DNA from: an uncultured Bacillota bacterium | Lineage (GTDB): Bacteria; Bacillota; Clostridia; Christensenellales; UBA1242 | Assembly (NCBI GenBank): GCA_947090235.1 | Contig: CAMUNJ010000001.1 | Location: 1 to 34,889 of the forward strand | Reading direction: 5' to 3' | DNA length: 34,889 bases | Shown: positions 1 to 34,889 of the stretch, piece after piece | Layout: every line of letters starts with the position of its first letter | Numbering within the stretch: position 1 is the first letter of the stretch | Position numbers and translations under genes: made by a program | Notes under the pieces: generated by a model | The model's input: the letters and a program-made list of their open reading frames with translations, nothing else | Told to the model about the DNA's origin: nothing | Database searches by the model: none

Positions 1-149
1 CAAAAAATCATTAATTTTTTAATGTTTTTTATTAATTTTAAACGCTTTTTTATTAAATTATATTTTTTAGAAAAATTATTAAAAAATTAAATAAAATAAA
101 AAATATATTTATTTTCTTATTTTAAATTCGAAAATAAATATATCATTTT

Positions 150-1538
150 TTAACCTAGAATTGAGCCAACTGTTCTTGGAAATAGTTCTACATCTCTAAT
201 ATTTGTTATTCCTGTTAGATACATAACAAGTCTTTCAAAGCCTAAGCCATAACCAGAATGAACATTTGTGCCATATCTGCGAGTATCCAAATACCAAGAA
301 TAATCCTCTTCATTAAGTCCAAGTTCTTTTATTCTTGCTAATAATTTTTCTAAGCGTTCCTCTCTTTGGCTTCCACCACAAAGTTCACCAATTCCAGGAA
401 CAAGCATATCTACAGCGGCAACAGTTTTACCATCATCGTTTTGACGCATATAAAATGCCTTTATATCTTTTGGATAGTTTTTCAAGAAAACCGGTTTTTT
501 ATAAACTTCTTCTGTCAAATATCTTTCATGCTCTGATTGAAGATCAATTCCCCATTTGACTGGAAATACAAATTTATCTTTAACTTTCTCTAAGATTGAA
601 ATTGCCTCAGTATAGTCGAGACGAACAAAATCATTTTCAACTATATTTTTTAACCTTTCTAAAAGCCCAATATCAACAAATTTATTTAAAAATTCAAGTT
701 CATCAAAACATTCTTGCATAACATATTTGATAACATATTTGATCATGTCTTCTTCATTGTCCATAAGTTCTTCTAATTCGCAGAAACAAATTTCTGGCTC
801 CATCATCCAAAACTCTGCAGCATGGCGTGAGGTATTTGAATTTTCAGCACGGAATGTTGGGCCAAAAGTATAAGTTTTGCCAAAAGCATGAGTTATAGTC
901 TCTTCATGAAGTTGACCAGAAACTGTAAGCGAAACCTTTTTACCAAAAAAGTCTTTACTATAATCTATTTTTCCATCTTTCTTTTCAGGTTTGTCCATGT
1001 CTAGAGTTGTCACCTGAAACATTTCACCAGCACCTTCGCAATCATTTGCTGTTATGATTGGAGTATGAACATAAACAAAGTTTTTTTCATTGAAAAACTT
1101 GTGAATAGCAAATGCCGCCACCGAGCGTATACGAAATACAGCATTAAATAAATTTCCACGACAACGAATTGTAGGTATAGTTCTCAAAAACTCAATAGTG
1201 TGACGCTTTTTTTGTAGTGGATAATCTCTGTCGCTTTCACCTAAAACTTCAACTTGGCTAGCATTAATTTCAAAAGCCTGTTGTGCATTTGGAGTTAAAA
1301 GAAGTTTGCCTTTTACTTTAAAAGAAGATCCAACATTTTGCTTTACAATCTCTTCATAGTTTTTGATTTTGTCTTTTTCAACAACTATCTGCACAGATTT
1401 AAATGCTCCATCATTGAGTTCAATAAAGGCTATATTCTTGCTGTCACGAACTGTTCTTGCCCACCCGCAAAGAGTTATTTCTTTATCTGCATACTTTTCA
1501 TAAGTTTTCTGCAAATCTCTAATTTCTATCCTTTTCAT
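150..1538 (-). CDS. asnS: asparagine--tRNA ligase (class IIb)
   Basis: 462-aa ORF. It has an N-terminal OB anticodon-binding region ([24 protein letters not shown]) and class II motifs ([41 protein letters not shown]). A GGAGA RBS precedes it, and it lies 11 nt downstream of the aspS-type gene. Confidence 0.9.
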
Positions 1539-1549
1539 AATTTCTCCTT

Positions 1550-2827
1550 TTATGGATCCAATCTATCTGGACCTCTAAATATAAATTGTGTTTCTTTAAG
1601 TGATGGAAGATTTAGCAAAAGCATTGTTAATCTATCCACACCTATTGCAAAACCACCATGTGGAGGCATACCATATTTGAACGACTCCAAATAAAATTTA
1701 ACATCATCTGTCAAGCCCTTTTCTTGTGCATTTTTCTTGATTTCCTCATAACGATGTTCTCTTTGAGCACCAGAGGTGATTTCAATTCCCTTCCAAATAA
1801 GGTCGTAACCTTGTAAAACGCCTTGCTTTCTCATATGATAAAAGGCTCTTTTTGCAGGAGGATAATCTGTAACGAAAAGAAATTCATGCCCAAATTTATC
1901 TTTCGCTAGTCTCTCACACAATCTTTCAGCCTCTGTTGTAAGGTCGGTTTTTTCTTCTTCAGGAACTGTAAAGTCATAACGAGTTTTAAGTTCATCATAA
2001 ACATCTAAAAGTTTCATTTGTGGGAATGGAAGAGTTGGTATATTAATTTCAACTCCAAAAACTTCTTTAACTTTATCTCCAAATTTTTCTTTTGTCTTTG
2101 CAAGACCATATGCTAACATTTCTGCTTCCAAATTCATCACATCTTGGAACGAATTTATATAACAAAACTCTACATCAAAACTTGTAAACTCTGTTGCATG
2201 CTTTTTTGTATGAGATTTTTCTGCACGAAAACATGGAGCAATTTCAAAAACTCTTTCCAATCCCCCCGCTATCGCCATTTGCTTATAAAACTGAGGGCTT
2301 TGAGCAAGATATGCCTTGCGACCAAAATACTTTACTTCAAAAACTTCTGAGCCACTTTCTGATGCTGTTGCAATAAACTTTGGCGTATGAATTTCTGTAA
2401 AATCCTTATTAATCAAATACTCACGCATTGCGTTAACTAAAAAACTTTGAAATTGGAATATTAATTGATTTCTTTCTGTTCTAAGGTCAATAAAACGATA
2501 GTCCATTCTTTGATCTATTGAACTTTCTGGACCTATAGGAAAGGCCTCGGCGTGAGATGTTAATTCTACATTTTCTGGGATTATTTCTATTCCGCCAAGT
2601 TTTACAAATTCATTTGCAACCGCTTGTCCTTTTATTTTTACAGTACTTTCAAGTGTAGCATGAGAAAAAATTTCTGCAATCTCAGGTTTTTCTTCTTTTA
2701 CAACTGTCACTTGAATTTTGCCTGAAAGGTCACGAATGACAACAAACTGCATACTTTTTTTATCACGCAAATTCTCAATCCAACCCTGTATTTCAACTTC
2801 CCCTGGTCTCACTTCACAAATTTTCAT
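1550..2827 (-). CDS. aspS: aspartate--tRNA ligase, short archaeal/type-2 form (possibly non-discriminating)
   Basis: 425 aa, lacking the bacterial GAD insertion. Motifs: [34 protein letters not shown]-terminal RGPDRLDP. An AAGGAGA RBS precedes the ATG. Confidence 0.85.
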
Positions 2828-2884
2828 TTTTTATTTCTCCTTTTTAATTTTAATTAATAACCGCACCTATAAAAAGTGCTGTTG

Positions 2885-3094
2885 GCAACAAAAAATCGCC
2901 CAAATGTATTTCTACATTAGGACGAAATAAAATTTCCGCGGTGCCACCTAACTTGTCTAAAATAGACCTCTCTTTAAGTTTTTCAAACTCCAAAGTGTTC
3001 TTCATTTTGATTGCCTTGATTGCACTTTCACCCCGACACAACCTCTCTATAAAAGCAATTAGCCAAAACTACTCTCTTCTTCAACGCTTGATTA
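2885..3094 (-). promoter_or_regulatory. T-box leader (tRNA-sensing riboswitch) of the aspS-asnS operon; candidate specifier AAC (Asn)
   Basis: Read on the minus strand. Stem I elements are AGAGAGTAG and ATAGAGAGG...GGTGAAAG. The specifier-loop-like string is TGAAGAACACTT. The T-box motif AAGTTAGGTGGCACCGCGG lies at 2936-2954. A terminator hairpin plus T-run follows at 2890-2925. Confidence 0.8.
2890..2925 (-). terminator. T-box attenuator (intrinsic terminator)
   Basis: Minus strand TCGTCCTAATGT-agaaat-ACATTTGGGCGA followed by TTTTTTG. Its 5' arm overlaps the sequence that can pair with the T-box motif (antiterminator alternative). Confidence 0.75.
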
Positions 3095-3100
3095 TGCCTA

Positions 3101-3129
3101 ATAATAAACTATTTTTATAATTTTGTCAA
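3101..3129 (-). promoter_or_regulatory. sigma-A type promoter for the T-box leader
   Basis: Minus strand TTGACA (3129-3124), 17-nt spacer, TATTAT (3106-3101). Confidence 0.65.
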
Positions 3130-3229
3130 GAAAAAATAAGGTTATTCAATAATTTATTAGTTAACAGCCACCTCGACTTGACTGCTTGACCTGAATATGA
3201 TAAAATATTGTCGAAAAATGGGGAATGAT

Positions 3230-3667
3230 ATGAAAAAATTTTTTATTTTAATTTTGCTTTGTCTATGTTTATCCGCCTCTCCTTTTGTTTTTTCTGGCTG
3301 CAAACAGCCACCTTCTCAAAATGGGGAAATAGTTTTGCCCGATGACGAAAACAATGTGGATAATGAAAATCAAGATGATGATAAGCAAGAAAATAATACT
3401 GAACTTGGGGACAAAATATTAAAAACTAAATGCACAGAAATTGTAGATATTTTACTTGAAAGTAGTTATTTTGAAAACGAAAAATCTTTTAGCATTTTAA
3501 AAAATGGTTTAGGAGGTAAAATTATTTGCCAAATGCAAACTTTAACTTTGGAAGAGTTTGGAATTTTAAATGCTTTTTTACTATCTAAATTAAATAATTT
3601 TGATGACTATATAATAAAAACTTTTATAGAACAAAATCAGTTTATTGTGACGATAAACTACAAATAA
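3230..3667 (+). CDS. lipoprotein, unknown function
   Basis: Start chosen at internal ATG 3230 (MKKFFILILLCLCLSASPFVFSGC). It has a signal peptide with lipobox FSG-C and an acidic low-complexity linker. TTGACT-17-TAAAAT at 3178-3206 would place the track start at 3197 inside the promoter. Confidence 0.6.
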   Translation: MKKFFILILLCLCLSASPFVFSGCKQPPSQNGEIVLPDDENNVDNENQDDDKQENNTELGDKILKTKCTEIVDILLESSYFENEKSFSILKNGLGGKIICQMQTLTLEEFGILNAFLLSKLNNFDDYIIKTFIEQNQFIVTINYK

Positions 3668-3701
3668 AAAACTTAAATTTTGATTACAAAATTTAAGTTT
3701 T
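3668..3701. terminator. bidirectional intrinsic terminator between the lipoprotein gene and uvrA
   Basis: AAAACTTAAATTTT-gattac-AAAATTTAAGTTTT: a perfect 14-bp stem flanked by A and T runs. Confidence 0.7.
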
Positions 3702-3705
3702 ATTT

Positions 3706-6540
3706 TTATTTATTCAAAATTTTTCTCAAAAATTGTCCTGTAAAACTTTCTGGAACAAGAGCGACTTCTTCTGGCGTTCCTTTTGCAACTATAGTTCCGC
3801 CACCACTTCCGCCTTCTGGCCCAAGATCAATTATTTGATCTGCCGATTTGATTACATCAAGGTTATGCTCAATGACAACTACACTATTTCCACTTTCTAC
3901 AAGCCTGTTCAAAATGCCAATAAGTTTGCGAACATCATACATATGAAGACCTGTTGTTGGCTCATCAAGAAGATAAATAGTCTTGCCTGTAGATTTTTTT
4001 GAAAGTTCTGTAGCAAGTTTAACCCTTTGTGCTTCACCACCAGATAGAGTTGTTGCAGATTGACCTAACTTGATATAGTCAAGGCCTACATCGTGCAGTG
4101 CCTGAACTTTGGCTTTTATTGCTGGAATATTTTCAAAGAAAGACAATGCTTCTTCGACTGTCATGTCCAGAACATCTGATATAGTTTTTCCTTTATACTT
4201 AACCTCAAGCGTTTCGTGATTATATCTATGTCCTTTACAAACTTCGCAAGGAACTGTTATATCAGGCAAGAAGAACATTTCAATCTCTTTTACGCCAGCA
4301 CCTTCGCAAGCATCACAACGCCCACCTTTTACATTAAAAGAAAATCTTCCCGGTTGATATCCACGCATTTTGGCATCAGGAGTTGAAGCAAATAATTCGC
4401 GAATAGCAGTAAACATTCCCACATAAGTTGCAGGATTAGAACGAGGAGTTCTGCCTATAGGCGATTGGTCAATGCAGATAACTTTATCTAAAAGATCAAC
4501 ATTTTCTATCTTCTTAAAAGTTCCTAATTCCAATCTAGAATTATTTAACACATTTGAAAGATAAGGATAAACTATTTCATTTATCAAACTAGACTTTCCG
4601 CTTCCAGAAACCCCTGTCACAACAGTAAATACTCCCAATGGAATGTCGACATCTATATCGCGAAGATTGTTTTCTTTCGCACCTCTAACTTTTAAAAATT
4701 TTGTAGGCTTTCGACGATTTTTAGGTGTCTCTATAACCTCTTCGCCACGCAAAAACTTGGCAGTTATTGAGTTTGAATTTTTCATAACATCTTCAACACT
4801 GCCGTTTCCAACAATTTCACCACCATGAACGCCAGCATATGGTCCAACATCCACAAGCCAATCGGCTGTGCGAATAGTATCTTCATCATGCTCAACCACA
4901 ATCAAAGTGTTGCCAAGATCACGCAAGTTTTTCATTGTTTCAATAAGCCTGTCGTTGTCGCGTTGATGAAGACCTATACTTGGCTCATCCAAAATATATA
5001 AAACACCAGAAAGACCACTACCTATCTGTGTTGCAAGTCGAATTCGCTGTGCTTCGCCACCAGATAATGTACTTGCCGAACGCGAAAGCGTAAGATAATT
5101 CAATCCAACATTGCTTAAAAATTTTAATCGTGCATTTATCTCTTTTAAAATGCTTTTTGCGATTTCAGCCTTGGCTTTGTCGAGTTTTAATCCAACAAAA
5201 TATGGTACAAGTTCGCCTACACTCATATCACAAGTGTCTGCAATGTTTTTGTTGTTTACCCTAACAGATAAAGCCGAATCGTTCAACCTATGCCCCTTAC
5301 AAACTGGACATGTTTGCTCTCGTACAAACTTGGCTATTTCTAGTTTTATAAACTCGCTTTTGCCCTCAGTTAATCTTCTTTTTAAGTTGTTGATTATCCC
5401 TTCAAAAGAAAGTGCTTTTTTGCCATTATAATGCTCAAAAGTTTTGTTTCTAGCTTCGCTATCATACAAGTCTAACTTCTCGCCATTGTTGCCGTATAAT
5501 AAAATATCCAACTTCTTTCTAGCAAGTTTTTTAACTGGCTCATCTAAATCAATGTCGTATTTCTTTGCTAAAGCGTTCAAATATCTTTGCGTCATGGAGC
5601 CTTCGTCATAACGCCAACCAGTTATGTTAAATGCCCCATCGCGAATTGAAAGATCACCATTTTTTAAAACTAAACCTTCATCAATATCTGTGACCACTCC
5701 AAGCCCAGAACAATTTGGACATGCTCCATATGGAGCATTAAAGGAGAATAATCTTGGTGAAACTTCTTCCAAAGTCCATCCACATTCAGAACATGCGTAG
5801 TTTGTTGAATAAAGTTGCTCTTCGCCCTCACAATCAACAATAACTAAACCGTCTGCGAGTTTCAAGGCCGTTTCTAGACTATCATTGAGACGCGAACGAA
5901 CTCCATCTTTCAAAACAATTCTGTCCACAACTGCTCTAATATTATGTTTAAGGTTTTTGTCTAATTCTATCTGCTCGTCCAAATTATATATACTGCCATC
6001 AACTTGGACACGAACAAATCCGCTCTTTTTTAAACTTTCAAATTGTTTTGCAAACGCACCTTTTTGTCCTCTAACAATAGGTGCTAAAATTGTAAGTTTA
6101 CTTCCCTCAGTTTTTTCAAGAATGTTGTCTATAATTTGGTCGATAGTTTGTTGCGAGATAGGTTTATGACAATGAGGACAATATGGCGTTCCTACTCTAG
6201 CAAAAAGTAAACGAATATAATCGTAAATCTCCGTCACTGTGCCAACCGTAGACCTAGGGTTATGATTGGTGGTTTTTTGGTCGATAGAAATAGCCGGACT
6301 TAAACCTTCAATAGATTCTACATCTGGTTTTTGAGCCTGTCCCAGAAATTGTCTAGCATAAGAGGAAAGACTTTCAATATATCGTCTTTGTCCTTCTGCA
6401 AAAATAGTGCCAAAAGCAAGGCTGGTTTTTCCCGAACCGCTAACACCAGTAAATACAATCAATTTGTTTTTAGGAATTTCAAGAGAAACATTTTTCAAGT
6501 TGTTTTCCCTTGCCCCACTGATAAGAATAGAATTTTTCAT
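3706..6540 (-). CDS. uvrA: excinuclease ABC subunit A
   Basis: Two ABC ATPase modules ([12 protein letters not shown] and [10 protein letters not shown]; LSGGEAQR twice) and zinc modules (CPHC, CPVC, CDAC..CEVC). Start set at [17 protein letters not shown] (6540); the 48 codons upstream in the track are low-complexity and unlike UvrA. Confidence 0.95.
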
Positions 6541-6715
6541 AACTATATTATAGCCATTTTCTTGAACAATATCAAGTAATTTATTTTTTGTTTTACTTTT
6601 GATTTTCTTCTCTTTTAAAGAAAAGAAACAAAAGAAAACTAATTTTTTATAATCACTAGTCTGGCACCTATAAATAAAAAACAATAAGTGCTATCATGCA
6701 ATTAAAGGAGGAAAA

Positions 6716-6988
6716 ATGAAACAAGATAATTTAAACCAGCACTTATATGATATTGTAGCAAAAGTTTTAAAATCTAAAATGAAAGCCCAAAATTTATCCA
6801 TAAATAAACTTAGCAAACTCTCAGGCATTTCAAATAAGACAATTTCAAATTTACTAAAAGCCAGATCTAAAAATGTTAGAATGTCTACAATATTACCTTT
6901 ATTTGATATTTTAAATATATCTACAGATAAAGATATTATAATTCCATTAAATAAAGAAAATAAATTCACAATAAAAAATTGCAAATAG
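6716..6988 (+). CDS. XRE-family helix-turn-helix protein
   Basis: 90 aa. HTH signature NLSINKLSKLSGISNKTISNLLK. Strong RBS AAAGGAGGAAAAATG. Confidence 0.7.
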   Translation: MKQDNLNQHLYDIVAKVLKSKMKAQNLSINKLSKLSGISNKTISNLLKARSKNVRMSTILPLFDILNISTDKDIIIPLNKENKFTIKNCK

Positions 6989-7017
6989 GAAAAAATTGTG
7001 TTATACTTTACTCACAT

Positions 7018-7059
7018 GTTCTCGTGGCGTAATTGTATAACGCAGTGCCCTCCTAAGGC
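7018..7059 (+). pseudogene. 5' half of a disrupted tRNA-Arg(CCU) gene (attL side)
   Basis: GTTCTCG-TG-GCGT-AATTGTATA-ACGC-A-GTGCC-CTCCTAA, then a non-tRNA sequence. It pairs with the 3' half at 16308-16345. Confidence 0.55.
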
Positions 7060-7199
7060 TTTGTTATAGCCACCCCTGAAAACCCCTAAAACCCTTGTAT
7101 TTACTAGGTTTTCTGTGGTATTATGTTTGTGTGATTTTCGTAAATCCCATACAAAAGCCATCTTCACTCCAATTTTTTATAGTTTTTTATAAGTTTTAT

Positions 7200-7274
7200 G
7201 TTCCCATAGTAAAGTGGATATTACAAACCCCTCCTAAGGGTTAGTCGGCTGTTCGAGTCAGCCTGGGAACACCA
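7200..7274 (+). tRNA. tRNA-Arg (anticodon CCU), element-borne, CCA encoded
   Basis: 75-nt cloverleaf folded by hand. Acceptor GTTCCCA/TGGGAAC; D-arm GTAA-AGTGGATA-TTAC; anticodon arm AACCC-CTCCTAA-GGGTT; variable AGTC; T-arm GGCTG-TTCGAGT-CAGCC; discriminator A; CCA. Confidence 0.9.
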
Positions 7275-7277
7275 TTT

Positions 7278-7308
7278 AAGTATCTAATCTACTAGATACT
7301 TTTTATTT
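7278..7308 (+). terminator. intrinsic terminator after tRNA-Arg
   Basis: AAGTATCTA-atctac-TAGATACTT followed by TTTATTTT. Confidence 0.65.
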
Positions 7309-7320
7309 TGTGAGGTAATA

Positions 7321-8103
7321 ATGAATATAGAATTAAAACAATATCTTGACGACAAAACAATTTTATTAGATGTTTTAGACACTTATCCTAAACATATAAA
7401 AAAGTTAATCTCAGATAATGTGCCTTCAATAAATCAATACTTTGATGAAGAACAATCTTTACATGAAAAACATTTACAAATGAATTATTTCCCAACATAT
7501 AGTGGTAATAAATATTATCAAGCATACAACTCACTTGTTGATAAAATCGTTAATGACTTGTCCGAAAATTGTTATTATGCTTTATCCTTTCATGCTACAA
7601 GATTACTAAATGAGGAAATTACCGATATTAAAACCAATGGATTCAAGTTGTTTAATAAAAATGAACATAGCAAAAAACTAGACTTACTTAATGCTTATGG
7701 TTTTAATAAATCTGAAATTGATATTCTTAAAAATTGTTCTTATGTTGAAAATGGACAAAGAAGTAATAAAGTTTACTTTTGTCATGCTATTTCTACCTTG
7801 AATTTTGATAATGGGCTTAATCCTTTTTTTAGCACTTGGGGTGGAGAAATAACCTATTGGCATAAAGATATCCCTAGCAAGATTTTGAATAGACTTAAAT
7901 GCATAGGAATCCCTTGTTTAGTTATTGCTAAATTGCCTATATTCCAAATTACATCTGTTTCATACATGATTAAATCGCTTTTACATAACTTTATTACAAA
8001 ATCACAAAAAGAAGATATTGACACATCTTTAACTACAAATGATATTGTAATTTTAGATGTTATTCCTTTTGATAAATTTGCAGGCGATAAAGTCTTAATA
8101 TAA
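7321..8103 (+). CDS. hypothetical protein (element cargo)
   Basis: 260-aa ORF with a GAGG RBS. No signal peptide or TM segment seen and no family recognised. Motif string FHATRLLNEE...KVYFCHA...WGGEITYW noted. Confidence 0.55.
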   Translation: MNIELKQYLDDKTILLDVLDTYPKHIKKLISDNVPSINQYFDEEQSLHEKHLQMNYFPTYSGNKYYQAYNSLVDKIVNDLSENCYYALSFHATRLLNEEITDIKTNGFKLFNKNEHSKKLDLLNAYGFNKSEIDILKNCSYVENGQRSNKVYFCHAISTLNFDNGLNPFFSTWGGEITYWHKDIPSKILNRLKCIGIPCLVIAKLPIFQITSVSYMIKSLLHNFITKSQKEDIDTSLTTNDIVILDVIPFDKFAGDKVLI

Positions 8104-8123
8104 TTTCATGTCGAAACATTATC

Positions 8124-8156
8124 AATGCTAGGATACGATATTTCGCACCTAGCATT
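8124..8156. terminator. bidirectional terminator hairpin between orf260 and int
   Basis: AATGCTAGG-15 nt-CCTAGCATT followed by TTATTTTTATT. Confidence 0.55.
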
Positions 8157-8191
8157 TTATTTTTATTAAGTTTTTGTGTATCTCAATAACA

Positions 8192-9613
8192 TTACAAATA
8201 TTTTGTCAACAATTCTTGTGATGCCTTAACATCTTTTGAAAAGTGTGTGTAAATTTTTAATGTTGTATTTTTGTCGGCATGACCTGCCATTTGTGCAACA
8301 CCATTTACAGGTGCACCATTTGTGATAAGTCTTGTTATCCATGTGTGTCGTATCTTGTGATTTGATACAACTGTGACATTTGCTTCCAAAAGGTATTTTT
8401 GTAATAAGTAGTTTAGGTATTGTGGGAACTTTGGTGTGCCATCAACATTACAAAAGATATAGCCTCTTTTATCAAACTTTTTGTCGGCTTTTTTAAGTTC
8501 TTCATATTTGTCTTTGAATAATTGTAATTTTTCTGCTAATAAATCACTTATAAATAATTTTCTTGCTGATTTTTCTGTTTTTGTATCTCTATCATAAACG
8601 CCATGTTTTGGAGTGTAAACTCTGTCTCTGCATACACTTAAAACACGATTTTCTAAATCAATATCTTCCCATTTAAGACCACACACTTCGGCAGTTCTGA
8701 GCCCTAATTGAGCCATAATATACAAAGGTATAGTATTCCAAATAAGATTGAGTGATTTTCCTTCATCACTTAACCTGTTATCCGCTTCCTTTAATGTCTC
8801 TATTAACTTGTCATATTCTTCACTTGTCAATATCTTTGCTTCTTCGGTTTTTCTTCCACCTATACTATCTTTTGTATAAACACTTGAAGCATAGTTTGAA
8901 GTCACTAATTCGTTTTTGATTGCATAATTGAAAATTGCACTTAATGTATGTTGGTATTTTAGTATTGTTTCTTTTGCATAACCCTTTTCAACTACAATCT
9001 TTTCAAAAAATTCTTTTATACTTATTTTTAATAAACTACAAATTTTCTCGGCACTACTATATGCAATAGGCTCTCCATGTGTAGCATAGTAAAATACAGG
9101 GCGTGATAATATTCCGTCTCTTTCCGCCTTTCTCGCACCGCCATTTGCTTTTATACATTCCTTAAACTCATCAAGTTTATATTCTTTTACTTTTGCGGTA
9201 ATAGTTTTGTAAGTATATTCGTTTAGATAAGTGATAAATTGTTGTATTTCGTGAGCCCTTAAATCTACAAATCTTACATCTCCAAAATATTCGGTCATTC
9301 TTTTAATGCAATCTTCTGATCGCAAAATATAGTTTAATGATACCCTGTGTTTAACATTTCGTAGCCACTCATTTGCTACTTGATTAAAACTTGCATTGCT
9401 TAACTTGTGGGTATGACCATTTTTATATTCTGTTTCCCATGTTTCTCCAAAAGCAATCGCAGCCTTTTTTGCTCTTTCGCCTGTAAGATTGTTAGGGTTC
9501 TTCCAAGTTGTATTAACAAACTTATCTCTACCTAAATAGTCCTTTACCTTTATTTGTATTCCGTATGTTATATGACCATCTTTTTTTGCTATTCTTTTTT
9601 CATATGTTGCCAT
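8192..9613 (-). CDS. int: tyrosine recombinase / integrase (Tn916-like architecture)
   Basis: 473 aa. Catalytic signature: LRTAEVCGLKWEDIDL (Arg box), HKIRHTWITRL (HxxR), GHADKNTTLKIYTH (Tyr). N-terminal arm-binding-like domain. Adjacent to the tRNA att site. Confidence 0.9.
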   Translation of the reverse strand: MATYEKRIAKKDGHITYGIQIKVKDYLGRDKFVNTTWKNPNNLTGERAKKAAIAFGETWETEYKNGHTHKLSNASFNQVANEWLRNVKHRVSLNYILRSEDCIKRMTEYFGDVRFVDLRAHEIQQFITYLNEYTYKTITAKVKEYKLDEFKECIKANGGARKAERDGILSRPVFYYATHGEPIAYSSAEKICSLLKISIKEFFEKIVVEKGYAKETILKYQHTLSAIFNYAIKNELVTSNYASSVYTKDSIGGRKTEEAKILTSEEYDKLIETLKEADNRLSDEGKSLNLIWNTIPLYIMAQLGLRTAEVCGLKWEDIDLENRVLSVCRDRVYTPKHGVYDRDTKTEKSARKLFISDLLAEKLQLFKDKYEELKKADKKFDKRGYIFCNVDGTPKFPQYLNYLLQKYLLEANVTVVSNHKIRHTWITRLITNGAPVNGVAQMAGHADKNTTLKIYTHFSKDVKASQELLTKYL

Positions 9614-9614
9614 T

Positions 9615-10028
9615 TTATAATACTCCTTTTAATTTCATTTGTTCTTCGGCTCTTTGCTGTGCCATTTTTAGATACATTTTGTGTGTTTCTTTTTCGCTTT
9701 CTTTGTAAAAGCATTTTGCAGCCCATGTTGTTTTCTTTTTCTTAGTGGGGAACCTATATTCAGCGGTCTCATATGGTATAAAACTATATCTAAACCCACT
9801 TTCTTTTTCTGCTATAAGTTCAGTAAGTTTTTCTAACAATAGTGTTTCAAGGTCTTTGCCTTCAAGGTATTTTCGGTTTCTTATAGACCTTTCAAACAAT
9901 CTTACTTCGCCTGAAGCCGTATCCCTAAATTGTGCTTTAAGTGTGTATATAATGGGTTTTTCGCCAATCATTTGCATTAAGCCATTGTCTAACACGCTTA
10001 CATATTTTTCTAAATTTTTAATTTCCAT
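9615..10028 (-). CDS. hypothetical protein co-transcribed with int
   Basis: 137-aa ORF whose stop lies 1 nt before the int start. No family recognised. Confidence 0.55.
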   Translation of the reverse strand: MEIKNLEKYVSVLDNGLMQMIGEKPIIYTLKAQFRDTASGEVRLFERSIRNRKYLEGKDLETLLLEKLTELIAEKESGFRYSFIPYETAEYRFPTKKKKTTWAAKCFYKESEKETHKMYLKMAQQRAEEQMKLKGVL

Positions 10029-10046
10029 TTTTTTACTCCGTATGTT

Positions 10047-10235
10047 TTAGTTTTCACATAATTTGATTTTTAGAAAGTCGCATAGACTTTCAAGTTGGAT
10101 TAAAAACTTTGAGCCTATATTAAGCACTGTGATTTGGTTTGTTTGACACAAAACTCTCAAATAATATTTTGTTAGTGCTGTGTTAGGGTCAAGTTCTTTT
10201 AAGTAAGCATAGGCTTGCTCAATTGTCCTATACAT
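10047..10235 (-). CDS. excisionase-like / MerR-type small HTH DNA-binding protein
   Basis: 62 aa. TIEQAYAYLKELDPNTALTKYYLRVLCQTNQITVLNIGSKFLIQLESLCDFL matches the pattern of small excisionase-family HTH proteins. It is the first gene of the xis-orf-int operon. Confidence 0.5.
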   Translation of the reverse strand: MYRTIEQAYAYLKELDPNTALTKYYLRVLCQTNQITVLNIGSKFLIQLESLCDFLKIKLCEN

Positions 10236-10374
10236 AATGCCGTCCTCCTTTTATTAGTATTGTTTATCTCTTTGAGAAAGCCAAATGAAATGCCCTAAAA
10301 ACGGGATTTATTTTTTGGTTTTCACTTTAATTTAGTGGTCGATTATAAAATCAAGCCGATTTTTAACACTTTTT

Positions 10375-10461
10375 TGTTAACATTTACTTGCATAAATTTG
10401 AAAATCGCCTTATAATAGGACTATCTAAAAACATTTTTAATGTAAATAAATGTTAACATTT
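10375..10461 (+). promoter_or_regulatory. promoter plus operator sites of the element's XRE regulator
   Basis: TTGCAT (10388-10393), 17 nt, TATAAT (10411-10416). Perfect 14-bp palindrome AAATGTTAACATTT at 10448-10461 abutting the RBS, and a second copy TGTTAACATTT at 10375-10385 just upstream of the -35. Confidence 0.6.
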
Positions 10462-10471
10462 GGAGGTATTT

Positions 10472-11062
10472 ATGGCTACATTTGAAATTGGGGATAAAAT
10501 AAAAAGCCTGAGAAAGATAATGGGACTCTCTCAGGATGAACTAACAAAAAAAGTCGGCTATAAAAGTCGACAATATATTGCTGATATTGAAAATAATAAA
10601 ACTAAACCTAGTTTTGACTTTGTAATGACTTTTGCTTTGATTTTCAAAAAACTAACTAAACTACCTTTTAGTTTTATCAATTTGGCTAATCCACAAAAAG
10701 ATTATAAAGCAGTTTTTGAAAGTAAATTTACTGAGAAATCTTATATCGATTATGACCTTATCAATACTGAGATTGCCGACAAGTTTCAAAACAATGAGAC
10801 TATTGCTCGCACTGATGTTGTAATTGAAAACTTACTAGGCTCTGATATTTTTGCTGACTTGATAAACCACATTGTAGATTATCTTAACTATGGGTTCTAC
10901 TTAAAGTATTTGAAACAACAAATTGAAGATAATCCAGACAAACCTAATATAAGACTTCAAAATGAGATAAATATCACTAAAAACAAACTTAAAGATATTA
11001 AGCAAAATTTCCCATTGCTTGTTGCCCAACTTCAAAATGATGTTTTGTTAGATATTGTTTAG
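10472..11062 (+). CDS. XRE-family HTH regulator with C-terminal extension
   Basis: Start at ATG 10472 with GGAGG RBS at 10462-10466 (the track start at 10460 is a TTG inside the RBS). HTH LSQDELTKKVGYKSRQYIADIENNKTKPS. Confidence 0.7.
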   Translation: MATFEIGDKIKSLRKIMGLSQDELTKKVGYKSRQYIADIENNKTKPSFDFVMTFALIFKKLTKLPFSFINLANPQKDYKAVFESKFTEKSYIDYDLINTEIADKFQNNETIARTDVVIENLLGSDIFADLINHIVDYLNYGFYLKYLKQQIEDNPDKPNIRLQNEINITKNKLKDIKQNFPLLVAQLQNDVLLDIV

Positions 11063-11152
11063 CCTTTTGCACGGCTTTTTATGTTCTCATGGTCGATTTA
11101 ACCACATAAACTCTTTTGCCTGTTCTCACGCCATTTGCAGGCACTTGCAGGG

Positions 11153-11410
11153 CTATCTAATGGTTGCAAGTGTAGGGTAAAGTATATTGTATAACAAGTT
11201 TCCGCCAGCAATGTAGTTATTGTGGCTATCATTTGTATTTCTTCCATTAAAAATTGCTAGCAGTTTATTATTGTTATTGTATAAATACAAATAGTTTCCA
11301 TTTTGTCCTATTTTGCCTATTCTATTTCCATTGTTATCAAAGCAAATTGAAATAATACCTGCTTTTATATAGCCTATTCTTTTGCCTAGTTTATCATACA
11401 AATATAACAT
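11153..11410 (-). CDS. small repeat protein (four ~20-aa repeats; possibly 4-fold beta-flower type)
   Basis: Repeats LYLYDKLGKRIGYI / ISICFDNNGNRIGKI / LYLYNNNNKLLAIF / NNYIAGGNLLYNI. Start moved to ATG 11410 because the upstream TTG codons lie inside the terminator stem of the preceding gene. Confidence 0.45.
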   Translation of the reverse strand: MLYLYDKLGKRIGYIKAGIISICFDNNGNRIGKIGQNGNYLYLYNNNNKLLAIFNGRNTNDSHNNYIAGGNLLYNILYPTLATIR

Positions 11411-11414
11411 AAAA

Positions 11415-11445
11415 ACCGTCTCCAAATAATTATAACGGAGACGGT
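11415..11445 (-). terminator. intrinsic terminator after the SHOCT membrane gene
   Basis: Plus strand ACCGTCTCC-13 nt-GGAGACGGT. On the minus strand the stem is followed by TTTTT. Confidence 0.6.
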
Positions 11446-11459
11446 TATTTTTGATTGTC

Positions 11460-12473
11460 TTATAAATCTTTTAACAAACTTTCTTTTTTATTGTTATATT
11501 CTTCTTCGGTCAAAACTCCTGCATCAAAAAGTTCTTTCAGTTTTAGCAGTTTACTTGTAGCATCATTTGTTTCAGTTTTATTTTCTTCAAGTTTCTTTTC
11601 GCATTGTTTTTTAATGTGATCGGCATTATCAATAGCCTTTTGCTTTTCTTCTTTTTTAATAATTCTATTGAGTTCAAATGAATATTGTGTCTTGTATGTG
11701 AGCCAGATTATACCCACATAGAATATAAGTGCAAAGATATTTAGCATATATCGAACTGAAATTTCAGAGGTATCTCGTTCAAACATAGACGCTGCAAAGT
11801 AAATAATATTTGCAATAAAGCCATAAACCGCACTTAATGTTACATTACATTTTAGATTTTTTCTTGTCCCAATAATAATGGCTAAAATAACTTGTATTAT
11901 TTCGACTATTAAAATAAAGATAACTAAAAACAATGGACTAACCCCGAAAGGACTCTTTGTAATTGCTATATAAAGACTTTGTAGTATGCTCATAAAAACT
12001 ATACCTAAACTACAAAATGCTACATACATAAGCCTTATCTTTTGTGCTTGTTTAGACTCTTTATCAATGTGTTCTTTAAGTCTTTCATTATACACTAGTT
12101 CATATTCAGATTTTTTTGAGCAGAAAAATAAAATCGCTGAAACTAATAATAGGGTCATTTGAAACACACCCAAGCCTATATATGTTCCGCTTGATTTATT
12201 CAAGCCAAAAACATCATAGCATTGAAGGGCTATAAACATTATGTTTAATATTCCATATGTCCTTAAATTGCTTGTCCTTTCACCTATACAAGCCCTTATT
12301 CCAAATAATAAAAATATTACAGGCAATAATAATTGAATGTAATCAAAAGGGCTTTTTTCATATGGGAACATTGAATATATGTAAAACACAAATAACACTG
12401 CCAAAAACCAATATACAGCCCCTATGATTTGAATAATACCGCCTGCGAGAGATAAACCTGTTCGTTTTTTCAT
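11460..12473 (-). CDS. polytopic membrane protein (about 8 TM, two 4-TM halves) with C-terminal SHOCT domain
   Basis: Hydrophobic segments run throughout, and a coiled-coil-like linker follows. The C-terminal LKELFDAGVLTEEEYNNKKESLL matches the SHOCT short C-terminal domain pattern. Start at the second ATG (12473), 7 nt after GGAG. Confidence 0.7.
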   Translation of the reverse strand: MKKRTGLSLAGGIIQIIGAVYWFLAVLFVFYIYSMFPYEKSPFDYIQLLLPVIFLLFGIRACIGERTSNLRTYGILNIMFIALQCYDVFGLNKSSGTYIGLGVFQMTLLLVSAILFFCSKKSEYELVYNERLKEHIDKESKQAQKIRLMYVAFCSLGIVFMSILQSLYIAITKSPFGVSPLFLVIFILIVEIIQVILAIIIGTRKNLKCNVTLSAVYGFIANIIYFAASMFERDTSEISVRYMLNIFALIFYVGIIWLTYKTQYSFELNRIIKKEEKQKAIDNADHIKKQCEKKLEENKTETNDATSKLLKLKELFDAGVLTEEEYNNKKESLLKDL

Positions 12474-12531
12474 ATGCATACTCCTTTATTCAGTCATTAT
12501 ACTTTATTTCGCTCTAAAAAGGCAAACGATT

Positions 12532-12579
12532 TTAAGCCAACGGCTTAATTTTATGTAATTTTTTAAGCCATAGGCTAAA
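12532..12579. promoter_or_regulatory. two palindromic operator-like sites upstream of a small XRE gene
   Basis: TTAAGCC-aac-GGCTTAA (12532-12548, perfect) and TTAAGCC-ata-GGCTAAA (12563-12579). Centres are 31 bp apart. Confidence 0.55.
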
Positions 12580-12587
12580 ATTGGCAT

Positions 12588-12818
12588 ATGATATATGTTA
12601 AAGATAAAAACCTTGAAGATAGTATAAGACATAGACTTGTTGAAGCCATAAAGTTAAGCGGTATGACGCAAACCGAGATAGCAAAAAAGGCTCACATTAC
12701 AAGTGCAAGCCTTTCTGATTATATTCATAAAACTAAAATGCCGAGCATTGAAACCTTTGCTCTCATTTGTGATGCAATAGATGTTTCTGCTGATGAGATT
12801 TTAGGGTTACGAAACTAA
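12588..12818 (+). CDS. small XRE-family HTH protein
   Basis: 76 aa. MTQTEIAKKAHITSASLSDYIHKTKMPSIETFALICDAIDVSADEILG. Convergent with the KAP gene, with 2 nt between the stops. Confidence 0.7.
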   Translation: MIYVKDKNLEDSIRHRLVEAIKLSGMTQTEIAKKAHITSASLSDYIHKTKMPSIETFALICDAIDVSADEILGLRN

Positions 12819-12820
12819 TA

Positions 12821-14995
12821 TTATTTATTTTTCTTTTGCTTCAAATATTTCTTCATTTTAGATTTTGAAAATTGATCATCGTCATCATATTTCTCATATG
12901 ACATCATAAATGCCACCTTATACAAATTATCATTACTATCTAAATCAATATCTGGATTAAAATCTTTTGTTAAAATTTTATAAATTCTTTCAATGTCAAA
13001 ATCTTCGCTTAATTTGCTGCTAAACCCATAAGTCTTTTCACAACTGCCTGTAAGAAGTTGTCCACAAGAGCAAAAGTTTTTAATAAATTTTAGAATATTT
13101 GTTTCTTCTTTTAATAATTTTTCCACAAAATCATCACAAAGTTGTTTGTTTATAGTGTGCATTAGATAATAATACTGGTTATATTCAGGTTCATCAAAAT
13201 TTAATTTGTTAAAAACAAAATTTTGTAAATTGTCCTTTATCAAATTTTCAATTAGTTTTGTCTCTTCAATAGTTAATATAGGATTGTCATTATTCTCTCC
13301 ATTGTTTGATTTCACTCTACCATTTTCTATTTGAAGTGATCGCAAAAATTCTACCTTAACTAAATTTACCTCTCCATTTTCATAAAATTCTTTTATAAAA
13401 TTAAAGACATTCATGGTATCTTTATTTTTCTTCAAATAGTTTCGAAGAATATAAGATATTTGTCTATCGCAATCAGTTGAAAATGCTTCAAATTCAACTT
13501 TTTCTTTTTGTATTTCATTTGTAATTTCCATTAACCAGTTTATAATATCGACAACTCTATTTTTGCTCAATTTATTTTCTACATAATAAGCTATGTAATA
13601 CATAAAAGGAGACAACTGTTTTTGTTGGTTTAGCTTCCTTACAAACGCAATAAAATCTTCTTTATTGTATTTTTCAATGATTTCTTCTATTTGATTTTTA
13701 TTATATAGTAATTCATTTTCATTGAATTGAAAATAGTTATCAAAGTTTTCTTCAATATACATAAAGCCCCTTATTTTAGCTTCTTGATAATGATAAGTTG
13801 TATAGCCCCAAAATTTACTATCGACTTGCCAAACTTTTGGAAATAAAAAACTCAATGCTTCATTTATGAAATCTAAATCTTCTTTTGTAAATTGATTTTT
13901 TAATGTATCGTAAAATTTATTAAGAGATTCTCTTACTTGTTTTCTCTTACTATCATCTCTTTCGTATGGAGAATATGTGCCATTTAATAATTCTTTGTTA
14001 TTTGAAACAAAATTATAAACTTGTGGGAATTTAAGTTCTAGTAATGTTATAATGCAAAAATCATGAAAATCAACATTGTCTTTTAATGCTTCAAATTTTA
14101 AGTTAAACACATTACAAAACCTATTTACATCTCTTAAAGTTATAAATTGTTGCCAAAATCCAGTTCTTGCAAAATCGCTATTTCTTGAAGTTAAAAATTC
14201 ATTTAATTTGGCACAACTTTTGTTAAGATTATCTATTAGGGCTTGTGTGATTTTTATTGGCGACACTTCAGGTATATTAATAGGTAATTGAACTATTTTT
14301 TCTAAATAAGTCTCTGCATGTTCCTTTTGCGAATTTTGTAAAGCAGACACTATAACTTTCTTATCCATAGATAATACATATATTACATTCTCAAAATTCC
14401 CTACGAGTTTTACCAACTGAAAGATTTGGCATATTTCAATATCATTAAGCCTATCCACATCATCAATAAATATAACAATCTTCTTTTCTAACTTCGTTAA
14501 TGCTTTTGATATTTTATTTTTTATTTCTTCTAACGATTTACTATAAGTAAGATTATTTAATGTTTCACCATATTCTTTTACTAATGGAGCAATAATAGTG
14601 GCGAATGGCGATATAACAGGCACATATTTCCCCAAAGTGAATATTTGTCCAGCTCTCTTAAAAAAATTTCCAAGTTTTGAAAACAGCTTATGGTAATCAA
14701 CCATATCTAACTGTATATAAAACTCCTTAAAAAAACATTGCAACAGTTCGTCTTGTCCTTTGAAATTCCATGGGTTAAAATGAATTGTTTTATATCCTTT
14801 TTTAGATAGTTCTTTTGATGCTATATTTATAATAGATGTTTTTCCAGATCCCCATTTACCATATAATCCTATAGTTAAAGATTCTTTGTTGCTGTATGAA
14901 GTTATGTTTGCTACAAAATTGTCTATAAATTTTTTTCTTCCTAAAATATCTTCTTCAATCTTTTCTATTGGCTTATCAACACTTAAATTTTCCAT
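12821..14995 (-). CDS. KAP-family P-loop NTPase
   Basis: Walker A GLYGKWGSGKTS is preceded by DILGRKKFIDNF, typical of KAP N-termini. Walker B-like VIFIDDVDRL. A long alpha-helical C-terminal region follows. Start at ATG 14995 with AAGGAGA RBS. Confidence 0.85.
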   Translation of the reverse strand: MENLSVDKPIEKIEEDILGRKKFIDNFVANITSYSNKESLTIGLYGKWGSGKTSIINIASKELSKKGYKTIHFNPWNFKGQDELLQCFFKEFYIQLDMVDYHKLFSKLGNFFKRAGQIFTLGKYVPVISPFATIIAPLVKEYGETLNNLTYSKSLEEIKNKISKALTKLEKKIVIFIDDVDRLNDIEICQIFQLVKLVGNFENVIYVLSMDKKVIVSALQNSQKEHAETYLEKIVQLPINIPEVSPIKITQALIDNLNKSCAKLNEFLTSRNSDFARTGFWQQFITLRDVNRFCNVFNLKFEALKDNVDFHDFCIITLLELKFPQVYNFVSNNKELLNGTYSPYERDDSKRKQVRESLNKFYDTLKNQFTKEDLDFINEALSFLFPKVWQVDSKFWGYTTYHYQEAKIRGFMYIEENFDNYFQFNENELLYNKNQIEEIIEKYNKEDFIAFVRKLNQQKQLSPFMYYIAYYVENKLSKNRVVDIINWLMEITNEIQKEKVEFEAFSTDCDRQISYILRNYLKKNKDTMNVFNFIKEFYENGEVNLVKVEFLRSLQIENGRVKSNNGENNDNPILTIEETKLIENLIKDNLQNFVFNKLNFDEPEYNQYYYLMHTINKQLCDDFVEKLLKEETNILKFIKNFCSCGQLLTGSCEKTYGFSSKLSEDFDIERIYKILTKDFNPDIDLDSNDNLYKVAFMMSYEKYDDDDQFSKSKMKKYLKQKKNK

Positions 14996-15072
14996 AGTTT
15001 TCTCCTTACTTACATTATAGCACACTTAGCCCCTTAGTTTATATAAAAATTATAACTTTGGGGCTATTATTT

Positions 15073-15116
15073 TGCAAATAGGGACTGTCACAAACTTTCT
15101 CGCCACTGCAAATAGG
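15073..15116. repeat. direct repeat TGCAAATAGG x2 in the KAP-Rep intergenic region
   Basis: Identical 10-mers at 15073-15082 and 15107-15116, next to the inverted repeat TAGCCCC (15027-15033) / GGGGCTA (15060-15066). Confidence 0.6.
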
Positions 15117-15188
15117 TCTAAAATGGCTGAGATAAACTATTTAATATAAATTTATTATATTAAATGTCAATGCTCCTTAAAAGGCAGA

Positions 15189-16061
15189 TTATATAGGTGT
15201 TCGCTTACCTAATCCATAAGACTTTGTTCGTTCTTTTTTATAATACTCTTTACAATAGTATAGGTTGTTGCCCCTGTGAGAGTGCATAGGATTAAGATAT
15301 ACATTTTTTCTTTCAAATACATAACTATTTTCTTTAAGGTATTTTTTCACATTTTCATAAGTATCCGTGTGAATTACAGGCTTTTTAAGCCCTTTTGAAT
15401 ATCTATAAAGGTTTTGTCCAGTTGGTAGTTCCATTTGCATTAGTGCTTTATAGTGCATATGACTATTTTTATTTGTCACTTCATTTGATAAGTGAGGAGT
15501 CACATAATAGTATACATCTTTTTTAGTTTTAGGTTTTTTCCCAAACTTTATAAACCCATGACCCCATATCTCTGCTATTATTGTGTCAGGTATATAAACA
15601 ATCTTTTTAGACTCATTAAAGAAAATTATTGCGTGTATATGATAGCCACCATTATCTAATTCAAGTGTGTTTATATATTCTATTGTTCCAAATTCAGTTA
15701 TTCTTCGCCTTAATCGTTTCATAAAGGACTTAAAATCTTCGTTTATTTTCTTCATATCTAATGTCTTTTCTCTGTAAGTGAACGTTATCAAAAGTATATG
15801 ATTTAAATTTACAGTATTCTCTTTAATTAAATCTTGTAGTTTAATATTGCTTTCAAGCAAACTATAAAGGCTTTCGCCTCGTTTTGCAGTTTTCTTTTCT
15901 TCTGTGATTTCGCCTGTTTGAATATTAACTCTTTTACCATTTCCAATTCTTCTTGAAACAGGTTTACGATTACACATATTAATATTGTGTAATATTACTT
16001 CATCTCTAACGACTCTTACTTTAACAAGGTCGCTTTCTTTTATTAAATTATTCTTTTCCAT
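15189..16061 (-). CDS. rep: HUH-type rolling-circle replication initiator (Rep)
   Basis: 290 aa. Motif 1-like LLITFTY, HUH motif GGYHIHAIIFF, Tyr-rich segment VYYYVTPHL, and LYRYSKGLKKP near the C-terminus. Confidence 0.6.
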   Translation of the reverse strand: MEKNNLIKESDLVKVRVVRDEVILHNINMCNRKPVSRRIGNGKRVNIQTGEITEEKKTAKRGESLYSLLESNIKLQDLIKENTVNLNHILLITFTYREKTLDMKKINEDFKSFMKRLRRRITEFGTIEYINTLELDNGGYHIHAIIFFNESKKIVYIPDTIIAEIWGHGFIKFGKKPKTKKDVYYYVTPHLSNEVTNKNSHMHYKALMQMELPTGQNLYRYSKGLKKPVIHTDTYENVKKYLKENSYVFERKNVYLNPMHSHRGNNLYYCKEYYKKERTKSYGLGKRTPI

Positions 16062-16071
16062 TTTAATCTCC

Positions 16072-16116
16072 TTAACTTAACATCTACCCTGATGTTTTAA
16101 TTTTTATTTAAGTTAA
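16072..16116. repeat. inverted repeat in the Rep leader (candidate origin or RBS-occluding hairpin)
   Basis: TTAACTTAA (16072-16080) and TTAAGTTAA (16108-16116) form a perfect 9-bp pair. An inner hairpin CATC-taccct-GATG lies between them. It abuts the rep RBS (CTCC at 16068-16071 on the plus strand). Confidence 0.5.
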
Positions 16117-16298
16117 AGAGTAAAGACGGTTTTTATATCTTTCGTGCCATACTAAAAATGCTACTCATGGAACAAAAGTTATTTGAAGTTTTTGACAAAA
16201 GCACAAACTTTGTATTATACTATGAAAAACTATTTGATAATACATAATAGATATGTGTATTTCAAAAGTTATTCAATGGGACTTCGGTGGCTAATTGC

Positions 16299-16345
16299 CC
16301 CTCCTAAGGCAAAGATTCCCGGTTAGACTCCGGGCGGGAACACCA
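16299..16345 (+). pseudogene. 3' half of the disrupted tRNA-Arg(CCU) gene (attR side)
   Basis: CCCTCCTAAGGC core, then GGCAA-AGATT-CCCGG-TTAGACT-CCGGG-CGGGAAC-A-CCA. No matching 5' half lies locally. Confidence 0.55.
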
Positions 16346-16373
16346 AAAAAAAACATGCTTATGCATGTTTTTT
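16342..16373. terminator. bidirectional terminator (tRNA remnant / rluA-type gene)
   Basis: A-run, AAACATGC-ttat-GCATGTTT, T-run. It overlaps the stop codon of the minus-strand gene. Confidence 0.65.
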
Positions 16374-17193
16374 ATTTCAGCCATTCTGGTTTTTTGGTGA
16401 AAACGCGTTTATTGAGATATTCTAATTCTCCTATCAAGCCATCAAGTTTTAGATAAGTACAATATAATTGTTGCGTTTTCTTTTTAAATTTTTTGTTGTC
16501 TTCATTCTTGCCATACTTGCCATCACCTATTATTGGATGCCCTAAATATGCGAGATGTGCTCGAATTTGATGAGTTTTTCCTGTCAAGAGGTCACATTCT
16601 ACAATACTACTTGTTGGATTTGATTTTATAGTCTTAAAGCCAGTCCTTATTTCCTCGCGTCCTCTGCCAGAATTTGCAAAAACTCTAACAAGACTTGTTT
16701 CACTATCTTTGCCAAGATAAGCCTTATATATTTCGCCCTTAAAGTCGGTTGCCCCCACAACTTCGGCTAGATATTTCTTTGTTATGGTATGTTTTTTAAA
16801 GGCGTTTAAAAGGATTTCTTTAGCAACCTTATTTTTAGCCATAATCATAAGCCCTTCAGTGTTGCGGTCTAATCTGTGCACAGCCATTGCACCTTTAATT
16901 CGACCTTCGAGTCCATCTACACCCTCAACTTCAACGCCTGTTTTTTTATCTAAAACAATAATGTTGTCGTCTTGAAAGATAATATCATAACCTTGATTTA
17001 ACCCACCATTCTCATAAAAAACAGTGATGACGCGTCCCTTTTCAATTGTAATATTGTCTTTAATTCGAATATCATCAATTTTAACATCTTTATTTCTCAA
17101 AAGTTTACAAACATAGTTGTATGAAAAACCCTTTTTGCAGAGGATGTCCGCAATTTTTTCTTGTCTATCATTTACAAAATTTAACTTTTCCAT
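16372..17193 (-). CDS. RluA-family pseudouridine synthase with N-terminal S4-like domain
   Basis: HRLDRNTEGLMIMAKN (catalytic Asp motif) and KTHQIRAHLAYLGHPIIGDGKYG. Confidence 0.85.
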   Translation of the reverse strand: MEKLNFVNDRQEKIADILCKKGFSYNYVCKLLRNKDVKIDDIRIKDNITIEKGRVITVFYENGGLNQGYDIIFQDDNIIVLDKKTGVEVEGVDGLEGRIKGAMAVHRLDRNTEGLMIMAKNKVAKEILLNAFKKHTITKKYLAEVVGATDFKGEIYKAYLGKDSETSLVRVFANSGRGREEIRTGFKTIKSNPTSSIVECDLLTGKTHQIRAHLAYLGHPIIGDGKYGKNEDNKKFKKKTQQLYCTYLKLDGLIGELEYLNKRVFTKKPEWLK

Positions 17194-17282
17194 AAGTTTA
17201 GTTTAACACAAAAGTTAAAATTTGTGAAGAACTTTTCATAAAATTACTAGGTCAATAATAAAATTGATTAGGAGATTTTTTT

Positions 17283-17537
17283 ATGAACGAACTTATAACT
17301 ATCGAAAACTCATCTAGCATTTCTATCAATGGTGCAACTAAAGTTGTATCATCAACTCAAAATCAAGGGATTGTTGAGACCAAAGAAAACACAATTATAA
17401 TTACTGGCAGTGAACTTGAAGTTCGCAAACTTGATCTTGAAAACTGCGAGGTTAGTTTTATTGGCAAGATAACAAACATTAAATTTACAAGTCTTGGCGG
17501 CAACAAAGTACCTTTATTAAAGCGTCTTTTCAAATAA
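17283..17537 (+). CDS. yabP: sporulation protein YabP
   Basis: 84 aa. ITGSELEVRKLDLENCEVSFIGKITNIKF matches the YabP pattern. A YabQ-like membrane gene follows. Confidence 0.75.
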   Translation: MNELITIENSSSISINGATKVVSSTQNQGIVETKENTIIITGSELEVRKLDLENCEVSFIGKITNIKFTSLGGNKVPLLKRLFK

Positions 17538-17712
17538 CGAACCTAATGTTCGTCGACTATCAACCGACTTATATAATACTCTAAACTTTATCCCTCCAAA
17601 TAAGTCAAATGTTTGTTGACTATCTACTAAGCAGTTTTAAATAATGTATCTTTTCAACTCAAAACGCAAAACACAAACTTCTAAAACGCCAAGCAAATTA
17701 AAAAAGGACAAA

Positions 17713-18111
17713 ATGTTATATCCCACTTTAAATCAACCTTATGTATTTTTTGTTATTCTACTTGCCGGATTGGTTAGTGGCTTTTTGTTTGACTTATCTA
17801 ATTTTTTGAATATCTTTTTTAATCGCAACAAGGTAACCAAACAAATTTTATATTTTTTAGCAACCATTTCAAGTGCATTTCTACTAGTATTATGCAACAT
17901 TTTATGCAACTATGGAATTTTTAGAATTTTTATAATCTTAACTTTTCTCACAGCCTTTATTCTTCAAAGATTTACATTAGGATCTTTGATAAGCGTAGCA
18001 ATAAGCAAGGTAAGTAAGATCAAACTTCCAAAACTAAAACTTCGCAAAACAAAAACCTCCTCCAGCGAGACGGTACAAGAAAACCTTAACGATAATTCTC
18101 CTCTAAAATAA
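17713..18111 (+). CDS. yabQ: spore cortex biosynthesis protein YabQ-like (3-4 TM)
   Basis: Position after yabP and small hydrophobic character. Start placed at ATG 17713 (AAGGA upstream); the track start at 17644 adds a Lys-rich non-hydrophobic leader with no RBS. Confidence 0.5.
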   Translation: MLYPTLNQPYVFFVILLAGLVSGFLFDLSNFLNIFFNRNKVTKQILYFLATISSAFLLVLCNILCNYGIFRIFIILTFLTAFILQRFTLGSLISVAISKVSKIKLPKLKLRKTKTSSSETVQENLNDNSPLK

Positions 18112-18247
18112 CCACTTGCGAATTGGCATCGGGAATTTTATCTAAATCATTTTGTTTTTGAGAAATCAAAATGCTTGTGACTAAAACTGCCACAAAAAGC
18201 AATACTATAAAAATAACACATAAAATTGTATGTTTTTTATCTTTCAT
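18086..18247 (-). CDS. possible 53-aa single-TM protein (not in the ORF track)
   Basis: Hand translation MKDKKHTILCVIFIVLLFVAVLVTSILISQKQNDLDKIPDANSQVVILEENYR. TATAAT lies 9 nt upstream of the ATG, and there is no SD. It overlaps the 3' end of yabQ convergently. Confidence 0.3.
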   Translation of the reverse strand: MKDKKHTILCVIFIVLLFVAVLVTSILISQKQNDLDKIPDANSQVVILEENYR

Positions 18248-18344
18248 TATATTTAGATTATACTACAAAACATAGTTATTTCAAACATATTTAAAGAAAA
18301 GCAAAAATTTAAATAAAATTTTTTAAAATTTTGTTGATAATTTA

Positions 18345-18373
18345 TTGACAACTGCAAAAAAATTTGATATTAT
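18345..18373 (+). promoter_or_regulatory. sigma-A type promoter for tRNA-Asn
   Basis: TTGACA (18345-18350), 17 nt, TATTAT (18368-18373). Confidence 0.65.
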
Positions 18374-18407
18374 AGCCTTGCATTAAAAAATTAATGCATC
18401 CCTCTAA

Positions 18408-18483
18408 TCCCCTATAGCTCAGTCGGTAGAGCACTCGGCTGTTAACCGAGTTGTCGTAGGTTCGAGTCCTACTGGGGGAGCCA
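18408..18483 (+). tRNA. tRNA-Asn (anticodon GUU), CCA encoded
   Basis: 76 nt. Acceptor TCCCCTA/TGGGGGA; D-arm GCTC-AGTCGGTA-GAGC; anticodon arm CTCGG-CTGTTAA-CCGAG; T-arm GTAGG-TTCGAGT-CCTAC; discriminator G; CCA. Confidence 0.92.
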
Positions 18484-18582
18484 AAGTATTTTCCTTAGGA
18501 AATTTTCCTAGGGATTTTTATTTTTCTTAAGGGTCTGCAACAACCAAAAAGCAGGCACCCTTCTTCGCCCGCTTTTTATATG

Positions 18583-18615
18583 TTCGTACTTGTTTGAGTT
18601 CTACTGGAAAAGCCA
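18583..18615 (+). other. degenerate duplicate of the tRNA-Asn 3' end
   Basis: GAGTTCTACTGGAAAAGCCA versus the tRNA tail GAGTCCTACTGGGGGAGCCA (16 of 20 identical), with TCGTA upstream also shared. Confidence 0.45.
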
Positions 18616-18622
18616 TACTACC

Positions 18623-18650
18623 AAAAACTAAGATTGAATCTTAGTTTTTT
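18623..18650. terminator. bidirectional intrinsic terminator
   Basis: AAAAACTAAGAT-tga-ATCTTAGTTTTT. Confidence 0.65.
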
Positions 18651-18671
18651 AATTTAGATAAATTGACAAAT

Positions 18672-18693
18672 AAAAAGCCTAGCAATCGCTAGG
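18672..18693 (-). terminator. terminator after the lipoprotein gene
   Basis: Plus strand AAAAAGCCTAGC-aatc-GCTAGG. On the minus strand the stem is followed by TTTTT. Confidence 0.6.
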
Positions 18694-18699
18694 TTTTAT

Positions 18700-19215
18700 T
18701 TACACTTGTGGTGCAGGCTCTAAAGTGAAGGCAGACTGATCTACTATAAATTTATATTTCACTTGAGTGTCTTTATTCCAGTTTATTGTCAATGTAAAAT
18801 CCTGACTTTGTTCACTGATAGATTTTATTAATGTAAATGTATTTTGATTTCCATTATCAAATGGTCTAACAGTGTTTGAATTTACAAGGTAAGTTGAATC
18901 TTCTGGCACAACTCCACTTTCATGATTTACAGTTATCGCTACATAGTGTTTTGTATCTGCATTACCATAATACAATGCTTTTCCTGTATTATCATCATAT
19001 TTAACAGTTCCTGTCAGTTTCCAAACTCCGTTGAAACCTTCCTCATCACTTTGTTTTTCCCAAGTTGATGCGGCTACCGAATAATTGTTGTTATCATAAG
19101 TGCCACTATATTGACCAAACGATACAAGTTCACTTTTTCCACAACCTACAAATCCCACTGCTGCCAATGCACACATTCCTAAAGCACCAAGTTTAACCAA
19201 TGTTTTACTTTTCAT
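18700..19215 (-). CDS. lipoprotein, unknown function
   Basis: Signal peptide with lipobox (ALAAVGFVG-C). The mature part is beta-rich. Confidence 0.65.
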   Translation of the reverse strand: MKSKTLVKLGALGMCALAAVGFVGCGKSELVSFGQYSGTYDNNNYSVAASTWEKQSDEEGFNGVWKLTGTVKYDDNTGKALYYGNADTKHYVAITVNHESGVVPEDSTYLVNSNTVRPFDNGNQNTFTLIKSISEQSQDFTLTINWNKDTQVKYKFIVDQSAFTLEPAPQV

Positions 19216-19287
19216 TTAAATTCCTCCCGCTGTTATTGTGTGCAGAAAATCATTTTTTATTCTTTATTAATCTTTTACTTTTTATTA

Positions 19288-20328
19288 TTATCTTTTCAGC
19301 CCTTTAAGTCCATTTTTTGCAAGATTATAGTTTTGAAAGACTGGGTCATTTGTCACTTCTTTTCCAAACCAGTCAGGAGGATAAAAATCTTTTGCGTCTT
19401 GAGTACTTTCAAACTCAACTTCAACAATTTTTAAACCTTCCAAAGTTCCATGATATATATTTATCTCTGCGATACATTCATTCCCATTTACTGGATTTAA
19501 AGTATAAAATGATCTTGTTTTTTCTATTATGCCATGGCTACAATCTTTAAATAGGTTGACAAATGTATTTTTATCAATTGCTTTTTCCATTTCGTGACGC
19601 TCTATACCATTGCCCAACTTTTCGGTATAAAAGAATTGTTTGTTATCTACACTTCTAACTCGCTTTTCTGGGTTTTGACCTTCAAAATATGCTTGCATTA
19701 TTTCAACTTTATTTTTTATATCTTTTGGCATTTTATCAACGATAAACTTACGCTCTATCTCTTTATTTTGAAATTTTCGCTTTTCTAACAAACCAATCAA
19801 GTCACAAGTTATTATTTGCATACAAGGATCTGTCGACTTTAGTTCTTTCAACTTGACATTCATATCTTTCATCAATTTATATATGTCTTGTTCATCCTCT
19901 TTTGCTTGATCTACCGTTTGATATCTACCTATCTCTTTATATTCATGATTACGCCAGATAAAATAATTTAAGTTTTCAAACTTATCCACACAATCTTTTA
20001 CTAAAGGAATCATAACATCTTGAGATATTGTTGATTTATGATTTTTTATTAATCTTGTGTTATAAAAAGCCGAAAGATAAAGCGGACTATCACAAATCAA
20101 AACCTCCACCTCTTTTCTTGTCACACGCATATTATACCATTGATTAGCAAATATATATAACTGATCATCTATAGCCGTTTGATTTTTCTCATATACTCTT
20201 TGTTTAACAAACTCCGAAATATATTCGCAATTAACGCCAATCTTTTTTAAATAACCAGCAAGATCATAAGCAATTGTGCTTTTCCCGCTTCCTGGACCTC
20301 CTAGCAAATTGATAACTATTTGTTTCAT
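19288..20328 (-). CDS. fusion protein: P-loop kinase-like (AAA_28/NadR-RNK-like) N-domain + CYTH (triphosphate tunnel) C-domain
   Basis: Walker A GGPGSGKST. DSP...Y segment LICDSPLYLSAFY. The CYTH signature EIERKFIV starts the C-domain, and VEVEFES..PPDWFGKEVTNDPVFQNYNLA closes it. Start at ATG 20328 after GGAGGAA (the track start is a GTG inside the RBS). Confidence 0.7.
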   Translation of the reverse strand: MKQIVINLLGGPGSGKSTIAYDLAGYLKKIGVNCEYISEFVKQRVYEKNQTAIDDQLYIFANQWYNMRVTRKEVEVLICDSPLYLSAFYNTRLIKNHKSTISQDVMIPLVKDCVDKFENLNYFIWRNHEYKEIGRYQTVDQAKEDEQDIYKLMKDMNVKLKELKSTDPCMQIITCDLIGLLEKRKFQNKEIERKFIVDKMPKDIKNKVEIMQAYFEGQNPEKRVRSVDNKQFFYTEKLGNGIERHEMEKAIDKNTFVNLFKDCSHGIIEKTRSFYTLNPVNGNECIAEINIYHGTLEGLKIVEVEFESTQDAKDFYPPDWFGKEVTNDPVFQNYNLAKNGLKGLKR

Positions 20329-20366
20329 AAATTCCTCCACTATAAATACTTATTTTTTTATAACGA

Positions 20367-20385
20367 ATGCGTAAATTTTACACAT
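20367..20385. promoter_or_regulatory. 7-5-7 palindromic operator upstream of the kinase::CYTH gene
   Basis: ATGCGTA-aattt-TACaCAT (one mismatch), 4-5 nt upstream (minus-strand sense) of a TATAAA -10-like hexamer. Confidence 0.55.
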
Positions 20386-20417
20386 AATCATTCCTTTTTA
20401 AAAGTGCTTTCGCACTT

Positions 20418-21092
20418 TTATATAACATTTACTTTTTTTATATCCTTTGCAAAACGGTAAAGTTTAGCCGGCTTTGTTTGAGGCTTTTCTTGTATCATTC
20501 CTGTATCTTCTATTATATGAAGAGCAAGAAGACGCTTTCTAAAATTTCGACGGTCTATTTTTTTATTTAAAATCCCCTCATATGCCTTATGCACTTCGGG
20601 AATTGTAAAAGTTTCTGGGAAAAGATCTTTTAAAATAGTGCTATCAAATATTTGTTCCTTCAAATATTCAATTGCCTTTTCAAGAATTTCCTTATGATCG
20701 TAGCCAAGTTCTGGCACGCGGTCAATCAAAAACCAATCTGCATCTTGAGTATGACTTGTTTCTTTAATTATTTTTACTCTTTTGCAATCAATCACTCCTA
20801 CATGAGCAATCCCTATCATTCTCATAATTGGACTTCTGTCTGGACGAGAAAATACGTCAAACATTTTATATCTAATATTTTTCATACCCGTTTTTTCAAA
20901 AATTTCTCTATCCATAGCAGTTTTAACATCCTCGTTATTGTATGCAGCCCCACCAACCAAGATCCACTTATCTTTATATGGTTGATTTTTTCGTTTTATC
21001 AACAAAACCTTAAATTTACCATCTTCAACTGTAAACAATGCTAACATAACATGAATACCTTGATTTTTATAAAGCGGATTGCTTTTGTCCAT
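20418..21092 (-). CDS. nrtR: NrtR-like regulator (Nudix domain + C-terminal winged HTH)
   Basis: Nudix box with a degenerate catalytic pair (GGAAYNNEDVKTAMDREIFEKTG). The C-terminal FTIPEVHKAYEGILNKKIDRRNFRKRLL...KPAKLYRF matches the NrtR wHTH pattern. Confidence 0.7.
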   Translation of the reverse strand: MDKSNPLYKNQGIHVMLALFTVEDGKFKVLLIKRKNQPYKDKWILVGGAAYNNEDVKTAMDREIFEKTGMKNIRYKMFDVFSRPDRSPIMRMIGIAHVGVIDCKRVKIIKETSHTQDADWFLIDRVPELGYDHKEILEKAIEYLKEQIFDSTILKDLFPETFTIPEVHKAYEGILNKKIDRRNFRKRLLALHIIEDTGMIQEKPQTKPAKLYRFAKDIKKVNVI

Positions 21093-21112
21093 TGCAGCCT
21101 CCTTATGGTTTT

Positions 21113-21141
21113 ATTATATGCGTAAAAAATACGCATGTCAA
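21113..21141 (-). promoter_or_regulatory. nrtR-like promoter with the operator filling the spacer
   Basis: Minus strand TTGAC[ATGCGTAttttttACGCAT]ATAAT. The -35 is TTGACA (21141-21136) and the -10 is TATAAT (21118-21113). The perfect palindrome at 21118-21136 occupies the 17-nt spacer. AAGGAGG RBS lies downstream. Confidence 0.7.
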
Positions 21142-21207
21142 GGATTTTTAATAACATTTTAAATTTTTATAAACAAAAAAAACACCACAATAGCGGTGTT
21201 TTTTATT

Positions 21208-21441
21208 TTAATCAATCCATAATACTTTATCGCTAACAATGATTGTGATAATATCTACAACCCAAAGAATAACTGGGCAGAAAATTATCATAAGCACTGC
21301 AAGAACAATTCCTACAACTGAATTTTTAGATATTGATCTACAAAGACGATAGATTGCCCAGATAATATCTAAAACTGGAAGTGCTAAAATAACTTTTACA
21401 ATCTTTGGAAGTCCATCCATACTTTTAACTAATTCGTTCAT
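21208..21441 (-). CDS. small two-TM membrane protein
   Basis: 77 aa with two hydrophobic helices. A terminator hairpin follows at 21174-21206. Confidence 0.5.
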   Translation of the reverse strand: MNELVKSMDGLPKIVKVILALPVLDIIWAIYRLCRSISKNSVVGIVLAVLMIIFCPVILWVVDIITIIVSDKVLWID

Positions 21442-21526
21442 ATTTTTATCTCCTTTTTTGATTACATTACTATATTATGCTCCGTTATACAAAAAAGTAT
21501 AAATTATTTTGACTTATTTTGTCACT

Positions 21527-22297
21527 TTATTTTTTGCGCTGCGAATAAACAATCTTTTTTGTCTGCTTATTCAATATATGTTTATGTATTGCTTTATAAA
21601 TAAGATTATATATAACACAAATCAAAACCATAGAAGCAATGCCTATCATAAATAAAACCACATTATACCAAATTTGACCAGCATACAATCTAAAATCTTC
21701 TAGTGGTTTGAATTGGCTAAACAAAATGTTTGCATAATTTGAATTTAGCATATAAGCACAAGGTGCTGCATAACAAACATAAAGCACAACCCCTCCTACC
21801 ACATTTATGCAATCTCTAAATTTAGGTTTGTAATCATTTAGTGCAATTGTAAAAATCATATATGCAATTACGGCGTGATGAAAAAAGAAGGTATGAAAAT
21901 TATGGAACGAACCAAAAACATCTCCCGTTGATGTTCCAATCAACCCCAATGGATTAGCATAAGTTAATGCAGTAACTGCAACAGCATAACAAAAAGCCAT
22001 TGGTTTAAAAACATTTCCGACTCTCTCACCTAAAAGTTGAGAAAGAGGAAAGAGAACTACAAACAAAGAACAAAAATGCAAAGGCAATACATAAAAGTTG
22101 AAATCTGGTTTACCTGCATATAAACTTTGTTTTGCAATTTCAAGACCTAGCACCAATAAAGAAATCAGTATCAAAGGTATTCGTTTTATCCAACCCTCTT
22201 TTTTTCGCAACAAAAACCTTGCTGCCAAAGCAAGCAAAACCAAGCCAAGCAGCACAAGAGGTAAAACTATAACATCACTTCTAGTCCATTTAAACAT
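21527..22297 (-). CDS. polytopic membrane protein (YwaF/TIGR02206-like?)
   Basis: 256 aa, about 7 TM. The family assignment is a guess from size and topology only. Confidence 0.5.
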   Translation of the reverse strand: MFKWTRSDVIVLPLVLLGLVLLALAARFLLRKKEGWIKRIPLILISLLVLGLEIAKQSLYAGKPDFNFYVLPLHFCSLFVVLFPLSQLLGERVGNVFKPMAFCYAVAVTALTYANPLGLIGTSTGDVFGSFHNFHTFFFHHAVIAYMIFTIALNDYKPKFRDCINVVGGVVLYVCYAAPCAYMLNSNYANILFSQFKPLEDFRLYAGQIWYNVVLFMIGIASMVLICVIYNLIYKAIHKHILNKQTKKIVYSQRKK

Positions 22298-22619
22298 AAT
22301 TGTAATATATCACATACAAAAGAGAAAAACAAGATATTTGATAAATTTTTTATTCAAATTAGTTTGGATACTATTTAAAATTAAATTAGCCTAATTCAAA
22401 AAAAACAAACACAAGAAAATTCGACACTTAATTTTATTTTTTTACAAAATGTGACAACAATCTCATTTTAAAACCATAAAAAAACCTTTTTCATAGCAAA
22501 ACGACATAAAAACTCAAGACTAATCACGCGAAAAATACTAGAAAAAAGGTGAAAATTTTAGAATTTGGTCGATTTTTGTAAAATAAACTTAATTATTTTA
22601 AAATATTTTTAAAAATTGT

Positions 22620-22648
22620 TTTACATTTTCACTTTTACATTGTATAAT
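22620..22648 (+). promoter_or_regulatory. promoter of the Spo0A_C-like gene
   Basis: TTTACA (22620-22625), 17 nt, TATAAT (22643-22648). GGAG at 22669-22672. Confidence 0.55.
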
Positions 22649-22678
22649 CATACTTGTAAATCAAAAAAGGAGTATTTT

Positions 22679-23155
22679 ATGATAATTGATGAAAAAACTA
22701 TTATTTTAGATGAAATCACCGACCTACTTATTTCCACAGGAATGCCATCGCACATTCAAGGATTTGAATATATTAAAGATGGAATATATGAAGCCGTTGT
22801 AAATCCCGGAATATTAAACAATATGACAAAAGTATTTTACCCAACTATTGCCGAACACTTTAATACAACTGCCGAAAGCGTTGAAAGAAATATTAGAAAT
22901 TGTATAACAAAAGCCTATGCTTCTGGTTCTCTTTTTCAATCACCTGACTTTAAAACTAGCAATTGTGTTGATTTAACACAAAATCATTGTAATAGTTATG
23001 TTATTTCAAACTATTCTAGAGCAATTAAAAAGCGTATGAACGATAGATACGAACATATCGAAGCAGTTAAAAACGGAATCGCTCGTGCCGAGAGAATCGA
23101 AGCCTTAGAAAAAGAACTTGCTAAATATAAACTTATATATGGCGAATTGACATAA
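22679..23155 (+). CDS. stand-alone Spo0A C-terminal (DNA-binding) domain protein
   Basis: 158 aa from ATG 22679. GMPSHIQGFEYIKDGIYEAV...VFYPTIAEHFNTTAESVERNIRNCITKAY matches the Spo0A_C effector domain. It has no receiver domain and has a C-terminal coiled-coil tail. Confidence 0.7.
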   Translation: MIIDEKTIILDEITDLLISTGMPSHIQGFEYIKDGIYEAVVNPGILNNMTKVFYPTIAEHFNTTAESVERNIRNCITKAYASGSLFQSPDFKTSNCVDLTQNHCNSYVISNYSRAIKKRMNDRYEHIEAVKNGIARAERIEALEKELAKYKLIYGELT

Positions 23156-23159
23156 ATGT

Positions 23160-23294
23160 TTATACTCCTTTTATACCCTCAACTCTAGTTACCCAAAATT
23201 TTTCTTGCATTCCTCCTTCCATTGTCCAAGTGCCAGCTGAGGTGTTTAAAGTAAAAATGTATCCTCTTCCAACCGAAATTTTATTTTGGTCTTG
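23160..23294 (-). other. in-frame 44-codon continuation after the TAA of the coiled-coil gene
   Basis: Hand translation QDQNKISVGRGYIFTLNTSAGTWTMEGGMQEKFWVTRVEGIKGV* in the same frame as 23295-24383. Confidence 0.5.
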
Positions 23295-24383
23295 TTAAAG
23301 CATACCTTTCCAAGCATAAAATATTCTACCTGCTGCCGCAACTGAGAAAATAGTAAAGTCATCTGTAGGACGATTATTTTTAGGTATTTCTAAATAACCA
23401 AAAGCGGCAACACATTTTGCATAAATGCGGATAGAATCATAATTTTCTGTCCAAGTAAAATTTTTGCCTCCAATCATTCCACCTTGAAAACCTTTGTTTA
23501 AGTTTGGGTCACTGCTTGTACTATCATAAATCACTTCAATAGTTCGTCCGCCACCACCAGATGGCTTGTTTTCAAGATTGACAACTCTATTTGTTAAACT
23601 ACTTAAATTTGATGTATTGGTAGATATCTTGTTTGTGTTGGAAGATATGTTTGTTCTCTGTGTAGACAATTCACTATTTATGTCTATCAAATCATTATCA
23701 ATATTGGTCAATCTTACAATATGATTAGATAATTCGGTTGTATTATTTTCAACACTCTGTTTTAAACCTGTTATGCTTTGAGAATTTTTAGAAATTTCCA
23801 ACTGGTTGGTTAAAATGTTTTCGGTGTTGTTTTTTATTGTACTTTTAAGGCTTCCCAGTTCACTTGAAAAACCATTAACAGCCTCTTCACTAGATTCTAC
23901 TTTTGCTTGCAATGTGCTTATTGCAGAATTGCAGTTATCTACATTTGTGTTTAGTTTAGTTAAATCTTCATTTTGTTTTTGTATAGCAGAACTATTATTG
24001 CCAATCAATTCTTGATGACTTTGCAATTTTGTGGAGTGAGAATTCAACACACTCTCACAAGAAGAAATTTTATTTCCTTGTGTTTGTATCAAACCTTCAA
24101 CATTGTCTATATCAGTTTGCAATAAAGAGATATCTGCTTGCTGGCTTTGAGATTTTGTTTGCAAATCTTGTATGTTTGTTTTTACTGTACCTATCTCTTG
24201 TTGTAAAGTTTCTACCTTTGCTATAGTGTCGTTTATCTTTTTTTCTAACTCTTGAATCTTTTCTTTATTCCCGCCCGCAGCCAAAAGTTCTTCCTTTAAA
24301 GAAGGAAGGGCATTTTTTACTAAAAACCACACCTCCCTTTCAAGTTGTTCAAGTTTGTCTTTCATTTGATCTTGTTTTTGCAT
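23295..24383 (-). CDS. long coiled-coil protein with a C-terminal globular beta-rich domain (truncated by TAA)
   Basis: 362 aa. About 270 aa of heptad-like Q/N/S/T/L-rich repeats, a GGGG linker, then TIEVIYDSTSS...RIFYAWKGML. No signal peptide. Confidence 0.65.
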   Translation of the reverse strand: MQKQDQMKDKLEQLEREVWFLVKNALPSLKEELLAAGGNKEKIQELEKKINDTIAKVETLQQEIGTVKTNIQDLQTKSQSQQADISLLQTDIDNVEGLIQTQGNKISSCESVLNSHSTKLQSHQELIGNNSSAIQKQNEDLTKLNTNVDNCNSAISTLQAKVESSEEAVNGFSSELGSLKSTIKNNTENILTNQLEISKNSQSITGLKQSVENNTTELSNHIVRLTNIDNDLIDINSELSTQRTNISSNTNKISTNTSNLSSLTNRVVNLENKPSGGGGRTIEVIYDSTSSDPNLNKGFQGGMIGGKNFTWTENYDSIRIYAKCVAAFGYLEIPKNNRPTDDFTIFSVAAAGRIFYAWKGML

Positions 24384-24455
24384 ATTTCCTCCTAATGAGA
24401 AAATATTAAAATATAATTTTCAAAAATTCAATACTTACTGCCAAATATATAATTT

Positions 24456-25103
24456 TTACTCCCCTCTTTTTTGCTTTTTTGTCTTCTTCATAAATATCAG
24501 CAATAAAATTATTGTCACGCAAGAAACCGCCACAACTATCCCAGTAATAACCCCAGCGTTTATTCCATAAGGTGCAAGTTGTTTAGTTTTTATCTTGCCA
24601 TAAAATAAACTTCCATCCTCATCAACAAAACAAACACATGTAAACTCTGCTTTTTTTATATAACCTTCGTATAAATACAATTCTTTGCCTTTGCTCAAAA
24701 TTTTATTTGTTGGACTTTCATCCAAATTATAAACAATCACATCATTTTCAATAACCGATGCATTGAAAACTGGATATACCTCTTGTGTAAGTTCATTGTA
24801 TGTCACATATCTAGCATATACAAAGCCTTGATAACTTTCCTCATTTATATATTCTATCTTTATAAAACCTTGATCTTCATCTTGTAAAACTTTAAGTTTT
24901 TCGCCATGCTTTATTATCAAATTTTCTTGGCTATTGTTTTTAATAGGATTGTCGAAACTTTTATCTTCAAATAAAAAACATTGAGAGGCTACAACTTGAA
25001 CATACCTATCTTCAGCAAAAACAACTTCCTGTCCAGCAAACATAGGAAATAAAAACATAAAACATAAAAGTAAAGATAACAAACAAAAAACTTTCAATTT
25101 CAT
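24456..25103 (-). CDS. secreted/anchored protein: signal peptide, SH3b-like repeats, C-terminal TM anchor
   Basis: N-terminal signal peptide. Two beta-rich modules (GFIKIEY..GFVYARYV and LFYGKIKTKQL). TM segment GVITGIVVAVSCVTIILLLIF followed by a KKTKKQKR stop-transfer. Confidence 0.55.
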   Translation of the reverse strand: MKLKVFCLLSLLLCFMFLFPMFAGQEVVFAEDRYVQVVASQCFLFEDKSFDNPIKNNSQENLIIKHGEKLKVLQDEDQGFIKIEYINEESYQGFVYARYVTYNELTQEVYPVFNASVIENDVIVYNLDESPTNKILSKGKELYLYEGYIKKAEFTCVCFVDEDGSLFYGKIKTKQLAPYGINAGVITGIVVAVSCVTIILLLIFMKKTKKQKRGE

Positions 25104-25297
25104 AATAAAATATTAACATAAAAATTTTTTTAAGTAAAGTTTTTTGTTGATAGATAAAAAATTATAAACTCAAACATTTAGTCCGCATGCTTATCTCACA
25201 AGAATCACTCCCAAACCTTAAACTTTTATATTATGATTGATTCCGGACATAGCGGGGGTGATGTCAAGATAGGACGGTAGGCTTTTGAAATACATAT

Positions 25298-25327
25298 AAA
25301 AAAGCATATCAATTTGATATGCTTTTT
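25298..25327. terminator. bidirectional terminator after the radical SAM gene
   Basis: AAAAAA-GCATATC-aattt-GATATGC-TTTTT, overlapping the stop codon at 25326-25328. Confidence 0.7.
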
Positions 25328-26372
25328 ATAATGTGTTATGTCTACACTTCTTACAAAGAGGTGCAAGTTGTAAGTTGTATTTTTTTATAATAGTTTCTGC
25401 TCTATTCAAAGTTTCCATCAATAAATCGGAAGGAGGAAAAGTTCCGATATTGTTATATGGAATGTAAGGGGATAACATTGGCATACAACCGCATTTGCAG
25501 ATTTCTTCAACTGCGGTCAATGTGTCTTCCACACTTTCCAGCCCAACGATAAGTCCAGACCTTACATTTTCTTTTCCGAAAATCTTGTTTGCAAGTTTTA
25601 AAAAAATGAAATATCTTTCTCTTCCTATTTTAAATTTTTCAGGACAATATTTTGAGCAAATCTTGTCGTTGAAAAGTTCAAGGTTAATAGAAAGCCCTTT
25701 CACCCCAATCTTTTTCAAATATTTGAGATAATCAAGGTATTGGTTTTCATCTAAGTAAGAATTAAAACCTCTTGGAGTCATCATTACATCAATTTCATAA
25801 TTAGAATAATTCTTGCAAAAGTATTCATATACCTCAGTCAAATATTCAAGATCCTCATTTTTTGGACTCCCTCCAGAAATTAAGATATGAGTGATACGAT
25901 TATCTTCTAATGCAACTTTTAAAGCAGCATCCATTGCTTCAATACTATTTTTTCTATATCTAATGGCATTCATTGAGCAAAATGCACAATGATTGTTGCA
26001 ACCTGAGATTGGAGAAATCCTTGCACGGTCAAAATGTGCATTAACGAAATCAGTTAAGAGTCCAAACCTATTTTTTTCGTTGTTTAGCATAAATTCACTA
26101 GGTTTCCAAATTTTGATTGGAATTAACTCTATTCCGTTTTCTTTAAGTATCAAAGAATCGCTTTTTAGTTCAATTTTGTATTCAGAACTTTCGTTTAAAT
26201 GAACTGTAACATACCAATCCTCAGTCAATTCAATCATAACACCAGTTGTTGTAACATAGTCATCATTATAAAACTTTTCACCAATCGTTTTATGTAGAAT
26301 AGTAAGTGCTTCATCAGAGATACTCACTCCATTCATCATTAATCGAATTTTAAGATTTTTAAAATTAATCAT
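25326..26372 (-). CDS. radical SAM enzyme with ~110-aa N-terminal extension and C-terminal Cys cluster
   Basis: CNNHCAFC (CxxxCxxC) at about residue 125. BioB/HydE-like TIM-barrel strand pattern (ILISGG; GLSINLE; GLIVGL). Extra cysteines at CKCGC and CKKC near the C-terminus. Confidence 0.8.
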   Translation of the reverse strand: MINFKNLKIRLMMNGVSISDEALTILHKTIGEKFYNDDYVTTTGVMIELTEDWYVTVHLNESSEYKIELKSDSLILKENGIELIPIKIWKPSEFMLNNEKNRFGLLTDFVNAHFDRARISPISGCNNHCAFCSMNAIRYRKNSIEAMDAALKVALEDNRITHILISGGSPKNEDLEYLTEVYEYFCKNYSNYEIDVMMTPRGFNSYLDENQYLDYLKYLKKIGVKGLSINLELFNDKICSKYCPEKFKIGRERYFIFLKLANKIFGKENVRSGLIVGLESVEDTLTAVEEICKCGCMPMLSPYIPYNNIGTFPPSDLLMETLNRAETIIKKYNLQLAPLCKKCRHNTL

Positions 26373-27348
26373 ATTTTATTCCTTCTATTTCTTTGCTTAT
26401 CATTATAAATTTTTTCTCATTGTAAAAACTTAGATAGTTCAATTCAAATATGCTTGGAAGTTTATTCTGAACAAGAATTTTGTCTAGTTCTTCTGATGAT
26501 GCTTGAAAACGAGGATTTATTTCCATAAAGAAAACTTCGGTTCCTTTGACAATATAATCAATCCCACCAATCCCGCGATAACCCAGAGCTTGCAATTTTT
26601 TTGTTATCTTTTGTGTTTGTGCTTTTATATTATCTTTAACTTTTTTGCCAAGTTTTTTGTATGCAGAGAAATTCCATCCATCATAACTTAATTGAGTTGT
26701 TATATTTATAATCTGGCAGGAGCCGTCAAATATAAGGGTGTGATTTTTTGAAATTATGAAAGTATTGTTGATAGAGATTGCATTCTCAACATACATTGAC
26801 ACTGAATAAACAACATTCTTATTTAATTGAGGGCGTATTTTATTTTCATTTTGTTTGTCTAAAACATATGTTCCTACACCACCAAAGCCAACGGGCTGTT
26901 GCACCACAAACCTCTCACAGGTTTCATCAAATTGTTTTTGTAATGATTTAAAAGATATATCTTTTCCTTTTATATACTTATAATCCAAAAGGCAAGCTTC
27001 ATTTTTTAATAACGAACGCGAAAGTGGCTTGTTGTTAAGTTTGTCAATAAATTTTAAATTATTTATACAGAGAAGACGATTTTTTCTGAGAAAATATTTT
27101 GCTCCAGCTTGATTGTACATCATGCATTTGGTTTGTTTGTCAGACTTAAAAAATATTTTTAAACACTTAATATAAAATTTTGATATTTTTTTGAAGTTTT
27201 CAAGTTTATTGTAATCAATATCTTTATTATAAATATCTTTGTAGTAGATAACATTTTCATTAGGCTCGCCAGAGATAAGAGCCGATTTTTTAAAAAAGTT
27301 AGTATTTTTAATAGTCCTTTCTTTTAGCCCAAAATAATAAATGTTCAT
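26365..27348 (-). CDS. ATP-grasp family ligase
   Basis: FVVQQPVGFGGVGTYV (P-loop-like glycine loop), GYRGIGGIDYIV and FFMEINPRFQASS (Mg/ATP-binding ExN motif). Its stop overlaps the radical SAM start (ATGATTAA). Confidence 0.8.
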   Translation of the reverse strand: MNIYYFGLKERTIKNTNFFKKSALISGEPNENVIYYKDIYNKDIDYNKLENFKKISKFYIKCLKIFFKSDKQTKCMMYNQAGAKYFLRKNRLLCINNLKFIDKLNNKPLSRSLLKNEACLLDYKYIKGKDISFKSLQKQFDETCERFVVQQPVGFGGVGTYVLDKQNENKIRPQLNKNVVYSVSMYVENAISINNTFIISKNHTLIFDGSCQIINITTQLSYDGWNFSAYKKLGKKVKDNIKAQTQKITKKLQALGYRGIGGIDYIVKGTEVFFMEINPRFQASSEELDKILVQNKLPSIFELNYLSFYNEKKFIMISKEIEGIKYD

Positions 27349-27377
27349 TTCTTTATCAAATTCCTCTTTTTACGTAT

Positions 27378-27407
27378 ATTTTAATATAGGAGAGGTATAT
27401 TTGTCAA
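27378..27407 (-). promoter_or_regulatory. promoter of the ATP-grasp/radical SAM operon
   Basis: Minus strand TTGACA (27407-27402), 18 nt, TAAAAT (27383-27378). AGAGGA RBS precedes the ATG at 27348. Confidence 0.55.
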
Positions 27408-27512
27408 CTGATTTAAAAGTTAAGCAAATTTAAACTTCATTAGTAATATAAGATTATTATTAAAAGCAACAAATGAGTGATAAAATATTCATTTGTCTAA
27501 TAAAATATTTTA

Positions 27513-28205
27513 ATGAAAACTACATTTTTAACAGTTAAGAAAAAATCAATTTTTGCAGTTTTGTTATGCGTTTTGCTTGCGGGCGGTTTTTGTGCCACTT
27601 ATTTTGGAGTTATGGCCAGCACAACGCCAAAGCCAGTGCATACCATTGTGATTGACGCGGGGCATGGCGGAATTGATGGTGGAGCAGAAGGCAAAACTAC
27701 TGGGGTGGCGGAAAGTGATTTAAACTTGGCCTATGCAAAAACTTTAAAGGGACTTTGCGAAGATTTTGGCATCGGTGTTGTTATGACTCGCAAAAACGAA
27801 AATGGGCTTTACTCACCCACTGCTTCCAATAAAAAGAAAAGTGAAATGGAAAAGCGTAAGCAAATTATTGAAGATAGCAACGCTGATTTAGTTGTCAGCG
27901 TGCATATGAATAGTTTTAAGTTATCCTCTTGCAGCGGTGCACAAGTTTATTATGCAAGCGGCAATGAGCAAGGTAAAATTCTTGCACAAAATGTACAGAC
28001 TTCACTTCATAATTCCTTTAAAAACGCGAAAAAACTACCTTCTGTTGGTGACTTTTTTGTTTTAAATTGCACTTCTAAACCCGGCATTTTAGTTGAATTT
28101 GGATTTTTATCCAATCCTCAAGAAGAGATAAATCTACAAAATAAAAATTACATGAAAAGCATGTGTTTCTCAGTTTTAGGTGGAATTTTAGAATTTTTTA
28201 AATAA
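27513..28205 (+). CDS. cwlD: N-acetylmuramoyl-L-alanine amidase, CwlD-like (Amidase_3 with N-terminal TM)
   Basis: IVIDAGHGGIDGGA, VSVHMNS and VEFGFLSN are the zinc and catalytic motifs of Amidase_3. A single N-terminal TM is typical of germination-specific CwlD. Confidence 0.75.
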   Translation: MKTTFLTVKKKSIFAVLLCVLLAGGFCATYFGVMASTTPKPVHTIVIDAGHGGIDGGAEGKTTGVAESDLNLAYAKTLKGLCEDFGIGVVMTRKNENGLYSPTASNKKKSEMEKRKQIIEDSNADLVVSVHMNSFKLSSCSGAQVYYASGNEQGKILAQNVQTSLHNSFKNAKKLPSVGDFFVLNCTSKPGILVEFGFLSNPQEEINLQNKNYMKSMCFSVLGGILEFFK

Positions 28206-28833
28206 AAAGTTTGCTTATACTCAAAGCGATTAAAACTAACCCGCTTAAAAAACTCAGGTTTACTTTACATTTTTTTGCAATCTTTTTGCCTAAAAAATTG
28301 CCTAATAAAATTGAAATTATTGAAAAAGCAAAGGCTACTACAAATAGTATCCATTGTACTTGGTTTTCAAGGCCATAAGACAAGCCGACTCCTAAACTAT
28401 CTATAGATAACATAAAGCCAAGTCCTAAACTTTCTATCGGCGATAAAATCTTATTGTTGTCTTTGTCTGTTTTTGACACATCTACAACGCTTTCAAATTT
28501 TATATCCTTGCCAAATAGAGAAAATTTTATAGGTTTATTTTTTCTTGCTCGAAATTGAACATAACTTTTAAAGATTTCACTTATAAGTTTAAATAATCCT
28601 ACACATAAAAGTAGAGCAAAAGATATGTATTTTATCACATCCTGAGATGCTATATTATTAAACAAATCACCAGCAAGACATGATATGAACAACATAAAAA
28701 TAGCAGTCAAAGACATGAGCAAAGCAGAAATAAAGTGTATTTTTATTTTACATGCCCCATATGCAAAGGCTGACATAAAACTATCTAAAGAAATTGTTAA
28801 AGATAAAATAAATATTTCAAGTAGGGTCGTCAT
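28198..28833 (-). CDS. ytaF: YtaF/MntP-family membrane protein (sporulation YtaF-like)
   Basis: Two repeated DUF204-type halves (LSLTISLDSF..AYG and MLSIDSLGVGLSYG). Start at ATG 28833 after GGAGAAG. It overlaps the cwlD-like 3' end by 8 nt. Confidence 0.6.
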   Translation of the reverse strand: MTTLLEIFILSLTISLDSFMSAFAYGACKIKIHFISALLMSLTAIFMLFISCLAGDLFNNIASQDVIKYISFALLLCVGLFKLISEIFKSYVQFRARKNKPIKFSLFGKDIKFESVVDVSKTDKDNNKILSPIESLGLGFMLSIDSLGVGLSYGLENQVQWILFVVAFAFSIISILLGNFLGKKIAKKCKVNLSFLSGLVLIALSISKLFI

Positions 28834-28884
28834 TTGTAAAAACTTCTCCACTTACATATTATTAATAACAATAAAAAAATGCCA

Positions 28885-29967
28885 TTAGGCATTCTTTACA
28901 TTTCCATTTTCAACCTTTAATATATTGGCATTCAACATCAAACTATACTCTGTGCATGTTATTATCGTCTGCGTTCGTGATGTGAAAGCCAAAAGCCTTT
29001 TTTGACGCTCTAAATCAAGTTCACTAAATACATCGTCTAGAAGCAAAATTGGATATTCCCCAGTTCGCTCCCTGATTATTTCTAACTCGGCCAATTTCAT
29101 AGATAAAGCGGCTGTCCTCTGTTGTCCTTGAGAGCCAAAGTTTTTAACTTCAACCCCATTTAAAAATATATCTAGATCGTCTCTATGCACGCCTATAGAT
29201 GTGTAGCCATGCTTGAAATCTTTTTCAAGATTTTTTTGTAAAGCCTTGAGCATTTCTTCTTTGAAATCTTTATCTTTTGCATCAAAACTATTGTAAGTAA
29301 TTTTTAATTGTTCACTTCCGCCAGATATATATGAATGTGCTTTCTCTGCATAAGGAGCAAGTTTTTCTATAAAATCTTTTCTTTCCAAAAATATTTTGTA
29401 GGCAAGATCTACTAATGCCCTGTCCCAAATGTCTATGGTGTCTTTTAAAACATTAAAATCTTTAGTTATTTTTAAGAGTTTATTTCTATTAGCCAAAACC
29501 TTTTCATACCTATTTAGTGCGTAAAAATATCTTTTATTGGTTTGTGAAATATCAATGTTCATAAACCTTCTACGCTCGTCTGGACTTTCTTTTACAAGTT
29601 TTAATTCTTGAGGTGAAAAAAACACTGCGTTAACATTCCCTAAAAGTTCGCCAATTTTTTTGATAGACACTCCATCAATTTTGATTGCTTTTTTACAAGA
29701 TTTATTAAAAATTAATTCTATTTCTACATCTCTATAAAGTCTAGAGAAGATTGCTTTTATATTAGAAATTTCCTCTCCCCATTTAATGGTTTCCTTTTCT
29801 TTACTAACCTTAAAACTTTTCCCAATAACAGCAAAAAAGATGGCTTCTAAAACATTGGTTTTGCCTTGTGCATTTTTGCCCACCAAAACATTAAGCCCCT
29901 CGCTAAACTTAATTATTTGTCTTTCATAATTTCTAAAGTTTTTAAGTTCAAGAGTATTTATTTTCAC
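28885..29967 (-). CDS. recF: DNA replication and repair protein RecF
   Basis: LELKNFRNYE, Walker A GKNAQGKTNVLEAI, SMC signature FGSQGQQRTAALSMKLAE, Walker B ILLLDDVFSELD. GTG start. Confidence 0.9.
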   Translation of the reverse strand: MKINTLELKNFRNYERQIIKFSEGLNVLVGKNAQGKTNVLEAIFFAVIGKSFKVSKEKETIKWGEEISNIKAIFSRLYRDVEIELIFNKSCKKAIKIDGVSIKKIGELLGNVNAVFFSPQELKLVKESPDERRRFMNIDISQTNKRYFYALNRYEKVLANRNKLLKITKDFNVLKDTIDIWDRALVDLAYKIFLERKDFIEKLAPYAEKAHSYISGGSEQLKITYNSFDAKDKDFKEEMLKALQKNLEKDFKHGYTSIGVHRDDLDIFLNGVEVKNFGSQGQQRTAALSMKLAELEIIRERTGEYPILLLDDVFSELDLERQKRLLAFTSRTQTIITCTEYSLMLNANILKVENGNVKNA

Positions 29968-30073
29968 GCATTTAGTATATCACTTTGTAAAAAGAAAATC
30001 AAACTTCTTTTTGTTTAATTTGTTTGCTAAAATTATTTATTTAAGATATAATTTTATATAAGGAGTTAAAATT

Positions 30074-31138
30074 ATGAAAAAGTGGTGGTTTTTTGCTTTA
30101 ACTTTATGTTTTATATTGCCTTGCTTTGCCTTTTTGGGTTGCTCTTCACCATTCACTGAAAAGGCTATTTGTAAGATTGGAAATACTTCTTATTCTTCTC
30201 TTGCTGAAGCAATTAACGATTGCGAAGAAGGTCAAACAATTTATGTTTATAATGATGTTAAAGAGAATTTAGAAAATGAAAATATAAAAGAACTTGGTCT
30301 TAACATTGCATCATCAAATGGAAATGTTTATGTTGAATATATTATCAACAAACCTATCACCATAATTGGAGTAGATAAAAACTATAAAAGCCCTAAAATT
30401 TATGGTTCTTTCAAAATTCAAATATCTTCAACCGCCACCCTAAACAATCTAGAAATTATAAATGATTATATCTCGCTTGAAAACGATGAACTAAATAAAC
30501 CTTATCAAGTTGCAATCAAAGTTTTAAATGGCAATCTAATAATGAAGTATTGCAATATTCACAAATTTCAAAATATAGATAACCAAGTTATTCAAGACAA
30601 CAACCTTTCTTGTTTAGGCGGTGTTGAAATTTTGAGAAAAGATAGCGAACTTGATGGTCAAGTTTTAAACTATCATTTAAGTAGCAATGAAATTAGTGGT
30701 TATAACAACTTTACTCAAACGCAACAATCTTTTGGAATAAGTTTTATATCAAACAGAGATGGGTTCACAAATTTAGAGCCTTTTACAATAAATTCTCAAA
30801 CTGATGATAGAATGTCAGTTTTAGAAAGTTCTAATAAAATAAGAGAAAACAACAACATTTTAACTCAGTTTTATAATGAAGAAAGCAAAATTTATGAATA
30901 TCTAAAAACCTATAACAAAGATTTGATAAAAGAAGACAATTTTGATGAAAACAGCACAGTTCACTTCTTGGGTGATTCTTTTGGTGGAGAAGAAAAAGTT
31001 GATTTTAATGTTTATGGACAAATGTCCTTCAAGTTTATAAAAAACCTTAATCTTATTATGAAAACTTCAAAAGCAAAAGTCCTTCCATGCCCAAGACAAA
31101 ATGTGACAGTTGTTCCTTTTATAGAATTGCCTCAATAA
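30074..31138 (+). CDS. lipoprotein, unknown function
   Basis: Lipobox AFLG-C and AAGGAG RBS. TTGCTA-17-TATAAT promoter upstream. Confidence 0.6.
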   Translation: MKKWWFFALTLCFILPCFAFLGCSSPFTEKAICKIGNTSYSSLAEAINDCEEGQTIYVYNDVKENLENENIKELGLNIASSNGNVYVEYIINKPITIIGVDKNYKSPKIYGSFKIQISSTATLNNLEIINDYISLENDELNKPYQVAIKVLNGNLIMKYCNIHKFQNIDNQVIQDNNLSCLGGVEILRKDSELDGQVLNYHLSSNEISGYNNFTQTQQSFGISFISNRDGFTNLEPFTINSQTDDRMSVLESSNKIRENNNILTQFYNEESKIYEYLKTYNKDLIKEDNFDENSTVHFLGDSFGGEEKVDFNVYGQMSFKFIKNLNLIMKTSKAKVLPCPRQNVTVVPFIELPQ

Positions 31139-31162
31139 AAAACATAGCCTAAGCCATGTTTT

Positions 31163-31804
31163 TTATTTTTGTTCTTCTTCGTTAGTCATTTTTTCTATGA
31201 TATATTCATCAACAACTTCAAACATAAGGTTATCTAGTTTTTCATTTCCCTTACAAAATACTGGAGAGTATTCGCATTCAAATCCATTGTTCTCTAAATC
31301 CTTCTCAGTAATTCCATTCTTTCTCATTGCCCAAGTAGTAAACCAGTTTTTATTTTGTAATTTATTAGTCATTGAATTTTTAGAGTAATAACACATTTCT
31401 AATCCACTAGCACGTTCTTTGTCTTTCATTAAAACCTTTTCTTTTCCATCAACTATAACTTTCAATTCTCCCCAAATAATTGAATCATTACTACTTCCTG
31501 AAGATTGAATATCTACTTTAAAAGTAAAATCGCTTCCTGTTTTATTTGAAAGTAGATTAGCCATATCATCATTAGAAATGATATTAGTTGAAGATAAGTT
31601 TTTTATAAGCCACAAAAAATTTGCAAGTCTTGTATTTAAATTATTTTTTTCTTTCTTTGATTGTTGGTCATAACAACTTTGAATTTGGCTTTGTTTTTCT
31701 TTTAATTCTTCTATTTGAGTATCTATAAGATCAAGTTGCTTTTGTTTTTCTTTTTGTAATAAACTTAAAATCTTCTTTCCTTTTTTAAAGTTTTTTTGAA
31801 GCAT
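31163..31804 (-). CDS. hypothetical protein (N-terminal coiled coil + globular domain)
   Basis: 213-aa ORF. The SD at its own ATG is weak; see the upstream small ORF and A7 tract. Confidence 0.5.
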   Translation of the reverse strand: MLQKNFKKGKKILSLLQKEKQKQLDLIDTQIEELKEKQSQIQSCYDQQSKKEKNNLNTRLANFLWLIKNLSSTNIISNDDMANLLSNKTGSDFTFKVDIQSSGSSNDSIIWGELKVIVDGKEKVLMKDKERASGLEMCYYSKNSMTNKLQNKNWFTTWAMRKNGITEKDLENNGFECEYSPVFCKGNEKLDNLMFEVVDEYIIEKMTNEEEQK

Positions 31805-31871
31805 TATTCATTTCTTCAAATTTTTCTTGTGTCAAAGAATAACTATTCAAAGATTTAATAATACCGTCCAT
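31785..31871 (-). CDS. 28-codon upstream ORF with strong RBS, overlapping the start of the 213-aa ORF
   Basis: AAGGAGAAAAATATG. It translates to MDGIIKSLNSYSLTQEKFEEMNNASKKL* and ends just after an A7 run (T7 on the plus strand, 31791-31797). Confidence 0.35.
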   Translation of the reverse strand: MDGIIKSLNSYSLTQEKFEEMNNASKKL

Positions 31872-31948
31872 ATTTTTCTCCTTAAAAATATTATAGCATA
31901 ATAAAGACATATGTCAAGATTAAATTTTTATTTTCAAAACAGTTATGC

Positions 31949-31977
31949 TTGACAAAAAAATATTGTGCGTTTATACT
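31949..31977 (+). promoter_or_regulatory. dnaA promoter
   Basis: TTGACA (31949-31954), 17 nt, TATACT (31972-31977). Confidence 0.6.
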
Positions 31978-32006
31978 TGTTTTTGTAAATTTAAAAGGTG
32001 GATGAA

Positions 32007-33359
32007 ATGCAAGAGTTAAAAAATATTTGGGCTACTATACTTGAAAAACTTGAACTTACAGTTTCTAATGTTTCTTTCGTCATGTGGTTTAAACCTCTCA
32101 AAGTTGTAGATCTTGTTGACAACAAAAAACTTGTTATTGCTACAAATTCAAGTTCTGCTAAAAACCAAATTCTTAGAAACTATATGGATAAGTTGAGCGA
32201 AGTTGTCTGCGATGTTATTGGCGAAAATGTTGAAATTGAGGTTTTAGATCAAAATGAAGAGATAGCCTACATTGAAAAAAACGGCGAAAAAAATGAGAAA
32301 AAAGAGGTTGAACTTACTAAAAATCCATTCAACGCCAAATATACTTTTGATAATTTTGTAGTTGGAAAAAGCAATCAGTTTGTTTATGCTGCAGCAAGAG
32401 CGGTGGCGGAACATCCTGGCGAAAAATTTAATCCTCTCTTTATTTATGGTGGTGTGGGTCTTGGAAAAACTCACCTTCTTCATGCTATAGGAAATTATTT
32501 GCGTGAATTTAATCCTAATTTAAAGGTTAGTTATATAACTTGCGAACAATTTGTAAATGCTTACACAGAAAGTTTGGGATCAAATGCTAAAATCAAGGCT
32601 ACTCTTGAATTTAGGTCTAAATATAGAAATCTTGATGTGTTAATGGTTGACGATATGCAGGCAATTGCTAACAAAATGGGAACTCAAGAAGAGTTTTTTA
32701 ACACTTATAACGAACTTTATCAAAACAACAAACAAATTATATTGACTTCAGATAGGCCACCAAAAGATATTCCTACACTAACAGATAGGCTTGTCTCTAG
32801 ATTTTCTAGCGGTATTTTACAAGATATTCAATCTCCAGACTTTGAAACTAAGGTTGCTATTTTAAGAAAAAAATGTCAACTTGAAAAATATGTTATAGAT
32901 GATGATGTTATCAACTACATTGCCGAACATGTAGATAGCAACATTCGAGAACTGGAAGGCATGCTTGCAAAGGTATATTTTTTAGCAAACATATTAGGCA
33001 AAAAATCTGCAACTATGGAAGAAGCCTTGGAAGCCTTTAATGGTCAAGCAGAAGAAGACAAAAATGAAGGTTATACTCCAGAAACAATTATCAAAGGTGT
33101 TTGCGATTATTTTGGTGTTTCTAAAGAAGACATAATTGGCAAAAAGAAAAGCAAAGAAATAGTAGAACCTCGTATGATTGCAATATATCTTATAAGTGAA
33201 CTCCTTGAGATGCCACTTGTTTCAATAGGAAAATTGTTTGGAGGTCGTGACCACACAACAATTATGCACTCTCGTGATAAGATTGCAGACGGAATGAAGA
33301 CATCTCATAAAACTCAAACCTTAGTAAACGAAATAAAGAAAATGTTGAAAGGTGGATAA
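32007..33359 (+). CDS. dnaA: chromosomal replication initiator DnaA
   Basis: LNAKYTFDNFVVGKSNQF, Walker A GGVGLGKTHLLHAIGN, Walker B LMVDDMQ, sensor and box VII (SDRPPKD; RLVSRFSSG), domain IV (REIVEPRMIAIYL..GGRDHTTIMHS). ATG 32007 follows AAGGTGGA; GTG 31998 is the alternative. Confidence 0.95.
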   Translation: MQELKNIWATILEKLELTVSNVSFVMWFKPLKVVDLVDNKKLVIATNSSSAKNQILRNYMDKLSEVVCDVIGENVEIEVLDQNEEIAYIEKNGEKNEKKEVELTKNPFNAKYTFDNFVVGKSNQFVYAAARAVAEHPGEKFNPLFIYGGVGLGKTHLLHAIGNYLREFNPNLKVSYITCEQFVNAYTESLGSNAKIKATLEFRSKYRNLDVLMVDDMQAIANKMGTQEEFFNTYNELYQNNKQIILTSDRPPKDIPTLTDRLVSRFSSGILQDIQSPDFETKVAILRKKCQLEKYVIDDDVINYIAEHVDSNIRELEGMLAKVYFLANILGKKSATMEEALEAFNGQAEEDKNEGYTPETIIKGVCDYFGVSKEDIIGKKKSKEIVEPRMIAIYLISELLEMPLVSIGKLFGGRDHTTIMHSRDKIADGMKTSHKTQTLVNEIKKMLKGG

Positions 33360-33560
33360 CTTCTATCTACTTATCCCCAGTTTATCCACCATTTATCCAC
33401 ACAGGCACTCCTGTTTCTAATTCTATATATAGTGTAATTGAAGATAAAAAATTAAAAATAACAACAATATACATACAGTCACAAAAGTTGTCCACATTTA
33501 CACACAGCCTAATAATATTACTACTACTAAATAAAAATATTAAAATATATATTCAACACG
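33351..33560. other. oriC: oriC candidate: DnaA-box cluster plus AT-rich unwinding region in the dnaA-dnaN spacer
   Basis: Boxes: GGTGGATAA (33351-33359, inverted, overlapping the dnaA stop), TTATCCCCA (33371-33379), TTATCCACC (33382-33390), TTATCCACA (33393-33401), TTGTCCACA (33488-33496). TACTACTACTA tract at 33519-33529. Nearly pure A/T at 33510-33556. Confidence 0.75.
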
Positions 33561-33594
33561 CACGCGAACAATAAAAAAATCAAAGGCAAAAAAG

Positions 33595-33623
33595 TTGCTT
33601 TATTCTACAAAATGTGTTATAAT
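33595..33623 (+). promoter_or_regulatory. dnaN promoter (extended -10)
   Basis: TTGCTT (33595-33600), 17 nt, TGtTATAAT (33615-33623). Confidence 0.6.
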
Positions 33624-33671
33624 ATTTTTACGCTAGAAAAAAGCAAATTTATATTTTTAGGAGAAAAATTT

Positions 33672-34772
33672 ATGTTAATCACTTGTCAAGGTTTAGAACT
33701 TTCTGACGCTTTTATTAGAGTTAGCAAAGCAATTTCAAATAAGATTACAAACCCTATTTTGGAAGGTATAAAAATTATTGCAGAAGACGGAACTCTTACT
33801 ATGAGTGCCACAGATACAGAACTTTCTATTGAAAAGAAAATTAAAGCAGAAGTTAAAATTGAAGGTGAAACTGTAGTTCCTGGAAGATTTATAACTGAGT
33901 TTGTAAAAAACTTAACAAATAGCCAAATTCAACTTGAAGTTAATGAAAAAAATCAATTGACAATCCGTTATGAAGATAGTGAAAGTGTAATACAATGTTA
34001 TAATCCTGTTGAATATCCTGGATTTAAAAAAGTTAGAACAGAGGAATTTTTTGGAATTACAAAAAAGGATTTTAAAAGTGCGGTAAGTAAAAGTATTTTT
34101 TCTGTTGCTGTTGACGACTCACGTCCAATCTTGAAAGGTGTTTTATTTGATATCAACAACAAAGAACTTAGTGTTGTTGCTCTTGATGGTTATAGACTTG
34201 CAAGAATAAATAAAAAAATAACTTCAAATATAAAAAAATCTATAGTTATTCCAGCAAGAAGTTTGAATGAAATTAGCAAACTTATTGACGATAGTGATGA
34301 CATAATAAATATTTACATTGATGATTACACTATCATGATTGATCTTGGAGACACAAAAATAACTTCTCGTCTACTCGAAGGAGATTATATCAATTATAAA
34401 CAAATTATTCCAGTAAATTATGAAACTTTCGTTATTTTAAATACCGAACAATTCCAAGAAGCTTTAGAGAGAGCAACATTGCTATCAAAGGCTTCTCAAA
34501 ATAACTTTGTTAAGTTTGATATTCGCGAAAACAATTTATGTATAACTTCTAACTCAGAACTTGGAAATATTAAAGAAAATATTCCTGTCACAGTTACTGG
34601 AAAAGATCTTGTTATATCTTTCAATCCAAGATATTTCCTTGAAAGTTTGAGAGTAAATTCAAATGAGTTTGTTAAAATTTGTTTTAATAAATCTTCAACA
34701 CCTTGTGTTATTGTTCCAACTGAGGAAGACGAATTTTTATATCTCATTCTTCCAGTTAGAGTTATTGGATAG
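33672..34772 (+). CDS. dnaN: DNA polymerase III beta sliding clamp
   Basis: 366 aa from ATG 33672 (AGGAGA RBS). NPILEGIKIIAEDGTLTMSATDTELSI, DDSRPILKGVLF, VALDGYRLA, SRLLEGDYINYKQIIP, LILPVRV. The track start at 33612 lies inside the promoter. Confidence 0.93.
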   Translation: MLITCQGLELSDAFIRVSKAISNKITNPILEGIKIIAEDGTLTMSATDTELSIEKKIKAEVKIEGETVVPGRFITEFVKNLTNSQIQLEVNEKNQLTIRYEDSESVIQCYNPVEYPGFKKVRTEEFFGITKKDFKSAVSKSIFSVAVDDSRPILKGVLFDINNKELSVVALDGYRLARINKKITSNIKKSIVIPARSLNEISKLIDDSDDIINIYIDDYTIMIDLGDTKITSRLLEGDYINYKQIIPVNYETFVILNTEQFQEALERATLLSKASQNNFVKFDIRENNLCITSNSELGNIKENIPVTVTGKDLVISFNPRYFLESLRVNSNEFVKICFNKSSTPCVIVPTEEDEFLYLILPVRVIG

Positions 34773-34889
34773 AATCCAAATGTTGCACGATTATAAACAA
34801 ACAGATATAAAAATCAAATATTATTCATTCAACTAAAAAAGGGTGGTATTACTAACCTTTTATCGTTAAAAAAAACAAAAGAAAACTAA

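Follow-up and report, generated by a model that had tools for sequence, protein, structure and literature searches.

A plasmid-like integrative element splits a tRNA-Arg(CCU) gene at its anticodon loop and carries a tRNA-Arg(CCU) of its own in an uncultured Clostridia bacterium

Introduction

How does a cell continue to decode AGG when a mobile element has cut its tRNA-Arg(CCU) gene in two and has not rebuilt it? The question is raised by a 34,889 nt stretch of DNA from an uncultured Bacillota bacterium (Clostridia; Christensenellales; UBA1242; assembly GCA_947090235.1, contig CAMUNJ010000001.1). The whole of this stretch is referred to here as the window. A preliminary description, made from the letters alone, reported two tRNA halves at the ends of an integrative element and a complete tRNA-Arg(CCU) within it. 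Here the locus is compared with an unoccupied allele and with related elements.

The split tRNA-Arg(CCU) gene and its empty site

Positions 7018–7059 and 16311–16345 are the two halves of one 77 nt tRNA-Arg(CCU) gene, split by an element of 9,251 bp (positions 7060–16310, ~9.25 kb). The junction features are:

6979–7007, + strand, promoter-like site of the host tRNA gene (consensus scan, 9/12 plus TG)
7018–7059, + strand, attL, host tRNA-Arg(CCU) 5′ half, same bases as the 5′ part of the intact L019 allele
16299–16345, + strand, attR, second 12 nt core (16299–16310) and host tRNA 3′ half through CCA, identical to the intact L019 allele

The attL half comprises the acceptor, the D-arm, the 5′ strand of the anticodon stem and the loop, and ends in the 12 nt core at 7048–7059. 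Inspection of the sequence downstream of this core shows no T-arm and no tRNA 3′ half, as had been described. The 3′ half is likewise as described and ends with the acceptor 3′ strand CGGGAAC (16335–16341), the discriminator A (16342) and CCA (16343–16345). Where they stand, no tRNA is called at 7018 or 16299, either by ARAGORN or by Rfam at E ≤ 1. When rejoined, the halves give one 77 nt tRNA-Arg(CCT) by ARAGORN, and the intact L019 allele, which has the same sequence, scores 56.7 bits with Rfam RF00005 (gathering score = 29).

The anticodon loop proper, CTCCTAA, is found at 7050–7056 and again at 16301–16307. The 12-mer core noted earlier at both junctions, CCCTCCTAAGGC, has exactly two copies in the window (7048 and 16299); 100 shuffles give an expectation of 0. 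Identity between attL and attR is confined to these 12 nt, and to 8–12 nt in related elements. The promoter-like site, TTGCAA-17-TATACT with a TG extension, is situated 10 nt upstream of the 5′ half; from its sequence and position it appears to be the host tRNA promoter, now directed into the element.

L019, a strain with ~97% nucleotide identity, displays the empty site that had been proposed as a check. Here 7018–7059 is directly continuous with 16311–16345, and a comparison of L019 with the window from which 7060–16310 is deleted gives one 2,223 nt HSP with 96.8% identity that spans the junction. As the empty site shows, attB is the anticodon loop of tRNA-Arg(CCU). The split gene has an odd D-loop and T-loop. 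Decay after disruption was considered as the origin of these and was ruled out, as the intact L019 allele has the same bases.

The boundaries might instead be misread: the element would then be a classical island that rebuilds its target gene, and what stands at 7018 would be a fragment without relation to it or an artefact of assembly. Classical islands are much the most frequent case (PMC4383910), but the tRNA 3′ half is absent after the attL core, and in its acceptor and anticodon stems each half pairs with the other half and not with the tRNA at 7200. In addition, the attR junction recurs in the independent assemblies L018 and L020, and the L019 empty site joins precisely these halves, which already refutes a misreading; its probability is close to nil.

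Attachment site arms and the element-borne tRNA

7060–7199, + strand, left arm (P′ arm), core to element tRNA, ~95% identical to L002 from the core onward
7200–7274, + strand, complete tRNA-Arg(CCU) of the element (ARAGORN; Rfam tRNA, 60.5 bits)
16062–16298, + strand, right arm (P arm) (sequence inspection; right-arm alignment)

The reconstructed attP is GGTGGCTA-ATTGC-CCCTCCTAAGGC-TTTGTTA-TAGCCACC. Its outer segments, GGTGGCTA of the right arm (16286–16293) and TAGCCACC of the left arm (7067–7074), form the perfect 8 bp inverted repeat bracketing the core that the preliminary description had pointed out. The overlap of attP and attB consists of the 7 nt loop CTCCTAA and a few flanking bases, and a tRNA 3′ half is absent beside the core on the element side. 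The right arm also carries a repeated motif, CAAAAGTTATT. In the left arm, blocks of the form CCATACA..CCAT.TT are kept across lineages and are candidate integrase arm sites.

The circular junction predicted for an excised element is GGTGGCTAATTGCCCCTCCTAAGGCTTTGTTATAGCCACC. In viral contigs the 40 nt junction has no exact match, and patterns of shorter length from attP or attL are absent from both metagenome and viral contigs. Absence of the circular junction from assembled contigs is no evidence against excision.

The intact tRNA-Arg(CCU) reported at 7200–7274 is a genuine tRNA call. A stretch of 140 nt separates it from the attL core; it reads in the direction of the split gene, shortly downstream of that gene's putative promoter, and is followed by an AT-rich hairpin (7279–7286/7293–7300) and a T-run at 7301–7309, both read from the sequence. 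Its own promoter match in the window is weak (8/12). The suggestion that its anticodon loop is a secondary att site is plausible because another element, L017, has three stacked 5′ halves before its intact tRNA.

The element tRNA might serve mainly another purpose, such as decoding AGG in the element's own genes or acting as a spare or decoy against anticodon-loop nucleases, with replacement of the host gene incidental. Element genes are somewhat richer in AGG, 6.6 per 1000 codons (19% of Arg codons) vs 4.5 per 1000 codons (12%) in host genes, but this difference is small and comes from 17 and 28 codons. The elements carry defence cargo and an anti-defence idea is raised in PMC10865867 itself; however, a loop-specific nuclease would not spare the element copy, since the host and element anticodon loops are identical (CTCCTAA). 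Moreover, the anticodon of the cargo tRNA matches that of the destroyed tRNA in every lineage examined, and the tRNA is part of a fixed module beside attP. Another main purpose is thus improbable. The tRNA-Arg(CCU) should matter to the host because host genes use AGG at the frequency given above.

Gene content of the element

7321–8103, + strand, cargo ORF, 260 aa, in a variable slot between the tRNA and int (no Pfam or PADLOC match)
8192–9613, − strand, tyrosine integrase, 473 aa (PF00589, E = 1.6e-28)
9615–10028, − strand, conserved 137 aa ORF in an operon with int (same-position homologues in L002, L003, L004, L016 and L018)
10047–10235, − strand, candidate excisionase (recombination directionality factor), 62 aa, conserved just upstream of int in all lineages
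10460–11062, + strand, HTH_3 regulator, repressor-like, 200 aa (PF01381, E = 8e-10; PHROG transcriptional repressor)
11153–11425, − strand, 90 aa ORF (no family match in Pfam or PHROG)
11460–12479, − strand, 339 aa cargo protein with a C-terminal SHOCT domain (PF09851, E = 1.4e-08)
12588–12818, + strand, HTH_3 regulator, 76 aa, beside the defence gene (PF01381, E = 7.5e-11)
12821–15025, − strand, KAP-family P-loop NTPase, PifA-like anti-phage defence cargo (PF07693, E = 8.5e-48; PADLOC PifA, E = 5.1e-78)
15189–16061, − strand, rolling-circle (HUH) replication initiator, plasmid type (PF23343, 53 bits, cut-off 27.8 bits; PHROG "rolling circle DNA replication initiation")

An integrase, an Xis-like HTH protein and an HUH Rep had been proposed from the sequence, and the first and last of these stand. 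In the integrase, residues R306, K345, H419, R422, H445 and Y455 (the RKHRHY set) are invariant in 11/11 aligned family members. The Rep displays an H141-I-H143 motif that is invariant in the seven sequences compared, as are Y186, Y219 and Y235, which are candidate catalytic tyrosines. Its nearest annotated relatives are the Reps of small cryptic Firmicute plasmids (1.5–2.7 kb), with only ~30% identity. The Xis-like assignment holds in part: HTH_17 is matched by three of 10 homologues of the 62 aa protein (best E = 5.7e-07), while the window's own copy shows no significant family match, HTH_17 included, and a profile of the family has no significant match in PDB. The 200 aa HTH_3 regulator is divergent from the xis-int operon.

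Other parts of the element are exchanged between relatives. Between the tRNA and int, L002 has no cargo gene at all and L004 has a HEPN_AbiU2 gene. In L018, the position of the PifA-like gene is taken by a 253 aa gene, and an 88 aa gene (L018 positions 14377–14643) is found in the interval corresponding to the 90 aa ORF, between the SHOCT gene and a 196 aa HTH gene; this interval aligns to window positions 11391–12809 at 88.5%.

Among the element ORFs searched there is no match to capsid, tail, terminase or lysis genes (Pfam, PHROGs, PADLOC) or to an FtsK/SpoIIIE-type gene (Pfam), and neither a relaxase nor an oriT is identified in the element. Judged by its gene content, the carrier is a predicted non-phage, integrative rolling-circle-plasmid-like element.

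Recurrence across the integrase family

The same layout is found in nine integrase lineages of Clostridia, the window's included, with integrase identities of 27–93%. The lineages are the window with L002 and L018; L003; L004–L006; L007–L010; L011–L013; L014–L015; L016; L017; and L022. In each, the order is a host 5′ half, CTCCTAA, the element arm, a complete tRNA-Arg(CCU), and the host 3′ half at the Rep end, with the tRNA-Arg(CCU) 175–533 nt inside the element in the other Clostridia. Rejoined halves give a valid tRNA-Arg(CCT) in the window, L003, L007, L011 and L014, and in all nine lineages the anticodon of the element tRNA is that of the destroyed tRNA. The elements are 7–10 kb, and their defence cargo includes PifA-like, Nmad3, TIR, HEPN and PIN genes. 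Thus the central claim of the preliminary description, an element that interrupts a tRNA gene in the anticodon loop, leaves it unrepaired and brings a tRNA-Arg(CCU) with it, is borne out by L019, by L002 and by eight further lineages.

In L002 the same arm and tRNA module stands next to an integrase with 93% identity, but the host tRNA 5′ half to which it is joined is another one. Homology between the window and L002 sets in precisely at the core, with 19/40 identities ahead of it and 38/40 behind it, and continues through the tRNA; the flanks are unrelated. In L003, the element tRNA has promoter hexamers in common with the host gene, which favours capture of the element tRNA from a host. In L007 and L022, split host tRNAs that resemble element tRNAs were considered as relics of older elements, but there is no element-type arm upstream, and the exchange may have run in either direction. 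L004 lacks the host 3′ half and has a further arm-like stretch and tRNA beyond attR.

A 21-mer of the 5′ half has no match in JGI metagenome contigs and a single one in GTDB representative genomes, where L001 has an intact homologue with other genomic surroundings. A search of IMG/VR gave no relatives of the integrase, and exact-protein look-ups gave no record of the window's own RluA or Int. MT835493, labelled "Bacteriophage sp.", was considered as a true phage with the module and discarded: 0/10 of the largest ORFs searched are structural, and it thus establishes no link to a real phage.

Mobility and proposed mechanism

Within the samples of one study the locus varies: L019 has the empty site, L018 and L020 have the occupied one. 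Element variants at the same site are 88–94% identical vs 96.5% for the host flanks, and cargo is exchanged, which points to recent mobility or turnover. Were the element a fixed, immobile relic, the tRNA at 7200–7274 would now be the permanent tRNA-Arg(CCU) of the host. The missing circular junction in viral and metagenome contigs would agree with this, and relics do accumulate, as seen in L004 without its host 3′ half and in the stacked 5′ halves of L017. However, the polymorphic site, the greater divergence of the element variants than of the host flanks and the exchanged cargo all argue against it, as do the intact integrase and Rep motifs, the identity of both halves to the intact allele and the perfect match of the cores. 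A relic is very unlikely.

We regard it as highly probable that 7060–16310 is an element integrated at the anticodon loop of tRNA-Arg(CCU) and that its own tRNA replaces the split gene. The tyrosine integrase would have recombined attP with the anticodon loop of the host gene. Because the element has no tRNA 3′ half beside its core, this would leave two non-functional halves, at attL and attR. AGG decoding would be maintained by the complete tRNA of the element, whose expression may come from its own weak promoter, from transcripts that start at the host tRNA promoter and read through, or from both, and which would functionally complement the split gene. The 62 aa protein together with Int may excise the element and restore the host gene precisely, and the excised circle may replicate by means of the HUH Rep.

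The earlier claim that the host becomes dependent on the element is doubtful as worded and probably overstated, since both halves match the intact allele and their precise rejoining by excision would give back a whole gene. Any host dependence would be limited to the integrated state or to the time after decay of the element.

Relation to known systems

This predicted logic is that of tRNA-dependent lysogeny, here in a non-phage element that carries defence genes. tRNA-dependent lysogeny has been published for mycobacterial phages and other actinobacteriophages, namely Fionnbharth (K4), Cluster L, Cain (K6), Gaia (X) and Gordonia phages (CQ2/DL), with the mechanism experimentally proven (Guerrero-Bustamante and Hatfull, mBio 2024; PMC10865867). 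The likenesses are a tyrosine integrase, an attB in a host tRNA gene, an element tRNA with the same anticodon, and a short common core (8–17 bp in the actinobacteriophages) with no functional tRNA at attL or attR (PMC10865867). Tandem integration that uses the element's own tRNA as attB is also suspected there. In contrast, the carriers in PMC10865867 are temperate phages of Actinobacteria and the targets tRNA-Lys, tRNA-Ile2 or tRNA-Leu, whereas here the carrier is a non-phage element of Clostridia with a rolling-circle Rep and defence cargo, and the target is tRNA-Arg(CCU). The trait is patchy in the phage clusters and subclusters, e.g. 6/22 K6 phages (PMC10865867), but is present here in every sampled member of the integrase family. 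Unlike in the actinobacteriophages (PMC10865867), the core and the element tRNA are 175–533 nt apart here, and the tRNA points in the same direction as the split gene.

Host tRNAs are also reported to be substituted by Lactobacillus johnsonii prophage Lj965 and by Sinorhizobium meliloti phage-related sequences (as cited in PMC10865867; PMC3714127; PMC11476347). The resemblance to the window element is that the tRNA is reportedly not rebuilt at the junction and that the prophage has a cognate tRNA. The two cases are prophages or phage-related regions and are bioinformatic observations only. Classical class I islands and phages (Williams 2002; Islander, PMC4383910) share the crossover in the 7 nt anticodon loop, with the stem as a symmetric core-type site, and a displaced tRNA fragment that marks the far end. 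However, they carry the tRNA 3′ part in attP and regenerate the gene, while the window element has only 12 nt in common with its target and rebuilds nothing.

Int, a small excisionase-like protein, an HUH initiator and insertion in a tRNA gene are features in common with Firmicute integrative mobilizable elements (PMC5357655). PICI-like phage satellites combine int, a repressor, xis and a replication module with genes that divert helper-phage packaging. The window element has Int, HTH regulators, the Xis-like protein and a Rep; no terS or capsid-remodelling homologues are detected with Pfam and PHROG, where three element ORFs remain without annotation, and the integrase is ~24% identical to Streptococcus satellite integrases. 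The Streptomyces AICE pSAM2 is an integrated plasmid with an Int-Xis-rolling-circle Rep set, inserted in a tRNA gene, and it rebuilds its tRNA-Pro target. AICEs of this type have an FtsK-like Tra for transfer of double-stranded DNA, which has no match among the ORFs searched in the window element.

New here are the type of carrier, a small integrative rolling-circle plasmid-like element, the isoacceptor and host phylum involved, and the attP-tRNA module with its fixed arrangement. Since every sampled lineage has the trait, it appears to be built into this integrase family as a conserved design and not an occasional variant.

Significance

These elements extend tRNA-dependent integration from temperate actinobacteriophages to a non-viral, plasmid-like carrier of defence genes, to Firmicutes, and to a rare-codon tRNA, tRNA-Arg(CCU). 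Standard island finders would misplace such boundaries because they seek a regenerated tRNA and a displaced fragment, and in the output of tRNA annotators the element tRNA would be listed among the host genes. For work in Clostridia, the compact attP-tRNA-int module could be turned into an integration vector with built-in selection for its retention.

The stacked halves in L017, together with mixed host and element tRNA sequences, suggest that mobile elements may be one route by which foreign copies replace conserved tRNA genes. As a tentative and rather unlikely extension, the attP-arm-tRNA cassette may work as a relay, with repeated turnover of the tRNA-Arg(CCU) gene of the host. The replacement tRNA, placed behind the host promoter, would become both the working tRNA-Arg(CCU) of the cell and the place where the next element integrates; each insertion in the series would add a 5′ half to the stack, and once the element bodies had decayed, foreign tRNAs would remain in the role of the host gene. 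If this is true, one tRNA locus is under continual revision throughout Clostridia by a family of plasmid-like defence carriers.

The split tRNA-Arg(CCU) gene and its empty site

The chromosomal DNA in the window comes from a spore-forming bacterium of Clostridia type with low GC content. The flanks carry genes for UvrA, YabP, YabQ, an RluA-family pseudouridine synthase and two class II aminoacyl-tRNA synthetases. The two synthetases are tandem paralogues of the Asp/Asn/Lys type on the minus strand (150-1538 and 1550-2827).

A tRNA 5′ half occupies positions 7018-7059 and stops within the anticodon loop; the sequence that comes next is not tRNA. Positions 16299-16345 carry the matching loop and a tRNA 3′ half through the CCA. 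Joined, the halves give a 77-nt tRNA-Arg(CCT) by ARAGORN. The 12-mer shared by the junctions, CCCTCCTAAGGC, is present only at 7048 and 16299 (chance expectation 0). In the reconstructed attP, where the element ends are joined, the core is bracketed by a perfect 8-bp inverted repeat, GGTGGCTA (16286-16293) and TAGCCACC (7067-7074). The anticodon loop is the point of integration, the core is minimal and the tRNA gene is not reconstituted. The preliminary description had proposed the two halves of one gene, the common 12-mer, the inverted repeat and the gene left unrebuilt at attL, and all are borne out.

The search for an empty site proposed there was made with the RluA-like protein adjoining attR, and its outcome is positive. 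A 98% identical match (P0055) is encoded by three Logan contigs of a single study, L018, L019 and L020. L018 and L020 display the occupied attR junction. In L019 the tRNA is unbroken and every base equals 7018-7059 joined directly to 16311-16345; L019 aligns with the window minus 7060-16310 as a single 2,223-nt HSP (96.8%). This intact allele, identical to the rejoined gene, scores 56.7 bits on the Rfam tRNA model (gathering score 29).

The host tRNA displays U19 and A56 (window 7031-7039 and 16324-16330; L019 2099-2175). G19 and C56 are near-universal in tRNA and are found in a related tRNA in the L001 MAG (7050-7126). U19/A56 is a compensatory substitution affecting the tertiary pair between D-loop and T-loop. 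Decay of the split gene was rejected as its origin, since the intact L019 allele has the same pair and the TTAGACT T-loop is also found in the 3′ half of another locus, L021; U19/A56 is thus a feature of the lineage.

Some 300 nt immediately to the left of the tRNA promoter (window 6675-6971, L019 reverse-complement 64-355) show no relationship between the strains, and carry a 90/96-aa open reading frame in the window and a 76-aa HTH_26 gene in L019. This stretch is a second small variable spot adjoining the tRNA.

Gene content of the element

The element (7060-16310) is 9,251 bp and carries the following.

Tyrosine integrase, PF00589; R306, K345, H419, R422, H445 and Y455 invariant in 11 family members
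137-aa open reading frame, conserved
62-aa open reading frame directly upstream of the 137-aa frame/integrase; excisionase-type HTH_17 matched by 3 of 10 homologues
Two HTH_3 regulators
SHOCT-domain protein
12821-15025, KAP NTPase matching the PifA defence protein (E = 5e-78)
HUH rolling-circle Rep, PF23343, H-I-H invariant
7200-7274, complete tRNA-Arg(CCT) by ARAGORN, 60.5 bits on the Rfam tRNA model

The integrase, the Rep and the intact tRNA named in the preliminary description are thus all present; its Xis-like HTH protein corresponds to the 62-aa frame near the integrase, with the domain match confined to a minority of homologues. Among annotated proteins, the Rep is closest to those encoded by cryptic Firmicutes plasmids of 1.5-2.7 kb (~30% identity). 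Pfam and PHROG searches showed nothing in the element resembling capsid, tail, terminase or lysis genes. The description that fits best is that of an integrative element with defence cargo, rolling-circle plasmid-like or IME-like.

In the same-species L018 element, an unrelated 253-aa gene (12207-12968) takes the place of the PifA-like gene. The two elements are 88-94% identical and their host flanks 96.5%. This points to swapping of cargo or to separate acquisitions.

A common layout among integrase relatives

About 24 relatives of the integrase were found (27-93% identity), and the layout was compared on contigs of eight from the protein index and one GenBank record. All fetched loci show a host tRNA-Arg(CCT) 5′ half, CTCCTAA and an element arm, then a complete tRNA-Arg(CCT) 175-533 nt inside the element, optional cargo, the integrase, small open reading frames, regulators, variable defence cargo (Nmad3, TIR, NB-ARC, HEPN_AbiU2, PIN, SduA) and, at the right end, Rep, CTCCTAA and the host 3′ half, the last with the exception of L004. 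The cognate tRNA is carried by the element in fixed position and orientation. Elements are 7.2-10.2 kb long with attL/attR identities of 8-12 nt, and rejoined halves give a valid tRNA in the window, L003, L007, L011 and L014.

Between the window and L002, whose integrases are 93% identical, homology sets in precisely at the core: 19/40 positions match before it and 38/40 after it. The homology spans ~230 nt through the tRNA and adjoins a quite different host tRNA 5′ half in L002. The arm and tRNA therefore belong to the mobile element rather than being a local host gene.

No integrase relative was found in IMG/VR, and no attP circle junction in viral or metagenome contigs. A 57-kb record labelled 'Bacteriophage sp.' bears the same module; its 10 largest open reading frames include no structural genes.

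The assemblies of L009, L013 and L016 have breaks no more than about 70 nt from att cores; L016 begins exactly at CTCCTAA and L009 begins 30 nt (k-1 for Logan) ahead of the branch point. Mixed occupied and empty or circular forms in the samples could produce such breaks.

Decay, stacking and exchange of tRNAs

Two loci, L004 and L017, show that elements do decay. In L004 non-tRNA sequence takes the place of the host 3′ half after the attR core (reverse-complement 17534-17799; original 3597-3862). Beyond attR are an arm-like stretch and an intact tRNA-Arg(CCT), 222 nt past the core and adjoining host genes, possibly the relic of an older element. L017 carries a tandem array of three tRNA-Arg(CCT) 5′ halves, with an element-type arm behind each, ahead of an intact tRNA, after which come cargo (SduA_C and PIN), a tRNA 3′ fragment with CTCCTAT as its loop, and the integrase (reverse-complement 4722, 5077, 5338, 5606-5678, 8715-8770). 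The arrangement resembles serial insertion into one element tRNA after another, the pattern expected if the tRNA of a resident element serves incoming elements as attB.

Host and element tRNA sequences are intermixed across loci. Identity is 95% between the host tRNA of L007 and the element tRNA of the window, 100% between the L022 5′ half and the element tRNA of L003, and 89% between the L003 element tRNA and the tRNA of its own host, these last two sharing promoter hexamers. The host halves of L007 and L022 have no element arm upstream.

Beyond attR in L003 (original 3560-3960), two copies of the host tRNA 3′ end with its downstream terminator region lie ~200 nt apart; this duplication may be the footprint of another element using the 3′ end of the same tRNA. 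L021 (10822-16664; RluA 92% identical) carries a different island at the same anticodon-loop position, with DUF6680, AbiEii and type I restriction-modification HsdM genes; the contig ends before the other junction.

Proposed replacement of the host tRNA

The same logic is found in tRNA-dependent lysogeny (Guerrero-Bustamante and Hatfull, 2024; PMC10865867), described in several actinobacteriophage clusters with mention of Lactobacillus prophage Lj965, where tyrosine integrases use 8-17 bp cores, attL lacks a tRNA and a cognate phage tRNA is required for viable lysogens. Prophage tRNAs complementing disrupted genes were already noted in a 2013 review (PMC3714127), and similar tRNA substitution is reported for phage-related sequences of S. 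meliloti (PMC11476347). The present element has the integrase, attB in a tRNA, short core and cognate tRNA, but it is not a temperate phage. The literature searched, with partial journal coverage, yielded no account of such a trait for tRNA-Arg(CCU), in Clostridia or in integrative elements of the plasmid-like, non-phage kind.

The element tRNA would take over the function of the split host gene; AGG is used 4.5 times per 1000 codons in host genes and 6.6 in element genes. It may be expressed from its own promoter, which is near consensus in L003, L014 and L017 and a weak match (8/12) in the window. Read-through is also possible from the promoter-like site of the host tRNA (6979-7007; 9/12 plus TG). 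This site precedes the 5′ half by 10 nt and faces the element tRNA, which lies 180 nt downstream; no obvious terminator separates the two.

The split halves show zero mutations relative to the intact L019 allele, and therefore precise excision would restore the gene. The preliminary description overreaches in calling the tRNA gene probably single-copy and the host dependent on the element. Because excision should regenerate the tRNA gene exactly, dependence of the host on the element should be limited to the integrated state or to the period after the element has decayed.

Follow-up and report, generated by a model that had tools for sequence, protein, structure and literature searches.

A PifA-like KAP NTPase encoded in an exchangeable one-gene slot of a small integrative element from Clostridia

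Genes and borders of the element

The DNA analysed here, referred to as the window, is a stretch of 34,889 nucleotides from an uncultured bacterium of the Clostridia. It carries an integrative element of 9.25 kb in a tRNA-Arg(CCU) gene, and joining the flanks at the two copies of the att core restores a tRNA-Arg(cct) according to ARAGORN. The features of the element are listed in Table 1. Four of its genes had been proposed, in a reading made from the sequence alone, to form one defence module: a KAP P-loop NTPase, a small XRE protein (XRE76), a membrane protein with a SHOCT domain (8-TM protein) and a mini-protein. ORF calls and Pfam domains confirm all four genes at the places given in the sequence-only reading, and its view of them as cargo genes of an integrative element is supported. 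The end of the KAP gene had to be moved, as position 15025 is an upstream GTG of the open frame and the start is the ATG at 14995. The accessory genes are independent units on the element and not a single system.

Table 1. Features of the integrative element in the window (positions are those of the window; a dot means no strand)
Feature	Position	Strand	Remarks
att core, left copy, 10 bp CCTCCTAAGG	7049..7058	.	within the split host tRNA-Arg, in its anticodon loop
Intact tRNA-Arg(CCU), element-borne	7200..7274	+	ARAGORN; within the att-bounded element
orf260, cargo	7321..8103	+	third variable slot, interval between element tRNA and int
Tyrosine integrase (int)	8192..9613	-	Pfam Phage_integrase 1.6e-28
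orf137	9615-10028		next to the Xis-like gene
Xis-like protein, 62 aa	10047..10235	-	named from its place and from being conserved in every element variant
Main XRE-family element regulator, 200 aa	10460..11062	+	HTH_3 8e-10; divergent from the xis-int genes
Mini-protein, 85 aa	11153..11410	-	conserved backbone gene; from ATG
Conserved hairpin followed by T-run	11413..11445	-	ends right before the mini-protein ATG; 3' arm holds the GGAG ribosome-binding site
8-TM membrane protein with C-terminal SHOCT, 337 aa	11460..12473	-	slot B occupant; start common to homologues
Promoter-like site for the 8-TM gene, TTGCCT-18-TATAAT	12496..12525	-	consensus scan, 10/12 positions match; kept in L012-L016
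Two 7-3-7 palindromic putative operators	12532..12579	.	both kept in L012-L016 (five related loci)
XRE76 regulator, 76 aa	12588..12818	+	HTH_3 7.5e-11; divergent from the 8-TM gene, tail-to-tail with KAP
PifA-like KAP P-loop NTPase, 724 aa	12821..14995	-	slot A cassette; ATG start behind AAGGAG
Conserved rep-to-slot spacer	15014..15188	-	promoter-like sites, inverted repeat, extended -10
Extended -10, TGcTATAAT	15014-15022	-	conservation among variants ends directly after
Inverted repeat in the spacer	15027-15066
Promoter-like sites in the spacer	15170-15143, 15077-15049	-
Rolling-circle Rep (HUH, ORF2/G2P type)	15189..16061	-	PF23343 4.3e-14; PHROG 3419
att core, right copy	16300..16309	.	the host tRNA-Arg has its displaced 3' half at 16300-16345

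The integrase is 95% identical to that of locus L019, and Rep has distant matches to microvirus Rep. A Pfam search with the 62-aa Xis-like protein gave no match. Three loci (L013-L015) lack orf260, with int adjoining the tRNA, and in L019/L020 the same position holds a HEPN AbiU2 gene (PF18734, 2e-14).

The KAP NTPase and the exchange of slot A

The KAP protein matches Pfam KAP_NTPase at 8.5e-48, and its Walker A (GKWGSGKTS) and Walker B (DDxDR) motifs are invariant across 15 homologues including PifA of the F plasmid. Hydropathy gave no TM segment in it, the peak being 1.49 at residues 118-136 between the two Walker motifs. The best PADLOC model was PifA (261 bits, E 5.1e-78, model positions 3-667 of 720), followed by PDC-S20 with 71 bits and QatA with 58 bits. 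BLASTP against F PifA covered residues 5-332 (E 2e-27), and hhalign of a KAP clade profile against F PifA covered 627 columns at 99.85% probability, with an identity of only 18-22%. Judged by these sequence comparisons, the protein is a distant, full-length, TM-less homologue of F PifA, a named abortive-infection family, where no named system had been recognised before.

PifA, which is responsible for F exclusion of phage T7 in E. coli, is likewise a P-loop NTPase of the KAP family that has about 720-740 aa and lacks TM helices (10.64898/2026.03.01.708804), and the two proteins align collinearly over about 630 columns and are both carried on mobile elements. They differ in that the host is here a Gram-positive-type member of the Clostridia, where the PifA trigger T7 gp1.2/gp10 has no meaning, and that the pifC repressor and pifCAB operon are absent. 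Single-gene KAP NTPases with diverse C-termini have been reported to protect E. faecalis against phage, with activity of the enterococcal protein EF_KAP and of gut-metagenome KAPs depending on the Walker motifs; one enterococcal KAP (EF_KAP) that was tested gave no abortive infection (10.1101/2025.10.07.681051). By description these are also stand-alone KAP NTPases fused to an uncharacterised C-terminal region and located beside recombinases in mobile DNA of gut Firmicutes, but EF_KAP has two predicted TM helices. The KAP core is shared with QatA as well (PADLOC 1.6e-16; NCBIfam 62 bits), yet the NCBIfam score is far under the 600-bit cut-off and no QatB, QatC or QatD gene lies nearby. Tmn, which had been named as an example of the KAP type, is also a P-loop NTPase defence protein and acts at the membrane. 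It is, however, assigned to the YobI family, carries TM helices as an insertion in its P-loop domain and causes plasmolysis without depolarisation (10.64898/2026.03.01.708804).

The KAP gene is the lone occupant of a swappable single-gene slot (slot A), a putative defence hotspot, in this small mobile element. Four sister elements have 87-90% nucleotide identity from int to XRE76, yet unrelated genes exactly replace the KAP ORF. In blastn comparisons with L013-L016 and L019 this identity covers window positions 8100-12805/12809, beyond which the ORFs are unrelated, and similarity returns at 14990-15014 with 77-96% identity. At base level the borders of the swap are just past the TGcTATAAT promoter element and at the XRE76 stop. 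In L042 slot A holds an OLD-family AAA_15/AAA_21 protein with TOPRIM (PADLOC AriA 9e-24), and in L041 a protein with HATPase_c_3 and HSDR_N_2 (GHKL-ATPase/REase-like). The remaining contents are four unknown families and one empty slot, and most occupants have no recognisable function. The arrangement resembles the defence hotspots described for P2 phages and for small satellites such as P4, in which a conserved backbone has sharply bounded variable slots that hold diverse known and unknown anti-phage genes (PMC9122126, PMC13586616, PMC10803314). In contrast to all of those hotspots, the backbone here combines a tyrosine integrase with a rolling-circle Rep of microvirus/inovirus type and a tRNA of its own, the hosts belong to the Clostridia and have genomes about 0.9 Mb in size, and slot A holds one gene, which would be driven by a backbone promoter.

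KAP is patchily distributed, being found in 3 of the 398 genomes sampled from the class and in none of the same genus, family or order. Closer relatives adjoin integrases of other elements, a Veillonella homologue adjoins AAA_21 and RloB genes, and the downstream neighbours in the relatives' loci have no mutual similarity. Because of the PifA homology and of the OLD-family ATPase-TOPRIM and GHKL-ATPase/REase-like proteins at the same position in related elements, KAP is a good anti-phage candidate, as had been suggested earlier.

The membrane protein, XRE76 and the mini-protein

The 8-TM protein matches Pfam SHOCT (1.4e-8, 34.7 bits against a cut-off of 27 bits), and apart from SHOCT nothing in PADLOC, Pfam, NCBIfam or PDB matched it. 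Kyte-Doolittle hydropathy gave seven segments of at least 1.6 and a weaker one at about 72-90, and AF2 gave a low-confidence model (pLDDT 62) with eight helices of membrane length, one long helix and a helical hairpin for SHOCT. The two-times-four duplication of the earlier description is weakly supported, BLAST of one half against the other giving E 0.002 when composition is not corrected for. The N-terminal 4-TM domain is rare (40 matches in 1.84 billion representatives) and is element-borne in the loci examined. The gene is under purifying selection, also where KAP is absent (dN/dS 0.16-0.35). Its position, slot B, is variable too, the occupants being the 8-TM family, Nmad3 accompanied by a 106-aa protein, or an unknown protein of 441 aa.

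XRE76 is also under purifying selection (dN/dS 0.01-0.09), and the L012 copy is 81% identical. Both palindromes reported before XRE76 are present; the one at 12532-12548 is perfect (TTAAGCC-AAC-GGCTTAA) and the one at 12563-12579 has one mismatch (GGCTAAA). An element-wide scan allowing up to two mismatches gave no further copies. The palindromes occupy the spacer from which XRE76 and the 8-TM gene diverge, away from the KAP promoter. Therefore, XRE76 would regulate the membrane operon, probably as a repressor, and not KAP.

The longest ORF of the mini-protein has 90 aa and a TTG start at 11425. Instead of the four repeats first described, there are two clear hYhYDxxGxxIGxI units (DKLG at 6, DNNG at 25), a partial one and a degenerate one, and the AF2 model (pLDDT 74.5) has eight short strands arranged as four hairpins, followed by a C-terminal helix. 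The Foldseek match of highest probability was 1zxu, a Tubby/scramblase-like structure named by Durairaj et al. 2023 (PMC10584680). The four short beta-hairpin repeats with [DNEQ]xxG tips and the C-terminal hydrophobic helix are as in the beta-flower families PF21784/PF21785 (PMC10584680). Unlike members of these families, the mini-protein itself has no Pfam match at E <=0.01, and its homologues have weak matches to Bflower/Bflower_2 under the gathering cut-offs. The mini-protein is probably a 4-fold beta-flower.

Homologues of the mini-protein are found in 11 of the 12 element variants irrespective of the upstream gene, the exception being L012, and the L016 allele is strongly divergent (dN/dS 0.7-1.0). 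The hairpin before the gene has an MFE of -17 kcal/mol (z = -4.0). Folding of 11 variants predicted a hairpin at this junction in every one of them, weakly in L043. The extension of the stem varies on both sides; one group has CCG/CGG and the other AAA/TTT.

Proposed function and alternative explanations

The reading that we consider likely is a PifA-like KAP acting alone from slot A, with the XRE76/8-TM unit and the mini-protein separate from it. Slot A lies immediately behind the conserved backbone promoter beside rep. By homology, KAP could act as an abortive-infection or exclusion protein: the variable helical C-terminal half may recognise a phage product, the NTPase may then switch state, and the protein would work at the cytoplasmic membrane. 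As has been reported for PifA (PMC8125068; 10.64898/2026.03.01.708804), the membrane could then depolarise and nucleotides leak, so that the phage is stopped and the cell pays. XRE76 probably binds the two palindromes and represses its own gene and the 8-TM gene. The 8-TM protein is, as a best guess, a repressed membrane-acting exclusion or toxic effector oligomerising via SHOCT, and the mini-protein is encoded by a backbone gene with its own conserved upstream hairpin.

That the four genes form one defence system, in which the soluble KAP senses and the membrane protein executes, was the pairing suggested by the sequence-only reading, and we regard it as very unlikely indeed. The genes do lie side by side, and three divergent element lineages combine KAP with an 8-TM homologue and mostly also the mini-protein, namely the window, L009-L011 (against the window, KAP 45%, 8-TM N-domain 35%, mini-protein 51%) and L012, which lacks the mini-protein. 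Furthermore, PifA reportedly works at the membrane, where the membrane protein FxsA sequesters it (PMC8125068); an interaction between a KAP and a membrane protein therefore has a precedent. An ancestral functional link between KAP, the 8-TM protein and the mini-protein, lost later, is conceivable. Against one system, XRE76, the 8-TM gene and the mini-protein are intact without KAP in L013-L016, which are five loci of four distinct sister elements, in L022/L039 and in L041, with the 8-TM gene and XRE76 under purifying selection; they form a unit of their own which persists in the absence of KAP. No 8-TM or mini-protein homologue was found near KAP in L001-L008, and the closest KAP relatives, at 46-69% identity, stand without either. 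The 8-TM gene is itself replaced elsewhere, and KAP belongs to another transcription unit than the 8-TM operon, which alone has the putative operators.

For the XRE76/8-TM/mini-protein unit, a stand-alone, repressor-controlled membrane effector independent of KAP, of a superinfection-exclusion, abortive-infection or toxin-like kind, is a tentative possibility on the doubtful side; it is a sub-hypothesis compatible with the preferred explanation. The tight conservation of the operators and XRE76, the behaviour of the 8-TM position as a second variable slot, the rare, element-borne N-terminal domain and the proposal of SHOCT as an oligomerisation module (PMC3581485) are consistent with it, and the missing database matches beyond SHOCT and the low-confidence structure model count against it. 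The 8-TM family also diverges roughly at the pace of the backbone, and therefore a backbone function is possible for the 8-TM protein. That the 8-TM protein and mini-protein serve the life cycle of the element (for example envelope-associated transfer, entry exclusion against sisters, or regulation) and not host defence seems to us rather unlikely. It would agree with a mini-protein kept regardless of the neighbouring cargo, with the upstream hairpin and junction kept in all variants, and with the kinship of the beta-flower fold to lipid-binding Tubby/scramblase-like domains (PMC10584680). It fits less well with the absence of the mini-protein from L012 and of the 8-TM gene from three variants, and the dN/dS of the L016 allele is unusual for a core function. 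Finally, KAP immediately adjoins rep and putative origin-like repeats, and a view that phage restriction may not be the primary role of PifA is on record (10.1101/2025.10.07.681051); a non-defence NTPase for maintenance or replication of the element is nevertheless very improbable, since sisters with 96-97% identical rep regions hold unrelated genes, one variant holds none, and KAP relatives either adjoin integrases of elements whose replicases differ or have a chromosomal neighbourhood of defence type.

Genes of the locus and the element carrying them

An ORF check confirmed the four genes that the sequence-only reading had described, and its domain calls were borne out by Pfam (KAP_NTPase, 8.5e-48; SHOCT, 1.4e-8, above threshold; HTH_3, 7.5e-11). 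Both palindromes reported ahead of the 76-aa XRE regulator (XRE76) are also present. All window features are collected in the table.

Coordinates of features in the window
Feature	Position	Strand	Remark
Core repeat CCTCCTAAGG, copy 1	7049-7058		10 bp
Intact tRNA-Arg of the element	7200-7274		
Third variable slot	7321-8103		holds orf260
Mini-protein	11153-11410	-	85 aa
Hairpin and T-run	11413-11445	-	right before the mini-protein ATG
8-TM protein	11460-12473	-	337 aa
Palindrome 1	12532-12548		perfect
Palindrome 2	12563-12579		one mismatch
XRE76	12588-12818	+	76 aa
KAP	12821-14995	-	724 aa
Extended -10 TGcTATAAT	15014-15022		
Inverted repeat TAGCCCC-N26-GGGGCTA	15027-15066		
Inverted repeat with TGCAAATAGG repeats	15027-15116		between rep and slot A
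Core repeat CCTCCTAAGG, copy 2	16300-16309		10 bp

Joining the flanks in silico at the two core copies regenerates a tRNA-Arg(CCU). The element is about 9.25 kb in size, with the gene order orf260, int, orf137, xis-like, XRE200 (the main 200-aa regulator), mini-protein, 8-TM SHOCT, XRE76, KAP and Rep. Rep is a rolling-circle replication protein of the ORF2/G2P type with distant microvirus relatives. Scanning metagenome and viral contigs with a Rep profile for further element variants gave almost nothing usable.

A variable slot between the element-borne tRNA and int holds orf260, which has no Pfam or PADLOC match. The same slot contains a HEPN AbiU2 gene (PF18734, 2e-14) in the sister elements L019/L020 (L019 15376-16059) and is empty in L013-L015. 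Just beyond the rep end of the L019 element lies the gene of a 1296-aa protein that matches NACHT weakly (L019 4797-8687). Complete genomes in the genus of the window are only about 0.8-1.0 Mb, and neither KAP nor the mini-protein was found in any of the five other genomes of this genus that were searched.

Exchange of the gene beside rep

The window was compared by blastn with four close sister elements (L013-L016). Identity is 87-90% over 8100-12805/12809, that is from int to the XRE76 stop, and similarity returns at 14990-15014 with 77-93% and continues through rep. Between these conserved blocks the sisters carry unrelated ORFs of 252, 253 or 288 aa and no KAP. The Rep stop, the inverted repeat and the extended -10 are conserved at the base level; conservation breaks off at the ribosome-binding site of the gene in this position (slot A) and returns, on the other side, inside the final codons of XRE76, which is convergent.

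Other sisters extend this pattern. Slot A of L019/L020, where Rep is 97% and the integrase 95% identical, encodes a 274-aa protein with two TM helices. Further variants were located via the mini-protein. Among these, L022/L039 have a 262-aa protein in the slot, L040 has another representative of the 288-aa family, L041 a 644-aa HATPase_c_3 and HSDR_N_2 protein, and L042 a 611-aa OLD-family protein with AAA_15/AAA_21 and TOPRIM domains matching the PADLOC AriA, Old and GajA models; in L043 the slot is empty. Between sharp boundaries, slot A holds seven unrelated kinds of occupant, PifA-like, OLD-family and GHKL/REase-like proteins among them. By sequence it qualifies as a defence hotspot, since a single backbone position is taken by genes of unrelated kinds, and defence genes can be recognised among these.

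The sequence-only reading had proposed the four genes as one candidate defence module, in which KAP and the membrane protein could form a sensor/effector pair. They are not one system, as KAP is replaced in sister elements that keep the other three genes. The 8-TM protein has few homologues, and the contigs of these (L013-L016) have the same backbone without KAP. The closest relatives of KAP (P0002, 69%; P0009 and L001, 55-56%; then P0013, 46%) lie directly downstream of the integrases of other elements or in other contexts, and no homologue of the 8-TM protein or the mini-protein was found near these four, which speaks against the proposed pairing. The genes downstream of KAP in five different contexts share no similarity, and no conserved partner was found there; a Veillonella homologue adjoins an AAA_21 and RloB pair. 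What chiefly still argues for a link between KAP and the 8-TM protein is the occurrence of KAP in the same slot in two more distant branches of the element family (L009-L011, Rep 53-54% and KAP 45% identical; L012, Rep 56% and KAP 52%). KAP may therefore, on this sequence distribution, be an old occupant of the slot that was later replaced.

Co-occurrence at the genome level was uninformative. In the survey of the class, KAP was found in 3 of 398 genomes, and the mini-protein search of 399 genomes gave that of the window itself and three weak repeat-type matches, two within very long open frames and one interrupted by a stop. Because of this rarity the co-occurrence test rested on loci. KAP behaves as a stand-alone cassette, and the units of the locus are independent.

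A role of KAP in a filamentous-phage-like assembly apparatus was also weighed, given the G2P-type Rep, and was rejected, since unrelated genes replace KAP.

In place of the supposed new four-gene system there is a simpler arrangement: a small integrative element from gut Clostridia, whose genomes measure about 0.9 Mb, has a slot for one gene with its promoter supplied, and a stand-alone NTPase of the PifA type fills it. That mobile elements can have defence hotspots is already known (PMC9122126, PMC13586616, PMC10803314; 10.1101/2025.10.07.681051). New here, as variations on that theme, are the promoter-equipped single-gene slot, its setting in a small Rep/Int element of Clostridia genomes of this size, the occupants from four unknown families and the conserved gene of the probable beta-flower protein. 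For new defence genes, slot A yields a short and clean set of candidates, namely these four families, which share their position with the PifA-like, OLD-family and GHKL/REase-like genes.

The inverted repeat and the TGCAAATAGG repeats between rep and slot A are kept in all close variants, and may serve both as origin for Rep and as context of the promoter. Tail-to-tail orientation holds throughout for the slot A gene and its small HTH neighbour, with at most about 15 nt between them or an overlap of a few bases (12818-12823 in the window, with equivalents in L013, L015 and L041). In the window, no terminator was predicted to separate KAP from XRE76; cargo transcription would therefore read antisense through the regulator, and the two units could be coupled by transcriptional interference.

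KAP as a distant relative of PifA

In the PADLOC check of the element, KAP had its best match to the model of a named family, PifA (261 bits, E 5.1e-78; residues 12-653 aligned to model positions 3-667 of 720), far above the next models, PDC-S20 (71 bits) and QatA (58 bits). It was for this reason filed as a new and distant member of the PifA family. As reference we used the F-type protein annotated as 'phage T7 exclusion protein' and adjoining pifC, which reaches 963 bits with the PifA model. BLAST of KAP against this protein gave 22% identity (E 2e-27), significant only over residues 5-332, and hhalign of a 14-member profile of the KAP clade gave 99.85% probability over 627 columns. The Walker A (GxWGSGKTS) and Walker B (DDxDR) motifs are invariant across the clade, F PifA included. 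By these sequence comparisons KAP is homologous to PifA in collinear fashion along the full length, C-terminal half included. A PDB sequence search with KAP found nothing.

KAP has no TM helices, its highest 19-residue hydropathy being 1.49 (residues 118-136), below 1.6. It shares this with PifA, so described, in contrast to most KAP NTPases; the family definition is reportedly that of Aravind et al. 2004. The Qat system, which also includes a KAP NTPase, does not fit: KAP scores 62 bits on the NCBIfam QatA model, where the cut-off is 600, and PADLOC found no QatB, QatC or QatD among the ten element proteins. The F Pif system differs in having the repressor PifC in a pifC-pifA operon, whereas no PifC homologue was found in the window (tblastn of F PifC, best E 0.35), and KAP, with no regulator gene upstream, is served by a promoter region of its own.

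PifA is known as a KAP member without TM helices that senses gp1.2 and gp10 and aborts T7 infection via membrane depolarisation and nucleotide leakage (PMC8125068; 10.64898/2026.03.01.708804). In E. faecalis, single-gene KAP NTPases with diverse C-terminal regions give phage protection that depends on Walker B (10.1101/2025.10.07.681051). By analogy, the divergent C-terminal half of KAP would sense a phage product, and the NTPase switch would then damage membrane energetics in a PifA-like manner. As a Gram-positive-type relative of PifA, KAP lends itself to studies of the way in which KAP NTPases without TM helices work.

The membrane protein, its regulator and the mini-protein

For the 8-TM protein, the two-times-4-TM description held as to its eight predicted TM segments (seven strong and one weaker by hydropathy) and its SHOCT domain (PF09851, residues 310-336, 34.7 bits against a cut-off of 27); an internal duplication was set aside, its one support being a weak, composition-prone BLAST match. 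The AF2 model has eight membrane-length helices, a long helix and the SHOCT helical hairpin; its confidence is low (pLDDT 62, pTM 0.37), and it was judged too poor for a fold search. The PDB search with the 8-TM profile found nothing. The N-terminal 4-TM domain is rare (40 matches in 1.84 billion representatives); its homologues carry differing C-termini in L010, L012, L022 and L041, and 3 of 22 scanned proteins with the domain have SHOCT. At the 8-TM position, L019/L020 have Nmad3 (PF18754, 3.8e-43) and a 106-aa protein instead, Nmad3 is also found in L040 and L043, and L042 has a 441-aa unknown.

XRE76 and the 8-TM gene diverge from a 108-bp spacer, which holds the operator palindromes. These lie a short way upstream of a promoter-like TTGCCT-18-TATAAT, and both are kept even in L012. 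Regulation of KAP by XRE76 was discarded because no operator-like sequence was found near the KAP promoter. In the KAP-less elements the 8-TM gene has a dN/dS of 0.16-0.35 and XRE76 one of 0.01-0.02; selection acts on both, which are maintained without KAP. XRE76 would repress the 8-TM operon, and the 8-TM SHOCT protein would act as an oligomerising membrane effector.

All but one of the 12 element variants have the mini-protein, irrespective of the gene upstream. Of the four repeats ascribed to it, two are clear units and the other two are degenerate. It has no Pfam match at E 0.01 or better, and its homologues match Pfam beta-flower models weakly, below the gathering score (4-fold beta-flower PF21784, cut-off 25 bits: P0133, 19.4 bits; P0135, 13.8 bits). 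The AF2 model (pLDDT 74.5, pTM 0.63) consists of eight short antiparallel strands in four hairpins around a hydrophobic C-terminal helix, with the [DNEQ]xxG tip motif at two of the four tips. The best-probability Foldseek match is 1zxu (probability 0.95, TM 0.48, but E 0.18), which is given as the nearest solved relative of the beta-flower (PMC10584680). A PDB profile search matched designed 'Bagel' repeat proteins (2.4e-6).

The hairpin before the gene is terminator-like (z = -4.0), and the GGAG ribosome-binding site lies inside its 3' arm. It is predicted in 11 of 11 variants, weakly in L043, and in the stem extension both sides differ between variant groups (CCG/CGG versus AAA/TTT). Thus, with its near-constant presence and its own conserved hairpin, the mini-protein behaves like a conserved part of the backbone and a unit of its own.

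Leads beyond KAP are the 8-TM SHOCT family, which is rare, and the mini-protein with its probable beta-flower fold. It is improbable, in our estimate, that small HTH gene, variable gene and probable beta-flower gene form a new kind of regulated accessory module and that the slot A unknowns are, at the same time, new single-gene anti-phage proteins. Under that joint reading the mini-protein could be the common partner (sensor, membrane adaptor or anti-repressor), the 8-TM SHOCT protein, Nmad3 with the 106-aa protein and the 441-aa unknown could be interchangeable effectors, and the 252/253-aa, 288-aa, 274-aa (2 TM) and 262-aa families could be expressed from one conserved cassette promoter.

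Some minor observations concern the mini-protein gene. A TATAAT is found inside the loop of the upstream hairpin. The L016 allele (L016 10060-10326) is strongly divergent from that of the window (dN about 0.53, dN/dS 0.7-1.0) in flanks otherwise 87% identical, so this gene, too, is exchanged as a cassette by recombination between conserved junctions. The 'long' mini-proteins of 116-124 aa (P0133, P0135 and P0136 [L022 8001-8351]) come from gene calls reading TGA as Trp, and translation with table 11 stops at 85 aa. P0140 (121 aa), on a 733-bp contig, joins the first approximately 55 mini-protein residues to a CysS_C anticodon-binding domain (PF23493, 1.3e-7); an assembly chimera is the probable explanation, or else a junction adjoining cysS.

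Follow-up and report, generated by a model that had tools for sequence, protein, structure and literature searches.

A putative NrtR/AraR-family repressor and a kinase::CYTH enzyme with a common operator in gut Clostridia

The gene pair and its promoters

The window, that is the whole analysed stretch of 34,889 nt, stems from an assembly of 888,535 bases in 121 contigs (73% complete). It carries two neighbouring minus-strand genes, one for a Nudix-type regulator and one for a fusion of a kinase and a CYTH domain, each with a copy of the same palindrome in its upstream region. The locus comprises the following features:

19288..19764, minus strand: enzyme CYTH domain (residues 189-346 plus stop), predicted NeuTTM-type triphosphate tunnel metalloenzyme with the full catalytic set
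19774..20328, minus strand: enzyme kinase domain (residues 1 to about 185), predicted P-loop nucleoside/nucleotide kinase
20367..20385, no strand: operator O2, ATGCGTA-aattt-TACaCAT, one mismatch; the enzyme start codon lies 56 nt downstream
20375..20402, minus strand: candidate enzyme promoter P_enz, TTTAAA, 16-nt spacer, TAAAAT (9/12); -10 within O2
20399..20420, minus strand: hairpin AAAAGUGC-GAAA-GCACUUUU (RNA fold), beginning at the regulator stop codon
20418..21092, minus strand: regulator gene, 224 aa, N-terminal Nudix fold and C-terminal NrtR-type winged helix
21113..21141, minus strand: regulator promoter P_reg, TTGACA, 17-nt spacer, TATAAT; 12/12 consensus
21118..21136, no strand: operator O1, perfect palindrome ATGCGTA-N5-TACGCAT, its 17-nt core forming the spacer of the regulator promoter
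21177..21204, no strand: strong bidirectional intrinsic terminator, 12-pair stem, T-runs on both strands (terminator scan)

On the minus strand P_reg reads TTGACA-TGCGTATTTTTTACGCA-TATAAT, with the -35 hexamer at 21141..21136 and the -10 hexamer at 21118..21113. An earlier sequence-only reading of this DNA had described a perfect palindrome filling the 17-nt spacer of a TTGACA/TATAAT promoter; both the complete match to the promoter consensus and the 19-bp palindrome were confirmed, and the other sequence features it listed were likewise found where it had placed them. It had also set the second copy of the palindrome before a TATAAA hexamer. Copy and hexamer both exist, but the comparison of 22 loci favours the TAAAAT within the operator spacer as the -10 element, together with a conserved TTTAAA situated 16 nt upstream of it. 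With its -10 assigned in this way, P_enz is probably the weaker of the two promoters. All 27 homologues of the enzyme begin as at ATG 20328 (MKQIV...), and this codon, not GTG 20340, is the most likely start.

The hairpin between the genes is probably a weak terminator. Its T-run continues into the TTTAAA hexamer, which resembles a -35 element, and a GC-rich stem followed by CTTTTtAAA is kept at the 3' end of the regulator gene in 22 loci; a simple terminator scan did not report it. On the other side, the terminator at 21177..21204 sets the module apart from an upstream gene for a 77-aa membrane protein. A riboswitch or leader RNA was considered and rejected: an Rfam scan of positions 18300-21600 (E up to 1) returned a tRNA and sub-threshold terminator-like matches only, and a riboswitch is also unlikely because the leaders are too short.

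At up to two mismatches the window contains two operator sites against 0.06 expected by chance, and none of 100 shuffled windows gave two. With the same tolerance O1 and O2 are the only sites in the whole assembly (reversed control pattern: 0). The genome scan for ATGCGTA-N5-TACGCAT that the sequence-only reading had proposed thus returned the two module sites alone, and the palindrome is not common genome-wide. The consensus operator is a 19-bp palindrome, aTGYGTA-N5-TACRCAt; written as TGC-GT-A-N5-T-AC-GCA it contains the core GT-N7-AC that characterizes the palindromic operators, about 21 bp long, of the NrtR family (Rodionov et al. 2008, PMC2330246).

Domain affiliation of the regulator and the fusion enzyme

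The N-terminal part of the regulator affiliates with the Pfam family NUDIX (6.6e-11, 42.8 bits against a cut-off of 21.1) and the C-terminal part with NrtR_WHD (6.7e-21, 74.7 bits against 27), which bears out its description as an NrtR-like Nudix regulator with a winged helix. Among solved structures the protein matches AraR of Bacteroides thetaiotaomicron (1e-30, residues 12-215) and NrtR of Shewanella (9e-18), and its winged helix aligns end to end with both. The score against the NCBIfam NrtR equivalog model NF050029 is 115.7 bits and lies below the cut-off of 400. The Nudix box, G-x5-E-x7-RE-x2-EK, is invariant across 23 orthologues. In its EE-to-EK change (REIFEKTG) the sequence-only reading had seen a hint of sensing; the motif is present, and an EK invariant among the orthologues fits a sensor role.

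Like NrtR of Shewanella oneidensis and Synechocystis, the regulator combines an N-terminal Nudix sensor with a damaged box and a C-terminal winged helix, and palindromic operators lie in the promoters of its own and the adjoining gene. In the alignment the Nudix box of Shewanella NrtR also ends in EK. Unlike the NrtR regulons, the predicted regulon contains no NAD gene; its targets are the kinase::CYTH gene and, in relatives, dNMP-kinase and dCTP-deaminase genes. The nearest solved relative, AraR (PDB: 5bs6), senses L-arabinose and controls sugar utilisation, which makes it a precedent within the NrtR family for a pathway other than NAD and a ligand other than ADP-ribose (PMC4666351). The Nudix box of AraR is more degraded (RV..EL), whereas the present regulator keeps RE..EK, and the operator and regulon of AraR are unrelated to those of the module. 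Pentose and PRPP regulons are further accepted exceptions to the NAD role of the family (PMC2330246).

The first half of the enzyme matches Pfam AAA_28 weakly (9.4e-9, 36.1 bits against a cut-off of 27). Its invariant columns comprise the Walker A residues G10..G15-K16-S17-T18, D80-S81-P82, R126 and G134-R135-Y136-Q137. The PHROG match is phrog_2107, 'thymidylate kinase' (1.2e-15), and Foldseek matched thymidylate kinases (3e-6), deoxyadenosine kinase (3e-5) and NadR (7e-5). A family profile run against the PDB reached the deoxyguanosine kinase of Mycoplasma and not NadR; as a means of identifying the kinase this search was set aside, its matches being marginal (APS kinase, deoxyguanosine kinase) or spurious (P-loops of RecA and SRP). 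Close standalone homologues are named both 'deoxyadenosine/deoxycytidine kinase' and 'nicotinamide riboside kinase' in the sources. The resemblance of the domain to thymidylate and deoxynucleoside kinases is thus no weaker than that to NadR, and the kinase specificity cannot be read from these scores. Concerning the choice between AAA_28/NadR and dNMP kinase that the sequence-only reading had left to a further search, the AAA_28 affiliation stood and a NadR-specific one did not, since Foldseek, PHROG and the PDB profile favour thymidylate/deoxynucleoside kinases.

The second half of the enzyme is not matched by the Pfam CYTH model PF01928, even at an E-value of 10, although precomputed PF01928 matches exist for three homologues. 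The CYTH assignment is based instead on sequence and fold matches to the PDB. The stand-alone triphosphatase NE1496 of Nitrosomonas europaea (NeuTTM; PDB: 2fbl, 3typ) was found with phmmer (8e-17), with the family profile (3e-35) and as the best Foldseek match (7e-14; TM-score of 0.72 normalised to the target), and Foldseek alignments gave 34-36% identity. In 28 sequences E190xE192-R193-K194 (the ExExK motif), Y214, R223xR225, K237, R244xE246xE248, K270xR272, E288 and E303xE305 are invariant; Y214 and K237 align with the Tyr-28/Lys-52 dyad of NeuTTM (PMC3440374). With NeuTTM and CthTTM, both stand-alone bacterial CYTH triphosphatases, the domain has the fold in common, and with NeuTTM also ExExK, the basic and acidic tunnel residues, the Tyr/Lys dyad and a WFGxEVT tail. 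It is apparently an active NeuTTM-type triphosphatase which, unlike NeuTTM, is fused to or encoded beside a P-loop kinase behind the predicted operator of a Nudix repressor.

The P-loop kinase::CYTH fusion that had been read from GGPGSGKST, EIERKFIV and VEVEFES is confirmed by these domain assignments, and all three motifs are present. In the AlphaFold2 model of the enzyme (pLDDT 89.9, pTM 0.58) the packing of the two domains is uncertain. The protein ends about 10 residues past the CYTH domain and has no hydrophobic tail. One homologue (P0005 in locus L003) had been flagged 'with_TGA=W', and an alternative genetic code was considered; the sole extra is a tail of 20-30 residues past the end of the family, most likely read-through in gene calling and not recoding. 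A relative (G010) encodes the kinase (183 aa) and the CYTH protein (152 aa) in separate adjoining genes; because the two occur as adjacent genes in some relatives, they probably work as a pair. A related CYTH domain is fused elsewhere to a YfbR-like 5'-deoxynucleotidase. The joint chemistry of a kinase and a triphosphatase in one chain is not obvious.

A nucleoside-kinase-like P-loop domain and a triphosphate tunnel domain are also joined in one polypeptide in TTM1 and TTM2 of Arabidopsis (PMC9582702). The plant proteins have a kinase of the uridine/cytidine-kinase type and a C-terminal membrane anchor, and in AtTTM1 a TTM domain incapable of catalysis locks the kinase (PMC9582702). In contrast, the kinase of the module is of the AAA_28 type, with no PRK/UCK (PF00485) match, all catalytic residues of its CYTH domain are invariant, and it has no tail anchor. 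Bacterial proteins combining CYTH with PF00485 exist as a group apart. The plant and the module fusions look independent.

Conservation of the module and its wider regulon

The regulator, the enzyme and both operator positions are kept in about 20 species-level genomes, and roughly every third species in a single genus of gut Clostridia, with genomes of about 1 Mb, carries the cassette. The regulator gene lies directly upstream of the fusion gene in 18 of the 20 fusion-bearing species genomes; in lookups that started from the regulator, an AAA_28 protein of 336-366 aa adjoined it in three of four cases. Across loci the regulator is 58-83% and the enzyme 37-57% identical, and the flanking DNA diverges. 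O1 nevertheless sits between -35 and -10 in nearly every locus, and the layout TTGACa/t-17-TATAAT of the regulator promoter is kept in 19 loci. In most of the 22 loci the distance from the second operator to the enzyme gene downstream is 31-43 nt; in L007, L011, L012 and L026 the site is found farther away, at 89-182 nt or ahead of small ORFs that intervene. This phylogenetic footprinting in about 20 genomes supports the earlier proposal of an autoregulated pair with a common operator.

In 20 other module-bearing genomes the two module sites are usually the only ones genome-wide. The proposal of a two-gene module holds for the present genome with its two sites; in some relatives the regulon is wider. 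There the same operator also precedes an operon for a dNMP kinase, an ATP-grasp protein and two dCTP deaminases, here termed the Type B cassette, which lies downstream of the regulator gene in four genomes (G013, G518, G520 and G522). In two genomes (G010 and G500) the operator precedes both cassettes, and only one regulator gene is present in each. Type B alone provides the genus with true dCTP deaminases (14 genomes). A phage homologue is situated between a dCMP deaminase and an anaerobic ribonucleotide reductase. Further operator-controlled proteins of 430, 261 and 299 aa, behind dual operators in relatives, gave no Pfam match. The control of a search for a nucleotide transporter (TLC) matched nothing anywhere.

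Function of the module and alternative explanations

We consider the gene pair to be an autonomous accessory regulon cassette, composed of a repressor of the NrtR/AraR family and a kinase::CYTH enzyme under a common operator, and assign this reading a probability of about 60%. The winged-helix domains would bind the 19-bp palindrome, presumably as a dimer. Since O1 forms the spacer of its own promoter, the protein would repress itself, and with O2 placed over the -10 region of the weaker enzyme promoter the same repressor would block the enzyme gene. The Nudix domain most likely senses a ribose-phosphate or nucleotide-type ligand, which would free the repressor from the DNA. In the enzyme a P-loop nucleoside/nucleotide kinase is joined to what appears to be an active NeuTTM-type triphosphatase, and the two would act as a pair. 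The regulatory wiring is clear, and the pathway looks nearer to deoxynucleotide than to NAD metabolism. The leading reading is salvage or pool control of nucleosides/nucleotides on the deoxynucleotide (pyrimidine) side, a lean owed to the same regulator and operator apparently driving the operon for the dNMP kinase, the ATP-grasp protein and two dCTP deaminases. As rough odds for the substrate or ligand we give about 40% for a deoxynucleotide, about 25% for nicotinamide riboside/NAD and about 35% for others.

A classical NrtR regulon of NAD salvage would have an ADP-ribose-sensing regulator, an AAA_28 nicotinamide riboside (NR) kinase trapping NR imported by PnuC, and CYTH as an accessory. We regard this as rather unlikely, although the regulator belongs to the NrtR family, with a Nudix domain closest to those of the ADP-ribose pyrophosphatase type, and the kinase, above the Pfam cut-off, falls into the AAA_28 superfamily that also holds the ribosylnicotinamide kinase NadR of NAD salvage pathway III. 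The genome encodes PnuC, and none of its proteins matches AAA_28 better than the fusion. Published cases of NrtR control include operons such as the streptococcal nadR-pnuC-nrtR (PMC2330246). In six genomes a paralogous AAA_28::CYTH family is encoded about 2 kb away from a PnuC paralogue; it never co-occurs with the module family (0 against about 4 expected in 154 genomes, uncorrected for relatedness); in the PnuC-adjacent sister family some members carry an N-terminal HTH like enterobacterial NadR. Strong AAA_28 ORFs of 370-460 aa were rejected as NadR; they constitute a second family of AAA_28::CYTH fusions, part of which carries an HTH. A standalone homologue is found within a nadE-pnuC-nadR-YAcAr cluster, but a true NadR kinase is already present in that cluster, and PnuC-family paralogues, up to six per genome, may carry other substrates. 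The NAD link suggested by the sequence-only reading found no support: the operator precedes neither pnuC, located on another contig, nor any other NAD gene here or in the 20 other module-bearing genomes. Unlike NadR, the enzyme has no NMNAT domain and is unlinked to pnuC. Its kinase is no nearer to NadR than to thymidylate/deoxynucleoside kinases, the NrtR equivalog score is far below its cut-off, and the co-regulated operon for dCTP deaminases does not fit an NAD role. The NMNAT fold (PF01467) occurs in 27 of the 154 genus genomes and not in this one, so that NMN would be left without an onward route. The fusion might itself be a NadR analogue performing both steps of NR salvage, the P-loop domain making NMN and the tunnel joining NMN to AMP, with CYTH as a nucleotidyl transferase modelled on the CyaB-type CYTH cyclases that act on ATP. 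We consider this a long shot; if true, it would account for the NAD supply of a genus in which an NMNAT-fold enzyme is not recognisable in 127 of 154 genomes. The repressor of the NrtR type would then do its classical job on a non-classical enzyme, and the PnuC-adjacent sister family would be the same solution without a repressor.

An inducible anti-phage or stress module, in which the repressor silences nucleotide-depleting enzymes until infection brings a nucleotide signal such as ADP-ribose, appears improbable as well. Defence by dCTP-deaminase depletion is a known principle, and the patchy, accessory distribution (45 of the 154 genomes of the genus contain the strict operator), the varying genomic location and phage relatives of both enzyme domains, of the dNMP kinase and of the dCTP deaminases would agree with it, as would perfect consensus promoters under tight, sometimes double operators, which are typical of genes that need silencing. 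Against this, PADLOC gave no significant match for either protein of the module or for those of Type B, toxin-like or effector domains are absent, the neighbours are housekeeping genes (rpsO-pnp, tilS) and not defence islands, and in the window the module lies outside a nearby integrative element. That the palindromes are chance AT-rich inverted repeats or RNA hairpins beside genes without common control is very hard to credit. The genome is AT-rich, O2 is able to form a small RNA hairpin, and the strict pattern has a background of about 0.2 matches per genome (30 control matches in 154 genomes), for which reason isolated single sites, e.g. inside an ung gene, are meaningless. Site sequence and exact promoter position are kept, however, despite the divergence of both proteins, the sites are paired around the regulator gene, as was never the case for the control pattern, and on other contigs the motif is found again in front of unlinked target operons. 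The family-typical GT-N7-AC core and the lack of an Rfam match also argue for operators.

The autonomous cassette probably represents a new, non-NAD version of the NrtR regulon with a target enzyme that has no prior characterisation; none of the papers in the library searched contained both 'NrtR' and 'CYTH'. Regulators of the NrtR family go almost everywhere under the annotation 'NUDIX hydrolase' or are taken to control genes of NAD metabolism, and in this clade a clean, fully conserved operator appears to govern a regulon other than NAD biosynthesis. To our knowledge, the chemistry that a P-loop kinase and a triphosphate tunnel enzyme perform together has been explained by nobody, and bacteria, phages and plants all have independent combinations of the two. 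The ligand of the repressor must be a metabolite of the pathway and would therefore reveal the purpose of the kinase-TTM pairing. The hosts are very reduced gut Clostridia without NMNAT-/CoaD-type enzymes, and the answer would therefore also bear on how such auxotrophs manage their nucleotides or cofactors.

Operators and promoters of the module

The module comprises a regulator and an enzyme gene, each preceded by a palindromic operator.

20418-21092, minus strand: regulator gene, 224 aa, with a NUDIX domain (6.6e-11) and an NrtR-type winged helix (6.7e-21)
20328 (preferred start ATG), minus strand: enzyme gene, 346 aa, with an AAA_28 P-loop domain at residues 6-164 (9.4e-9) and a CYTH-type C-terminal half
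21118-21136: operator O1, in the regulator promoter
20367-20385: operator O2, one mismatch, 56 nt upstream of the enzyme start

The sequence-only reading had described a palindrome filling the spacer of a TTGACA/TATAAT promoter, with a second copy ahead of the next gene, and this arrangement was borne out. On the minus strand the regulator promoter reads TTGACA-TGCGTATTTTTTACGCA-TATAAT, agrees with the consensus at 12/12 positions and has a 17-nt spacer that is the palindrome core. Two sites were observed in the window against 0.06 expected, and the scan proposed at the time found these same two as the only ones in the 888-kb assembly (73% complete); a reversed control pattern gave zero matches across the assembly. 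The TATAAA hexamer noted before the enzyme gene is present, but the candidate -10 element conserved among 22 loci is TAAAAT, located in the operator spacer. The promoter scan predicted a weak enzyme promoter in the window, TTTAAA-16-TAAAAT, whose -10 element is the operator's own spacer. Across the 22 loci the second-site region follows a fixed order of GC hairpin, CTTTTtAAA, about 10 nt, aTAAA, operator, AAataAAGGAG and ATG. No riboswitch was found at the module.

The assignment of the regulator as a Nudix-winged-helix protein was confirmed by the domain matches listed, and its top solved relatives are AraR from Bacteroides (1e-30) and NrtR from Shewanella (9e-18). The EK in its Nudix box, to which attention had been drawn, is genuine: the motif G-x5-E-x7-RE-x2-EK did not vary in 23 orthologues, and Shewanella NrtR likewise carries EK at this place. 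The operator, TGC-GT-A-N5-T-AC-GCA, contains GT-N7-AC, the core of most NrtR-family operators (Rodionov et al., PMC2330246). The interpretation of the regulator and the palindromes as a repressor with its operators is, at the level of sequence, well supported (probability about 0.85).

Conservation and genomic setting

A word-indexed search retrieved 27 full-length fusion homologues with identities of 39-97%, every one of them of metagenomic origin or from a Clostridia genome bin. When one genome per species was scanned, there were 20 fusion-bearing loci, titled uncultured Clostridia, Christensenella or Catabacter, and one additional distant match to the kinase domain only. The regulator lies directly upstream of the fusion in 18 of the 20 loci, and across loci it is the better conserved partner, with 58-83% identity versus only 37-57% for the enzyme. 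Nearly all fusion loci have exactly two operator sites, the first between TTGACa/t and TATAAT, 42-46 nt upstream of the regulator start, and the second 31-43 nt upstream of the enzyme start; in 20 other module-bearing genomes these two were usually the sole sites genome-wide. A lookup of four regulator homologues (59-72% identical), made independently of the enzyme, found an adjoining AAA_28 protein of 336-366 aa in three cases. Since the neighbours of the module differ among genomes (rpsO-pnp, tilS, yabQ and others), it behaves as an accessory cassette.

Several loci depart from this layout. In the extracted locus L013 (3827-4001; also in L091) both operators, at -174 and -36, and a consensus promoter precede the fusion, but the regulator gene is missing from the interval; in the L013 genome it has apparently been lost or relocated. 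Locus L007 (4195-4986) has two small ORFs of 124 and 136 aa without family match between regulator and fusion, the second operator preceding the first of them. A metagenomic fusion copy (L073:5727-6794) is broken into 217 and 117 aa with loss of part of the CYTH domain, likely a pseudogene or an assembly error; the fusion is intact at 366 aa in the near-identical contig L072. The homologue P0005 (L003:5001-6113) was called with TGA as tryptophan and has a tail of 20-30 residues absent from other family members; rather than recoding, this is probably gene-calling read-through of a true stop.

The kinase-CYTH enzyme and a second fusion family

The enzyme had been read as a kinase-like domain fused to a CYTH domain, and both halves could be placed. 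The Pfam CYTH model did not match the C-terminal half; this half matched the Nitrosomonas triphosphatase NE1496 (NeuTTM) by sequence (8e-17), by family profile (3e-35) and by fold (Foldseek 7e-14, model pLDDT 89.9). In 28 fusion sequences the active-tunnel residues are invariant, namely ExExK, two R-x-R/K-x-R pairs, R-x-E-x-E and a C-terminal ExE, and the kinase domain retains Walker A, a D-S-P motif and a G-R-Y-Q segment. In the alignment with NeuTTM, the counterparts of Y214 and K237 are Tyr-28 and Lys-52, a dyad that has been proposed for that enzyme (PMC3440374). The parallel drawn earlier with plant TTM1/2 extends to the joining of a kinase to a tunnel domain; the plant proteins have a kinase of another family than the present enzyme, and an inactive tunnel domain (PMC9582702).

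After clustering at 50%, just six or so representative clusters contain the full-length fusion. Taken by itself, the kinase domain is a member of a huge family of proteins of roughly 180 aa (1581 representatives at E <= 1e-30), whose automatic names are as different as 'deoxyadenosine/deoxycytidine kinase' and 'nicotinamide riboside kinase'. In the genus genome G010 kinase (183 aa) and CYTH protein (152 aa) are encoded by two separate, adjoining genes, which suggests that the fusion records a functional pair.

A second, paralogous AAA_28::CYTH family (type 2) is present in the genus, with proteins of about 370 aa, AAA_28 matches of 1e-19 to 1e-25 and only 26% identity with the window's enzyme in the C-terminal half. 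Some members (433 aa) carry an N-terminal HTH_3 domain, a layout like that of NadR. In six genomes a PnuC paralogue is encoded at a distance of about 2 kb from the type 2 gene. Type 1, the window's family, and type 2 (about 34 and 20 of 154 genomes) share no genome versus about 4 expected with kinship ignored.

Type 2 loci
L104:3151-4263, with PnuC at L104:5048-6025
L105:2784-4085
L106:3252-4364

Regulon and pathway

The strict operator was present in 45 of the 154 species genomes of the genus. Here the regulator's cargo is either the kinase/CYTH pair (Type A) or a four-gene operon (Type B).

Genes and loci of the Type B operon
T4-type dNMP-kinase-like protein, 180 aa (phrog_139, 8e-11)
Protein of 234 aa without Pfam match, ATP-grasp-like predicted fold (pLDDT 87, Foldseek about 1e-4)
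Two tandem dCTP-deaminase-family proteins (TIGR02274, 109.7 and 91.9 bits versus a cut-off of 92.8)
L047:3984-6288 (G010:C51) and L048:3725-6771 (G013:C2)

Type B follows the regulator in four genomes (G013, G518, G520 and G522) with the two-operator layout unchanged, and coordinates point to the same arrangement in G027 and G028. Within the genus, true dCTP deaminases are confined to Type B cassettes (14/154 genomes). In G010 and G500 the regulator has Type A beside it, and Type B sits on another contig as an orphan operon preceded by an operator. As each of these genomes has one regulator gene and both cassettes stand behind the operator, a single repressor would control both. Operators also occur as pairs, 28-34 bp apart, in consensus promoters of three further genomes: ahead of a 430-aa protein in G433 (L068:3443-4803), ahead of a 261-aa protein, an ankyrin-repeat protein and two more uncharacterised proteins in G438 (L069:172-3356), and in G477 (L087:619-1551), where a 299-aa protein precedes the regulator. 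The 430- and 261-aa proteins had no Pfam match.

The module had been proposed to be NAD-linked, and the regulon does not bear this out. No operator was found near any NAD gene in the window's genome and 20 other module-bearing genomes, and the PnuC gene of the window's genome has neither an operator nor a kinase neighbour. By Foldseek the kinase domain is closest to thymidylate kinases (3e-6), followed by deoxyadenosine kinase (3e-5) and NadR (7e-5); its PHROG label is 'thymidylate kinase' (1e-15), and the enzyme family profile reaches deoxyguanosine kinase, not NadR. In a phage, the gene for a kinase homologue is flanked by those for dCMP deaminase and anaerobic ribonucleotide reductase, and another protein joins a related CYTH domain to a YfbR-like 5'-deoxynucleotidase. 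Like the co-regulated Type B operon, these two contexts favour a possible connection with deoxynucleotide metabolism. NadD, NAPRTase and a PF01467-fold protein were not found in the window's genome. The PF01467 fold, detected in 14/14 reference genomes as a control, occurs in only 27 of the 154 genus genomes (15 of the 103 high-quality ones), which would leave NMN without a canonical path to NAD; these Clostridia of roughly 1 Mb seem to be without the canonical final reactions that make NAD and CoA. On the other side, PnuC-family genes, whose products may differ in substrate, occur in 103/154 genus genomes with up to six copies each, and a standalone kinase-domain homologue (L109:1535-4684) is found in a cluster of nadE, pnuC, nadR (NMNAT + AAA_28), YAcAr (SLOG-type), a small ORF and the kinase. 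This setting hints at NAD or ADPR, unlike that of the homologue in Erwinia phage Kaldavass (L071), which is of the deoxynucleotide kind. Together with the type 2 fusions near PnuC, these observations keep the NAD side alive.

A PADLOC search of the module gave no defence match, and among the papers searched none mentioned both NrtR and CYTH. Judged from the genomic evidence, the module is a real, conserved and autoregulated NrtR-family unit with a predicted regulon other than NAD biosynthesis, and its cargo is an uncharacterised kinase paired with a predicted triphosphatase.

Follow-up and report, generated by a model that had tools for sequence, protein, structure and literature searches.

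An ATP-grasp/radical SAM gene pair at cwlD in an uncultured Clostridia bacterium: a candidate mobile two-enzyme module for a specialised small molecule

The locus and its two-gene unit

The window, i.e. the whole stretch of 34,889 nucleotides analysed here (contig CAMUNJ010000001.1 of an uncultured Bacillota bacterium), carries on its minus strand a gene for an ATP-grasp ligase followed by a gene for a radical SAM (rSAM) enzyme, with cwlD-like, ytaF-like and recF genes as well as genes for an SH3 membrane protein and a coiled-coil protein as neighbours. The features of the pair are the following:

27378..27407, minus strand: sigma-70-type promoter of the bicistron, TTGACA-18-TAAAAT (consensus match, 11/12)
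26365..27348, minus strand: ATP-grasp ligase gene (327 aa, CPS/PurK-like ATP-grasp_3 type)
26365..26372, minus strand: overlap of the ATP-grasp stop and radical SAM start, ATGATTAA on the minus strand
25326..26372, minus strand: radical SAM gene (348 aa; N-terminal alpha/beta domain, aa 1-110, and TIM-barrel core)
25977..26000, minus strand: CNNHCAFC codons, i.e. the CX3CX2C motif (C125, C129, C132), as read from the sequence
25335..25355, minus strand: codons of the C-terminal C340-K-K-C343-R-H345-N346, family-invariant positions and candidate second metal site
25299..25327, minus strand: intrinsic-terminator-like hairpin (13-bp stem and T-run), directly after the radical SAM stop

The overlap of the two ORFs announced by the original prediction is real and spans 8 nt; in the related loci L007, L009 and L006, the ORFs overlap by 4 nt or directly abut. 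Over positions 24300-27700, the promoter is both the best and the sole 11/12 match of sigma-70 type and the hairpin (25327..25299) is the sole terminator-like site, which bears out the view of an isolated bicistron with its own signals. Together, the ATP-grasp and radical SAM genes constitute an intact, self-contained and, as predicted from their overlap, translationally coupled transcription unit. No Rfam family lies near the pair and the two tRNAs of the window are distant from it (7200 and 18408). Besides, a comparison of 45 loci reveals no conserved small ORF adjoining the pair, so that a precursor peptide is indeed not evident.

The ATP-grasp protein

The ATP-grasp protein matches Pfam ATP-grasp_3 (PF02655) at 2.9e-10 and has kept its nucleotide- and Mg-binding residues intact (K107, Q150, D264 and E276-x-N278-P-R280), K107, G157, D264, E276, N278 and R280 being invariant in 25 sequences. 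The best PDB folds for its AF2 model (pLDDT 94.5) are PurK, the peptide ligase 8ynd, pyruvate carboxylase and CPS (TM ~0.6), and the family matches at the sequence and structure levels comprise ATP-grasp_3, CPS, PurK, biotin carboxylase, MfnD and PurT, the best NCBIfam match being the carbamoyl-phosphate synthase large subunit. With the Lys, the glycine-rich loop, the D/E-x-N and the Arg all in place in sequence and model, the protein belongs to the ATP-grasp superfamily. Membership of the graspetide/RimK clade was rejected, as no such model is found among the Pfam and NCBIfam matches and no precursor lies nearby. The hint at a YheC/YheD-type, spore-associated protein fell away, ATPgrasp_YheCD (PF14398) being absent from the Pfam matches of the window protein at E<=0.01. 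Among homologues, only a few remote ones have PF14398 listed in their precomputed Pfam annotation.

Across L006, L008, L009, L011 and L012, identity to the window proteins amounts to 31-37% for the ATP-grasp and 57-63% for the radical SAM protein. In L001, the ATP-grasp is split into ORFs of 131 aa and 173 aa and is possibly disrupted; it would therefore be dispensable there, yet the same defect makes L001 a less informative locus.

The radical SAM protein

The radical SAM protein matches Pfam Radical_SAM (PF04055) at 5.9e-12. As originally described, its CNNHCAFC motif comes after some 110 aa, which AF2 confidently models as an N-terminal domain (pLDDT 96.5). The columns of C125, C129 and C132 are invariant in alignment A1 of 28 family members, H162-x2-I-S-G-G-S is conserved in the alignment of the family, and the top fold matches of the AF2 model are radical SAM cores. 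With the motif, a glycine-rich SAM site and a TIM barrel recognisable in sequence and model, the protein would qualify as a canonical radical SAM enzyme. Beyond this motif, only C340-x2-C343-x-H345-N346 is invariant across the 28 members; the fused relatives described below display CxxCQNN where the window protein has CxxCxHN. Regarding the five further C-terminal cysteines of the original prediction, CKCGC and CKKC are both present in the window protein, but the idea that they hold an auxiliary cluster is weakened because only two Cys and one His are conserved, CKCGC being limited to the closest relatives. The Pfam and NCBIfam scans of the window proteins contain no SPASM or twitch model, in keeping with the SPASM-type pattern previously noted as missing. 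Having neither such a domain nor an adjacent precursor peptide, the protein was rejected as a SPASM/twitch RiPP maturase.

At the family level, NF045502 ('variant_rSAM') is the top NCBIfam match of the window protein (115.5 bits, E 2.5e-33, residues 6-306, for a cut-off of 125) and of all 28 aligned relatives (best 1.3e-41). The span of this model, which is itself devoid of functional annotation, takes in the N-terminal domain, and its name may refer to the fused ATP-grasp::rSAM proteins, which carry a CX7CX2C motif. The score being a near miss, the window protein is treated as a sister group rather than as a member, from which it differs by a canonical CX3CX2C and by CxxCxHN in place of CxxCQNN. 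For all 28 relatives, TIGR04043 (MSMEG_0568) comes second among the families (best 3.9e-28), but its 44.4 bits for the window protein, against a cut-off of 303.7, come from residues 213-335 alone, i.e. the C-terminal third. The MSMEG_0568 family is the only relative found on plasmids. In Nit1C, the radical SAM enzyme occurs with an ATP-using PurM/AIRS-like enzyme, a GNAT and a flavoprotein (PMC1199592), a set that parallels the enzymes accompanying the pair, although the direct partner is an ATP-grasp in the latter and an AIRS-type enzyme in the former. Nitrilase is absent from the window and from the related loci examined; with this context missing and a score so far below the cut-off, membership of MSMEG_0568/Nit1C was rejected and the window protein is regarded, by sequence, as a remote sister to the MSMEG_0568 enzymes of Nit1C.

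By sequence profile, the closest solved structures are MqnE (1.2e-05) and ThiH (1.3e-05), weak NCBIfam matches are to CofH, ThiH, MqnE and MqnC, and the core superposes on MqnE/ThiH/HydG/CofH with an rmsd of 3.3-3.9 A over ~235 residues. The differences are a TM of ~0.5, an identity of 15-19%, dissimilar extensions at both termini and pathway partners none of which is present with the window pair. The radical SAM protein thus appears remotely related to this group of small-molecule enzymes, a nearness that supports a small-molecule substrate. Viperin, at rank 29-33 in the fold search (TM ~0.47-0.49), was rejected as an identity since the fold match is generic and PADLOC returns 0 families; Cfr/RlmN are generic fold matches as well (TM ~0.46). 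Overall, the Pfam, NCBIfam and PDB sequence and fold searches place neither enzyme in a characterised family. No literature on this enzyme family was found and no substrate or product is reported for any member.

Conservation and fusion of the pair

The ATP-grasp gene adjoins the radical SAM gene in 36 of 45 sources; since contig ends cut five of the nine exceptions, the pair is kept in 36 of 40 informative loci. The ATP-grasp gene comes first in the clade of the window and the radical SAM gene first elsewhere, over taxa that include gut Clostridia, Bacilli, Thermoanaerobaculia, Fundidesulfovibrio agrisoli, Acidimicrobiales, DPANN archaea and Methanosarcinales. Among the best 150 of the 358 family representatives collected at E<=1e-30, 37 are single-protein ATP-grasp::radical SAM fusions; nitroreductase::grasp::rSAM, rSAM::ATCase and PP-loop::rSAM fusions were encountered once each. 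Both window proteins have their counterpart in the fusion protein P0266, in the order of the window: residues 2-312 of the latter align to the full-length ATP-grasp (36% identity, E 1e-48) and residues 385-732 to the radical SAM protein (35% identity, E 7e-57). Because the pairing withstands inversion of the gene order in bacterial and archaeal phyla and roughly one in four of the top representatives is a fusion, the products of the two genes are predicted with confidence to act as one functional unit, in agreement with the two-enzyme pathway originally put forward. Neither protein falling into a characterised family and the pairing being conserved, neither of the two findings that could have overturned that proposal was made.

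PylB and PylC are the radical SAM lysine mutase and the ATP-grasp ligase of pyrrolysine biosynthesis, respectively. With adjacent radical SAM and ATP-grasp genes, sequential action on an amino-acid-type small molecule and no precursor, they are the closest analogue of the probable mode of action of the pair. Identity with PylB/PylC was rejected, as the original prediction already implied: their models are absent from the NCBIfam matches of both proteins (E<=0.01), Pyl structures appear neither in the PDB sequence matches nor among the 50 fold matches listed, and there is no PylD, PylS or PylT gene in the window. The radical SAM protein further differs from PylB by its extra N-terminal domain and its C-terminal CxxCxHN motif, and the pair as a whole by being frequently fused and mobile.

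Partner genes in other genomes

Elsewhere, the pair keeps company with enzymes of small-molecule type, namely a RaSEA-like radical SAM, a PaaK-like adenylating enzyme, ATCase, nitroreductase, FAD oxidoreductases, HAD, an amidinotransferase-like protein, an ArgE/DapE deacylase and GNAT. This recurrent company weighs against the reading that the pair modifies a peptide or protein encoded elsewhere in the genome, which the ATP-grasp would ligate, cyclise or tag and the radical SAM enzyme cross-link or epimerise. ATP-grasp and radical SAM enzymes do co-occur in RiPP clusters (PMC8939145), the Streptomyces peptide ligase 8ynd is among the best structural matches of the ATP-grasp, the separate N-terminal alpha/beta domain of ~110 aa could bind a peptide, and the much faster divergence of the ATP-grasp than of the radical SAM protein would be expected if it read a variable substrate. 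With no conserved small ORF in 45 loci, no SPASM, twitch or RRE match, a CPS/PurK-like ATP-grasp outside the graspetide/RimK models of Pfam and NCBIfam, and a cassette self-contained from promoter to terminator, this reading is nonetheless held to be unlikely.

In archaeal and some bacterial loci, nitroreductase/FAD oxidoreductases and NAD synthase lie next to the pair together with an ATCase above the PyrB equivalog cut-off (264.5 vs 236.95 bits); the archaeal ATCase could therefore simply serve housekeeping pyrimidine synthesis. A patchily distributed housekeeping or cofactor route, for example one in which the pair joins PyrB-type ATCase and flavin oxidoreductases in making a carbamoyl/ureido or pyrimidine-like intermediate, would fit these neighbours, the rSAM::ATCase and nitroreductase::grasp::rSAM fusions, the carbamoyl-phosphate synthase match of the ATP-grasp and the MSMEG_0568 family, nearest named relative of the radical SAM protein, in a nitrogen/cyanide-assimilation cluster. 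It is quite improbable given the sparse distribution (only 93 clusters among 5.8 billion proteins at the sensitivity of one search, besides the 358 representatives at E<=1e-30), the location of the module on mobile cassettes and integrase-flanked islands, the possible disruption of the ATP-grasp in L001 and the window version devoid of any accessory enzyme.

Other loci point to conflict. The rearranged clusters of Bacilli include a ribosomal-protection-like ABC-F scoring above its cut-off. In L038, L040 and L047, the genes of the pair are separated by genes for nSTAND1-pentapeptide NTPases, which adjoin the pair in L051 and L052; TIR or SIR2 accompanies these NTPases in three of the five bacterial loci, an arrangement reminiscent of STAND-based anti-phage systems (Avs-type); the window cassette differs from the latter in having no STAND, TIR or SIR2 gene. 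The fused forms, located on integrase-flanked islands, are followed in three unrelated loci by a conserved pentapeptide-repeat protein of 526-534 aa and a tyrosine recombinase. Among established defence effectors are radical SAM enzymes (bioRxiv 10.1101/2025.09.30.679545); the components of Ophion (radical SAM, PHP and PRTase) are unlike those of the pair. Since PADLOC-DB returns 0 families for both window proteins as for the STAND/TIR/SIR2 partners, the defence link is drawn from domain content and gene order only.

Insertion at cwlD and the sporulation question

Both gaps flanking the pair (25104-25325 and 27349-27512) had been considered to hold no precursor ORF, which stands, but the former is not empty as it holds a degenerate copy of cwlD:

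25087..25290, plus strand: degenerate, frameshifted duplicate of the cwlD upstream region and codons ~1-55 (displaced target fragment)
25260-25279: junction arm GATGTCAAGATAGGACGGTA, end of the cwlD duplicate
27513..28205, plus strand: intact cwlD-like amidase gene, insertion target (Amidase_3; spore_cwlD 171.9 bits, cut-off 221.55)

The repeat partner of 25087-25290 is the 5' part of cwlD with its upstream region, from ~27482 (repeat D1), and the local alignment of the fragment scores 20 vs 12.7 +/- 2.0 in shuffles. The junction arm is unique in the window (0 expected by chance), its pattern is restricted to cwlD-fragment junctions in L008 (three times), L010 and L032, and it is common to six clear junctions in four sources, window included; junction fragments were seen in three related MAG loci and the window only. 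L008 has four cwlD fragments with different cargo between them, and hairpins related to the bicistron terminator come after the junction arm in L008 and L032. The cargo of this hotspot in relatives comprises a barnase-type RNase with immunity-like ORFs, a CPCC protein and an mTERF protein; CPCC and DUF4926-like ORFs count as immunity-like. Target repeats, junction arm and alternative cargo are those of a site-specific integrative cassette (CIME/integron-like), and the window pair is accordingly read from the sequence as the cargo of a ~2.2-kb cassette, whose insertion by site-specific recombination at cwlD codon ~55 would have left the displaced 5' fragment joined to the conserved junction arm. 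In the close relatives L005, L007 and L009, the pair is located elsewhere than cwlD. The ATP-grasp/radical SAM unit is predicted with confidence to be accessory and mobile.

These cassettes resemble integron cassettes and CIME accretion in being short, recombinase-less, of one to few genes, stacked head-to-tail at one site and each bounded by the same recombination sequence, with older target fragments progressively more decayed. Unlike in integrons and CIMEs, the site lies inside a protein-coding gene and each cassette provides cwlD with a new 5' end and promoter region in place of the old; neither an attC-like structure nor an integron integrase was identified at the cwlD cassettes.

The original prediction had derived a spore-related role from the cwlD/ytaF neighbours, i.e. 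a sporulation-associated two-enzyme pathway functionally tied to these genes and modifying a spore component. The window pair does lie between the cwlD-like gene and SH3/coiled-coil/Spo0A_C genes, it is found near spoIIE-cwlD in L001, L006, L008 and L043, and the host appears to be of a spore-forming Clostridia lineage. However, the pair adjoins cwlD because a cassette inserted at, and duplicated, the cwlD 5' end, the pair resides elsewhere in the close relatives just cited, other cassettes at this site hold toxin/immunity cargo, PF14398 is not matched and the promoter is, by consensus match, of the vegetative sigma-70 type. Moreover, the module occurs in lineages which, judging from taxon names, are not expected to sporulate (Bacilli/Mycoplasma-like MAGs, Fundidesulfovibrio, Thermoanaerobaculia and DPANN archaea). 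The spore-linked reading is largely refuted and retains hardly any credibility.

A candidate module for microbial conflict

Hotspot cassettes with immunity-like ORFs and toxin/immunity sets could also indicate that the pair is protective, modifying a cellular component (nucleotide pool, tRNA/rRNA or cell-wall precursor) or inactivating a toxin or antibiotic, and thereby conferring immunity to phage or to the toxins of competitors, much as the orphan immunity genes of neighbouring cassettes would. The absence of an exporter or self-resistance gene from the window cassette, the links of the module elsewhere to STAND/TIR/SIR2 immune-type proteins and the location of a related NUDIX::ATP-grasp protein beside a Pfam 'GT4-conflict' glycosyltransferase and a UvrD helicase would agree with this. 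The Bacilli clusters, which pair other biosynthetic-type enzymes with separate ABC-F and GNAT, fit a producer better; there is no homology to resistance radical SAM enzymes such as Cfr/RlmN and no PADLOC match, so that a protective role is judged decidedly unlikely.

The explanation preferred here, with about an even chance of being right, is an accessory two-enzyme module whose product is a specialised small molecule used in microbial conflict. The ATP-grasp, with its CPS/PurK-like E-x-N-P-R core, would turn a carboxylate or carbamate into an acyl phosphate, thus activated for ligation to an amine; the radical SAM enzyme would draw on SAM and its CX3CX2C [4Fe-4S] cluster to form a 5'-deoxyadenosyl radical, which would rearrange, cleave or cross-link the same amino-acid- or nucleobase-like substrate before or after ligation. 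The product would be a specialised small molecule, either a toxic antimetabolite or a signal, and, judged from the company of the module elsewhere, most likely serves inter-microbial or anti-phage conflict rather than housekeeping metabolism or sporulation. One common product is unlikely because accessory sets differ between lineages (ABC-F vs pentapeptide repeats). The window version is the minimal two-gene form of the module and may do something simpler or different. The lack of any exporter, resistance or immunity gene in its cassette is unusual for a producer of toxin.

More tentatively, and with a fair share of doubt, the pair could be the catalytic core of undescribed mobile conflict systems of bacteria and archaea, in which a metabolite (toxin/antimetabolite or immune signal) would work with protection or sensor proteins; in gut Bacilli, these would be a ribosomal-protection ABC-F, and in Proteobacteria and other groups, pentapeptide-repeat/nSTAND1 NTPases together with TIR or SIR2 effectors. 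The minimal form would then be that of the window, in an integron-like array that targets the cwlD coding sequence and rebuilds the cwlD 5' end at each insertion.

Beyond the present locus, the case illustrates that a gene may adjoin others as their integration target without having to be their functional partner, and the stacked cwlD 5'-end cassettes point to a mechanism of gene capture in gut Firmicutes for which no description was found. The analysis defines a conserved, often fused ATP-grasp/radical SAM unit in human-gut Clostridia and Bacilli, environmental bacteria and DPANN archaea, with Fundidesulfovibrio agrisoli SG106 as a named, presumably cultured, strain harbouring a STAND-linked version. 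Since two genes suffice, the pair is a clean target for enzyme discovery; it possibly represents a new class of natural products or immune effectors, for which the ABC-F, pentapeptide-repeat and STAND/TIR/SIR2 partners yield testable hypotheses of bioactivity.

Organization of the two-gene unit

The ATP-grasp and radical SAM genes of the window form a bicistron on the minus strand, delimited by its own expression signals.

Genes and signals of the bicistron in the window
26365..27348, minus strand: ATP-grasp ORF, 327 aa (Pfam ATP-grasp_3, 2.9e-10)
25326..26372, minus strand: radical SAM ORF, 348 aa (Pfam Radical_SAM, 5.9e-12)
Minus strand: ATP-grasp/radical SAM overlap of eight bases, ATGATTAA, read from sequence
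27407..27378, minus strand: predicted sigma-70-type promoter, TTGACA-18-TAAAAT, the sole near-consensus match in 24300-27700
25327..25299, minus strand: terminator-like hairpin directly after the radical SAM stop codon, the sole one in 24300-27700

Purine-rich Shine-Dalgarno-like sequences can be read upstream of both start codons, and the ORF and signal scans bear out the original prediction of an overlapping, isolated bicistron with its own promoter and terminator. An Rfam search returned no family in or close to the ~2.2-kb cassette carrying the pair. From these signals and the comparisons below, the pair is very probably a self-contained, translationally coupled and mobile two-gene unit.

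Conservation and fusion of the pair

The homologues found fell into just 93 clusters for the radical SAM protein and 84 for the ATP-grasp, most of them metagenomic, and scanning a single genome for each species gave 40 loci, hosted by gut Clostridia and Bacilli MAGs, a Mycoplasma-like MAG, Muribaculaceae, Thermoanaerobaculia, Fundidesulfovibrio agrisoli SG106, Acidimicrobiales, Woese- and Aenigmatarchaeota and Methanosarcinales. The conservation of the pairing, which the original prediction had named among the points to check, holds: with an HMM of the window's ATP-grasp family, 36 of the 45 sources were found to have the partner, contig ends cutting five of the other nine, and fusions occur as well. 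In the clade of the window the ATP-grasp gene precedes the radical SAM gene, an order reversed elsewhere, with a start/stop overlap or a short gap being common across loci.

Searched exhaustively by profile, 1.84 billion representatives yielded 358 proteins at E<=1e-30, among the best 150 of which 37 are single-polypeptide ATP-grasp::radical SAM fusions of ~745-800 aa, besides one nitroreductase::ATP-grasp::radical SAM, one radical SAM::ATCase and one PP-loop::radical SAM protein. One such fusion, P0266, aligns with the entire ATP-grasp of the window (36% identity, 1e-48) and with the window radical SAM protein (35% identity, 7e-57), its domain order being the gene order of the window. As judged from these alignments, fusion is the decisive evidence that the two products function together, and the pairing is real and ancient. 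The plasmid search matched only Nit1C/MSMEG_0568 relatives, the sole match of the phage search (MT835476) is a record marked UNVERIFIED, the genes of which look bacterial and include no ATP-grasp, and the BFVD fold search gave generic radical SAM folds only.

Family assignment of the two proteins

Both proteins lie outside characterised families according to Pfam, NCBIfam, PDB profiles and fold searches, HMM searches being among the checks that the original prediction had proposed. In the ATP-grasp protein (model pLDDT 94.5), every nucleotide- and Mg-binding residue is kept in the alignment, namely K107, D264 and E276-I-N-P-R280. The predicted fold resembles PurK, the Streptomyces peptide ligase 8ynd, pyruvate carboxylase and carbamoyl-phosphate synthase (CPS; TM ~0.6), and the best NCBIfam match is the CPS large subunit. 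Graspetide and RimK models were not among its Pfam/NCBIfam matches, nor were those of PylC and YheC/D, which speaks against the earlier hint of a spore-associated ATP-grasp of the YheC/YheD type.

The radical SAM protein is modelled by AlphaFold with high confidence, N-terminal domain included (mean pLDDT 96.5), and carries after this ~110-aa domain a canonical CX3CX2C motif, CNNHCAFC (C125/C129/C132). Regarding the five further cysteines initially pointed out, the CKCGC motif is limited to the nearest clade, and only C340 and C343, together with H345 and N346, are invariant in an alignment of 28 relatives. The best model is NCBIfam NF045502 'variant_rSAM' (115.5 bits vs. a cut-off of 125), an unnamed domain model, followed by MSMEG_0568/Nit1C, which covers the C-terminal third only; all 28 aligned relatives match both. 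The fused forms tend towards a CX7CX2C motif and a C-terminal CxxCQNN, the former of which may explain the name of the model. No viperin, SPASM/twitch or PylB model was matched in Pfam/NCBIfam. By sequence profile, MqnE and ThiH (about 1e-05) come nearest among solved structures, followed by KamA and HydG, and the predicted core superposes on MqnE, ThiH, HydG and LipA at TM ~0.5. A KamA-like aminomutase was dropped as a candidate, the sequence matches being weak and no KamA chain appearing among the 50 fold matches listed.

The two partners diverge unequally, since at six loci (L006, L008, L009, L011, L012 and L043) the radical SAM proteins are 53-63% and the ATP-grasp proteins 31-37% identical to those of the window (radical SAM 57-63% with L043 set aside), a close ATP-grasp being found only in L005 (61%) and L007 (52%). 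The much faster divergence of the ATP-grasp suggests subtype swapping or diversification of substrate choice. In L001 (7022-7983), a 61%-identical relative, the ATP-grasp is split into 131-aa and 173-aa ORFs in the source gene calls, either because the module is undergoing pseudogenisation or through an error in MAG assembly.

Integration of cassettes within cwlD

The location of the pair beside the amidase gene cwlD (27513..28205, plus strand) is accounted for by a series of partial cwlD copies.

Cassette array at the cwlD 5' end
Window 25087-25290: frameshifted copy of the cwlD upstream region and first ~55 codons
Window 27482-27700: repeat partner of this copy
L008 2608-10622, L032 500-721, L010 1140-1225: corresponding positions in related loci

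The copy at 25087-25290 reads ...TPKP / ...IMIDSGHSGGD vs. TPKPVHTIVIDAGHGGID in intact cwlD, and its local alignment to the cwlD 5' end scores 20 vs. 12.7 +/- 2.0 for shuffled sequence, the maximum of all other windows being 17. The flanking gap at 25104-25325, previously considered empty, thus holds a cwlD 5' copy; that it lacks an evident precursor ORF still stands. In L008, four cwlD fragments (codons 1-55), oriented as the intact gene and increasingly decayed, divide four distinct gene sets, one of which is the ATP-grasp/radical SAM pair, and L032 and L010 have the equivalent junction 3' of the radical SAM gene. When the fragments and two intact cwlD sequences were aligned at the junction, identity to cwlD stopped just past ...CATGGNGG....GAT, followed by an arm, GTCAAGWTAGGACRGTA, common to the window, L032, L010 and the L008 fragments f1-f3, degenerate in f4, the oldest, and absent from intact cwlD. 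In pair-bearing cassettes, a terminator hairpin follows the arm. The arm occurs once in the window and, across 53 loci, solely at these junctions; a metagenome scan gave one further match only, on a 1.2-kb contig.

On such sequence grounds, the pattern of fragments and arms is the footprint of cassette integration in cwlD. Circular cassettes would integrate within the gene by site-specific recombination, each newcomer supplying a new cwlD 5' end and pushing the previous one aside; no recombinase gene was found inside the cassettes at this site. As insertion explains the adjacency, the cwlD/ytaF neighbourhood is uninformative on function and the spore-related role originally proposed from it loses its basis. 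The pair also sits away from cwlD in the close relatives L005, L007 and L009, its promoter is of the sigma-70 type, and the module occurs in archaea and in lineages that, by their taxon names, are not expected to sporulate, so that a spore function is very improbable indeed.

Other cargo lies in the hotspot between cwlD and an SH3 gene (L006 4898-6926, 9376-9941; L008 3419-6627, 9397-11058), including a barnase-type RNase (PF00545) followed by two small immunity-like ORF families repeating alternately, a Cys_rich_CPCC protein and an mTERF-repeat protein; from its gene content, this hotspot looks like a polymorphic toxin/immunity island. Elsewhere in the window, 7200-18480 is probably an integrated island: between its two tRNA genes (7200-7271 and 18408-18480) lie a tyrosine integrase (8192-9613), a SHOCT-domain protein (11460-12479) and a KAP-family P-loop NTPase (12821-15025). 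The ORF at 22616-23155 encodes a Spo0A C-terminal DNA-binding domain (2.2e-21) without receiver domain; its syntenic counterpart in L001 is a complete Spo0A of 255 aa that includes Response_reg. The left end (150-2827) is occupied by two class-II aminoacyl-tRNA synthetase paralogues of the D/K/N type in tandem, and the right end (28885-34772) by recF, dnaA and dnaN, which places the window near the replication origin.

Partner genes and the nature of the substrate

A fixed gene set accompanies the pair, in at least five gene orders, in Clostridium sp. CAG:440 (L015) and in gut MAGs of the Bacilli type.

Genes accompanying the pair in the Bacilli set
RaSEA-like radical SAM enzyme (TIGR01210, 197 bits)
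PaaK-like adenylating enzyme
ArgE/DapE-type deacylase
GNAT
ABC-F ('ribosomal protection-like' model, 444-467 bits vs. a cut-off of 380)

Some of these clusters further include a second, small radical SAM enzyme, a HAD phosphatase and an amidinotransferase/DDAH-like enzyme, and by its domain content the set looks like a biosynthetic cluster with self-resistance. A nitroreductase and a RaSEA-like enzyme are added in the Clostridia loci L012, L013 and L035, the radical SAM proteins of which are 56-58% identical to that of the window. In archaea, the pair is joined by an ATCase of PyrB grade and, depending on the locus, by a nitroreductase, an FAD oxidoreductase, a RaSEA-like enzyme or NAD synthase; a patchily distributed housekeeping or cofactor chemistry on carbamoyl/pyrimidine-like intermediates, which such company could accommodate, is decidedly unlikely for a sparsely distributed unit that also travels as a cassette.

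Loci with immune-type or pentapeptide-repeat partners
nSTAND1-linked: L040 10007-14378; L038 10442-14826; L047 3892-8001; L051 10438-15341; L052 13991-17137
Fused enzyme: L055 12246-14765; L056 10385-14474; L057 10338-13245

Five independent loci in bacteria have a pentapeptide-repeat nSTAND1 NTPase beside the pair or interleaved with it, accompanied by TIR (L038, L040), SIR2 (L047/L048) or large proteins of 556-725 aa (L051, L052). The L040 locus, from Fundidesulfovibrio agrisoli SG106, reads rSAM-ATCase-TIR-nSTAND1-ATP-grasp. Three unrelated loci (a Rhodospirillales MAG, a 'Candidatus Kentrum' symbiont and an unassigned contig) all have the fused gene followed by a convergent pentapeptide-repeat protein of 526-534 aa and a tyrosine recombinase, the three pentapeptide proteins being mutually homologous and ending in a hydrophobic segment. 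At L055, genes for HMUDK_hel, a thymidylate-synthase-like protein and dCTP-deaminase are also found nearby. In L045 (4374-10842), a NUDIX::ATP-grasp protein (534 aa), as close to the window ATP-grasp as the Bacilli partners are, stands without radical SAM gene in an apparent operon with a 666-aa Pfam 'GT4-conflict' glycosyltransferase, a 205-aa protein and a UvrD-type helicase (GajB-like PADLOC matches). A protective or immunity role of the pair itself would fit such neighbours and is quite unlikely beside the biosynthetic sets; in PADLOC-DB 2.0, the pair and its STAND, TIR, SIR2 and pentapeptide partners were all unmatched. Taken by their domain matches, the partners elsewhere are small-molecule enzymes and target-protection or immune-type proteins.

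Clustering the 15-110-aa ORFs that lie no more than 2 kb from the pair, with all loci included, gave no conserved small-ORF precursor, every 'family' being an overlapping frame of the cwlD, RaSEA-like or ABC-F gene, which upholds the first reading that a RiPP precursor is not evident. Domain searches revealed neither SPASM nor RRE signatures in the pair proteins. Loci devoid of precursor, the absence of these signatures and the partner genes argue for a small molecule as the substrate. A peptide or protein target whose gene lies away from the pair would escape such a search, and its modification is nonetheless unlikely given the same partner genes and missing signatures.

Proposed function and outlook

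By type, the pair is classified here as a two-enzyme ATP-grasp and radical SAM small-molecule pathway. The ATP-grasp enzyme would form an acyl or carbamoyl phosphate and ligate it to an amine, and the radical SAM enzyme would use the 5'-deoxyadenosyl radical to rearrange or cleave the same substrate or to form a C-C/C-X bond on it, yielding a specialised metabolite for microbial or phage conflict. There is perhaps an even chance that the pair is a coupled mobile unit making such a conflict metabolite through both enzyme steps, the metabolite being much less secure than the unit and its mobility, which are very likely; that a new family of conflict systems is built around the pair as its core is put forward only tentatively.

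PylB/PylC would offer the best functional analogy, but every test of Pyl membership fails. The variant_rSAM and Nit1C MSMEG_0568 enzymes, the nearest named sequence relatives, are likewise uncharacterised in function. The partner set of the Nit1C radical SAM enzyme, i.e. an ATP-using AIRS-like enzyme, a GNAT and a flavoprotein (PMC1199592), parallels that of the pair. Ophion, a radical-SAM defence system, differs in its components (bioRxiv 10.1101/2025.09.30.679545), and the ATP-grasp clade of the pair is not covered by a graspetide survey (PMC8939145). A full-text literature search on the pair, its partners, nSTAND1, COG2516 and Nit1C found no publication on the module, nor any description of the fusions, the STAND/pentapeptide association or the cwlD cassette array. 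The module is uncharacterised, yet widespread and tractable, with testable leads.
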